Source: Takakia lepidozioides
Lineage: Eukaryota; Plantae; Bryophyta
Direction of reading: 5' to 3'
Assembly (NCBI GenBank): GCA_030704615.1
Contig: CM060734.1
Span: 63,364,001-63,428,000, forward strand
Length of the DNA: 64,000 bases
This document shows positions 1 through 64,000 of this stretch, piece by piece; position 1 is the stretch's first letter; the number at the start of each line of letters is the position of its first letter. Made by a program: the position numbers and the translations under genes. The notes under the pieces were generated by a model that was given only the letters and a program-made list of their open reading frames with translations, searched no databases and was not told the DNA's origin.

Positions 1-300
1 ACCACTACATCCATGCAAAAAATGGGACAAAAAAAAAATGGAAAAAAAAATAAGTGTGTTTCTAGGGTCACTTTTGCAGAACTCTTTATGAAGAGTGCAT
101 AAAGTTGAAGATAACTCAACTTTGGAGTGCAAATGAGAGAACAAAATCTGGTTATGGGTCCAAATGACTTTTGTTTACTCCCAAATTTTGCATGCACATT
201 GCATATGCTATCATTAACCATATGGCTTGTAAATAGAATAAAAAAAAAGTCATCTGTAGGCGAAACACAATTCTCTATCTCTATGATACGTAGTTGCGTT

Positions 301-386
301 TGTCGTGCGCATACATATCACTACACAACTACATCGCTATCCAAACCACACCACATATATATGCACAATAAAGTAGTCTGCCACAA
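301..386 (-). repeat. Terminal repeat A, outer copy (86 bp)
   Basis: Matches 745-830 with 2 G/A differences. Confidence 0.95.
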
Positions 387-742
387 TGATAAGAAAGCTT
401 GAAAGGACACACACTCTCAACACAAGAAATATGAAATCCCTCAACATCACTCGTTAAAACAGAAGTCGAGCCAGGGGCACCCCAAGCTGTGGGGACTCCA
501 CCCCACAACAACCTACACTCCCATCATGAGCACACTCAGTCCTAAACGATGCAGGAGCTCGGTCGCGCAGGCTCAACTCGAGAGAGATGAGCCACGCGAC
601 TGCCGCTCTCGTGAAGATAAGGCCGTTCAGGTGTCAAACTAAACTTGACACCTGATTTAACACTTGACCTAAATCCAAGTGTTAAATACAAATAACTAGC
701 TTTATTCTAGTTGTTTTCACACTGTGCTTATTTAACTTGACA
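387..742 (-). repeat. LTR-like repeat B, 3' copy (356 bp)
   Basis: TG...CA ends; matches 11928-12283 with 1 mismatch. Confidence 0.97.
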
Positions 743-744
743 GC

Positions 745-830
745 TGTCGTGCGCATACATATCGCTACACAACTACATCGCTGTCCAAACCACACCACAT
801 ATATATGCACAATAAAGTAGTCTGCCACAA
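745..830 (-). repeat. Terminal repeat A, inner copy; directly follows the PPT on the minus strand
   Basis: Joined to B by a GC spacer inside the palindrome GACAGCTGTC (739-748). Confidence 0.95.
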
Positions 831-840
831 TCGCCCCCCT
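831..840 (-). other. Polypurine tract of the MTase-Gypsy element
   Basis: Minus strand AGGGGGGCGA immediately before TTGTGG (start of repeat A). Confidence 0.7.
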
Positions 841-1088
841 AGCTGGTGGGTAGGTCCCTCTACCTCCAGATAGCTACAAGATGTAATAGCCACAGCCGTA
901 CTAAGTCCTCTATCACTGCCCCTATTGCACTCAAACTCTATAGACCAAGAGGCCGGGTACAAGAGTAGCCCCATCGTTAGTAGCCATCTTGCAATCTGTG
1001 AACTTGAGCCAGGACCTCGTGTGTTCAAGGTCTCCTAGTAGCTGGGCCTTGCGTTTCTTGTTAGCTTCCATGGTTGTATCCACTCCCA

Positions 1089-2398
1089 CTATCCAATGCA
1101 ATGTGGACATAACCAATCCCCATCCGGAACCATCTCAAGAGGTGGAGTCAAGCATCCCATATGCCAACCTCTAGAGCATCGATCACACACCAGCATGGTG
1201 GCTGCCCCTTTAGCAGACCCACACAACATGCACCTCAAACCTGCAGATACCACTGCCAGGTTTGGGTCAATCCTGCCATCGACATTCGGAAGGTGACATG
1301 GCGCACAATTACACACATGGTCCTTCCAAGTTATGCCATCCCGACCCTCCAAGACCAAGACGCCTGAAGGCAAGACCTCTCGAACCCTCAAAATAACACG
1401 TCCTGCAGTCACATCCAGGGTCGTAGGAGCAGTCTGCTGCAGATAGACATAGTCACCAGGGTTGAATCTCCGAACCCCAGGACGATAGCCTCCACCACGT
1501 ATGGTAGCATACCTCAACGTATCACGGTGTTGTGCAATGGCAAGGTTCTCGAAAGCCATGGGCATGACTCTCTTGAACAACTCTGCACGCTGTCACATGC
1601 ACGTGCCCACACGTCCGGATCGTCAAGGTTAAGAACTGTAGCAGCTTCTCTGCGAATGGATGTAGGCAAATCCGGCTCTCGGCCAAAGAGAAGAAAGTAT
1701 GGTGAGAAGGAGGCAAGTGATGCTTGCTTGCTGAACCTGTAGCCTATGGCTAACCAGGGTAACTGAAGGTCCCAATCTCCTAGGTGTCCCTTCTGCAAGC
1801 CATACTTGCGCAAACCCCTCTTTACTGTCTGAACAACTCTCTCTGCCAAGCCATCGGCCTCAGGATGATCCCGAGAAGTGGTGCGGTGGTCTATCAAGGC
1901 CTTGTCACACAAAGCCTGAAACTCCCCCAAGAACTCTCTCCCTTGGTCCGTGAGTACCTCAGCTGGAGCACCGAATCGGCTAAGCACACAATCCAAGAAT
2001 GCATACGCAGCTCCCTCACTAGCCTTATCAGGCAATGGAACCAATTCAATCCACTTGGAGAAGTGCTCCACCATCACCAACACGTACTTGTTGTGGCGCA
2101 TGGTCAGTGGCAATGGCCCTGCGAAGTCAAGACTCCACCTGTAGCCCAATCCCATGATCGGAAGAGGGTGCAATTGTGGAGTAGGGGCGTTGAATGAAGC
2201 ACGCACCCTGTCACACACCATGCACCTAGCCACAAATTGTTGCACCTCTGTGTGCATACCACGCCACCAATACTGCCCCTGCAGTAGACTATGAGTGCGT
2301 CGCACCCCAAAATGCCCCAACTCCTCATGGGCATGCCGCACTAACCGTGCCCGCTGTGTTGGGTGAGGCACAATCCTCACTCGACCATCCTCCCACAC
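1089..2398 (-). pseudogene. DDE integrase with C-terminal PHD finger (frameshifted near 1600)
   Basis: HHCC (HAHEELGHF...CMVC); SLDFAGP, LTDQGREF, GLAER; C4HC3 PHD CMLC...VCDRC...WHMGC...WLCPHC at ~1098-1232. Confidence 0.93.
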
Positions 2399-2589
2399 TC
2401 AGAGCAGGTGTGTCCCCTCCCACTTGAACCTCTTGGATCGTTGTAGGATCCGATCCCTCTCCTTGGCAGTCACAGTGGCTGCAGTGTCTCCAGTGCGGAG
2501 GTAGTCCAACACAACTGAATCCTCATGTATATCTTTGGCGCCACCTTGCTCATTGCTGTCCTCAGGGTCCTCAGACACTTGATCTACAG

Positions 2590-4062
2590 TCATCCCTGTT
2601 GCAGGTCCAACCTGGCCTTCCGCTGCCAAGATACACAGAAATGCAGATGCATGCCATCCGGGCACCATCTCCTCGTCCGTCTCACCATGCCACCGAGCTC
2701 CTTGTCATCCTGCTGGCTCGTGCATGGATTGCGACTCAACCCATCTGCATTGCGATTGACCAAACCCGGTCGATGCACCACCTGAAAGTCATACTCTTGA
2801 AGGATGAGTGCCCACCGTGCAAGCTTCCCCGTAAGCTTGTCTGACTCCATCAACCACTTGAGTGGTTGGTGATCCGTGACAAGGGTGAAGAGATTGCCGT
2901 ATAGATAGCACCTGAAGTGTGCCACGGCCCACACTGCAGCTAAGCATTCTCCCTCATATGAGCTATACTTAGACTCTGCAGCATTGTTAGAGCGGCTAGC
3001 ATAAGCCACTACGAACTCTCTTCCCTCATCATCCACCTGTGTGAGCACCGCTCCAAGCCCCAGCATGCTCCAATCTGTATGCAGCTGAAAAGGACGCCCC
3101 CTGATAGGTCGTCTCAAGATGGGCGCCGAGGTCAACCTCGCCTTGAGCTCTTGAAAAGCTCGTTCTTGCTCATATTCCCACTGCCACTCCTGGTCCACCT
3201 TGGTCAGCTTGGTTAGAGCCTTTGCAATGGCACTAAATCCCTTAACAAACCGTCTGTAATAGTTTGCTAACCCCATGAAAGCTCGAACTCGGCTCACATC
3301 CGTGGGGCGTGGAACCTGTGCAATGGACTCTACCTTAGTCTGCTGTACCCCCAATCCTCCAGGATATATCATGTGACCCAGATACTCAATCTGGTTGTGG
3401 AAAAACTTGCACTTGCCCGGATGTAACTTCAATCCGTGCGTCCTCAAGCGCTCAAATACCCCCTGAAGGTGTCTCTCATGCTCCTCCACCGTAGCACTAA
3501 AGATGATGATGTCATCTATGTAGCACCGAGCAAACTCCACCCCTGCTAGAATCCTGTCCATGACTCTTTGAAACTCAGCGGGAGCGTTTTTAAGCCCAAA
3601 TGGTAAGAACCGCCACTGGTATAGGCAATCCTTCCCGTGCTCATTGATCCCCCAGAATGCCGTCTTTTGCTTATCCGCCTCCTTGATCGGCAACTGGTGA
3701 TATCCGGATCGTAAATCCAACGTGCTAAAGACCTTGGAATGCCCAATGGCATCAAAGATCTCCTCTGGTGTCGGCATGGCATACCTATCGGACTTGGTCT
3801 GACGATTTACAGGCCGGTAATCACCGCACATACGTCTCTCCGTCCAATTGCCATAGACATCCTTCTTGGCTGGCATCACTGTGGCTGAAGCATACTCTCC
3901 ACCAGAGAGCTCCACCAAACCTGCCTCCCAGAGATCTTGAGTCCTCATCTGAATCAAAGACCTCTCCATGTCACTGTATCTATAGGGTCTCCGAAAGATT
4001 GGCGTGTCAGTGGCCAACTCAATACGGATCTCTTGACCCTTCAGTGCTCCCAAGTCCTTCAA
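2590..4062 (-). pseudogene. Reverse transcriptase + RNase H of the MTase-Gypsy element
   Basis: RMCGDYRPVN, LDLRSGYHQ, LPFGLKNAP, YIDD; RH LHTDWS...YASR...ECLAAVWAV...TDHQPL...NADGLSR. Confidence 0.96.
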
Positions 4063-4524
4063 ACTGAAGGCAAAGCAATTCCTGTAAGCCCTCAGGAACC
4101 GCCGTATACGTCGTCTCTCTCCTCCGGTGACAATGGGTCCAATGTCAGGCTCCCAATTGTCCTCCGTAACTGCAACCTTAAGTCCAGTGGGCTTAGAGGT
4201 AGAGGACGCGTCCTGTGGTTGCTATGCTGCAACCTCTTGAGCAGTACTCCCTTCCTGCTCAGTCAATGACAAGGCCTCATCCTGCCCCATCATCTCATCA
4301 TTGAGAACCTCCTCATCCCGAGAAGAATCCCCAACCTCATCCATCACAGCTGCCTTGGCTGCCAACTCCCTCTGAACCTCGAGCACCTCCCACGTGTGCC
4401 ATGGATATCTACACCCCGTGGTCCTCACCGGCTCGCCCCCACTCGTTGCCTGTACCGTCTCGGTAGGCAGAGAGACCGTCAAGGGAAGTGCACTCCGCAC
4501 TCTACGTTGCTCAGCCATAGCCAA

Positions 4525-5470
4525 GCTGATAATCCAGGTCAAGCAATTGAGATCCATTGCTTGCCCCAACACCTGACGACGTGATGCCTCAGAAAGAGAA
4601 GGCACCGCCGTGGTCCCAGTGGAAAATCCTATAGCCCGCTCTCGCTCGTCGGCATTAGGCTCCACTAATTGTTGCAACTAGCTATCCCACAAGAGGCCAG
4701 GTCCACCATCCCGAAAAGCATGGGATCCTGGGAAGCTGAGCAGTGTAGGTAATGCTGCTCGTGGTTGACCACCCTGTTGACCACTGCCAAAGGCGAACGG
4801 TCATCGTGTCTCACACGTTGAGACTGCCTCCCTGTGTCCAAAATGCCATCCACGGTGAGGTGTGCTGGCCGTTGCACCCCATCAAATGCACGCTTAAGCA
4901 GTGCGGGTGGCATCAAGTTAGTCCAACAAAGCCGTGGACGTGAGCCCGTGATCCCACTGCAGCTGCATCCAGCAACACTGCTGACCCAAGCCACGACCGG
5001 ACTTGATGCACACTAGCCATCACCCTGGCCCGAGAATCACCCATCAGTGGCACATTCTCCAAGATGTATGCTGGAGATACAGCTTGATGAAGCTGCAAGT
5101 GGCGCAAAACCCGCACCATCTCCCAAAACAGACCCGTCCTCGAGTCTCGCAATCCATTGCCATGCCCGGCTGATGAATGCCCTTGGCAGGGCCAACCTGC
5201 CACTATCAGATCAATGGAGCCAACCTGCTCCAAATCTTGCGCCCCCAACAAGAAAATGTCTGCTGGCAAGGCTTGTTGGTATCCACGAACTGCAGACACA
5301 GGAAACAAGTCAGGGTACTGCTGTACCAACTGAGCCACATGGCGCAGTGAGACGCGTCATGCAGTCTCATCCCTCTCCACATACAGGTAATGCCTTACCC
5401 GCACACCTGCCTGTAGCACAGCAGCTAATCCAGTGCTGATCCCGCCAAACATGTCCAGAAGGCAAATGCC
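4525..5470 (-). pseudogene. C5 cytosine DNA methyltransferase domain (DNMT3-like motif order) inside pol, disrupted by frameshifts and a stop
   Basis: Motif I LDMFGGISTG, II YVERD, IV AGWPCQGHS, VI ILENV, VIII SRAH/RPRLCWTNL, IX ERERAIGF, X RQVLGQAMD; spread over ORFs 5357-6052, 4913-5338, 4665-4994 and 4222-4677. Confidence 0.92.
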
Positions 5471-5849
5471 TTTATCCGGATACTGCCACACAATAGGTGT
5501 GGTATCCAATGGTGACAACTGAGGTGGTCCTGGTGCAATACCTGCACTCTCCTCCTCTCCTGACGGTACAAAAGCCTCTACCCAAGCTTGTTGCACCCGT
5601 CGATCAGCAACCTGCTGCAAATCCTTGCTCGTACCCCAGAATGGAGTGTGAGCAACCATGGCAGGCAACTCCACCATACTATGCATGTCATCCTGCTCTG
5701 TTGGAGGTGGCACATCTTCTGCATGGGCATTGCCTTCCAGCAACTCTCCAGGCCAACTAACTGCAGCTGTAAAGGCGGCTAGTGTTGGCATCTTGCCCCG
5801 TTGGGCAGCCGCAATACCCCCAATGAATGTCATAGGGAGCTGTGCACGA

Positions 5850-6210
5850 CGACCATCCCCTGACTGCCATCCAGGCCTGTAGAATGCTGACTCCTCCCAA
5901 AAGTCCAGGGTGAAGCCCATGGGGTATAACACTGCCCCACCAACGAGGACATCGTAAGAGACCGCGTCTGTCACAATGGCCTTGGCTCGCATGATTGAGC
6001 CATTGATAGGATGATCCGGCTGCAGTCTAATGGCCAACTGATGCCGTGTCATGCCCCGAGCTTACTCTGATCCTCCCAGAGATGTCTATATCTGGAAAGG
6101 ACAAGGCTCCATATCCCCCTCCATGAGGCCCAAACCTGCAATAGCAGCTCTGCCCAACATCAGTGGCTGAGCTCCCGAGTCCAACAAGACCCGCAGTGGC
6201 CGGTACTTCT
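5850..6210 (-). pseudogene. Retroviral-type aspartic protease
   Basis: VLLDSGAQP ... YDVLVGG; in-frame stops at 6086-6088 and 6062-6064. Confidence 0.85.
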
Positions 6211-6899
6211 TGCCTGCCGGTCCACTCAAAGAGAAAATGCCATCCTGGTTGTCTAACAAGACAACTCCAGGTGTCACCATGGCGCGCTCAAAGGCTGGCC
6301 TAGCTGGCAGCTTCGTCAATCTGACAGCTGCAGCTTGCCATGGCGCAGCCGTGGCAGTCTTGACCCTCAAATCCGAGGATCCCTCTGCCACTACACCTTC
6401 CAGTAACTCCGCAGAAGATGAAGTGACCTCCCCACTCTCACAGAGTGTTGCTGCTAGTCTGAACACTGCAGCTGGTCTTACCCCCGGTGTCGCAATCATG
6501 GTTGCCAAGAACAGTGGGGCTTGACACACAGAGGTGGCTGCCCCCAACAACACACCGGCTGCACTAGCCTTGGCAGCAGGTGTCAGTGCTGCACGTGTAG
6601 CTCTCCCCAATGGCATAGAAACCTCCGCCTCGGTAACAGCCGGGCGAGAACTAGGTGCCATGGATGGCGTTGACACTGTCTCCGCCAAGGTGAATGACTT
6701 AGGCAGCCTCGCCTGACGGCTTGCCTCCCCACGTTGTGGATCCAACTCCACCTCTGCACCTCGTGGCTCAGGAACTCGTGCTGCTCCTCGAGTCACGGCT
6801 GCAGCAGACTCCACCTGCTCTAGTGGTAGTGCTGCTCCGCACATGAATCCCATGCCTCCCATATCTCCTCGGAGGTGGACCATCCCGCCTGGGAGCCGG

Positions 6900-8424
6900 T
6901 ACCACCTGAGCTATAGCCATTGCAGCGAGCCTCTGCTCTAGCTGCTGAAGCCGGTTGGCCATGCCTTGATCAACACCCTGACCTCCGCGTCCATGGCCAT
7001 ATTGAGCTTGCCCTTGGCCTGCACCTCGTGCCCGACCACCTCGTCCTCTCTGGGCTGGTCCACCTCGCCCCCGGCCACCATTGTTCCCTTGGAACTGGCC
7101 TGGGCCAACTCAGGATGCAAGTCATAACACTGGGCATCTCCATGCCCATACTTGCCACAATGCCCACACTGCAACTGTGCAGGCTGTGTTTGTGCCGGCC
7201 TTTTGCCACTGTCTGGGCAATCTCTCTTGACATGGGGTCCTCCACATGTCCAACATATCACCCCTGGTTGCTGTTGGCCTGCAAAAGATGCCACGGGCCT
7301 CTGCACCTAAGGTCCCCTGTAAGCTCCATGGAACTTGGGTTGGGAAACCTTGCCCCCCCGCACACCACCGCTCCGCCACGCCTCAGCCCCCGCCTCCCCC
7401 CCGCGCCACCACTCCGCCGCGCCTCAGCCCCACCCTGACCACGCTGTTGGGCAGTCCCTTGTGCCTGTGGGCTGGCAGCTGCGCCTCGTGCAGGCATGTC
7501 CTTGCCAAACCCAATGGTAACAACTCGCTCCTCCACCATGTTGAGCTCAACCCGCTCAGCCAGCAGAAACACATCTGCTAATGTGGGTTGGGCTGCTTGT
7601 AACAGGGTTGCATCCCGCACCCTTCTCTTGAGCTCCTTGTCCAAAATTCCATACCAGAATTGGATTGCCTGAGCTTCAGTAACCCCTTGGGTCACACTTA
7701 TCAAGCGCCTCATACGAGTGTAGGCCTCTCGCAAGCTCTCACTGGGTTTGCGCTGGAAGTCTTGCAAACTTCGTAGCTTCTCTGTCCGTACACCTTGGTA
7801 GTTCCTCCGCAACTCCTGGAACTCCACCACCGGGTTGAATCTAGGCACATGTGTTGTAGTCATGGCAGGAGGAGTAGTAGCAGCTTTTGAACTGGTACCA
7901 CCTGCAGAAGTACCGGCACTACTTGTTCCACTACTAGTGCTGGTAGTGCGAGATATCGGTACTGATGCAGCTACTGGTCGCGTCGTGCCTCGAGTAATGG
8001 AGACGTAGTCAGGTGACCAATACATCCTCCACTCCTCAATCTCTGCTTCATGTCCTCGCCTGAACTCGTGGTAATCGTCCATAGGCGGGCCTTCCAAATG
8101 CTGGAACAGTCCCTTCCACGCCATGAATGGGGTGAATAGCTGTGGATTGCGCATCTGCTGCAAATCACACCAGCTGTCGAACTCCTGGATAAAGTCATCC
8201 AACTCAATTGTGCCTACAGCTCCAGAGTACCTACGAGGCCTCTTGGTAGCTCCATACATCTCCTCCATGTCGTCCCACAACAATGGCGAATGAAACTGCA
8301 CACCTGTTGATGAAGCCTCCGAGTCTGTGTCTGACTCTGCACTAGTTGAGGGTGGCGGTGAAGGTGGTCTGAACCGAATACCTCGTCTTGTGAACCCACT
8401 CTCATTGTTACTGCCTGTAGCCAT
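6900..8424 (-). pseudogene. Gag with two CCHC zinc knuckles (frameshifted)
   Basis: Capsid-like FQRKPSESLREAYTRM...FWYGILDKEL; knuckles CWTCGGPHVKRDC and CGHCGKYGHGDAQC. Confidence 0.85.
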
Positions 8425-9004
8425 ACTCCCCTCAAAACCCTTGGGTAACTCCGTGATGACACTCACAATGTGCACCTCCCCCACGTGACACTATAGGGGT
8501 CTAGTACTAATTCTAATAGTGACACGGGTGGGCACCTGTTGCAGTTTAAGGGTCATATCCCAATGGCTCAGGGCACCTGCACCTGCATCCACCGCAATAA
8601 CTCCTATGGTTGGCTGGTCATCAACCCAGCCTCACCATAGAAGAAACACTGGTGGTCTTGCTGGTCATCACTCCAGCCTCACCACCGACAGCATACTCTA
8701 GGATTGACCGGTGATCAAATCCGGCCTAATCCCTATGAAAGCAAGCGCCCACACAAAACCAACATGGCACACAGTCAAGTATGCAGGTGTTGGGGGGGAT
8801 CCAAACACAAGAAATCAAAACATCAACACCCCCACACCAAAATCCAGCTGCAATGCTGATCCTGCAGAATATCCCAGCCCAAAACCCCGGACTGACTGGC
8901 CTCCGCCAAGAGAGGCTTTGGCAACTACGAGTACAAGGTAATGAAAATAGTACAGAGATGGAGGGGAAGAATAGAAGCCCGCCCAACCAAGATCTAATCC
9001 TGAT

Positions 9005-9754
9005 CTATGCTATCAACTTCCAGACTTCTCTCAAAGTGCCTCGCTCTACATGATGGTAAGGTGTAGGAGGTATATCTATGTCCAGAAACCTGCCACTACC
9101 CTTGTCCCAAGCTACAGTAGCTCGCTCTAACCAACCCTCCTCCTCTTTCTGCCAGGTAGAGACAAAGTAATACTCCCATATCTCCCGCTCACTGAACATT
9201 AAAGAAAATAAAGGTAGGGTCTGATAGTCTCTCAACTCGAAAGCTTTGAGACGGTTGCGGGTGTCCTCATTGTGAATGACTGCATCTCCTTCAAGTAGCA
9301 CAAACTTTTCATTGCTAATGAACCCCCGCTCGTGGTTGCCTCGTGTAGAGTGTGTCCGGCTGCAACCATGTCTGATTGCACAAACTTGTGTAGCTCCTGC
9401 TCCTCTGCTCCAGTACACCACGGCCTTGTGGCTGAACACATTTGTCCCCGGGGCTGACTTTGGATGTGTTCCAAGCCTAGCTTTCACCCACTTTGGTATT
9501 TCACTTACAGCTGCAGAACTGCTGGCTCCAACAGAGTTCTGACTGTCCAAAGCGATATTGAGGCCCTCAACGCCAACTACAGCAGTCTGTTGTCTACTGC
9601 TAATGCTTGACTCCCAGTATGCAATCAACTCGTCCAACTGTTCTTCACTCAAATCAATCTGAGTTCCTTGGGAAACATAAATCCTGTCCCCTTGTGTGCA
9701 CAGGCTAAGAGAAGAGACCTGCCCTTCAATTACGTCCTCATTTCCCCCAGCCAT
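9005..9754 (-). CDS. Extra upstream ORF (249 aa, unknown function) of the MTase-Gypsy element
   Basis: Uninterrupted ATG-started ORF, co-oriented with gag, protein-like composition; no family recognised. Confidence 0.55.
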   Translation of the reverse strand: MAGGNEDVIEGQVSSLSLCTQGDRIYVSQGTQIDLSEEQLDELIAYWESSISSRQQTAVVGVEGLNIALDSQNSVGASSSAAVSEIPKWVKARLGTHPKSAPGTNVFSHKAVVYWSRGAGATQVCAIRHGCSRTHSTRGNHERGFISNEKFVLLEGDAVIHNEDTRNRLKAFELRDYQTLPLFSLMFSEREIWEYYFVSTWQKEEEGWLERATVAWDKGSGRFLDIDIPPTPYHHVERGTLREVWKLIA

Positions 9755-10238
9755 ACAAGGAGGACATCCACAGATTTGTCTCTCAAATAGACCAAAATTG
9801 GTTCTAGAAACAGAATTGTGGATCTTTCACGACACACTCACACTCTAAAAATTCCATAGATTTTTAGCAGAGTCCCAAAAACAGAAACCAGGTCTAGATA
9901 GGTAGATTTCCCCTTTCTGCAGCTATCCCCTCAAAACTGAGTCAAACAGAGCTCATTTGACAAAGATATGACCAACCAGGCTCTTTAAACATTTAAATTA
10001 GATAAAAAAGGCCCCCCCTTTTTTTTTTAACACCAAAACGTTTTTGCCATTACAACCTGTTCCCAGGTTATCTACGGGTTCCCGAGGCCGTTCCCCTCCA
10101 GGCTTCTCCAGGCACCAAGAGCTCATTAACTCCAAAACTCGACCTCAATTGGGTGGGGTATCACACCCTGGAGGCGATTTGCTTTTCTCTGCGCGTGGGC
10201 CTGCCTCCTCGAGCTTTTAGGACGGCAAGGCAGCAGCC

Positions 10239-10350
10239 ATGTTTACAGCACGCAGGAAGATTCAGAAGGAGAAGGGGCTCGAGCCTGATGAGTTTGAAGA
10301 GGCTGTAGCCCATGCCTTATTCGACCTAGAGACTACAAACCAGGAATTGG
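10239..10350 (+). pseudogene. RPS7: Captured N-terminal fragment of 40S ribosomal protein eS7
   Basis: [37 protein letters not shown] matches the plant eS7 N-terminus; similarity is lost after ~37 codons. Confidence 0.85.
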
Positions 10351-11911
10351 GGCGATTTCAAGAGCAGATGCACTGCGCAGCACCTTCATGGCTTATGGAC
10401 AGGCAGCCTGCTGTAATGTGGTCGTCTTTGCATGGAATCCAAGGCCAAGACCAGCTTGAAGTTCCATCAACTTGGTCTAATTCGCATCTCTCGCCAGCGA
10501 TTATTGTTGGCTTACAATGGTTTCCGCCTTCCTGTTACTGCTCGTGTTTCTTCAGTGTGCAATTTACAGGTCAGGGATCGGCGACAACAGGCACCAGATT
10601 GCCCCGTCACCACCCCCACAAGGCACAGACAACTTCACTGCCAGGAAAAAGAAAGTGAACCATGCTCAGCATGCAGACCCAAGGCCTGGGTCCATCTGCA
10701 TCAGCTCCAGTATAAGAGAGACAATCATACAGTTATCAAGTCTCTACAGGAATTTGCGATTGCCTCAGTAAAGTGGAACTCAATCTGCAGCCTCCTTCCG
10801 CCGCCTCTCCATCAACCCTTGGAGGCTCTTGTCCGCTGGCCTCATCCGTCAGCATTGCTTCTCCTGCTACGAGTCTTCGCATTTCCTCCCCTGCTCGCCT
10901 GTGCAGAAGTAAGTACCCTTGACGCCGAAATGACAGTAGAGGCAAGTGATCAGTTGGAAGTGTTCAATGATGAGACAAGTAGAGCTGGAGCTCCCTTGAC
11001 CTGTATCGCCACAATCTTGGACTCGGGCAGTGTGCTGAGTTGAAACCTGGGTTGTGAACCACCATTCGACTTTCCACCAGTTTCCACCTCAAAATGGTGG
11101 AACCAAGGTGCAAGGCAGCAACAGCTACTTGGTTTTGTACAAACCTGAAGCACTTTTTTAAAAAAACGACTTTGCACCTTGCACTCCCTGAAATCAACAA
11201 TTCCCCCAACAACCCTTTTTGTCAGAAAGTTGGTTGCTTATGCAGATAATCGACCAGGTGAAAGCAGCTTTCCCAGCCACAATCACAAGTAGCATGAAGA
11301 TTTGTGAGACTCCTGGTTTTGCAGTGTTGATGATATGCCAGCAATGGGCTCCCCGTTCTCCATCGCTTTGCTGCTAGGCTTTCTCTCTCGGGGCCTGCAC
11401 CTTCAATCAGCTCGCTGCGCCGTGCTCTACCTACCGGCGCTGCATTTACTGGAGGAAGCGGATTTACAGCTCCTCCTTCAATAGGCTCCGCTACACCAGC
11501 TCCACCTGCTCTTCCGCTGCCTTTCCTGACCGCTTCTGGTCTGTCCTGGTTTGAATTTAACACTGGTCTGTGCACATCGAACTAAGGCGAGCAGCCCGGC
11601 CATCTCCAGGCACGGAAGTTCTACCCATCTGCTCGATCACAGGCTCCTCCTTTAAGTCTCGCACTTGGTCAGTTTCCCAACGGCCAATCGCTGCTACTCC
11701 GCGATGTCTCCTCACCGACCAAAACAAAGGCTGCTTCCATGCAGTGTAGCTCCATCATGCCCGGCGGCCTCATGCCAGAACCAACGCTGATCGAAACCTG
11801 CATATTTTGTTTTTGTTTTTTTTTTTAAGCTTCTAAAACTAAGCACTACTTACACACAGGTAATCGTACAAGTGCTAACCCTCAACTCCTACCTTGCACT
11901 CACAGGTAAGA

Positions 11912-11928
11912 GCTCATCTCTCTCGAGT
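11912..11928 (-). other. Primer-binding site complementary to the element's own LTR (self-priming type)
   Basis: GCTCATCTCTCTCGAGT (11912-11928) is the exact reverse complement of 12117-12133; no TGG-type tRNA PBS present. Confidence 0.8.
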
Positions 11929-12283
11929 GATAAGAAAGCTTGAAAGGACACACACTCTCAACACAAGAAATATGAAATCCCTCAACATCACTCGTTAAAA
12001 CAGAAGTCGAGCCAGGGGCACCCCAAGCTGTGGGGACTCCACCCCACAACAACCTACACTCCCATCATGAGCACACTCAGTCCTAAACGATGCAGGAGCT
12101 CGGTCGCGCAGGCTCAACTCGAGAGAGATGAGCCACGCGACTGCCACTCTCGTGAAGATAAGGCCGTTCAGGTGTCAAACTAAACTTGACACCTGATTTA
12201 ACACTTGACCTAAATCCAAGTGTTAAATACAAATAACTAGCTTTATTCTAGTTGTTTTCACACTGTGCTTATTTAACTTGACA
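11928..12283 (-). repeat. LTR-like repeat B, 5' copy
   Basis: 355/356 identical to 387-742. Confidence 0.97.
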
Positions 12284-12456
12284 CGTTCAACACTAGAATG
12301 ACCCATTGAATCAACTTGGTTCAAGCTCATATTTGGTCCACATGTGCATAAGTATGTTTAGATCACATATGCAAAGTTGCAACCCACACGAGCAACAAGA
12401 TTTTTTTTTACATAAAGCGATTAATCGGATGTATACAAAGTACATCATGAGAATAT

Positions 12457-14095
12457 CTACAATGCCCCTCTACGCGATCCTTGTCTCAAAGGAACCCTAT
12501 TTCTATCATACATATCCCACTCACGTTGTAATCGGAGGTCCCAATCATCCCGGGAGAACTCGTATGATGCAAATAGTTCACTGCCAGCCCTAATAGTCCT
12601 ACTAGCACATGTCATCACAAACATGGGCATCCCCTCACAGTATACTGACGTATGACCACCAAAGCTCTCATGCCCATTGCTTCGCTCGTCCCATACTACA
12701 TTGGTTCTCCTAGGATGACCAAAAGAACTATTGTCCAGCCCAACAACATTGCCGAAGATGTCGGGGTCACCATCACAAAATCTGATCTCAATGGAAGACA
12801 ACCCCCGTCTACGTACATCCTGTTCGTTGACACACAAAATGTAGGGTAGGATGTATGGGGCTTCGAGGCGTAATGTACGGAACTCCACGGAGGTGTAGTA
12901 TGGACCGTAGTAGGGAAACAAGTCCACCATGCTGTTTCTCCGAGGAGGAACCACAATATCATTGACCGTGAATAAACCCCGACCCATAGCAGGGTCTGTA
13001 GCGGCTCTCACAACATACCGTCCCCCCCAATACTCGAACTCCACATTTTCTCGGATGGGGGTGGGAAGGTCGAGATGATTCCCTCAACAACGAGGCTGGA
13101 CGGTCCTCAGTAACACAGTCCTATGCACTTCCCATCGGGGGCGAGGATCCGGCTCAGGCCGCCTAAGCCGAAGGGGAGGAAACCTAGGGCGAAGCCGACC
13201 CCTCCTAGGAGTTCGGGGGGCACATGCACGTGGAGGTGGAGGTGATACTGCTGGTGGAGGAGATGGAAGTGGAGGTGGTTGAGGATGTAATGTCGGAGGT
13301 GCAGCCGGGGGTACAACGTCCGGATCAGGTACAACCAGAGGTGGATCAGACAAAAAAATAGACGGGGGGGGGCCCTGCTCGTCGCCGGCCATAACGCCTA
13401 CGACACCTACGATACCCCTCGACCCTACGCATCTCATCTACGTGCTGCTGGGGGAACCAACTGGTCACATCGGGCACATGCTCTGGCACAAATTCTGCAA
13501 GTAGACCGGACGCGAAATGCCTCCTGTGCAATGTGATTGCGAGCTTGGGCATCAAGTCGTGGCTGCAACGTGCGTAGTGAACAACGCATCAATACTTATG
13601 TCGTAATTTTGATTCATGTATGCTTACCAATCATACTACATTATTAGATAAACCTAAATGTACCTTAAATGAATGTTAATGAGAGGGGTGGGAAAAACAC
13701 TCACCTTTGCCGCATCCGCAATCTTGTTCTTCTTGTAATGTTTTTTGACAACATGCGGTCACCGCCTCGGTGGTCTGGTGCCGCCCGGCGGTATCCGTTC
13801 CCAACACAGTGCACCAACACTCAATCCTGTCGGGGGGGTCAAAGGTGGACGTGGTTGGACGGGGTGGCCCGCGAGGGGGCAACCCGCGGCGCGCCCGACT
13901 CGATCCCGGAGTGTCAACATTCTCCGCATCACCTGAAATTTGGCCCTGGTCCCTTCTACGATTGTGCCCGGCAGCCTGTATTGGATCAGGTGCAATGGGT
14001 GCCTCCTCGCCACGAAAAATGGTCGCTCTAGGGCCACAATCGATTTGTGGTACTACCTCCCCATCCTCGAGGGAGACGGGTCGATGTTTCCTCAC
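12457..14095 (-). pseudogene. SET-domain protein gene with Pro-rich linker (spliced, disrupted)
   Basis: GRGLFT-x-NDI, PYYG, GNVVGLDNSS...TNV, ASRTIRAGSELFASY in 12457-13044. In frame with the Pro-rich ORF 13084-13437 across one TGA. Donor AAAG|GTGAG near 13704. Confidence 0.75.
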
Positions 14096-15159
14096 TATCC
14101 CATCCTAATTAACACACACCACCAACACTTTCATTTGGGTTTCTTAGTTTTTATTTTATTTATTTATTTTTTCATATGGTACTGGGTTAGGGTGTTTGCT
14201 TTTCTTTATGGTGCTGGGTTTTGGATTGGCCATTTTGGTTGTGGGTCTTGGGGTTAAAAGGATAAACGGTGTAATTAGGATTCACATACCCAAAATGTGG
14301 TTCAATCTGATAATCGCAAAGCGCTGGGTCTCAACAAATTTTTCCATAGTGTGAGCATCCTGAAGATAGAACGAGAACAAGGATTTATTGTCTTGGGCTC
14401 TAGCACCATAGGGATGCTCCGCCTTTGGTTACCAATTTTGAAAGCCCCGAGGCTGAGGCATAGGGTTTTTTTTGCTCTAAACCCTAAATCCAGAAAGGCC
14501 GGCCGTCGCCTCCTGCGACACCCTGGCGTCGCATTGGACGACGAGTTTTATTTTTTATTTTTTAACTGGGGGTCGCACCCCGCGACGAACAGCCGTCGCG
14601 GGGGGCGATGTGTTTTTTTATTTATGGGGCCGGGGGTCGCAAGAAACGACGGCCAGCCGTCGCAATCTTCATTTTTACATTTCAAAAAAGGGCGGGCGTA
14701 GGCGTGCGACGGCCAACGTCGCACATGGACGCTGCGCCTTTTTTTTTCCCCTAAGTGCTTCAAGCATCTCTTTCCCCTCCCGCTTTTGTTTGTTCTTTGG
14801 GAGAGAGGTAGTTCAGAGAGTGGGGTTTAGTGTGGAGGAGAAACGCACCTGCTGCTGAGCCCGAGGTGGTCGCAAGGCCCCAAGGAGTTTGCCCCAACAC
14901 CGCTCCAACGCCCAAGGTAAGCACCGCCTCCTCCCTCACTTTCTGTCTTTCTTTCTTGCCCTAAGCACGGGCTGATGTCTCTCTCCCCTGTGTGGTAGGA
15001 ATGCCACGCAGAGGCGCGACCTATCGAGCTGAAGAGAGAGAGAGCTATGGTGAGCGGGGGAGAGACGCCTTGCAGCGGCGGGGACCCGCGCCGCTGGTAG
15101 CCGCGACAGCACCGCAGCAGCTCGCTTCAAGCACCAGCAGCAGCAGAGGTACGTCAGGG

Positions 15160-15590
15160 AAATTGCACTCTCCCTTTCCTCTCTACTTCTGTTTACTGTT
15201 CAAAGGTAGTCTTCATGCCTTGACTTTAAATTTAGGTCTGGTGCCAAGAGTGGGATAGACCCTTGAGCACATCCATGATGTCCTCCCCCATGTCACAGAC
15301 TGGAAACAGGTTCAGGGAAGTTTTCTTCCTAACTTCATTTTCATCGGACAATTTTCTGGTAACAGACATGGCTTTGGACACTACACTCTCTAAGTCAGGT
15401 TTATCCAGCAAGGTCAAGACTTGCGGGTCCAGATTCAGATCCTTGAGAATCTCTTTTACTCTCTTCTCCCAGGGCTCACCCTGTTTGACATGGCGGTCAT
15501 GTTTCCAAGATATAGAATCGATTAACTTAGGATATCTGGTGTTGGACATATGTTGCAGCTGAACCCACCATCTGACCTTGAATTTAGGGT
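15160..15590 (-). mobile_element. LINE ORF2 C-terminal fragment
   Basis: Homologous to 18620-19400 and 38965-39665. Confidence 0.7.
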
Positions 15591-15599
15591 GTCGGGAGC

Positions 15600-17700
15600 T
15601 TAAAAGAGAGCAGCACAGAAGAGAGGGAAGATATTTTTTGTCATGTCAAGACAAAGACAGGACCCCTAGGATCGTTGTCATGAAAGAATAATCAGACATA
15701 TCAGCCACTTAAGAGTGGCACCATCCATCAATCACCAAGCTTAGAAAATCCAAAATTACATCCATGCACAGTAACGTGTTCATGTCAGTATTATTCATAA
15801 CCCAAACAGTATGCCACTGATGTTGATTGACCACCAGTCATGATCATGATACACATTCAGAGGTATGGGTGGGGTGGCGGGTACTTGGCCATATTTTGGC
15901 CTTGATGTGGTGCAGGTCAAATAATCATACAAATTTATTGTCTGCAAGCTGTAATCCAAGCATGCTTACTAAAACCCCATGGGTGTCATGGAGGGTTTTC
16001 TCAAAAAAGAAAGGAACACCTGGATATCACAGATTTAAATACCTTGCCTTGCCAATATTTGTTTAGACTGGTCTGCAGCACAGCTTGCCCCCACAGGGGA
16101 GGTGGATATGTCTGGTAAGTTTTCCAGACTACCCCTATACCTTTATTTCTTGCTATAGCTGAAAATCAAAGTTCATGACACAACAAGGTAAATATAAAGG
16201 ACTGCACACATATCCTGTGACAGTATATGATACTGTCAGTACACCCTTCACATCATTCCACATTTGACCATGTCATTACACCATGTCCAGGGGGTATTTC
16301 CACTTGACCATCCTGGCTGCCTCAAAAACCAGTTACCATTTATATTACTGCCATATTTCAGTGTCAGCCGAATAGCCGCAGGCAGCAACTTCACCATCAT
16401 AAACCAGGCTGTCACCACATAACAGAGGTTTTCCACTGGCTGGGCCGAAATAGCCCATCGTAGAAAGCATTACACTTGTTCTTGAAAAATCAAGGAAGGA
16501 AAGAGGTAGGATCAAGAAAAACCATAGAGTAGTTTAGTTTTTCAGCATTTTAAGATGAGTCCCTGGCAAGCGATTCCTTCCCCGGCTCTGCAATCCCACT
16601 TGGCATCCAGCAGCACCTAGACATCAGAATATTATGTGGAAGCCCTCACCTGTGCCCGTCCCAAAAACAACCACAACGCATTGTGAGTTAGTGAGGATGC
16701 ACGAGGTGAGTAGCAGGCTTCCACACTTGCTATCGAGGTCAAATCCACTTCAATCTAAGCGCAGAGAATGCCAAAGCAAGCAAGGAAGCAAAACCAGCAG
16801 AAAAAAAACCTTTTTTTACTGTTTGGGGGAGAGTCGTCATCTCTCCACAAGCCTAACCATGCAGGGAGGACTCCGCCAACACCACAACACTGCTACCTTA
16901 ACCAAAGCAAGGTCTTGCCAAGCACAAGAAAAAAAGAGCTTGGTCTCAAAAGGTAGGGTTTATAAAGGGAGGGAGAGAGACTTCCTTGTGCCGCCATTCA
17001 TCAAAGATCCAAAGGAGGGCTCCTAGGGAAACGTCATAGGCATGCAGGTGGTACCTCCACCATCACTGCCGTGGTTCCCTTGTGCAGCAAAAAAATAAAC
17101 AATTGAGACAGGGAATCTTCTCCCATCTCTAAGCCACCGCCATCGCATTAAAGAGCCCGCCCAGGCGTCGATCACAGGAGCCATAAACACTCAAGGATTG
17201 GCAGCTCAAGGTATCTGCAGCACGAGCACCATCGCTCCTCACAAGCCGCCATTGCGCGCGCTCTCGCAGCGCAAAAAGAAAGACATTAGGGTTGCGCAAG
17301 GTTTTCCCCTGTCTGGCCCATCATTCATCCTTCTCAGGATGAAAAACATCCGCCAGTCTGTCCGCCCGACGGACGTTGTCTGTTTCTCATCCGTGGAAGA
17401 TGGAAGACATCGTGCTTTCATCCTGTCTTGCACTCAACGGATGTAGTCCGTATTTCATCTAGGTTAGATGAAAAAACATGGGGGGGTTTTTTTTACTTGT
17501 CTTGCCTGTATTTAGGTCCCGTCAGATGAAGTCCTTTTTTCATCCAGGTTGGATTGAAAAAGTAGAAACTGACGGGAGTTTTGCAACTCATAGGTTTTTT
17601 AGTGAAAATATTTCACTAGGATTTTATTTTTTTAAATTTATTTTGGATAAAAAAAAACATCCAAAATTCCCTGCAACCCAATTTTGCAATTTTTTTCAAT
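15600..17700 (-). repeat. Repeat module, copy 1 (inverted, diverged)
   Basis: 16640-16760 is the reverse complement of 20420-20540 and 24135-24255; TCATCC/GGATGA sites at 17320-17560. Confidence 0.6.
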
Positions 17701-17879
17701 TTCCTAAAAAATGGAAGTCGGGACAACAATTCCATAAGCCCAGTGTCCAGAGGGAGAGAGAGGGAGAGAGAGGGAGAGAGAGGGAGACATCAGGGGGCAA
17801 CAAAGAAATGAAAAAAAGGTGGGGGGGGGAGTGACTGAGCAGCTGCTGCTGCTCAGTCACTCCGCCCCCCCACATTCTC

Positions 17880-19400
17880 TGTTTTTCTTTGTTGCCCCCT
17901 CTCTTGGGGAAACGAAAGGGACAGATCCTACCTCTGTCAGGGGTTGACGTTGGTAGTAAGACTTACCTTCACATATAGAATTAATCCGGGTTTTCCAGAT
18001 ATCCTCTACAAATCCCTTCACACAAGCATCAATTTGTTGTGTGTGAGATGCCCAAAAACTAGGCCTCAGAAGAGGCCAGGCTTTTGGCTCAGCCTCGACT
18101 TTTTTGAAGTTAGTAAACAGAGGTACATGCACAATTCCCTTGATAGATTTGAAGAGAGCATCTCTTTGGTGAGAGAACCCCGGACAGTGTATCAGAAAAT
18201 GAATAATGTCTTCAGGTTGTCCACAGACATGGTTGGACACTACAGCCTCTAAGTCAGATTTATCCAGCAGGGTGAAGACTTGCAGTTCTAGGTCCAGGTC
18301 CTTGAGAATCTCTTTTACTGTCTTATACCAAAACTTAGCCTGTTTGACAGGTCGGTGGGCGGTCCTGTTTCCAAGATATAGAGTCGATTAACTTAAGATA
18401 TCTGGTGTTGGACATATGTTGCAGCTGAACCCACCATCTGACCTTGAATTTATCTCGTCAGGAGCTTAAAAGAGAGCACCACAGAAGAGAGGGAGAGAGA
18501 GGGACAGAGAGAGGGAGTGAGAGGGAGACATCAGGGGGCAACAAAGAAAAGAAAAGAAGGTGGGGGGGGGAGTGACTGAGTAGTTGCTGCTGCTCAGTCA
18601 CTCCCCCCCCCCCCCCCACATTCTCTGTTTTTCTTTGTTGCCCCCTCTCTTGGGGAAACAAAAGGGACAGATCCTACCTCTGTCAGGGGCTGACGTTGGT
18701 AGTAAGATTTACCTTCACATATAGAATTAATCTGGGTTTTCCAGATATCCTCTATAAATCCCTTCATACAAGCATCAATCTGCTGTGTGTGAGATGCCCA
18801 AAAACTAGGCCTCAAAATGGCCTGGGCTTTTGGCTCAGCCTCGACTTTTTCAAAGTTAGTAAACAGAGGTACATGCACAATTCCCTTGATAGATTTGAAG
18901 AGAGCGTCTCTTTGGTGAGAGAACCCCGGACAGTGTATCAGAAAATGAGTACTGTCTTCAGATTGCCCACACAACGGGCAATTGCACTCTCCCTTTCCTC
19001 TCTGCTTCTGTTGGCAGTTCAAAGATAGGCTTCCTGCCCTGAGTTTAAATTTCAGTCTAGTGCCGAGAGTGGGTAGACCCTTGAGGTCATCCAAGATGTC
19101 CTCCCCCATGTCACTGACTGGAAACAAGTTCAGGGAAGTTTTTTGCCTAACTTCATTTTCATCAGACAGTCTCATGCCAATAGACATGGTTGGACACTAC
19201 AGCCTCTAAGTCAGATTTATCCAGCAGGGTGAAGACTTGCGGTTCCAGGTCCAGGTCCTTGAGAATCTCTTCTACTGTCTTCTGCCAGGACTTAGCCTGT
19301 TTGACAGGTCGGTGGGCGGTTTTGTTTCCAAGATACAGAGTCGATTAACTTAGGATATCTGGTGTTGGACATATGCTGCAGCTGACCCCACCATCTGACC
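17880..19400 (-). mobile_element. Two tandem LINE ORF2 C-terminal fragments separated by a hairpin
   Basis: FKLRAG...ECNCPLCGQSEDSTHFLIHCPGF: a CCHC zinc finger typical of non-LTR ORF2 ends. Confidence 0.8.
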
Positions 19401-21960
19401 TCCCCCCCCCCAACCCATTTTTTTTCATTGTTTCCCCCTGTCTCCCTTTGTCTCCCTCCTCGGAACTGGCCGGTTGCATCAGTGTTCTTTTCATGATCTT
19501 CCATCTATACCAGATGGACTCTAAAAGGTGTTTTCACCCGACTTGTAAAGGTTTTCTATCCACACTAAAGTACCTTTAAGAATGACCTATAATTTTTCAT
19601 TCCTCTTTTATTGACTTTTATCTATATCAGATAAGTCACCAGAGAATGAAGAATTACCTCCATAAGGGTTATGACACTGGCATCCTATCTATAATTTTTC
19701 CATCCATGCCGGATGAAAAATACCAGGATTTGAATTCAGTTTATTCCCCTTTTATGCTTTTTCTCCATACTGGATGAGGCTTTCTCTTAAGGGATGATGA
19801 ATTACCTGTTAGGATGAAAAACCGCTGCCCTGGATGATGGATACTACTTTTTCATCCTGCTGATGGACCTCATCCAAGCAAATGAGCCTATTTATTTTTT
19901 TCATCTGGACCGGATGAAAAAAGCAGCTTATGATGGAGATTTTTTTAATTACCCTTAATTACTGCTAATTAAGGAGTGAAACCCTAACTCCTACCCTATA
20001 ATCTACTGTTTAAACCTAGCTAACGGATGACATCCGTCGGGTTCTTAAGAGAAAGGGTATTGATTATTCATCCTCCGGATGAAAAATCGGGCTCTGCCCT
20101 AGGGTGTCTCTCCCGCTGTCAGCTGCATTCCTCGTGCTGCTGAGCTCGCGAGTTATGGCGTCTGAGCTCTGCTGCTACCCTGTTTGTTGCTTCATGCTGG
20201 ACAAACTCCTGGGGACGCGCAATGGCGGCGTCTTGTCTCTTCTCACAGGCGGGAGAACCCGCTGTGATGGCATCGTCCCTTTCCCTCCTCTGGCTTTTAT
20301 GTTTCGCAGCGGCGCTTTGGTGGGGAAGTATATCGCTCCCTCTCCCTTCCCCAATCGCTCAAGGTGTTTTTGGTGATTAGGGTTCCCTTTTACTTCACGT
20401 CTTTTTCTCTTGTTTTTGAGGTTCTTAGTTGACATCGATGACAAGTGTAGGGGTCTGTGATTCAATTGGGGTTCCACAATCCTCACTAACCCATTGGTTT
20501 TTGTGGGGGCTTGTGATGGGACCAAGTGCGGATCCCTACCTACTTTGAATTCTCTTGAGCTTGCAGATAAAGATGTGTGCAAAAGGAACATATTGTTGCT
20601 GCCTGCAGCCCCGATTTCGGCCCGCTTGCTCCCGGTTTGACATGATGATGCTTGCTTTTGACTTATCTTTTGCTGCTGTTGATGGAGCACTTTGGCCTAG
20701 CAGCCTTGTCTCATGCAACACTGAATCCTACCTTGTCTTGAATCTTTGACAGCTTTGCCTGTGGATTTTTAGACTAGGTTTCCTTTTTTTTTTGGCCTTA
20801 AAAGAGGATTGATGGTGTAAGGGACAAGTCATAAGTGGCTGTTTGGCTCTAAGGATGAGGAGACCTGAGTTTTGTTGAAAAAGACAGCCTGATAAGGCAG
20901 TGACAGGCCGTTTTCAGACCTGGATTTGTTGTGGAATGGAGCATAGTGAGGTTCTATTTGCAAAACATGGCATTAGCCTCCTGTGAAACAGTGACGGTAA
21001 GCTCGAAAGGACTCTGGCCAATGATTATTTACTTTATTTTCCCATATGAACAGCCACCTGCATTGTATGATTTATCTTGGCCAAGTGGGCTTGGTCTTGG
21101 GCACTCAAAGTGTATGTGTGTCCAGATCTGGATGCTGTGACAGGGCATGCCTTTCTTCCATGCCAAAACGCCTTACATGATGTATATCTTGGGGCAAGTG
21201 TACATGATGTAGAATGAAGTCGCAGTCAGTCTTGTCATGCCCAAAGTGATCACTTGGTTGCATGTTTGAAGTCTGATTTACTGCAGGCTGGGCCAGCAAG
21301 AGTCCTATGTGCACAGGTCCTGAATATATACAATGACAGACTGTTCTTACATACCCAGAAGGCCTTGCACGATGCATGCTTTGAGGTGCTTACATTTGGC
21401 CAAATGTGAAGCGGCAATATGGCTTATCATGCCCAAGAAGTGTACTTGGTGGCAGGCTAGAAGTGTAATTAATTGCAGGCTGGTCCTTCCTGCTGCCGGT
21501 GTGAACACTCACTGAATGTGTTGTAGGGCAGACTGTTCTTACCTACCTTGCATAATGCTTGTCTTGGATCACCTCAAGGTACTTGTGTATACATATCTTG
21601 GATCTGTAATGTGGCAAGAAGTTCTTATATGCCCATGATATCTTGCATGGTGCATATCTTTTGGATAACTATGGATGTTATAATCTGAGGCTGCAATCTG
21701 ACTTATATTGTGCAAGAGGGTCACTTGGGTACATGACAGGAATCTGATTATGAACATACCCCGCCCTCCCACCCTGTTTTATCATGACTGAATGGGTGGC
21801 ATCACTTGGTGTGTTATGACAAGACTGGAAATGTTAGATGGTGCCCTGTCATGGGCTGTTTATGTCTTTAATTGACAAATGACCCTAGTTGGTCTTGTCC
21901 ATGTATTGACATGACATGAATATCTTCCCTCTCTCTTATTAACTTTTTCTAACCCCTCTT
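19400..21960 (+). repeat. Repeat module, copy 2
   Basis: Palindromic-site array 19480-20090, AAACCCTAA, GC-rich block; homologous to 23150-24728 plus 38347-38960. Confidence 0.65.
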
Positions 21961-23149
21961 TCCCTCTGTGGTTTTTTTTTTTTTGTGAGCAGCACGAAAG
22001 AGAGGAGAGAGAGAGAAGATATACATGTCATGTCAAGACATGGACAAGACCGCTAAGGTCATTGTCATTGAAAGACAAAACAGCCCATTACAGGGCACCA
22101 TCTAACATTCTCTTTCATGTTTACAATCTCATTTGAATACCCCATTACATTTCAGGGTCTCTGAAAAAACAGGGCGGGAGGGTGGGATTCCAGGTCATTC
22201 ATATCATGAAAGCACCATAGTATACATCATCATCTCAAAAATCCATTTCAAACTCCTTTCAAAAACCAGATTGCAGGTTTGGTTTGAAGATGATGTTTTA
22301 GAACCAAGATATAAGCAAGATTCTTAAAAAGGAAGAAGAAACAAAAGGGTAGAGCCCCCTTAAGCAGGTATAGGCCTAGAATGGTATTTTAAGGCCTCAT
22401 AAAATAGTTCTGCCAAGGTAAAAGAGCAGCTCAGAAACCCCTGTTTGTTATCAAGCCATGAAACCAAAATGATATGAGGGCCTTGAAGAATGTGTGTTAT
22501 CTATCAAAGCCTATCCTTTTGATCCATCAGAGTCATACCAAGAAGTCTCATTTCAGAGCCAAGTATCAAGGCAGTCAGAGTAATAACTGCTATTTTGTAT
22601 CCTTGTATCCTTCATAGCTTAACTCCTACACATGCAAATGTGGTTGTAAAAAACCAGAAACAAGGGTAAGGAGAGAAGCAGATCCTCATTGGAGCCATCT
22701 TGGAGCAGGTCTGAAGCGGCATGGTGGCAGTTTGAAACAACAGATGGTATCAGCAGCATAGGCAGCAGCAGAATCCACATTTGCAAGAACAGGAGCTGCA
22801 AGCTTCAAGAAATTGATGGTAGTTTTATTATTCTCTTGGATTTTATAATAGGTAACCATTATTTATGTAGATCATCCAGTTTAGATGAAAGAAATAGATG
22901 GTAAATCCAGCTTTCTGTATATTAAGTTTCATCACCCTATAATAAAATCATCCAGATTTGGATGAAAAAGGCTGGGATGAAAAACTAAATAACCTCAAAA
23001 GGTTAAGGCCAGATGCAATCCAAAGAGTTATGGAGGGAGAGGGAGAGAGGGAGAGAGAGGGAGAGATCAGGAAACAAAAAGAAAAAGAGGAAGGTGGGGG
23101 GGGGGAGTGACTGAGTAGCAACTGCTCAGTCACTCCCCCCCCCCCACCT

Positions 23150-24728
23150 TTTTTGTTTTTTCTTTGTTGCCCCCTCTCTCCCTCTGTCTCCCTCTCTACT
23201 GGGAATTGGCAGTTTGCTGTCAGTGTTGATTTTTTGTTTTCTCATCCTCTATCAGGCTTTTTCATCCATACCGGATGAGCCACCAGGATGGACACTGAAT
23301 TACCTCTAGGATGGTTCTTTTGGCCTTTTCATTCCTCCTCTATTGACTCTCATCCATACCGGATGAGTCACCATGGAAGAAAAGAATTACCTCTATGGAG
23401 GTTGCCAACAACATCCTGTTTTTCCATCCGTACCGGATGAAAAACTACCAGGGTGATAATTTTTCATTCCTCTTTTATTGACTCTTTTTATCCATACCGG
23501 ATGGTCTGGTAAGGAATGATAGAATTACCTAGATGGAGGTAAGGCGCTGCCACGGATTATATTCCCTACTTTTTCATCCTGACACAAATGATCTGTCTAT
23601 GGATTATATGATTATGGTCTGGAATTGATCTTTACTACCCCTAATTATGATTAATTACGGTGGAAACCCTAACCCCTACCCCAAAGCCTATTTTTAACCT
23701 TGTTGCGGATGAAATCCATCAGGGTATATGGATTCGTCCTACTGTTTTTCATCCACGGATGAATAATCGGGGACAACCCTATGTCGTCTCTCCTGCTGTC
23801 AGAAGCACGCGATGTGCTTCTGAGCTGCCGCGAGGAGAGGTTATGGCGGGCGTGCTTCGGTGGCTGCCCTGTTTGTGGTGTCGTACCCATGCTGGACGAG
23901 CGCCTGGGGGAGCGCGAAGGCGGCACCTTGTCTCTCTTGCAGCGGGAAACACCACTATGATCTCCCTCCTTTCTAGTGCCTTGCGATTGTGCCTGCTTTG
24001 CTTCATTGCTTATGTGCTTTGTGGAGGCGGCTTGCTGCGGGTGGTGATGGCGCATAACCCTCTTCCCCAATCGCTTAAGGGCATTTGGAGTTTAGGGATT
24101 CTCATGTTCTTATCTCTTTCTCTTGCTTTTGAGTTTCTTAGTTGACATCGATGACAAGTGTGAGGGTCTGTGATTCACCTGGGTTCCACAATCCTCACTA
24201 ACCTGTTGGTTTTTGTTGGGGCTTGTGATGGGACCAGGTGAGGATCCTCACCTACTTTGAAGTTCTTGAGCATGCATATTGGGATATGGGCTGAGGAGAC
24301 CTAGGGTTGTGCGCGTTGTGAGGTGGCTGCTGGCTGCAGCCCTGATTTCAACACAACTGCCCTTGACTTGATATGCTCCAGCCTGCGTTCTGGCCTTTGT
24401 CGTTCTGTCGCGATGCGCAGCTCGGCCTGACGGGGCTTGTTTCCTGAGGCTGCATACAAACCATACCCTACCTTTTAATCTTGACAGCAAAGCTGTGGAT
24501 TACTAAAGCTAGGTTGTAAGTTATTTTGGCCAAAAGAGGATCGGTTTTGGTGGTATGTTTTTGCGGTTTTGAGGTAACTATGGATCTGATGGCCTTGAAG
24601 TTTAAGCGGAAGCCTGGTAGGGTACTGCCCTGCTCCTTGTCAGGGCCTACTTCTGATGTGTACTGGATCGTAGTAAGATGTTCTTTGCATGTCTTAGCAT
24701 GGAACTCTTGAAGGATGAGGATGGGAAG
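23150..24728 (+). repeat. Repeat module, copy 3 (interrupted by the Gypsy at 24729; resumes 38347-38960)
   Basis: Collinear with copy 2; 38770-38955 matches 21760-21950. Confidence 0.65.
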
Positions 24729-25867
24729 TGTTAGAAGACTGTAGGGGACTTAGACACTTATACGGGATCTGTAGGGTACCCTTAATTTTGCACAGACTGA
24801 GACAACAGGAGCCTTAGGGGTGACAGCAGCGCACTGTAGAGGGGGTTACACAGTCGTCAACAGCCGACACAAGCCCGTCACAGTCGTCACAGCCCACACA
24901 GCCGACACAGCGCACAGTCGTCACAGCCCACACAGCCGACACAGACGCCAGTCGTCACAGCCACACACAGCACACAGCCCGTCACAGTCGTCACAACCCA
25001 CACAGCCAACACAGCCGTCACAGTCACAGCAGACACAGCCAACACAGCCCGTCACAGTCGTCACAGCAGACACAGCCCACACAGCCCGTCACAGTCGTCA
25101 CAGCAGACACAACCCTCACAGCGGCACAACCCACACAGCCAGTCACAGCCCGGCACAGCCACACAGCCAGTCACAGCCCGTCACAGCCCGACACAGCCAA
25201 ACACAGCCAGTCACCGCTTGACACAGCTGTCACGATAATAGGGAACGAAGAGTAGGACAGGGAACGACTGTGGGGAACAACACCTGTGAAGGGAACATGT
25301 TAGTTCACAGACGACGGTTAGAGAGGGAAACGGTTAGAACCGCGGGATAGGAGGATAAAGGGAGAAACGGGGAATGAAGGGGGATCATCATTATTCGGAG
25401 GAGGACTTCGGAGTCAGGCTGGAGCGGAGATCGGAGGCAAGAGATGGAGAGCACGATGAAGGAGAAAAGAGGATTAGTAGATGCTTGTTATATGCAAAGC
25501 TGTAGTGATATTGGAGAGCAGATTAGAGACATAATGGCTTCGGCCTGATACCTGATAAATCATAATCTGATACTTATACGATACAATCACACTGTGTAGA
25601 GAGATCTGAGAGAAGCTGTGGATTGAATGGATGAGTGAAGGAAACCGATAGATTGATGAAGCAAACTGATACTTAATTATCAATGCCAAGGGTAGCTAAG
25701 ATGAATGCGGAAAGGGAAACGCAATAGGAAACACCCCCATGATACACTAGCTGTAGGTCATGACTGATTGTTCTGCGCGGGCTGAGTACTTAGAGATTTC
25801 CAACTCTTCTATCTTGGAGTTTCCGCCTCGGATAGCGAAGGGATGGGTGAGTAAAAGCCGCGCGACA
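24729..25867 (+). repeat. 5' LTR (1139 bp) with a GTCACAGCC/CACACAGCC tandem array
   Basis: Near identical to the 3' LTR outside the array. Confidence 0.95.
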
Positions 25868-26455
25868 TTTGGCGACCATACTGGGGACCTGGGACATGAA
25901 CAACCAGATGTGACAGGCATCTGGTGGGATCATGGTGGTTGGACCATTAAAGAATTTGAAGTGAATCAAATTCCCTGTGGAACGAAGGAAGAAAGATTGT
26001 CCAAACAATTCTTTCAAAGGTTCTTGGAATTGCCAGACGGATGTAAAGAAAATATTCTTAAACGAGTGCATGATGCTGATCCAGAATGGGGTCTGGAGAA
26101 AGGAGTGATAAAGATTTATCAGGTAGCCTGTAGAGGAAGAGCACGTTGGTTACCAACATTAGTTTATGTGATAGCGTTGCTATCCATTAAACGAGTAGAG
26201 TTTGAAGGCTGGGAAGAAAGAAAGGTGAATGTTTATACTCATATGCATGAAGAGCTTGTACTGGTAAAGAATTGGATTCCAAAGGATATTTTGTGGATCA
26301 AACTCACACCAAGAACAGCTTTTCAGACTTGTTTGCCATATGGTTATATGGTAACGGAGACTTCAAGTATAGCCAAGGGTGCATTGAAGCTTGAAAGAAA
26401 CCCAGGCATATACGAGAGATATTACAGAAGAGAGTTTTGGTTATTGCCACATTAA
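25760..26455 (+). CDS. Extra 5' ORF (231 aa) starting inside the LTR, unknown function
   Basis: Open frame across the LTR end and PBS; stops 20 nt before the gag ATG. Confidence 0.5.
   Translation: MTDCSARAEYLEISNSSILEFPPRIAKGWVSKSRATFGDHTGDLGHEQPDVTGIWWDHGGWTIKEFEVNQIPCGTKEERLSKQFFQRFLELPDGCKENILKRVHDADPEWGLEKGVIKIYQVACRGRARWLPTLVYVIALLSIKRVEFEGWEERKVNVYTHMHEELVLVKNWIPKDILWIKLTPRTAFQTCLPYGYMVTETSSIAKGALKLERNPGIYERYYRREFWLLPH
25870..25887 (+). other. tRNA primer-binding site (probably tRNA-Arg)
   Basis: TGGCGACCATACTGGGGA, 2 nt after the LTR; resembles the Arg-type PBS of Tat/Ogre elements. Confidence 0.75.
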
Positions 26456-26475
26456 AGAAATAAAAGACATGGGAC

Positions 26476-28423
26476 ATGAGTGATGAAAGAGAAGCTAGAC
26501 GACAGAGATATTCATCAAAAAGAGAAAGCTATCTGAAAGCTAATTATCCATATCTTTGGGAGAGAGGAATAGACATAGGGGAATCATCTGGACCTCTCAC
26601 ACCATCAAGATCAAAAAGTGCATCACCTATACCGGAAGAACTAGAGTTGGATGCCACTCCTTCTGTTTCTTTGCAAGAAAGATTAAGGGAATTGGTACAG
26701 GAAGAAGATCAATCACGAGGTGAAAGATCTGAGGTACATCCTTGGATAAAAGACTTGACAGAAATCTTTGATAAGAGTTGGCATGGAACACCAAAAGCAG
26801 GAACTCCAGTTTCTGAAGCAGAAGATGAAGAAGGAGAAGAGGATGTGGCAGAGCCAACGGAGAGTTCAGACTCTCCAACACCATTACAGTTGAGTTACAT
26901 GAGTGAAGAAGAAACCCAAGGGCAGAACTTGGAGGATGAAAACAGAGAGAAGAAATTAGAAGAGGAAGAATATGAAGAAGTAGACCCAACAGCTGAGGTT
27001 GAGACTACAACCAGGACATCCCAACCCGTTGGACCTGGATCAAGTGGAGCACTTGGATCACAGGCCAACGAAGGTGTCGGCTCAGGGGGATCAGGCGGGC
27101 TGCCTGGATCTGGCTCTGGGGGACAGGGAGTGTGGGAAGTAGTGCAACTGAAGCTGGGAATACTGTGAATATCGTGGGACCAGAAGCAAGGAGTGCTCAA
27201 GGGCCACCACTTGGTGGAAGATCCACCACAAAAACAACAGGTCCAGAAGGACCAGCACCAGCAAGGGTGCCAGCACCTGTCAGTGGGCAGAAGGTAGGGC
27301 CACAGATGGCGTTACAACCAACACGGGCAAAACCACCCTTTCCAATATATTCAGGAAAAGGGGATCCCGATGTACACATTAGCCAATTTGAGCACATGTG
27401 TATAGTGAACAATGAGAATGGCGATGATGCCAAGATGAGACTGTTTCCTTGTTCACTTATCAAGAAAGCAAGTGAATGGTATGCAAGATTCCCTGATAAT
27501 CATTTCCTAACCTGGAATGGCTTGAATACAGCATTTCGAAATAGGTTCAGGACAAGTAAAACTGAGGATGAAGTGTATGGAAGTTTACAACAGCTGAAGC
27601 AGAAGAAGCATGAAACTGTTGAAGAGTATATGGAGAAGATGGAATTGATGATGAAAAAGCTGGCTGCAGTACCAGCGCCCGGTTTACAGAAGACTTGGTT
27701 TGTGAGTGGATTAAGACCAGAGTTGCAAAAGAAAGTGGATATGTTACCCCATAATACAGTGGAGGAGGCATTTGAAACTGCGAACAGAATTGAGCAATTG
27801 GGAATGCTCAGGAGAGAGAAAAAAGAAGATGAGGACTCTGAGGATGAGTCAGATGAAGAAGAAGAGCAAGAACTAAAAAGAAAGAGTAAGAGAAAGGAGA
27901 AGTTGAAGAGGGATAACTATGAAAAAAATTGGAAGAAATCTTGAAGAAGTATGCCACAGAGGCTGCAACACATTGGAGGAAGGGTGTATGGTGTGCAAAG
28001 TGCCAGAATGAAGGCCATACCACCACAGAATGCCACATGAAGGAGAAACACTGTACTATCTGTAAAATGGATAACCATTCTACTGAGAATTGTTACTACA
28101 ACAGAAGGACAGCTGCAAGAGAACCTAGGCAAGTAAGGGTGCATCAGGTGCAGCCCCAGCCAAGAAGAAATAATGATCAGGACCACTATGGTAGGTCTGG
28201 TGGTTATAACAATGGCATGGAAGGGAGAGGTAATTCAAGAGGGAATTACCAAGGAAATTCCAGAGGCAACTATCAGGGTAATCCAAGGGGAATTACCAGC
28301 CCGGGAATCAGGATTATAGAAATAATCCAAGAACAGACCAAGGGCGAGGACCCAATGGTGAAGAGCTATGTTACTATTGTAATCAGCCAGGACATCGCAA
28401 GGCAGCCTGTTCATTCTGGATAA
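26476..28423 (+). pseudogene. Gag (frameshifted)
   Basis: DPDVHISQF...LFPCSL...ASEWY...TWNGLNTAF; knuckles WCAKCQNEGHTTTEC and CTICKMDNHSTENC. Confidence 0.9.
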
Positions 28424-28437
28424 GACACCAGAATGAG

Positions 28438-31400
28438 ATGAGAGCTCCTGTGAATGAGGGCCCAGTGGTGGCAGCTCACATGGTTAGGCCATGTGTTGTA
28501 CCAGAAGTAAGTACAATGATAGTAACAAGAAGTAAAGCCAAACTAATACCTCCAGTAGAAGAGGAAGAAGATGAGAATGGAAGTGGCAATGATATGCCTG
28601 AAGATGAAGAGACTTGGAAAGATGAGAAGGAACTGCACAAGGAAGTGGCAGATACTATAAGGGAAATGCAAAAGAGTACTGATATTCCTGTGGCAGATTC
28701 CTCTGATTCGGATGGAGAAAAAGAAGGGAGTGAGGAAGAAAGGAAAAAAGAAGATGCAGACATGCAAAGTAATGAAGAGACTTTGGCTGCAGTAATATGT
28801 CAGACCAAAGCAGAAATTACCATTGGACAGCTATTAGCTGTGGCACCTTATTGTAGGCACAGGCTGTATCAGGCAATCAATCGAATTGCCCAAGAGACAG
28901 GAAACACAGACCTGAACAGCAAGGTGACCAGTTATAATGTGAAGCCGGAAGGGCGAGAACCAGTCATGGACTTTGATGATTCTATGCCAGTAATCCAATT
29001 GAGAATTGGAAGCACAGAACTAACTGATGTACTGATAGATGGTGGTTCTGGAGTAAATATCATGACAGACCAATTAAGGAAGAAGCTTGGTCTAAGTAAC
29101 ATGAAACCAGCCCCATTTACAGTAACAATGGCAGATCAAAGAAGTGTACAGCCATTGGGATTAATAAGAGGAGTTAAGATACAGATACAGAAAATGATCT
29201 TTATGATCACAGTAACTGTATTAAAAATGGATGAAGTCATGGAGGCTTACTCCTTATTATTGGGACGTCCGTGGCTGAAACAGGCCAGGGTATTCCATGA
29301 CTGGAATTCTCAGTTACTAACTGTGCATAATGGGATGCACGAGATACAAATTACCACAAAGAAATCTAGTAGATTACCTGCTACAAGAAGACCTCGAGGA
29401 GTCAGAGAGTATGACTGGAGAGGAGGACTGGATGAGGAGCAGGAAGCTACCCTATTTGCTGCACACCCAGAATGGGAGCAGGTTGCGGAGATGCGGCTGG
29501 AAAGCCTAAGTTGTTTAAGAGGTATCTGCTGTGGTGTAGTGTCGGCAACACCAATTGAAGAGGAAACCAGCAGTTACCCACCACATTTCTATGAAGAAAA
29601 GGAGGGAGAGATAGAAATCCTAGAAGAACCAGCCACTGTGAGCTTAAAGGATGAAGTGGTGACTGGTTGGACAATCACAGCTGATGAGCAGGTGAGAGAA
29701 GTAAATGTGGGAACTCAGGAGGAACCGAGAATGGTGAAAGTAGGAGCTGATTTGGAGCCGGAATTCTTCGAAGAAGCTAAAAGCTTGTTCATCAAATACA
29801 GAGATGTATTTGCTTGGAGCTATGAGGATCTAAAAGGGATACCACCTGAAGTCTGTCAGCATAAGATTGAACTGGAACCAGGGTCAGTACCAATCAAGCA
29901 GGCGAGGTATAGAATGAATCCCAACTACGCACAGAAGGTTGGAGAAGAGATAAAGAAGTTGGCTGAGGCTAAGTTTATATACCCAATAGAGTATACAACT
30001 TGGTTGTCACCCATTGTTATAGTTCCAAAGAAGAATGGCAAGCTAAGAGTATGTGTGAACTATAAGAAGCTGAATGCTTGTACGAAGAAAGATCCTTTCC
30101 CTTTGCCATTCACAGAAGCAGTATTAGACACTGTGGCAGGCCATGAGATGTACTCATTCATGGATGGCTTCAGTGGTTATAATCAAGTGCAAGTGGCAGA
30201 AGAAGACCAAGGGAAAACAGCTTTCATCACAGACTGGGGGGCTTATGCATACAAAGTCATGCCCTTTGGACTTTGTAATGCACCAGCGACCTTTCAGAGA
30301 GTGATAAGTGAATCTTTTCATGAGTATCTGGATGATTTCATGCAGGTGTTTTTGGATGATTTCAGTGTGTACAGCTCTAAGAATGAGCACTTGCATAAAT
30401 TGGAGTTATGCCTGGCCAGATGCAGGATGAGAGGTCTGGGCTTGAATCCAGAGAAGTGTACTTTCTGTGTGAACTCAGGGGTGCTTCTGGGACACATTGT
30501 GTGTAAGAAGGGACTTCTTGTGGATCCCAGGAAGACAGAGTCCATTAAAGTCTCTCCACCACCAGTGAATGTTAAGAGTTTAAGGAGATTCCTTGGGCAA
30601 ACCAGTTATTACAGAAGATTTGTCAAAAGGTATGCACAAATAGCAGCACCATTGAGCAAGCTTCTGAAGAAAGATGCAGTGTTTGCCTGGACAGCTGAAT
30701 GTCAACAGGCGTTTGAGGAACTTACACTGTCAGTAACAACTACACCTGTGCTGATTAACCCTCACTGGCATGTAGTATTTCATGTTCACTGCGATGCATC
30801 AGGAGAAGCGTTGGGGCGGTGTTAGCCCAGAATGTTACAGGGAATATAGATTCACCTGTGTACTATGCTAGCCGATTGATGAACAGTGCTGAGAGGAACT
30901 ATAGTACAACGGAAAGAGAAGCATTGGCAATGATTTATGCAGTCAAGAAATTCAGGCATTACCTATTGGGAAGAAAGTTTATGTTTTATGTGGATCACCA
31001 GGCTCTGATATATCTGGTGAACAAACCTTTGATAAGTGGAAGGATAGCGAGGTGGTTAATAATCTTGCATGAGTTTGAGTTCGAGGTTATTTACAAGCCT
31101 GGCCGTTTGCATCTTGTGGCAGATCATTTGTCACGACTAACAACAGGAGAGGCCGCCACAGGAGTGGACGATCAGTTACCTGATGCGAGTTTATTTGTAA
31201 TGGAGGTGCAAGGAAGTGCAGATGAATGGTTAGATTGGCAGTGGCCAATCAGATACTACCTTGCTCATGGTCAGTGCCCACCTAGTTATGGTAAGGAGCA
31301 GAGGAAGAGAATTGCTATCAGAGCTTTACCTTATACTATGGTAGGAAGCAGAATGTATAAGTTAGGACCTGATGGAGTACTAAAACGATGCTTGTACCAC

Positions 31401-32874
31401 CATGAAGTAAATAAAGTCTTGGAGGAAGTTCATAAAGGAGTGGCTGGAGGTCATTTTGGAGAAGAGACTACCAGTAGAAAGATACTACTCGCAGGATACT
31501 GGTGGCCTACTTTGTTCAAAGATGTACATGAGTATTGTCAGAAGTGTGATGAATGTCAGAGGCTAGGACCTTTGCAGAGATCTGGAAGAATGGCCTTGCA
31601 TCCTACAATGCCTACGAACCATTTCAGAAATGGGGACTAGACTTTGTTGGACCAATTAATCCACCATCCAAGAATACACGAAACAGGTACATAATTACAG
31701 CCACTGATTATACTACAAAGTGGGTGGAAGCTAAAGCTTTGAGGGACAACACAGCCAAGTCCACAGCAAGGTTCCTGTACGAGAACATACTTACACGATT
31801 TGGATGTCCCTTAGAATTTATCAGTGATCAAGGAAGTCACTTCATGAATGAGACCATTGAGTTATTGACTAAAGAGTTTATGATTGTGCATAGAAAGAGT
31901 ACAACATATTACCCACAGGGTAATGGGCAGGCAGAGGCTACCAACAAAATACTATGTACTATCTTGGCTAAGATAGTCAATGCAAACAGAACGGATTGGG
32001 ATACAAAGCTGCTGACAGCTTTGTGGTCATACAGGACTTCATATAAAGTCACCACTAAGTATACACCATTCCAATTAGTTTATGGTATGGAAGCCTTACT
32101 TCCAGTGGAATTCCTGTTACCTACCATGAGAACGGAGTGGGGAAAAAGAATGGAATTGCAAGACTCCATCAAGGTCAGGAAACATGAATTATACCATGTG
32201 GAAGAAGTACGTGCTGATGCAGCTGATAATATGACCAGAATTCAGATGAAGCGAAAGGAACAGTTTGATGAAGGCAAATAAAGACTTTTAAGACGGGGGA
32301 TTTGGTTCTATGGTTGCAGAAGAAAGGAAAGATTCAAGCTTCTAAGCTCAAATCACCGTGGAAAGGACCTTATGTCATACAAAAGATGTATGATAACAAC
32401 ACCGCCATGTTACAAACCATTAACAAAGAAATGCTAGGAAGAGTGAATGCAAATAAGTTGAAGGGGTACAGTGGTATCCATGACAAACCCCTGCAGCATG
32501 ATTTGCATATAGAACCGCAAGAACAGTCACGGGCTGCACCAGTGTTACGAACGGAGTATGGAACACTTGTTGCTAGGCCCAGCATATACGACCAGGGTGG
32601 GCAAAACAAACGTGACACAGCCTATCACAGCCGCCAAGGCGCAACACAGCCTATCACAGCCCATCACGACGTGACACAGCCAACCACAGCCCATCACGAC
32701 GTGACACAGCCTATCACAGCCCATCACGACATGACACAGCCTATCACAACCTACCACAGCGTGTCACAGCCTATCACAGCTTACCACAGTGCATCACAGC
32801 CTATCACAGCGAAACACAGTATGACACAGCCTGTCACAGCTCAACACAGCCTACTAAAGTTACACCATCCATAG
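28438..32874 (+). pseudogene. Pol PR-RT-RH-IN (several frameshifts)
   Basis: LIDGGSG, FMDGFSGYNQ, MPFGLCNAP, FLDDF, HCDAS, WGLDFVGP, ISDQGSHF, GQAE, WKGPY. Confidence 0.95.
32612..32850 (+). repeat. ~30-bp tandem repeat (GTGACACAGCCTATCACAGCCCATCACGAC)
   Basis: About 7-8 degenerate units at the end of pol. Confidence 0.85.
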
Positions 32875-33536
32875 AATCAGTGGCAAGTGGACACATAATA
32901 ACTTCAGGAAAATGGATGACGGAAGAGGAAACGGAAATTACTTTAAAAATAGACACGTGGAGGTCAGGGTGCGACACACAGCAAAGAATGAAGTGCAAGG
33001 ACAGGTGTCAAAAAGAAAAAAAACGGCCGTCAAAAGGGATGAAAGGCGGGCCCATTAATGAATACGGAAAAAGGGAAACGGAACGAACGGCAAGTACAGA
33101 AAAGCTGAATTCATGTCGCATGTGTGATCCTAGTGGACTATCCAACAGGGAAAGTCCACTAAAGAAGATAAAAGTTAAAATCCAGTCACAGCAGATACAG
33201 CCAATAGAAAACCAGAGAAATGATCAAGAAAATGGAAGAAAATTGGGCGCAAGAGGCGGCGTCGTTCTGAGTAACGGGCGTCTCGACAGGACAGGCCATA
33301 AATGCTATAACTTGGAAACTATGGAGGAACTAACAGACTATACGCTCGCAATATTACTTACGCAGTGGCATAGACACGAAACGACAGAGCAGAGCTTTTC
33401 TCTTGAACAATGCTTGCAAGCCCCGCAGGCTTACAAGAGATTACCCATAGCTTTCTGCGGCAACCATACGTTTCTGCTTTGTGCACTACAGGCATTCCTG
33501 CAGTTGTTACAGCCAAAGCAGTTCTGTGAGTCTAAG

Positions 33537-36500
33537 ATGAAGAGAGTGAGAGGAATGGAGGAAATCAGGGTGAAGAGCACCACAATTCTGCAGAAACAAA
33601 CGATGGCTACCCCACAGGCGATAAAGATACTGGAGGAGCTGAGATTGGAAGGATTGCAAAGCCTAGATTGGACACTACACCATAGACAGTACATGTTACA
33701 ATTTTTGCAGAACTTTGAGCCAAGGACAGGAACAACAACGGTGAAGGGAGTTGAATTAATGATTACTCCCCTATACCTCCAGCAATTGTTTCATTGCCAG
33801 CAGGTCAGGTGCATGTGGGGGAACACAGGGCAAGACTGCAAATAGGGGACTTATTCCAAGAAGGGAGTTTCTTTAAAACTCAGGGTTATGCTTGTACCAA
33901 AGCTGTGTACCCAGGGTTAAAAGAGATAGGCCAGGTATTGAACGTTCTGTTTGCCCTGAAACAGAACCAACAATATTTGAGCAGATCCTTCACGGAGGAA
34001 ATACTCAAAGGCCTGAAGGGACAAGAGGTACAATGGGCGGACATAATGTACAACGCACTAGTAGAGGAGATGAAAAGATTACAAGGTACTACCGCAAAGT
34101 CTCCTATCATAGTGTCTGGCCCAATCATTGCTCAAATAATCCTTAATTCTGGCATACTTAATGCACAAGAAAGGAAGGAAATGGGAGTGTTTGAGCCAGA
34201 AACAACTGCAATGGAAGAGCAAGGCTCTTCACACAGTGAGGGTGGACTAGCAGCACAACCCGAGACTAAGAGGCAGAGAAGGGGAAAGACTGTAGTGGCG
34301 GATCCACTGGCTTCACGGATTCCGCATGATAATGTTTCCCAAGCTCATGACCAGGAAGGGGCACAGCAGCACAAAAGAATGTTATTACTGGAAGCAGGAC
34401 CTTCAGAGAGGGAGGAGGAAGTTACTTCTGCATCACAGCCAACACAGCCACTTGAACGACTTGTCACAAGGTCACAAGTTATCCATGCAGCTCAACCCGA
34501 AATAATTGATTTGGAAAGTGAAGGGATAGATATTCCAACTACAGAACAGATAGTGGCAGAAATAGAGAAAGGGGACCTTCTCTATGAATATTCTGGTCTG
34601 GTCAAGGAGACAGAATTCCCAGAGGTGCAACAGTTGCCCAAGGGAATCCTGAGGTGCATATAATGCACACACCTGTGTTGGAGGTACCACAGGCGGAAGG
34701 TCATGACACTGTAACACCAGTCATAGATGAAGTAGTTCAGGAAGAAAATCCGGTGGGACAATGGCCTGAATGGTTAGTGAGACATCATACTGTTGAAGAT
34801 CGGGAGGAACAGCAGCAACCTCACCATGATGACCCTCAACAGGCAATGCTGATGAGTTCCATAGGCAGGACACTTAATTTGTTGGGGACTTATGTCAAAT
34901 CCCATGTTCCAATTACCCAATTGACAGCCTTGAAAGAGGAACTCAGGAAGGAGTTTGAGGCTCGACTTGCCACTGAGTGTGCAAACAAGGTCGATGAAGA
35001 GGTCACTCTCAAGATGAAGCAGGACTTGGGCAACACAGAAATGGCTTTGCAGTTGGCCAAGCAACAATTGATTGAGGCAAACCTCGCGCAAGACCAGTTG
35101 CACGAAGCACATAAGCAACAGCTATACCAAATGCAGGTGCAGCATGAAAGCAAGTTGCAAGAACTGAATGCACTACATACGGAGTTGCAGACAGTGCATA
35201 ACAGGATGGCGATACAATGTGCTACATTTACAACTATGCTTGACCAATCAACAAAAGAAATAAACAGTCAAGCGGAAAAATGTACGAAGGCAGAAGAAGA
35301 GAATGTTGAGCAAATGAAGCTCATTGTCGATATGAAGAATACAATCTGTCGCCATGAAGATACTTTCAAGCAATACAGGCAGAGGGAAGCTGATCAAGAG
35401 AAACACATCGTGGAGTTGCAACAAACCATCGTGGCCAATAGAAATGAAATCGCGGTCAGTAACAAGGCTTCGAAGGAAGCCAATAATCTACTTGCTGCCT
35501 ATGCGCAATTGGTTGAGCCACAGGCGAAGCGCATGGAGGCTTTACAACAGCAGTTGGAATTGTACAAGCTAAGAGAGGAGCAAACTCTCAGGGGAACCAC
35601 AAGCAGCTTGGTGGATAACAGCCTTATGCAAGTCTGGTTAGCACAAGGGCCAGTAGAGGGCAAACGCCCACGGAAGCTCACCCAAAGCGAGATGAATGAG
35701 CTCAGACTGCAGGTGCAGAACATTGCCACAACTACTATAGACATATATAGTAGGATAGCAGAGTTACAAGAGGATGTAGACGGACTCCAGACTCAAGTGG
35801 AAAACCTCACTTCAAACATCGACCAAAGAGTCTATATCCCTCAGGAACAGCTAATGGCTTCTTATTTGCAAGCCAGAACTCTGGCTTTTCAGTCTTCACA
35901 GGAGGTGCAGGAGATGCCAATGATACAGGAGCCAGTACCACCACCACCACAACAGGTCAGTGTACCAGTAGCTGAACCTGTGGTTACTACAACCACACCA
36001 CAACCACCACAGCCGGAGGTATGGGGCAATGCCGCTTTTAACCCACCTAAAACTCCAGCTGCAAGGGAGTACAGCAGGGCTATGCTTATGCCCTTCAACC
36101 AAATTCTCATCATGTTGGATTTGGCTTGGAAAGAATTTAGTCCTCCGCAGTCATTTGCACATTACTACCAAATCATGCGTATTTGGCTGCCAGTGGCAAC
36201 TAGGACTAAAGTTCTTCCAAACAATCGACATATTGAAGATCATCACTTTGCACAATACTGGCACGAGGCAGGTACCATGTTGAGGGAATTGGTTGCTTTC
36301 CAGGTTGTACATGGACTCATTTATACCAAGACCAAGGAGATAGCAAGTATTGTCATGGGGTGCGGGCTATACTACGCTGCTTGTTTTCTGGTACGTTACC
36401 ACATTGAGCAACAAAAGATGCAAACACGCTTTCAAAGTTACTCCAGTGGAGATCATTGGGTATTACCTTCGGTGCCACCTCATATGTACCTATATGACCC

Positions 36501-37083
36501 AAAAGTTATGATGCAGAAGGATTCTCAAATTCGTTCATGGTTTCAAGCAGCCTGCAACCAATTGTCAACACAGAAATTCGGACTTGATGACATTTTCTAT
36601 AAGGGACATGTGGCATGGAAGTACTTGCACGCTGCACCAGTAATTGGTACCCCACTCATCTGGACAGACAAGGAGCTCAGTGCCTACACCAATTTTGTTG
36701 TTCAGCGGTTACACCAAGTTGTAAAATACAAACTTCCAGACATGGTAGGACAGCATTGTATGCCCCAGATGATTCCACAAAAAGTTAGAAAATTAAAACA
36801 CCTGAGAGGCGATGAGGATTCTGATACAACTGTTTCTTCACAGAATTCTTTTGACATGGGAGAAGACTATGCAATTCAGATGGAAGAGAAGAAACAAAGG
36901 GGATCTCCTATGCCGGAAAGATTACCTCGATATCAGCCTCCAGAAGGCCTCACTTATCCAGGTAGTGATCAACCATCTCCATCAACCAGAGACAGACCTC
37001 GGGCTCGTACACACAGCCCACCACGAAACTATCAACGTCAACAAGGTGCTCACTCACAAAGGTTTGCTACTCGAAAACAGTAA
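33537..37083 (+). pseudogene. Large 3' extra ORF (~1180 aa over three frames): plant-transposon/Athila-ORF-like N-terminus plus coiled coil
   Basis: ORFs 32880-33845, 33794-34663 and 34654-37083 are joinable by frameshifts; EVQWADIMYNALVEEM...GPIIAQI motif; long Q/E/K/L heptad region. Confidence 0.7.
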
Positions 37084-37104
37084 ACCGTGAGGACACGGCT
37101 TTTT

Positions 37105-37118
37105 GAGGGGGGAAGGGG
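37105..37118 (+). other. Polypurine tract
   Basis: GAGGGGGGAAGGGG just before the 3' LTR. Confidence 0.9.
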
Positions 37119-37121
37119 TAA

Positions 37122-38346
37122 TGTTAGAGGACTGTAGGGGACTTAGACACTTATACGGGATCTGTAGGGTACCCTTAATTTTGCACAGACTGAGACCAAC
37201 AGGAGCCTTAGGGGTGACAGCAGCGCACTGTAGAGGGGGGTTACACAGTCGTCACAGCCGACACAGCCCGTCACAGTCGTCACAGCCCACACAGCCGACA
37301 CAGCCGTCACAGTCGTCACAGCCCACACAGCCGACACAGCCCGTCACAGTCGTCACAGCCCACACAGCCAACACAGCCCGTCACAGTCGTCACAACCCAC
37401 ACAGCCAACACAGCCCGTCACAGCAGACACAGCCAACACAGCCCGTCACAGCCCGTCACAGTCGTCACAACCCACACAGCCAACACAGCCCGTCACAGTC
37501 GTCACAGCAGACACAGCCCACACAGCCCGTCACAGTCGTCACAGCAGACACAGCCCACACAGCCCGTCACAGTCGTCACAGCAGACACAGCCAGTCACAG
37601 CCCGGCACAGCCCACACAGCCAGTCACAGCCCGGCACAGCCACACAGCCAGTCACAGCCCGTCACAGCCCGACACAGCCAAACACAGCCAGTCACCGCTT
37701 GACACAGCTGTCACGATAATAGGGAACGAAGAGTAGGACAGGGAACGACTGTGGGGAACAACACCTGTAAAGGGAACATGTTAGTTCACAGACGACGGTT
37801 AGAGAGGGAAACGGTTAGAACCGCGGATAGGAGGATAAAGGGAGAAACGGGGAATGAAGGGGGATCATCATTATTCGGAGGAGGACTTCGGAGTCAGGCT
37901 GGAGCGGAGATCGGAGGCAAGAGATGGAGAGCACGATGAAGGAGAAAAGAGGATTAGTAGATGCTTGTTATATGCAAAGCTGTAGTGATATTGGAGAGCA
38001 GATTAGAGACATAATGGCTTCGGCCTGATACCTGATAAATCATAATCTGATACATATACGATACAATCACACTGTGTAGAGAGATCTGAGAGAAGCTGTG
38101 GATTGAATGGATGAGTGAAGGAAACCGATAGATTGATGAAGCAAACTGATACTTAATTATCAATGCCAAGGGTAGCTAAGATGAATGCGGAAAGAGAAAC
38201 GCATAGGAAACACCCCCATGATACACTAGCTGTAGGTCATGACTGATTGTTCTGCGCGGGCTGAGTACTTAGAGATTTCCAACTCTTCTATCTTGGAGTT
38301 TCCGCCTCGGATAGCGAAGGGATGGGTGAGTAAAAGCCGCGCGACA
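37122..38346 (+). repeat. 3' LTR (1225 bp)
   Basis: TGTTAG...GCGACA; tandem array longer than in the 5' LTR. Confidence 0.95.
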
Positions 38347-38964
38347 GTAAGCTGCAATGGAATCCTACCTATTGTTTTGGATCTGTCATGACATCAGGCT
38401 TATGATCTGCCATCTGTTTTTTATACAAAAGAGGATGGATCTCGGCTGTTCATGCTGTTTGTTGGTACAAGTCTTGAACATGCAATCTGACAGGTTGCAT
38501 TCACATTCCCTTGATACCTTGTATGATCACATGTCTCGGGGTGAATACAAATGATATGGAATCTACTTCATCTGGCTCAAGTTGGACTGCTTGGTGGGAT
38601 ACTGAGATTCTGACAAAATGCAGGCTGGTCCTTATGCCTTGGCTGATGCATGACCTGCCATAATTAATGGCTGAATTGGTAAGCTGCTGGTATATGTACA
38701 GGCTGAACCAAGAGGCCTTGCAGCATGCACAGGGACAATAATATCTTATCTTGTCCCACACAAGAACAAACCCCGCCCTCCCACCCTGTTTTGTCTTGGA
38801 TGATTGGGTGGTGTCTTTTGGGATGATTTGACAAGACTGGAAATGTGAGATAGTGCCCTATCCAGGGCTATTTATGTCTTTAATTGACAATGACCCTTAT
38901 GGGTCTTGTCCATGTCTTGACATGACGTGAATATCTTCCCTCTCTCTTTTTAACTTTTTCAGCA

Positions 38965-39665
38965 GAGGGGTCAACTATGAGGTTAAGAAAACCATGCTTT
39001 GTCGCATTATTAGACCTGCCTTGGAGTACGGATCTGCAATATGGGTTGATAAATCTGACTTAGAGGCTGTAGTGTCCAAAGCCATGTCTGTTGCCATGAG
39101 ATTGTCTGATGAAAATGAAGTTAGGCAGAAAACTTCCCTGAACTTGTTTCCAGTCAGTGATATGGGGGAGGACATCTTGGATGACCTCATGGGTCTACCC
39201 ACTCTCGGCACTAGACTGAAATTTAAACTTAGGGCAGGAAGCCTACCTTTGAGCAGCAAATAGAAGCAGAGAGGAAAGAGAGAGTGCAATTGCCCGCTGT
39301 GTGGGCAATCTGAAGACAGTACTCATTTTCTGATACACTGTCCGGGGTTCGCTCACCAAAGAGACGCTCTCTTCAAATCTATCAAGGGAATTGTGCCTGT
39401 ACCTCTGTTTACCAATTTTGAAAGTCTCAAGGCTGAGCCAAAAGCCTAGGCCCTCCCGAGGCCTAGTTATTGGGCAAATCACACACAACAGTTTGATGCT
39501 TGTGTGAAGGGATTTCTAGAGGATATATGGAAAACCCAGATTAATTCTATATATGAAGGTAAGTCTTACTACCAACGTCAGCCCCTGATAGAGGCAGGTT
39601 CTGTCCTTTTTTTTTCCGCTCAAACTGGGCGCGGGGTCAATGGCCACAAGGCTATGGCAAACAAC
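38965..39665 (+). mobile_element. LINE ORF2 3' fragment with internal deletion
   Basis: IRPALEYGSAIW (post-RT thumb motif) followed by the CPLC...HFLIHC zinc finger. Confidence 0.8.
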
Positions 39666-39996
39666 GTCTTATGCGTACAATCTTTTAACTTTTTTTGCAC
39701 CCTCTCTCCCTTGTGGTTTGTTTACTTTTGTGAACAGCAAAAAAGAGAGGGAGGAAGAGAGAGAGAGAGAGGGAGAGGGAGAGAGGGACAGAGAGGGACA
39801 GAGAGAGGGAGAGATCATGAAACCAAAAAAAAAAAAAAAAATGGGGGGGGGGGAATGACTGAGCCCGTGGTGCTCAGTCACTCCCCCCCCCCCCCCCCCA
39901 CCTTTTTCTTTTCTCTTTGTTGCCCCCGACATGCTTGGTTTTTTTTGTTTTTGATCTGGAATGTTCCTAATGAGGCCAACTTGTGGGTGCCAGCTT

Positions 39997-42290
39997 ATGG
40001 GGAAAGAGAAGAAGTCCCCTACCCCAAAGAAAGGGGCGGACAATCTGTTTGCTCTACCGGCACGTGTGATGCGCCAGGGCGTCTCACGGCTAACCAGCCC
40101 CATCGACAGTTGCAGCCGGAGGGCTCGTCTGCCCCCTGAGGCCAGTACCCCCCCTCTTGTCCACATCTTGGATGCGCCAGGGGCCGGCTCAGCCAGCTCT
40201 CCTATTTGGGAGGTTGTTGCTGAGCCGGATGCTCAGTTGAGCACACCCCCGGCCACCAAGACGGGGTGAAATGTACGTTGGCAAGCACATCACCTGTTCG
40301 GGGCCCCGGTATGGGCACCTTTTGGATGTCACCCCCATAGCAACCCCTTCCTCCGTAGCAAAGGCTGCACTTGCCAAGGCCCAACGTCAGGTTCAAGGGC
40401 CTTTGAAAGCCTCCATTGCCAGCCCATTGTTGTCGATGAGGGAGGAGGAGACGAGGAGGGCCAATGAAGTGGCCAAGATAGCGAAGCGCCTTGAAGAAGT
40501 CAAGCCGGGTGAGGGCTTCTACCCTGATATGCATTTGGGGGGGGGGGGGGGGGGGGGGAGGAGAGGAGGAGGTATGGGCCGGTTCAGAGCAGCCTAGCCG
40601 ATCAGCGACACTGCCCCCTGAGCCTGAGCGGTCAGCAAAGAAGGGCCTGGACTACGGGGCGCCGCCGCCGGCTATGCTCCACATCTGGAATCTACTTCCA
40701 GTGGCGCTCCGGGAGGGGATAGAGCGGGCACATCCGGAAACGGGGACTCCTCCCACATCGTGTGACACCAGGGGCGAGTCGGACAAGCTTGCAAAGGTAC
40801 AACTGTCGCACCTTGTTCCATGATTTATCCTTTCCTTTGCATGCATGATTTTCTTTGTTGTTTGTTTCTTTTTTTGAATTTGGAGAGGTTATTTGTCTTC
40901 AGGAGGCAGCAACATGGCTGGCCTCATTGGTGCAGTCCAGAGGGGTTGCCAATGAGGGAGAGCACGTGGTGTTCATGAAGGACCCAAACACCAAAGGTAA
41001 GAAGAAGAGGCCTCGATCTCCCGAGATCCCTTTTACCATCAATGAAGGGACTGCCGAGGAGAGAGAGAGAAGGGAGAGGGAGAAGGAGAGAGAGGAAGTA
41101 GCGGGGAAGGGGAAAGAGATGGTCGTGGAGAAGGGGAAGGAAAAGAAGAAAAAGAAAAAGAAGTCCCGTGGAGAGGAAGGGGTGAGTGTGCATGCGGGGG
41201 AGGGCAGTGGGGTAACAAAGGAGCAGATGAAGGAGGCTACAAAGAAGGGAGAGGGTGGGATGGCCTTGGCGATACAAGACGTGGAGGTGACAAAGATCGT
41301 GGTGCCACCGGTGGAGGTGAATCGCCATGGTGACCCCTGCGGTGCGTTCTGGGAGGCTATGAAGAAGCCAGCCTTCGAATTCGCATTGAGGTGGTTCCCT
41401 TTGCACATCGAGTGGGCTGATCAGCACTTTGGCGCGAAGCGGGTGTATGCCCGTGAGTTAGACCGCCGGTTTCCGGGCAATTGGAGTGACACAAAGGTGA
41501 TGGAGATGGTGGGGCGAAACTTGAAGGACAGGAGGTACCGTGCCAGACAGATCATTCGGAGGGCAATGGAAAAGGGGGCCATACCCAAACCACCTTATGG
41601 AATTACACAGGTTGGAAAATCCTGAATCATGTCACCTTCCATTTGTCGCATGTGCATTAATGAGGTGGATTCGATGCAACGTATGTGTGTAATTCACTAA
41701 TTGTTGGGGGGGGGGGGGGGGTGCATATGTATCGTGGGATGCACTCATTGCGGGAGAGACTGATGTTGCAAACAATGCCAAATTTGACCGGGCACGCGAA
41801 GCAACAATAGTCCGCCTTGACAAGCACGAATCCACACACAAGTAGGGCGCCGGCGGATGCAAGGGCTTTATCTTGCGATTTGCAAGTTGTACTTCCCTAT
41901 GGATTTTGTTATGTCTTCTTTCTGGCTCCATCATCGCGAAGAACTGACTTTAATTTGTGGCATGTGTAGCAACGCGCGTTTGAGAAGAAGCCATCTCCGG
42001 TAGAGTACAACTACGCCAAGGAGCATGGTTGGCAATCCCTCATGAAGAACATGGCCAACACAGAAGGGATGAGTGCACTACACGGCACTAGTATGGATGA
42101 GGGTCATGCCCAGGGATTGGATGAGAGCTCTGTGGGACTTAGGGGAACACGCCTCATTTACGAGCTCTGGCAAAGGGCGCGGAGTCATCAGGCTCATCGG
42201 ATAGCTCTGAGTCCTCCACTGAGGATGAGGATGAGGATGAGTAGTCCTAGTCCATGTAGGTCTCAGGGTCAGTCTACTGAACCCTTGTGA
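39997..42290 (+). pseudogene. CACTA TnpA/Ptta-like gene (multi-exon, disrupted)
   Basis: VNRHGDPCG...W.DQ...K...RRYRAR...PKPP...SWDALI...H.*GAGG pattern; GT-AG intron ~40797-40902; lies upstream of the subterminal array and TIR. Confidence 0.65.
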
Positions 42291-42524
42291 GCTTTTCAGC
42301 TCATTTCTTGTAAATATATTTCCATATTTCCATCTTCCATCTTATTCATGTGTCGCACCGTCCTCACCCTCGATTCATGCTTGCTCAATTGTGTACCTGC
42401 TAACTCAGAGAAATTGAACTGTAAGTTCTCCCATCCCCAAATACAAAACCAGGAAAAAAACAAAAAACCACCCCCAATTCACCCCCAAAATGAACCCCCA
42501 ATCCCCCCCACCAGGTTGCCCTCG

Positions 42525-43197
42525 CGACTGCAGCACGTCGCCAATGGTGACGTGTTTTTTGGGCGGGGGTCGCAAGTAGCGACGGTCGGGCATCGCAAAC
42601 CCCATTGCGGGCGGCAACGCCCGACACCCCCTGCGACGTGTTTTTTAGTCCGGGGGTCGCAAGCCGCGACGCCCTGGCGTCGCGGAGACCGCCACCCTGC
42701 CTGCGCCACGTTTTTTTTTTTTATTAAATTTAAAACAAAAGCGACGCCGGAGCGTCACAACAACCCACGCTCGGGCGTGGCAGAGACCGACTCCTGCTGT
42801 TTTGTGCCATGTCCAATAGTCGCTTGCAGCGACGCACGGGAGTCGCTTGGCGTACCACCCGGCTGACTCCCGGGCAGGTTAGAAAAAAAAGAATGGGATG
42901 CGATGCCGCGCCGGCGCCCCCATCAACGCCGTCGGCTGGAGGGCCGCAACGGCGAGACGTCGCTCGAAGAGGCTCCTGCCATCGGCGCGGACGACCTGAA
43001 AAACCGACGTCCGGCAGTCGCGGGAGTTGGTGCGGGGGCTCGCGACCCCCATACGTTGCATTTTTGCGACGCCCTTGCGATTGCAGGGCGACGGCCGGGC
43101 GTCGCAAATTCTGCGCGTCCCGCGTGCCCGAAATGGGCATTTTCCCGACGCTGCGGCGTGGCGCGGGCGTCGCAAAGGCCCCCCTTTTCCTGTAGTG
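42525..43197. repeat. CACTA subterminal repeat array and right TIR
   Basis: Many GCGACG/CGTCGC units in both orientations; ends TTTTCCTGTAGTG. Confidence 0.85.
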
Positions 43198-46100
43198 ACA
43201 TTGACATGATGTTTAACTCTCTCCAGTAGATGACGTCACTCCTCAAAAGCATCGATGATTGCTATAAGTTCTTTGTCATGGATTTTATAATTGATCTGTA
43301 CAGCGAAAAATTTGCGAGAACGAAAACCAACAGGGTGAAGTCGGCCATCTGTACCGTATCGAGATAATATAGCGCCAAGTGCAAAGTCCGATGCATCTGC
43401 TTCCAAGAAGAATGGTTTAGATAGGTCTGCATGTACCAGTATTGGAGCCGTTGTAAATGTCTGCTTCAGCCTTTTAAATGCCTGGTCAGCCTTCTCGTCC
43501 TATACAAATTTGTCCTTCCCTGTGAGTCGTGTCAATGGTGCAGCAATTTTGGAGTAGTCCTTGATGAAGATTTTATAGAAATTTGCAAATCCCAGAAAAC
43601 ATTATACATCTCGGACCGAAGTTGGTTTAATCCACTCGATGATGGTTTGTATTTTCTTCTAATCTATAAAGACGCATTTATCGGAAATAATGTAGCCCAA
43701 AAATTCGACCTTAGATTGATGGAAAAAATATTTTTTCAACTTGACATATATTTCTCTTTCTCTTAATTTATCAAGGACAGGGCGTACATGACAGCCGTGT
43801 TCTTCTTCATTATGTGAAAATATCTAAATGTCGTCCAAATAGATGACTACAAAGTCATCTAAAAATTCTCGAAAAATGTCATTCATCATATGCTGAAAAT
43901 TTGCTGGAGCAGTTGTAAGACCAAAAAGCATAACACTGTATTCAAAATGTCCATACCTTGTTCGAAAAGCTGTTTTCCCTTCGTCTTCTCCTTTTATCCG
44001 TACAAGGTTATAAGCTCATCTCAAGTCAATTTTGGTGAAAATATTCGCTCGTCCCAGCTGATCGAGAAGCCCAGAAATCAGCGGCAACAGATAACGATTT
44101 TTAATTGTGACTTTGTTGAGACCGCGATAGCCTACACACATTCGTAATGATCCGTCATTCTTTTTCACAAACAAGATAGGCGCCCCCGCAGGTGATTTTG
44201 AATGTCGGATGAAGTGTTTTGACAAATTTTCATCATTGTATTTACGGAATGCAGCCAACTCCATCTGGGATAAGTTATAGATTGGGCCGAATGATGGTTG
44301 GGCTCCTTCTTGTAACTCAATTGCATAGTCATAGGGTCGATGTTATGACAATATGTCTGCATTTTTCTTCTCGAAGACATCATTGAAATCTTAATATTAA
44401 GTGGATAATGTTTAAGTACCTTTGCATTTCCCTGTTGTGGTCTTGATCGGAGTCGCATAAAGTGCAAATGCCGCATCATTTTTGGTAGCTCTCATGAAAG
44501 CTCTAGCTCCAAGGAACGGGGGTTGAATACCTTTGATATTTCTACATTTTTGTTTTGCAATTTTTTTTTGCGATCGCGAGTCGATGTCAGGATTCTGAAG
44601 TACGAACCAGGGAAGTCCAATGATCACAAGATTCATTGGAGACTGGATGACGTTGAAAACAATATGTAATGCTTGATATTTAAGCTTCACTTCAAGTGGT
44701 CGAGTTTTATGGTCAACATTCCCTGATGCTAACGGTCGTCCATCGATGACTTCAAAGGGGCCGATAATTTTTTCTTTACGAGCGTTAAATTACGGTGCTT
44801 CGCAAATTTTTTGTCAATAAAACATGCTGAAGCCCCTAAATCTAAAAGTGTTTTTACAAAGATCTCTCGATTTTGCACTCTGACTTTTACCGGAACTGTG
44901 AAGCAAGGTACAGGGTCTGGAGGTAGAAATTTTTGTGGTGAGGAATTTGTGGTGTTTAGCCGCATGGTCTCTACTGTGACTGAACATCTTCGTTTTTTGA
45001 CCTCCTCGTAACGAACACTTGAGTTGCGCCCCGAGCTTTGAATCTTTTCTTGTTGGGGCAGTTCATCGTTATATGATCTTCTTCTCCGCAATAGAGGCAT
45101 AATCCATTCGAGCGTCGTCTTTGTTTTTCTTGTGGCGTCAATGGCTTGAATCAGATAGCATCAATCTGCATATGATCACTACCGGATGTCTGATGGATCG
45201 TTGTGTTTGGTGCCATAGTAGCAGTGACATGGTGCGTCGTCGACCATCCAGATCGTTTCTCTTGACGTCTTTCGAATAAACGATTATCGCATGCAATGAC
45301 TTGGGTGATGAATTCGCTCAGTGTACTCACATTTGACATTGTCAGCAACAAATCTTTTACATCATCTTTTAACCCATATCGAAATTGACTAATAAGACTC
45401 TTTTCATTCCAGTCGAGGTCGCACGCAAGTTGTCGAAATTCGGCAGCATAAACGGAAGCATGACGTACTCTTTGTCGAAGATTTCGCATCTTTGTCTCTG
45501 CAACTCTCTCTCTATCATTCTCTCCAAACGTTGCAGTAAACTCGGACATGAACGCTTCAAAATTGTATAGTAAATTATGCAATTTTTTTTTCTAATAGCG
45601 GTGCAAACCAAGATAGGGGAGTGTCTGATAGAAGGGTGCCCACAAATCCCATTTGAATACCTTCATCGGGGTAACATTGTTGATATAGTTATAGGAACAA
45701 TCGTACTTGTTGAATAAAACCGCAAAATCTTGATCTCGTCCCATCAAATTTCTCGGGCATGCTGATCTTTGGTTATCTCGTAATCTGTTGAAGAGGAACC
45801 GTTGCAGTAGGAGCTGTTGTAATAGGGACTCGTATGGTTGCAGATCCATTGTTCGACTCTTTTAACTCTGAAATTTGTTGTCGCAACGGTTCCATGTGCC
45901 AAGTGAGGTGGCGAACCTCACTTGGGACGTAGAGAGGTTATCTCCATGTGAGACGTAGGCAGACTCGTCTTCTTCTAGTCAAGCCTCCCGAGGCCTCTCT
46001 CGTCGTCATAGCTCTAGTACTTGAGATGGAGAGTGGGTGAGGTCTGTATGATGGAGTCCTTTAGCAAAGGTGCCATTGGCTTGGCTTATATAACGTGATA

Positions 46101-46698
46101 GAGTGGGTTCACCTCTTTTTCACCATTTCTGTATCATTGTGGCGTGGCTTTCTAAGACTATATGCTAGGAAGTGTGGTTGGACAACGATGTATGTTGTGG
46201 CACGATGCTTAGGTGCACGACAAAGATCTTAGTCAACTAATGAGGGATGAAGTGTACAAGATCTCTGACATATTTGATTAGTAGGCTATGATTTTCAGTG
46301 TGGTTTGTAGTTTTGGTGTGGAAGTGTTAAAGTTTTCTCATTCATGTATTACACAACATCAAGAGAACCTTGAATCTCCGTGTAAGCTCTGAATTCAACC
46401 AGACTATGACATAACTTACACGGACCTAACATAAAAGATGACAATGTATAAAAAAGATGGTGTACGCGTAAGATCCCCGGCCCGTTTTTGACGTGACATT
46501 CTGCCAAGTAAGCTCCATGAAAAATACGAAGGGGAAAAAACCGTAGGTCTTTACAACGGGGCATAAGAGCCCAAGCCATCTAAGTGGTGTTGGTGCATAT
46601 TAATATAATATATAACACCTCCAAAAGGAAGTGTAAATTATGGTGTCTCTCGACCCCGAAGGGCTACTCCCTTCGAGAAGGTGGACAACTTTGTGACA
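43198..46698 (-). mobile_element. Degenerate Tcn1/Tf1-sushi-like chromovirus, 5' half (LTR?, gag, PR, RT, partial RH)
   Basis: Gag YAAEFRQLACDLDWNE...FRYGL; PR LLDLGASACFID; [26 protein letters not shown]; RH EADASDFALG...HDKELIAI. LTR limits (~46095-46698) are tentative. Confidence 0.85.
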
Positions 46699-47440
46699 CC
46701 AATTGGTGGATTGAACCCACAACCACTTGTGAGGTGGCATGTGCCCATTTCCAGTGGTCTACCATACAGATCTACCAGTATGTATGAGCTAACCTGAGTA
46801 ACTAGTGCGCACACAAATTGCTCTTCTTGCGCTCCATCAACGCCCCCACCTTCTTCCCTCTAGGATTGTGGGACGACACAGCCCTCTCTATTCTTTGTGG
46901 AAGGGCCGCTCAATTCCCAGACAGAACTTGAGCTTTCTCACAATGCAGAGATCATATTTTAGATTCAAGTCGCACTCACGAACCAACGCTTCTTTGGGTG
47001 CATCGAGAAGCACCACATTTCAGTCGGGCCGGTATGACACAAGACTAGCCTAGCTCTTCTCGTCCAGATCAAGGTCTAACTCTACCGGTGTAGATGGTGA
47101 GCTCGTGATAGAAGGTACAAGGCCAGCAGACATCACTCGCTCCGACGACGCGAGGAGACGACACATGTGAAGTTTGTCATTTGCTGGGAAGAGCAGTGGC
47201 AAGGCTATGAGAGCGGCGCGCCTTTCCTTTTGGTGACGTTTGGGTGACGGGAGGAGAGAAAGATGAGATGTCCTTGGAAAGGACAGAATGAAAGAGACGT
47301 AACAAGTGCAGCAGCAAATGATCGTTCACACCTATGCCTGATCCTTGAAGCTGGATGATCCCATGTATAGAGGTGCCTGCTGTTGCAATCCTTTCTTGCA
47401 TCGGGTTGCAATTTCTGCCTCTTCTCACTCACCGGCGGGG

Positions 47441-50400
47441 ATGGCAGCGTCTTCCCGCGTTCTCCTGCACGCGCATGCCGGCTCCATACGCAAGTCCCTG
47501 TCCTCTCGCTTTGGTCATCCGGGAAGCCTTGCGTCATGCAGCGGATTAAAGGGCTGGGCTGTGGAGCTGAAAGCGGCATCCCTCCTGCAAAGTGCAGAGT
47601 ACGGAGTCCCTTGCAAATGGTGGCTGTGGCGCCTTCGGAGATAACATTCAAATTAGGTGAGAACATGAAAGACTTCGGCGGCTTCCTTTTTTGGGGTCTC
47701 CTTGTGTTGTATGTATGCGCCGTGGGATCCAGGCTCGGAATTGCCTTTTGCGCAATTCAGCAGAAACGAATGTACTCTGGGCAAAGAAGCAAGAAAGCGC
47801 GTGGGACCTAATTGGTGTATCTGGGCGTAGGTGAACGATGGAGCATGGAATCGCGCTGGCAGGAGTTCCTTAAAGATCCTTCACAATGGTGGGACAGTAG
47901 CCTTGACAAGGTGAGCTTTCTTCATCTAGAATGAGAAGGAGTCTGAGGGAGTTTGACTGAACTCTGGTATGATCATAGTGAGTGCACTGGATTGTACCCC
48001 TAGTTGTTGAGTGAGGTTAAAATATCACTTTGCTCTGCAAAAACTGCTTTTACTATCCATGTCAGAGGTTGTTCTTACTGAGCAGGGCATGAAAGTAGGA
48101 TGGGCAGGTCCTTCCCCTGGAGTTTGCAAGGTATTTGGGAGGGTTGAGACTGATCCCTGGTCATTTTCACAGACCACTCCAAAATTGGCATAAGCTGGTT
48201 TAGCATATATGTGAGTTTGGACATGTTCTTATGTTCCTCATTGTGTAGAGTCCCATGGAGGCCAAACTGACTGGCATGAATGTTGTTCCTCCATCTGTCA
48301 AAATTCTGATGCTGTCGGATTTTCGGGCACAAAGGTCTACTGTGGAGCATGGAGCAGAGCTGGCATGAGTTTTTTACAGATCCTTCACAATGGTGGGACA
48401 ACCGCAAGTGCTGCAAGGTCTGGCTTTCTTAACATAGGGTGCAAAGAAGTTTGTCCATCTTGCACTATGTGGGCTCTTTGTGTGAGTGTTATGATTTGGT
48501 TTTTTCCCTGGTGTTACAAGGTCCTTGGGAGGGTCAGCTTAGTCTTAGGAGGCCAAGTTTAAATCTACAGCTGCTCAGCTGCACTGTGGTGGTTCTCCTT
48601 ACAGACCAATCCAAGATCACCCGACTACAAACACAAGCAGCACACACAAGAGGTCCTTTCGGGTTGATGGTCGGTCGAATCCTCCATGGGTGAAAGAAAA
48701 GCTAGCTGCTTTCATGACACAAGGTCAAGGACAATGTGGTGAGGGCACCTTCCTCAACACATTTCAGCCTGTTTTGCCCTCTAATGGGAGTAAACCCTGA
48801 TTTTTCATGTTGAATTCTGCAAGTAAGCTCATTGGGTGGATCTATATGGTGGTTTGAAGTGATTTTGACATGTTACTGCCACTGTGGCAGCAGGAAAGTA
48901 TCCACAAACAAATAACAAAGACGAGAAGCTTCGGAATGAATATTTTTCTGACCCCAGTCAATGGTGGGACAATCGAGGCAAAAAGGTGAATGCCTGTTAA
49001 ATTACAGAGAAGCAGACAACTAGATGCAATGCAAAACGTTGTTGGAAATTGTCAATCTCTCTGTCCTCAGCACATTTTTGAAGTCTTGGGAGCAATTCAG
49101 TATCAGAACTAGTGTGAGAAAAGTAAGGGTGTTTGCTAGAACAAATCTAGGTCACATTTGTCAGCTGCTAGAGCAGGGCAAGGATCTAGACATGATCTGT
49201 GCAGAGGCAGGGACAGCTGAAGGAGCAGGGAGGGAGTGTGGGTCCAGATCCATCCAGGGCAGCTGGATTTCAAGCACAAAATTACCTATGATTCCCTATG
49301 GATTGATAGCTACAAGAAACCTCCACGGGTAGATGGTCAACTGGAATCAGCAGCGAAGTTGATAAAATTTGGAACCTCGACCATGACCACAGCTTCCAAA
49401 AGAAGACCAAGAGAGGGAGTCCACAGTGCCTCTTCTGGCACTTGTGTGCATGTGAGGATGCTGTGTGAGGCAGGGCGACTGAAAGAGGCTCTACAGACTT
49501 TAAACCAAGGAGGCATTTCCGCAGATTCAGAGACTTATGTCTGTCTTTTGCATAAGTGCATCAAGGTGAAAGGCCTGGACGCTGGAAAGCAGGTGCACGC
49601 TCACATTATCCAAAGTGGATTTAAGCCAAACATCTTTTTACACAACACCCTTGTCAACATGTATGTTAAGTGCGGGAGCATGGTGGATGCTCACCAAGTG
49701 TTCAACAGAATGCCTCAACGATGTTTGATCACGTGGAATATAATGATGGCAGGATTTACCAAGCATGGGCGTGGTAGAAATGCTTTGGAGGCATATGAGC
49801 AAATGAGGCGGGAAGGGGTGAAGCCCAACCACATCACGTTTGTTTGCGTTTGCAATGCATGTGCGAGCCTCAAAACCTTGGAAAAGAGCAAAGAGGTTCA
49901 TGGTGAGATCGTCAAAGCTGGAATTGTACCAGATGTCATTCTGAGCACTGCCCTGGTGGACATGTATGCCAAATGCCGGAGCATGGAAGATGCGAAGGGA
50001 GTGTTCGACAATATGGCTGAACGAGATGTGGTGTCGTGGAGTGCGATGATCGCAGGATATGCACAGCAGGGGCGTGGGATGGAGGCTTTGGAGACCTATG
50101 AGAACATGATGCGGGAAGGGGTGAAGCCCAACCACATCACGTTTGTTTGCGTTTGCAATGCATGTGCAATCCTGGCAGCCCTGGAAAAGGGCAAAGAGGT
50201 CCATGGTGACATCATCAAAGCTGGAATTGTACCGGATGTAGTTCTGAACACTGCCCTGCTGGACATGTATGCCAAATGCCGGAGCGTTGAAGATGCAAAG
50301 CGAGTGTTCGACCATATGGCCGAACGAGATGTGGTATCTTGGAACGCAATGATTGTGGGATATGCACAGCAGGGGCAAGGGATGGAGGCTTTGGAGACCT

Positions 50401-52465
50401 ATGAGCAAATGATGCGCGAAGGGGTGAAGCCTGACCACATTACGTTTGTTGGCGTTTGCAATGCATGTGCGAGCCTAGCAGCCCTGGAAAAGGGCAAAGA
50501 GGTCCATGGTGACATCGTCAAAGCTGGAATTGTACCAGATGTCATCCTCAGCACCGCCCTGGTGGACATGTATGCCAAATGTAGGAGCATTGTAGATGCA
50601 AAGGGAGTGTTTGACAATATGGCACAACGAAATGTGGTGTCGTGGAATGCAATGATCACAGGATACGCACAGCAGGGGCGCGGGATGGAGGCTTTGGAGA
50701 CCTATGAGCAAATGATGTGGGACGGGGTGAAGCCCGACCACATCACATTTGTTTGCGTTTGCAATGCATGTGCGAGCCTGGCAGCCCTGGAGAAGGGCAA
50801 AGAGGTACATTGTGACATTGTCAAAGCTGGAATTGTACCAGATGTCATTCTGAACAATACCCTCGTGGACATGTATGCCAAATGTGGGTGCATCAAGGAT
50901 GCAAGGGGAGTGTTCGATAATATTGCTGAACGAGATGTGGTGTCATGGAATGCAATGATCGCAGGATATGCACTGCAGGGGCGCGGGATGGAGGCTTTGG
51001 ATACCTATGAGCAAATGATGCAGGAAGGGGTGAAGCCCGACCACATCACGTTTGTTTGCGTTTGCAATGCTTGTGTGAGCCTGGCAGCCCTGGAGAAGGG
51101 AAAAGAGGTCCATGGTGACATCGTCAAAGCTGCAATTGTGCCAGATGTCATTCTGAACAATACCCTCATGGACATGTATGCCAAATGTGGGTGCATCGAG
51201 GATGCAAGGGGAGTGTTTGACAATATGGCTGAACGAGATGTGGTGTCTTGGAACATGATGATTGCAGGATATGCACAGCAGGGGCGTGGGATGGAGGCTG
51301 TGAAGATCTATGAGAAAATGATGTTGGAAGGGGTGAAGCCCAACCACATCAGTTGTGTTTGCATCTGCAATGCGTGTGCAAGCCTGGCAGCTCTGGAAAA
51401 GGGCAAAGAGGTCCATGGTTACATAGTCAAAGCTGGAATTCAACTAGATGTTATTCTGAACACTGCGTTGGTGGACATGTATGCGAAATGTGGGAGCATT
51501 GAAGATGCAAAGAGAGTGTTCGACAATATGGTGGAACGAGATGTGGTGTCCTGGAACAGGATGATCGCAGGATATGCCCAGCATGGTTGTCATAAGGAGG
51601 CCCTGCAACTATTTGAAGGAATGCAAATGGAAGGCTTGAAGCCGGACAGTATCACCTTTATATGTGTTCTCTCTGCCTGCAGCCATGTTGGCCTACTGGA
51701 TGAAGGAAGACGCTACTTTGATTCCCTGAGCCAAGATTATGGTGTCACTCCGACAGTCAAGCACTTTTGCTGCATGGTGGACCTTCTTGGACGTGCAGGG
51801 CGATTGGATGAGGCAGAGGACCTCATTAATAAAATGCCAATCAAACCAGATGCTGTGGTGTGGAAGGCCTTGCTTGGCGCCTGCAGAATCCATGGCAATG
51901 TGGAGATGGCTGAACGTGCGGCAACATCTATTCTCAAGTGGGATGAACAGGATGCCGCGACTTGTGTTGCTATCAAACCTTTATGCCGCAGCTGGCAGGT
52001 GGGATGATAGCGCGAAGGTGAGAAAATTGATGAAGGTCACAGGGGCTAGAAAGAAGCCAGGTTGCTGCTGCATTGAGGTTGGCAACAGGGTGCACACCTT
52101 TGTTGTAGATGACAAATCGCATCCCAAAATTAAGGAAATCCATGCTGAGCTGAGAAGATTGTCTGGGCAGATGAAGGAGGCAGGGTATGTGCCTGACACA
52201 TGCTTTATATTGCATGATGTGGGGGAGGAGCGAAAAGGAATTTTCTCTTTGCCACCACAGTGAGAAGCTGGCCATTGGTTTTGGGCTGATCAGCACAGCC
52301 CCTAGAACACCTCTCCGTCTCATCAAGAATCTCCGGGTGTGTGGTGACTGCCACACCTCCACCAAATTCATCTCAAAGATTGCTGGCCGAGCAATTGTTG
52401 TGCGGGATGCTAACCGCTTTCACCACTTTGAAGATGGGGTTTGTTCTTGTGGGGATTACTGGTGA
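47441..52465 (+). pseudogene. PLS-class PPR protein with E1/E2/DYW deaminase domain and N-terminal WWDNR/PDFKH repeats; frameshifted
   Basis: 23 PLS motifs in ORF 49236-52007; PG box; HSEKLA, CGDCH and terminal DYW. Frameshifts near 51965 and 52235. Putative transit peptide from ATG 47441. Confidence 0.9.
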
Positions 52466-53026
52466 AAAGATGTTTTCTCTGGCAAAGGTGCGAGTGTCTT
52501 GCTTCATTCAAAGAACCAAACAGAAACTGGCTAGAATCGAATTTTTGAAGCTATTCTAACTGTGCTAGTCCAGGGTCATGTTCAGAAACATGGAATTGTG
52601 AGATGTGGCTACTACACATTTCATCTGCAGGTCTGGGGAAAACCTATGTCACCTATGGCCATTTTGTGTAAATGTGGACTCCCATCGCCCAGTTCAAGTC
52701 ACTTGTGGGGCAATCATCACCTAGTTCTCCAGAACAATATACTTAGCCTGGTTTGTGTCTGTATATGCCAACAGAGATGCATGAAGCAGAGATGCAGACA
52801 TGGAATTTATCCTTGGGAGACTTTACACAGACAGTAGGGATGCCAACTTCCCATCATCAGAGCCACTACTAGAACATTGCTAAGTTCCTGAACCCCAAAA
52901 ATGTGTGTATCACTTGCAATGGTTACTGAAAAGATCAAAGGGGTCAAGCATCAAGAGGTTGGGATGTGAAGACAAAATTTGCATTATAAAGAGGGCACAT
53001 AGCAGTTCTGCTTCATTTGAAAGTTG

Positions 53027-56000
53027 TTAGGTGAGTGTGCCACTCAAGACTAGTGTTACACGTGTCACCACCCGTGACGCACGCCATATCTCATGCTGTA
53101 CTGCTGCCCACCGCTGCTTTTTGTCACCATTTCTTGTGGCCTCTGAGATAGCATCCAAAATCCCTGGGAATGAGGACGATCCGTAATTGTTGTTGCTAAC
53201 AGGCCCGTATACCTGCAGCAGATCCCCACTATTGCTGAATAACTGATTGCCACAACACCTTAAACAGCCCAATACTGTTTTATGCAATAATGCTGAATCC
53301 AAGATTAGGTAAACAAATGTCCATTGACAAAAATGAAGACTCAACAGAAGCGGAAACTGATCGAAGCCAGCTCCCACAAGATGGGCATCAGACCCCCCAC
53401 ACTGGGAGAGTAAGAAGAATAGTGTGCCCAGGAGGTAGATTCCAACACACACAACTTCCAGCAAAACATTCCACCTTTGGACAAGGGCGAAAACAAGAAT
53501 ACTCCAGTATCAGTTTTGGCTTTTATAGCATGAGACACAGGTATTCTTTTTCCTAACCAGCTTGACCAAACAATTTTCATTGGTTGCCCACATCAGAGTT
53601 ACAAATCGGGTTAGAAACTCATTAAGCACCGTCACTTAACCCAATAAAACTCACTCTGTAGCATTGTTCTGAGGAAAGGCATACCAAATGCTTGTACCAA
53701 GACTTTCCAGTAAGTCCCTCACTGTCTAGAAATGCACGCTCTGCCTGCAACAACCGGTCATTCAGAGTCCTTCGTCTTAACAGCAAATATACCAGTGAGC
53801 CCTGCTGTGCCACTGCTTTTGCATCCACTACATCCTGTACACCCTCAATCCAACACATGAAAACGGAAAACTCGTAGATCGATGTGATCGAGGCATTGCT
53901 ACTCATTGGCACAGAAGAATTGTCCATAGCTCCATATTTCATTACTTCAAGCCCTGCACTATTCTAAGCTTCAGCATCGGTTTTGAGTGAGAAATTCCCA
54001 TCTGAATGGCAATGAAAGCACTGCCTACAATGCAACAACATAGAGCGTTCCCCCAAGAAGAAAGTTCCTTTCGCAATGAATACAGTAGGAAATCAACAAA
54101 CCCTCGTGCTGGTAAACAAACCCCCAAGGAGCCAGAGTGAGAGAAATATACAATCACCAGACAACCCCCCAACTTAGTCGTTCTCATTCCGAGAAACTGG
54201 AGAGGAGAGAGGAGGATACCTGTAGCTCTTGCTTCACAGAAAGGACCACTCCTGTGAGGTTTGCAATTGCTGATACAAGTGGGGCAGCTGTTATACCCTC
54301 AGGAGCCTTGGCATTAACTAACTCCATGTCTACTGCCTTTGCATATCTCTGGCCATACACAGATACCAGAAATTTCAACATGGAAATAACGTCCAAGCTA
54401 TGCCAATACGTTAAACTCTTATGCCAGTCTCACTAATCTTGGGTAACTTTTATGGCACAACTTAAATTTGAGAATGCAAGTTCTGAAGACAACTTTATGG
54501 GAACATCAAGTACCAAAATCCCTTTGTTTTAGGATGAACATTGCATCGAGTACCTGGAGTTCGGTTGCATATGCCACATAGTCCAGTGGCAACACGGGAT
54601 CATTGGCTAGCCGCATCGTAACGAGACCCCAGATTGATGTCACTGCAGACAGTGCCCACCATCATGTACCCTGCCTCCATATGCACTACTACTATATATA
54701 TCCTTATACCATGCTTTATTTTCTAAATGAGTTGGGCACACTGCAAGGTCAGACAACACCCATCCCTGAAAGACAAAAAACCTAAGCTACATGCATCTGT
54801 CTGAAAGAGTGTAGGGTCATATATACAAAAAAAGGACAAATTCCTTGAATGATTTGCACACTAATTATTGGAGTTTTGGTGCATCAGACACCAGAGATAG
54901 ATGGTGAGTCCTATAGAGTATAGTTCAAGCAGACCACGCATAGAAACAGCAGGACAAAAACTAACTGCCCATTTGGACATAACAAGATGGACCAACCTAG
55001 AAAAACCTTAACAACTCTAAGACAAATCTCCTACCTACAGAATATAGAGCCTACCATTCGTTCCTGGACATCTCCCTTTCCAAGTCTCTGGGTCACTACA
55101 ATACCCATTCACGTTTGGACACAGTTTGTTCCCTTAAACAATCATTGAATTCAGCTCACAAAAAGCACTGGCTTGCCATTAAGTACCAGCTACATTGCGA
55201 TGAAACAGCGGGTCCCCAAACTTCCGCATCCAGTTGAAGTTATCATAGAGTGAATGATATACTGGATAACCTGTCATACAGAGTAAGGGAGACATGGACA
55301 ATATTTTGAGATCTGGTTCCTACATGTAGCAAACTCCTTTCTAATGTCCAAGCAAGTCCAATCTACAGAAGAAACTAACCAAATTCAACCTTATAATAGT
55401 AGAGCCTCCAGCCTCTGAACCCAATCCAGGCCCCACCTCCAACTGTATCTAACCTTGCAAGGCAGCCAAATGTCTATTCACCAATAGATCAACAGCAACT
55501 AACAGAAGACTGACATGATCAACTCTGCAATAACCTTATAGTCTTGAGATATCTCCGTACTTACAATTGAAGGTAGCCAAAAAAGAAGTACTGAGAAGAT
55601 CTGATGTACAGTTGAGGGATTTTCAGAAGAGAAAACCAGAAACAAACAGCAACGAAAAGACAAGCAGAGACAAGAAAAAAGAAAAAAGGAAGAAAAAGAT
55701 GCTAGGAAAAAATAGACACAGATACAAACAAAATAACCAACACTGATGCATCTTTGTAATTAATTCTGCAATAGAGTGTTTGGAACTAACTCTCGCCAAA
55801 TTGGAGATCCATGGCTGGCACGCCTGCATGCTGCAAAAAGGGTGCGTAGTCGGAACCCCCACCACCCAGCCGGCTAATCTACAACCAAGAGACTCGTCAC
55901 ACTTCAGGGCCTTCCAAACTTCCCAGCTTTTTATAATCCATGCAATTCCTAGAGTTCCTACATAGGTACTGTAGGTCATAAACATATATGGTCGATATTG

Positions 56001-57769
56001 GCTGTTAACATAATCTCTATCAAAACTTGTAATAAAAAGTTTGAGCAACCAGTGCCCACAACACTTCTTTTAGCCAACCATGGTCAGTGATTGGCTTGGT
56101 TACAAATCTAGTGCTAAAGAGCATGCACTGAACTGATTCCATTCCCTCTGGAGAACTAATCCAGAATTTCAGAACTAATTTAGAATGTGTCATGAGCACC
56201 ACCACAAGAATCCTACAGGTTGTCATATATCTGGAAACTCAAAGCAGATGTTCATCTTCTCCAAATGCTCCTATGAAAAGACCCAAGTACATTACATCAA
56301 AAGGTTGAACAAAAGTGGGAAAATGCAGCAACATACAGATGGAGTAGAGCCAGTGCCACTAGCAACCCAAGCATCAAGCACCGTGTGATCCTCAGAATCT
56401 GGATCCTTCACCTGGCATCCATAGTCTCTTGCTCAAACACTTGGCCATCAACCACGACCCATGCCAAGCCATGCAAGAGCATTCTAGTCCCATCCTCCAC
56501 ACAACTTGAACCAAAACTCCTCAAATCCTTTGAGAAAAGAAGAATCCAAAGACTTACAGAGCATACACCCTGAAAAATAGTTTGTTTTACTTTCCCTTGA
56601 GTTGCCACGCTGGTAAAAATCCACATTTGATTTGTCCATACAATTCGCATGTGAAATCAAGGTGTGCACACATGACATGATCTTGCTAACCAGTACAACC
56701 AAAGTCCCATTACATGAAAGAAGTATAACAAAGAGTTTGAAAGCTCTTAGAAGGTGTGGCCTCTAATCAATGCAAGGAAGCGGCTCTGCATAAATTAGAG
56801 GCATCACTAACCTGCTCGGCAGCCTCCTGCAGAAGACCATCAAGTTGGGGTGAGGCCGCGGCACCAAAGCCAGGGCCAGACACAGCACAATCCACATTCA
56901 GGTAAGCAACTGCACTTGTGCTCAAAATGTCCAGATTTTGCTCCACCCACTCTGTTGACCCCACCTACAACCACTCCAGTGCATAAGCTATGAAGCTCTT
57001 GGCGGGCGGCCCTGAAAATGGAGAGATGCATTCATGTCTGTGCACAACAAAGCTGAGAAGTGGAATCATGCCCATAGGTACTCTCTTAGATATCACCAGA
57101 TTGACTGATATTCGGTGCCCACCTCAACCATGTAGTCAACAAGGTGATCAGAGACACCATATCTTGCATCAACCACAGTCAGACTACTAATGTGTGTAAT
57201 TGCTGACTAGCTGTATTCAGCAGGCCTGGGGTGAAATGTGACCCACCACCAACCAACACCCACCTACCAGCTTGGAAGCAGAGGCATGTTGGCAGAAAAT
57301 AAAAAGAAGAAACACAGACAAGAAAGGAAGCGGAGTAGGGGACTGAGGACAGACCAGGCCATACTCTTCTGCATCCCAACTGCACAAAAGAATGCTCCTT
57401 CGTGGCTTCCACCCATCTTTCACAAGCTTTCCCAATCCTCTTGCTAACTGCAACCCCAGATACCTGTTACTGATTCCAAAAATGACGAGCCAATCCCTGG
57501 AGAAAATACCCCGGCCGAGTTCCTAGCATCAAAATGTGAATACTTCTGTCGAATCCAAAAGAACATTTAGACGTACCAATATCTCCATAAGCTTCACTAT
57601 TGGGAACAAACTGAATCATTGGTGAACTCGTGAAAGAAACTGAGGGATATAAAAACTTCTGATCGCTGCAATAAACCACAAGAAAGATCAAGCTTAACAC
57701 AAGCTTCACATTATTTCGATTGATAGCACACGGCATGAGAAGGTACTCCTTACAGGTCTGTGGCCACAG

Positions 57770-57802
<33 letters not shown>

Positions 57803-60800
57803 GTACTCATGAGACTGTTCACCGTAGCCCTACACCCAGTTTGGGTGGACCAAGGGCAAGGAGTCTACCTGTGAACAATAAACAGATGCACAGAGGAAAG
57901 GGAGATTGTCAATGCCTGATGTGCGGGCGGTCTGACGACAACATCCATTTTCTGATACAATGTCTGGGGTATTCTCATCAGTGAGCAATTGCTGGGCAGC
58001 TCACACACAGCAGATTCATGCTTACATGAAGGGATTTCTAGAGGAAATCTGGAATGCCCGAAAGATGTTTATACCACAGAAAGTCCCACTACTGGAGTGA
58101 TCCCCTCATAAAGGTACCTCTGAGTTTCAATTTCAGTCGAGTGCCGAGGGTGGCTCACATCATCCTTAACATAGGTTTAGGGAAGTTTTGTGTTCAGACA
58201 TTCTTTGTGCTTCCAACATGGCCTCAGACACTTCAGCCTCCAAGTCAGCTTCATCTAGCAGGGTCATTTCTTCCTGCCTACTACTCAGGTACTTGAAAAT
58301 CTCCTCTACCTTTTTCCAACAGGACCTAGCCTGTTTAACAGGATGGTCTTGCTTCCTAGAAATAGAGTCGATCATCTTACAGTATGAGGCATTGGGAATT
58401 GGATTCAACTGGCCCCACCATTGACCTTGAATTCATCACTTTGAGAGCTAAAGGGAGGTACTGTCAGACTCGCCCCAAAGAGCCACAATAGCTATTCTAG
58501 AGCACGCTGATATGTTCTCTTTGGGCCCAAAAGCTGAATGGGTTCTAAGGGTTTAGCATAGTTGGAGTTGCCAACACACACGACAGATGCGTATTCCAAA
58601 GTAGGCCTAATAACGTTATGGTCATTTTAACTTCAGCGTTAATCCCTATGCAGTGGAAAAATTGAGTGAGACCCAAAGCTTTGAGCCACTGTTTGAGAAT
58701 GTACACATGCCATTCTCTGCGAATGTTGGCTTGCCATAACCTTACGGCCATCGACCACGCAGGAAACTAACCCTCCCCGAGCCTTTTGTGGCGTTCGCAC
58801 CCACCAGGGTTAGCCTATCCCCACAACTGCCATTAAAGGTGATTGCAGAGGCACTTGTCTACATGCAAACTCGACAGCCTAGTTGCAGGGTTATTGATTT
58901 TATTTTTATAGCCCTGCATTTACCACAGAAATGACATACCCGTCACTCTGACTTGAGTGCAGGGCCTAACCATTGTTTGAGAGAGGGAGAGAGAGAACAG
59001 AGTAATTCGACAGAATGCAACAGCAAGTGAGATAAATGCCAATACATATGGACAAAAACACAAAGATAGTCAGAAGCCACAACCCCCACCAACACAAGCT
59101 ATTAACAGAAAGCCAAAACTGAGTGAGAACCTCAAGGAGCGACGCAGTACCGCTGTTGGGATCCACAGCTCCAAATGTCCATGCATCACGGTGATTACCT
59201 AGAATCACAAACCTGTATAAATATGGCAGTGCCACATCAGCTCTCAGATTCATTTGGAACATTGCGAGTGCTCTAATGCGAGTGATCGAGATTTGATGTT
59301 CTCTGACATGATATTTACTAATAGCACAAATGAGCTGTTCCTGGTAAACAGCGGCCTCTAAGAAATTCAAGCATAAAGGGCAAGAAACAAATGCGTGCTC
59401 ATTTCATCTCAGAATGGACACAGATGTTGATGAAGATGAGATTCTTGAGGGCTGTTGAGCACAATACAGTAAGTACATCATATTAGATTGTTCTACCATC
59501 AACAGCTCCACAGTTAGGAGTTTGGGCTAGGTCTATGTTAAGAAGCTCAAAAACACAGGGCTTGAAAGCTTGACACTGTCTCATGAGAGATAACATCTTT
59601 TCACCTTCAGGAAGCTCTTCACTCTCTCACTTCTAAAAAATCCGAGAAAATCACCAAAATTGAGGGTCGCCTAACTAGCACTAGTGGATATGCACCTGGC
59701 TTTGTAGCTCACAAATCCCTGCACACTTTGAAAGATCTCTAGACAAGGGTGCTCACAAAAGGACTCAGAGGGTGCTAGGGAGGATGTGCAGGAGCACCTG
59801 TCTGGTTCTTCTGATCCATTGATAACAGCGAGCACATTCCGTATAGGCGCCACCATCTGATTAGCCTGTGAAAGCACTCAACCCTCTATCATCAAGTCCT
59901 ATCTCATCCTCCTTACCTCTACATCCTTCAACTCAATCATGAATGATTTAGGTCAGCCCACCAGAATATCCGCTCTGGCACATCTTCCAAAAGGTGCCCA
60001 GGTAATCAAGGAAGCCTGTTCGTCCAGACACACTGAATACCGCTACACAGGCTCTCATAGAGATCAATTGTGCTTTGGAGGCTTCAACTGGATAGTTGCT
60101 GTAGGAAAACGAAAATAGGAAAACAGCTAGAAGAGCACTTACCAGAAAAGTGAGATTGAGCACTGCTGGCCCTCTTCCAAGTTTGTACTCCGGTAAATCA
60201 AGGGCACCGTGCCACTCAGGGGGGGCAACTGCACCACCCAAAGATGCCAGAATTGGACGCGCATCCTCGGCTGAGATAGGCAATGACGGAATCCTAGGCA
60301 ACATGGTTTCTGGGTCTGACTCCGCTAACCTCTCCGCCATGGTAGTGCTGGGCCAGCCCGGCGTCAGTGGGTCACCAATTCCGCGGAACACGGAACCACG
60401 TTGGGCGCCACTGGGGGGAAGCCATTGCGACTCTGGGTAAAAGCCCTCGGTACAATTGCCTCCGTAATCTTGGGGGTCCGAGTACACAATGGCAGACACT
60501 GCCCCAGCCTTTGCAGCATTCTCAACAATGTCTCCTCGATATATCTGGCCATACCTGGCGATCACAATCGCACCTTCCACACTGATCCCCAGAAAAGCAA
60601 GCTTCCTGAAGTCGTCCTCACTTCCATAGTTGACGTAAACCACTTCACCGCTCACATTTCCAGAGGGCGAGTAAGCATGGAATGTTGGCATTACCCTTGG
60701 GTCACTACTTTCGGGATCTTCTTGCACAGGCTTCTCGGTCAAAGAGAGCTCAAGGGGCTCCTTACCGGGCTCAGTCAGAACAAGAGATCGGTGGAGAGGA

Positions 60801-61532
60801 TGGGTGAGTAGCACGTCGTAGTCTACGAAGTGAGCCGCAAGACCGTAATCCTCGAAGGCCCGAAAGATATAATCGGCCGTGGCAAAATTTTCAGGCGTGC
60901 CAGCCACATGGGGTTCCTTCGTGAGATGGCGGAGGTGGTCCCTGATGCTCGAGTTGCTCACCCCTTCGAGAAATGCTCGCTGCCAATGGTGATCCTGTAA
61001 ATACTCCACGATCACAAAAAAAGCATTTGTTAGCTCACTTCCAGATTCTCAGTTCTCCTGAACTGCAAAGACGCAGCCAATTCCTCTACTCAAGTAACTT
61101 AGTGGAGCTCCAATAACTACGTACATTACTAAGAATTTGAGAACAATCTTGTGAACGGAGCACGTAGACATAGGAGGCCATCAGGTGGCGGACCGGAGGA
61201 CTGAAGCCAGAAGAAGAATTCTGATTGTTACATTGCACAATAATCTGAGCAGTGAGTTCTTGTAGTCGACAAGATCAACAATGACGTACGCTGGCAGCAC
61301 CAGGCCATGTTGCGACGAGGAAGTTTGCAAGGATGACGAACAACCCCAGCATTAGTGCACCTAGCACAATGAACACTCCGTTTGCGCATGCCTTGAAAGA
61401 GGAGGGCGGCCTGCCGGCTACGTGCAGCGACATGTCTGGCTCCGCCACTGGGAAACTTGTCTGCCGGGGCAGCAACGACTGGGGCACTGTGCGCAGCAGC
61501 AGGCAGTGCACCCACCAGCTCAACCGCTGCAT
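53027..61532 (-). CDS. AMP1: Glutamate carboxypeptidase II-like M28 peptidase (AMP1/LAMP1 family), 13 exons, ~763 aa
   Basis: Exons 61532-61290, 60994-60143, 59865-59798, 59212-59131, 57447-57355, 56964-56812, 56411-56337, 55878-55791, 55270-55187, 54642-54554, 54348-54220, 53834-53685, 53212-53027. All GT-AG, total 2292 nt in frame. TM segment, PA domain, GNHRDAW, AVDPNSG, DAEEYG, YLNVD, YHS. AMP1 vs LAMP1 orthology not resolved. Confidence 0.92.
57771..57800. repeat. (CA)n microsatellite in an intron
   Basis: About 14 CA units. Confidence 0.9.
57830..58430. mobile_element. Diverged intronic LINE fragment, two halves in opposite orientation
   Basis: Plus-strand [19 protein letters not shown]; minus-strand segment homologous to 15232-15549. 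Confidence 0.7.
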
Positions 61533-64000
61533 TGTCTCTCGCTCCTCCTTTTACACAAAGGCTCTTTCCTTTCCGTGGACGGAGGTTAAGCGAAAGCTAA
61601 GCTCTTTTGAAGAGACAAGAGGTGGAGAGAGGAAAAACGAGCGGGGACAGTGTGTATGCGAGAACTGGACAGCATACAAGTGAGTGAGGAATAACAGCAC
61701 CAGGATCCAACCCACCGCGTCGCAGCACCCTGTCAAAGCAACGCGGTAGCGACGACGGTGAGTTGCGGATCCCGAGAGCCGGGAGATGAATGACACGCAA
61801 ATGACCAGTGTTTCTCCTGCCGCTCTCAACACCCCTCACTCGGAAGGGAGGGGGGCAGGTTGACAGTGTCTAGAGAGAGCGAGAGAGCCCTCGCTGGCCT
61901 GCATTACATCCCCGATCTACTTTCTACCCACACAGTACTAGGTAGGAAGGTAGGTACTAGGTACTAGGTACTAGAGTGCTAGGTACGCAGGTACAATACG
62001 GAGAGTACCGGTACCCGTCCCTGGACAACCGTTTAGGCGATAATTAATTCGAAATGAAAGTGCCTAACGCGTTTTGGGAAGTTTTCAGATTTTGGCCTAA
62101 TTGCTCACAAACGATGGGACCAAAGTGCCTAAGTAATGCCTACAATTCCAACAAAAAACTTTCAAGCCTCTTCCGATCGTGTTGTTTGTAATAAGATGAA
62201 AATTTCATTGAACAAAAATCAATACAAATATATGCGTGCGGAAATAACTTTTTACAAATCCCAATCTATTTGCGAGAGCTCCATGTAACATTGTTCACAC
62301 CCAGAAGGTGAAGGTACAACACCTAATGGAATATGGACTCGTGAGGCGGGGCGGCTAGGTGCAAGCTTGGAGGAGATTTGAGCAGGGCCTGTTGGCATCG
62401 GATAAGGGGCCCATGGGCATTGGGTTTTTATTTTGTATTTTATTCTTAAGAAAATAAATGTTTTCTCTTCTCATGTGCCTAATTCAATAAACTTTGAGGC
62501 AGCTCTTAGGATCTGTCTTCTTACTTAGATGCTACTGGCTTAGTGGCTCCCTTAGTCCTTGTTGCAGGCTTCTATCTCTGCTGCCAGTTTCTGCGGTGTC
62601 TTGGACACTTCCTCTTTCCTGTATAGTTTCAGCATCTGATGTAAGCTTATTACAAGCTTAGTGTTTGCTTGCTGCCCTCTTAGTCTTCTTCCTTGCTCTC
62701 TCTCTTCTTGTTCTTAGGCGGAGTGGAACCTCATTACTCAGCCTTCATGGCTAAAATGTATGGTTCATTACCAATCCTTTTATTAAATAAAGTTTTCAGG
62801 GCTACCTCCCCTTTCTCTCTCTTTTTTCTTAAAGAAAAAACTTATAGCATGAAGATGCCTAATTTGAAGAAATGGTTTGAGAAACGTGCCTATTTGTTTT
62901 TCAATAATTGTTAGGCACAAAAATGCCTGAACGGTTGTCCAGGTACTAGGAAGAATGTAACAAGTTAATGCACGTGTGCAATCTCTGACAGGATGATACG
63001 CCTGTTCTGGCATGTCAAATCTTTCCCCCACCTCCCTTGAGAGTTCAAAGGAATGTAACTCCAATTGGGGTGACACTAGATTCATACAACGGAATGTAGG
63101 TGCCAGGTTCCATAGGCACTCCCAAACGCACCCCAAAGCAACTGCCCCCAAGAAAGAATCGCCCCTTAAAATCGCTAGGGGTGGTTCCATGCAGACCATC
63201 CCCTCCTTCCCCTTTAATGCATGGCACTTGGTGCCATGTGGGCCCGTGACATACCAAATGACAAGTAATTCAGCTTTGGGATGAGATTATCAAAATTTCA
63301 TCCCATTTTTCCCCATCTTCAACTATTTCTCTTACACTGGACATTATCTTTTATAGTATGTGTATTTTTTATTTCTTTAACTGTAAACTAGTCTCGCAAG
63401 CTTATTTTCACGTCACGTAAGATTTTTCTATCTCTCTCTCTTTTTCTTCCCCTCGCATTGTGCTCTCTCACAACCTGATCATGGCCTTGTCAAAGACTTC
63501 AGATACATATCATTGTTTTATCAGTATGGATTTTATTTTATTTTATGAAGAACAGGGGATGGAAGCCTTGGGAACATATTAAAAAAACGGGGGGTACATG
63601 CAGTGGAAAAAATAACCAGTGAGGAGCCTTCAAGGCAAGAACCCACGGGGAAACTCCCGGGACCTTGGGGATCAAAGAGGGGAACAAAAAGAGGGGGTAC
63701 GATATCAAGACCTCAAAAATTGAAGAGAGACAAGAAATGGTAATCAATATATGAATTAAGACGATTTGTTTGTTTTGTTTTGTTTTGTTTTGTTTTGTCT
63801 CAAGGCCCCAGCCCTCGTGCTTGGTACCGTTGGAAAGCCCTTGACGAGGAGGGGTGCACGGGCTTGGTCTCATGATTTTTGGACATGCGGTGTGGGAGAT
63901 GTCGAATTCCAAGTACTTTTGGTCGTTGGAAATTCACAAAAAATAGCAAAAATGGCAGAGTGGGCGTTCCTGGGACAATGGTTGGAGCCTTGACGGGAGA

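Follow-up and report, generated by a model that had tools for sequence, protein, structure and literature searches.

The window, by which we mean the whole 64-kb stretch of DNA analysed here, carries on its minus strand a Ty3/Gypsy retrotransposon that runs from 12283 to 301, begins with TG, finishes with CA, and is ordered gag, zinc knuckles, protease, methyltransferase, reverse transcriptase (RT), RNase H, integrase and PHD finger. The same four bases flank both ends as a target-site duplication (297..300 on the 3' side of the element and 12284..12287 on its 5' side). By repeat comparison, the terminal sequences are split in a DIRS-type layout, A-coding-B-A-B: the 356-bp A repeats, A1 at the TG start of the element (11928..12283) and A2 (387..742), agree at 355 of 356 positions, and the 87-bp B repeats, internal B1 (745..831) and terminal B2 ending in CA (301..387), at 85 of 87. 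A sequence-only reading of this DNA had the 355/356 figure right but attached it to the B repeat; the repeat concerned is the 5'-terminal one, A in this scheme. Related loci L019, L062 and L064 share the layout, with L062 and L064 representing a single insertion that has its own 4-bp target duplication.

The internal junction of B1 and A2, CA-GC-TG (738..749), forms a short palindrome that unites both element end sequences, and it is identical in L008 and L029 and near-identical in L064. Immediately upstream of B1 lies a polypurine-tract-like G run (832..844), kept in L019, L029, L062 and L064, which may serve in priming. The tyrosine recombinase of DIRS/Ngaro elements was not found in the element, which has rve and H2C2 domains and the 4-bp target duplication instead. 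The split-repeat layout could derive from a two-LTR circle opened at the CA-GC-TG junction. In these elements with split repeats, a DDE integrase and a 4-bp duplication, the palindrome looks like a shared attachment site of a circular intermediate.

All coding parts of the element lie on the minus strand. Gag (7441..8424) is 56-62% identical to the related proteins P0400, P0388 and P0008, the last an intact Marchantia gene model, and matches PF03732 weakly (E 0.006, below cut-off). Two Cys/His zinc-knuckle-like motifs (7127..7255) were recognized from the sequence, with no Pfam match in the window copy. The aspartic protease (5890..6300), which has LLDSGA at 6187-6170 and is interrupted by stops at 6088 and 6064, is collinear with that of relatives, whose same region matches PF13650/PF13975, and has no Pfam match in the window copy itself. 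The broken methyltransferase domain (4525..5470) is followed by a linker of about 93 codons (4225..4524), which frame and relatives identify as the C-terminal tail of ORF1, and by an in-frame stop in the context TAG-CAA-CCA (4216..4224). Beyond this stop come RT and RNase H (2704..4158; PF00078, PF17917 and PF17919; YIDD at 3522-3511; frameshift near 2700), a DDE integrase with an H2C2 zinc finger (1595..2398; PF17921 and PF00665; frameshift near 1592 and stop at 2401) and, at the end of ORF2, the PHD finger (1092..1232; PF00628, E 4.5e-11).

From the 5' repeat to gag (8425-11927) the element measures 3.5 kb, as against some 1.1 kb in L062 and L064. This stretch contains an orphan open frame of 273 codons upstream of gag (9005..9826, minus strand, from the ORF list), which had no match in Pfam, the Atlas or 80 related loci, and, antisense to the element, what is probably a captured piece of a gene for ribosomal protein S7e (10239..10355, plus strand; PF01251, 21.7 bits against a cut-off of 33.5, E 0.0002). 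Summed contig depth, which is no measure of copy number, is much lower over about 10-11.9 kb. The low depth, the orphan frame and the S7e-like fragment hint at a subfamily with captured host DNA. We found no tRNA within the window and no Rfam match in 1-13000.

The flanking genes are of embryophyte type, as had been proposed: a glutamate carboxypeptidase exon near 60 kb has its best match in Sphagnum (71-72%), followed by Ceratodon, and an intronless PPR gene (49221-52300, plus strand) has seven 303-bp repeat units and E/E+ motifs, with a change of frame near 52000. The host is probably a moss and differs from the Sphagnum species among the matches. A second Gypsy element (about 25120-38350, plus strand) has near-identical terminal repeats and 9-10-bp tandem arrays but no methyltransferase, and its long 3' ORFs (33755-37083) gave no Pfam match. 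Beside the methyltransferase-bearing element, a 208-codon ORF (12457-13083, minus strand) that looks SET-domain-like by eye likewise had no match in Pfam. A dispersed repeat family with short ORFs occurs in both orientations (15150-19450, 39050-39620 and 57850-58350).

The methyltransferase domain and its relatives

Every motif claimed for the domain was found at its place and in the non-permuted, DNMT3-like order, all on the minus strand: I (LDMFGG, 5458-5441), II (YVERD, 5383-5369), IV (GWPCQG, inside 5212-5180), VI (YILENV, 5068-5051), VIII (GSRAH/RPRLCW, 4954-4917), IX (ERERAIGF, inside 4659-4624) and X (RRQVLGQAMD, 4581-4552), numbered in the customary way. The PF00145 profile matched the piece with motif IV (51 bits, E 1.7e-13, cut-off 22), and the rearranged motif order of plant DRM was not seen in the domain. 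The description of the domain as complete is right for the motif set, including the catalytic PC, ENV and SAM-binding motifs, but not for the reading frame, which is broken by two stops (5359-5357 and 4680-4678) and two frameshifts (near 4940 and 4770) and uses three frames. An intact relative, P0001, is 73-79% identical over the two main pieces of the window domain. Its best sequence matches among solved structures are DNMT3A/3B (E 6e-12, collinear from motif I), with weaker ones to DRM2 (2e-4) and HhaI (4e-3), and its predicted model (pLDDT 89) matches DNMT3A with E 4e-19 and a target TM of 0.83. An Atlas search returned C5 methyltransferase clusters only, the top one streptophyte. By motifs, profile and relatives, then, this is a DNMT3-like, non-permuted C5 methyltransferase domain between protease and RT.

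Bryophyte names are attached to 18 of 34 homologues of the domain (14 Marchantia, 2 Calypogeia and 2 Sphagnum). Among metagenome loci (the best 80 of 160), protease precedes the domain in 43 of the 54 that have 1 kb upstream and RT follows it in 49 of the 56 that have 1.2 kb downstream. The catalytic Cys is kept in 62 of 64 loci and the motif VI Glu in 63 of 66. Between window and loci, the domain has a median dN/dS of 0.10 (from the 63 of 71 pairs that could be computed), compared with 0.08 for RT, 0.07 for integrase and 0.17 for protease; a single subfamily contributes many of these loci, and relative to the window their synonymous sites are close to saturated. For closer loci (dS 0.15-0.3) the value is higher for the domain than for RT (0.59 and 0.43), and near-identical dead copies, with dN/dS near 1, are in neutral decay. 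Judged from these codon comparisons, the domain is under purifying selection. The outcomes named beforehand as fatal to the sequence-only reading did not appear: profile and structure matches exist, other copies retain the domain, and it does not evolve neutrally across them.

Given that the copy is broken and that another captured gene fragment (S7e) is apparently present, one might suspect a host DNMT3 or DRM fragment caught by chance and decaying neutrally, or an assembly chimera. The same domain position in dozens of loci and in three genera, together with the low dN/dS, refutes this reading. DUF3444, the C-terminal mark of plant host DNMT3 in the account of Yaari et al. 2019 (PMC6453930), was not found in P0400, P0008 or P0009, and one contig from a second organism spans 825-5778, which argues against a chimera; we leave the explanation practically no chance.

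The window copy itself is defective, with at least five stops and at least five frameshifts relative to natural relatives. Its paired repeats show 3 mismatches over 443 bases. The identity of the A repeats gives an age for the insertion rather than for any activity of the copy itself, so the earlier inference of recent activity holds for the insertion event and fails for the copy, which with at least 10 lesions was likely moved by an intact helper. The second-organism contig aligns over 4481-5500 as a single piece, with 62 differences, is gapped at both frameshift sites and differs from the window copy at 4680, indicating that the breaks are not common to all copies. Of 40 differences listed along 1021 bases, at least 12 separate the window copy from nearly all other contigs and from the second organism, more than the 0.3% expected from the repeats. 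The copy was likely dead already when it was inserted, mobilised by a helper whose presence we infer; the alternative is that the repeats were homogenised. In dead copies of the L007 type, C>T/G>A changes reach about 0.20 at CG, 0.25 at CHG, 0.13-0.15 at CTA and 0.06 at other CHH sites, in line with host methylation of these copies.

Searching 1.84 billion representatives, we obtained 269 proteins under E 1e-30. No K. nitens copy occurred among the hits of the homologue searches. Of the 251 proteins that were classified, the domain sits between RNase H and integrase in 118 and on the protease side of RT in 57; a further 74 were not long enough to decide, and 2 had no hit. Named members of the RNase H-integrase type are chlorophyte (Haematococcus, Cymbomonas, Hariotina and a Tetradesmus transcript set). 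Chlorophyte Gypsy polyproteins, namely P0327, P0364, P0311, P0314 and about 110 others, have the related DNMT3-like domain in this position with a PHD finger behind; REM1 is counted among the PHD-bearing Gypsy elements of Chlamydomonas. In Closterium models and further proteins, a single ORF spans domain and RT. In trees run in quick mode with SH-aLRT support only, drawn from sets exclusive of host DNMT3, DRM, bacterial and K. nitens sequences and in one case using 25 of 112 chlorophyte-type rows, the window falls among bryophyte copies, with an SH-aLRT of 100 in both the RT and the domain tree, and the domains of chlorophyte type cluster together (SH-aLRT 98). It is plausible from these sequences that the bryophyte and chlorophyte domains have one origin, and the related domains between RNase H and integrase in chlorophytes suggest an old green-lineage family. 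A scan of viral contigs with a sister-clade protein gave no match.

A conserved stop between methyltransferase and RT

The domain had been described as contiguous with pol and packaged with it. We found instead that a family-wide in-frame TAG (4224-4222), 93 codons past the domain, closes the Gag-protease ORF with the domain at its end, and that RT begins behind this stop in the same frame. The stop is kept in 53 of 54 loci and, when only copies differing by 3% or more are counted, in 46 of 47; no other column among 499 codon columns has a stop in more than 12 of the 47. CAA follows it directly in 53 of 54 loci, while CARYY follows only 2 of 673 decay stops, and the stop context forms an island of 11 identical bases within an otherwise diverged linker. 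The context is a candidate readthrough signal of the known type I motif, UAG-CAR-YYA (PMC3542737; PMC5397192), as these sources describe it: the window copy (TAG-CAA-CCA) is an exact match, as is L056, from a more distant subfamily and in frame; in the main Sphagnum-type subfamily the stop is followed by CAA-CCC, which agrees at 5 of 6 consensus positions; and in L066 and L076, likewise more distant, the homologous site reads TAA-CAA-TCA. ORFs from Marchantia and Calypogeia, together with P0400 and P0388, which are single-ORF Gag-protease-methyltransferase proteins, stop 72-78 residues past the domain, and those of a sister group at about 50% identity stop 82-141 residues past it. With the stop conserved and intact relatives ending there, the enzyme is likely made at the level of Gag.

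How ribosomes would reach RT is a separate matter. From the sequence context, readthrough of the stop is the probable route, with no clear stem-loop downstream of it (z -0.6 and -1.8 against mononucleotide shuffles). The same anatomy could also be expressed by splicing with the TAG as part of an acceptor, by re-initiation or from a second transcript, and the methyltransferase would still be at the Gag level unless a splice removed the domain. The TAG is a possible splice acceptor, a T-rich stretch precedes it in Sphagnum-type copies, and five Marchantia and Sphagnum gene models fuse the domain to RT with a shortened linker; Ogre elements are spliced between protease and RT. However, the five models join at differing places and none begins at the residue after the stop, a simple pattern scan found no shared donor-like site in the linker, and an acceptor has no need of the conserved CAA-CC. 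Re-initiation could use an in-frame ATG two codons past the stop in the main Sphagnum-type subfamily, but the window copy lacks it, and there the next in-frame Met comes only after about 85 codons, within the RT region. Copies with TAA at the stop, 11 of 47 and scattered, are near the G>A background for this context (0.15) and thus do not separate readthrough from splicing. On balance, we regard these alternatives to readthrough as quite unlikely.

What the enzyme may do

Our preferred model, which we hold to be reasonably probable, is that the window contains a dead copy of a family in which ORF1 encodes Gag, zinc knuckle, protease and methyltransferase, RT, RNase H, integrase and PHD finger follow behind a leaky stop, and the enzyme, made and packaged at Gag level, would methylate new DNA. 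ORF1 would yield Gag, protease and methyltransferase in equal, high amounts, and the few ribosomes passing the stop would add RT, RNase H, integrase and the PHD finger. The protease would free the methyltransferase inside the particle, where it could modify new DNA either ahead of integration or during it, and the PHD finger would read chromatin at the integration target. The family enzyme is fairly likely to be catalytically active; that cDNA or the freshly inserted copy is its main substrate has only slightly better than an even chance.

The domain might instead act mainly in trans or non-catalytically, binding DNA or chromatin in the particle or the nucleus or altering host methylation, with cDNA not the main target. 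Synthesis at Gag level would supply enzyme far in excess of what a single cDNA requires, and the Klebsormidium domain was negative in yeast, a result its authors deem inconclusive in the account given in PMC5890265. The codon-junction CG observed/expected ratio is 0.35 in the element and 0.20 in the methyltransferase-free Gypsy of the window; the element is not the more CpG-depleted of the two, so no footprint of self-methylation is visible in this comparison. A non-catalytic role sits poorly with the catalytic Cys and Glu and the SAM-binding motif being kept across bryophyte copies, and with catalytic residues being kept across 18 distant relatives, and the chlorophyte elements, which place the domain inside pol beside integrase, point to work on cDNA. 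We consider action mainly in trans or without catalysis somewhat unlikely.

More broadly, and tentatively, at rather less than an even chance, an ancient green-plant Gypsy lineage may have kept one DNMT3-like enzyme from chlorophytes to bryophytes while shifting its place in the polyprotein, with a leaky stop in bryophytes giving each particle capsid-level amounts of an active de novo enzyme, which would methylate new copies in advance and might write methylation into the host genome too.

Comparison with known systems

The proposed kinship in kind with the Klebsormidium element is borne out. As described in PMC5890265, KnitGypsy-Dnmt3 shares with our element the Ty3/Gypsy set and order (protease, RT, RNase H and integrase), an intronless DNMT3-type domain without rearrangement (the fold being assigned here through P0001), the DIRS-type A-coding-B-A-B repeats and purifying selection (Ka/Ks under 0.2 there, median dN/dS as above here). 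Its domain lies in one ORF with RT and RNase H, whereas here the conserved stop intervenes, and its host is Klebsormidium nitens rather than a land plant. With four features shared and the same-ORF arrangement absent, we regard our element, compared by description, as a variant rather than a member of KnitGypsy-Dnmt3. SymbioDIRS-Dnmt3 of Symbiodinium, which in the same account methylates CG de novo in yeast, likewise combines a retroelement-borne DNMT3 with split repeats, but has a tyrosine recombinase in place of the DDE integrase found here. Only a distant match to it was seen here (P0372, E 8e-10).

Similar to type I readthrough systems, as presented in PMC3542737 and PMC5397192, our element has an in-frame UAG with CAA-CCA between a structural ORF and replication enzymes; the commonest subfamily departs from this with CAA-CCC. 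The leaky-stop gag-pol of fungal Copia (PMC3441728, as outlined there) is alike in kind, with the difference that the stop here follows protease and an accessory enzyme and does not come right after gag. Gypsy-7a_cRei of Chlamydomonas also has a PHD finger in its polyprotein but, unlike our element, is given no cytosine methyltransferase in the description in PMC9940879. Plant host DNMT3/DRM enzymes, by the account in PMC6453930, share the DNMT3-type catalytic fold; our domain differs in having neither DUF3444 nor the rearranged order and in lying in a retroelement ORF.

Our literature search found neither the stop nor such elements from bryophytes or chlorophytes reported in the text of PMC9033089, PMC3350952, PMC8557442, PMC6673714, PMC10952607, PMC6453930 and bioRxiv 10.1101/363937 among others, whose figures and supplements may hold such a report. 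PMC12344493 mentions retrotransposon DNMT3 in 'streptophytes' in its text, and its supplementary trees may hold such copies. Bryophyte DNA methyltransferase surveys will need to set mobile copies apart.

What a transposon gains from its own methyltransferase is a question left by de Mendoza 2018, as put in PMC5890265. The Marchantia family makes it testable, being in a genetic model with methylation mutants and having intact Gag-protease-methyltransferase ORFs; in Marchantia met mutants transposons are de-repressed (bioRxiv 10.1101/363937). The conserved stop predicts a high ratio of enzyme to RT, which separates methylation of the element's own cDNA from action on the host. The presence of the domain in chlorophytes, Closterium and bryophytes calls into question a capture special to Klebsormidium. 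A retrotransposon with its own DNMT3 is already known from Klebsormidium (as set out in PMC5890265), and what is new here is the wider host range and the expression layout, in which a conserved stop splits the domain from RT.
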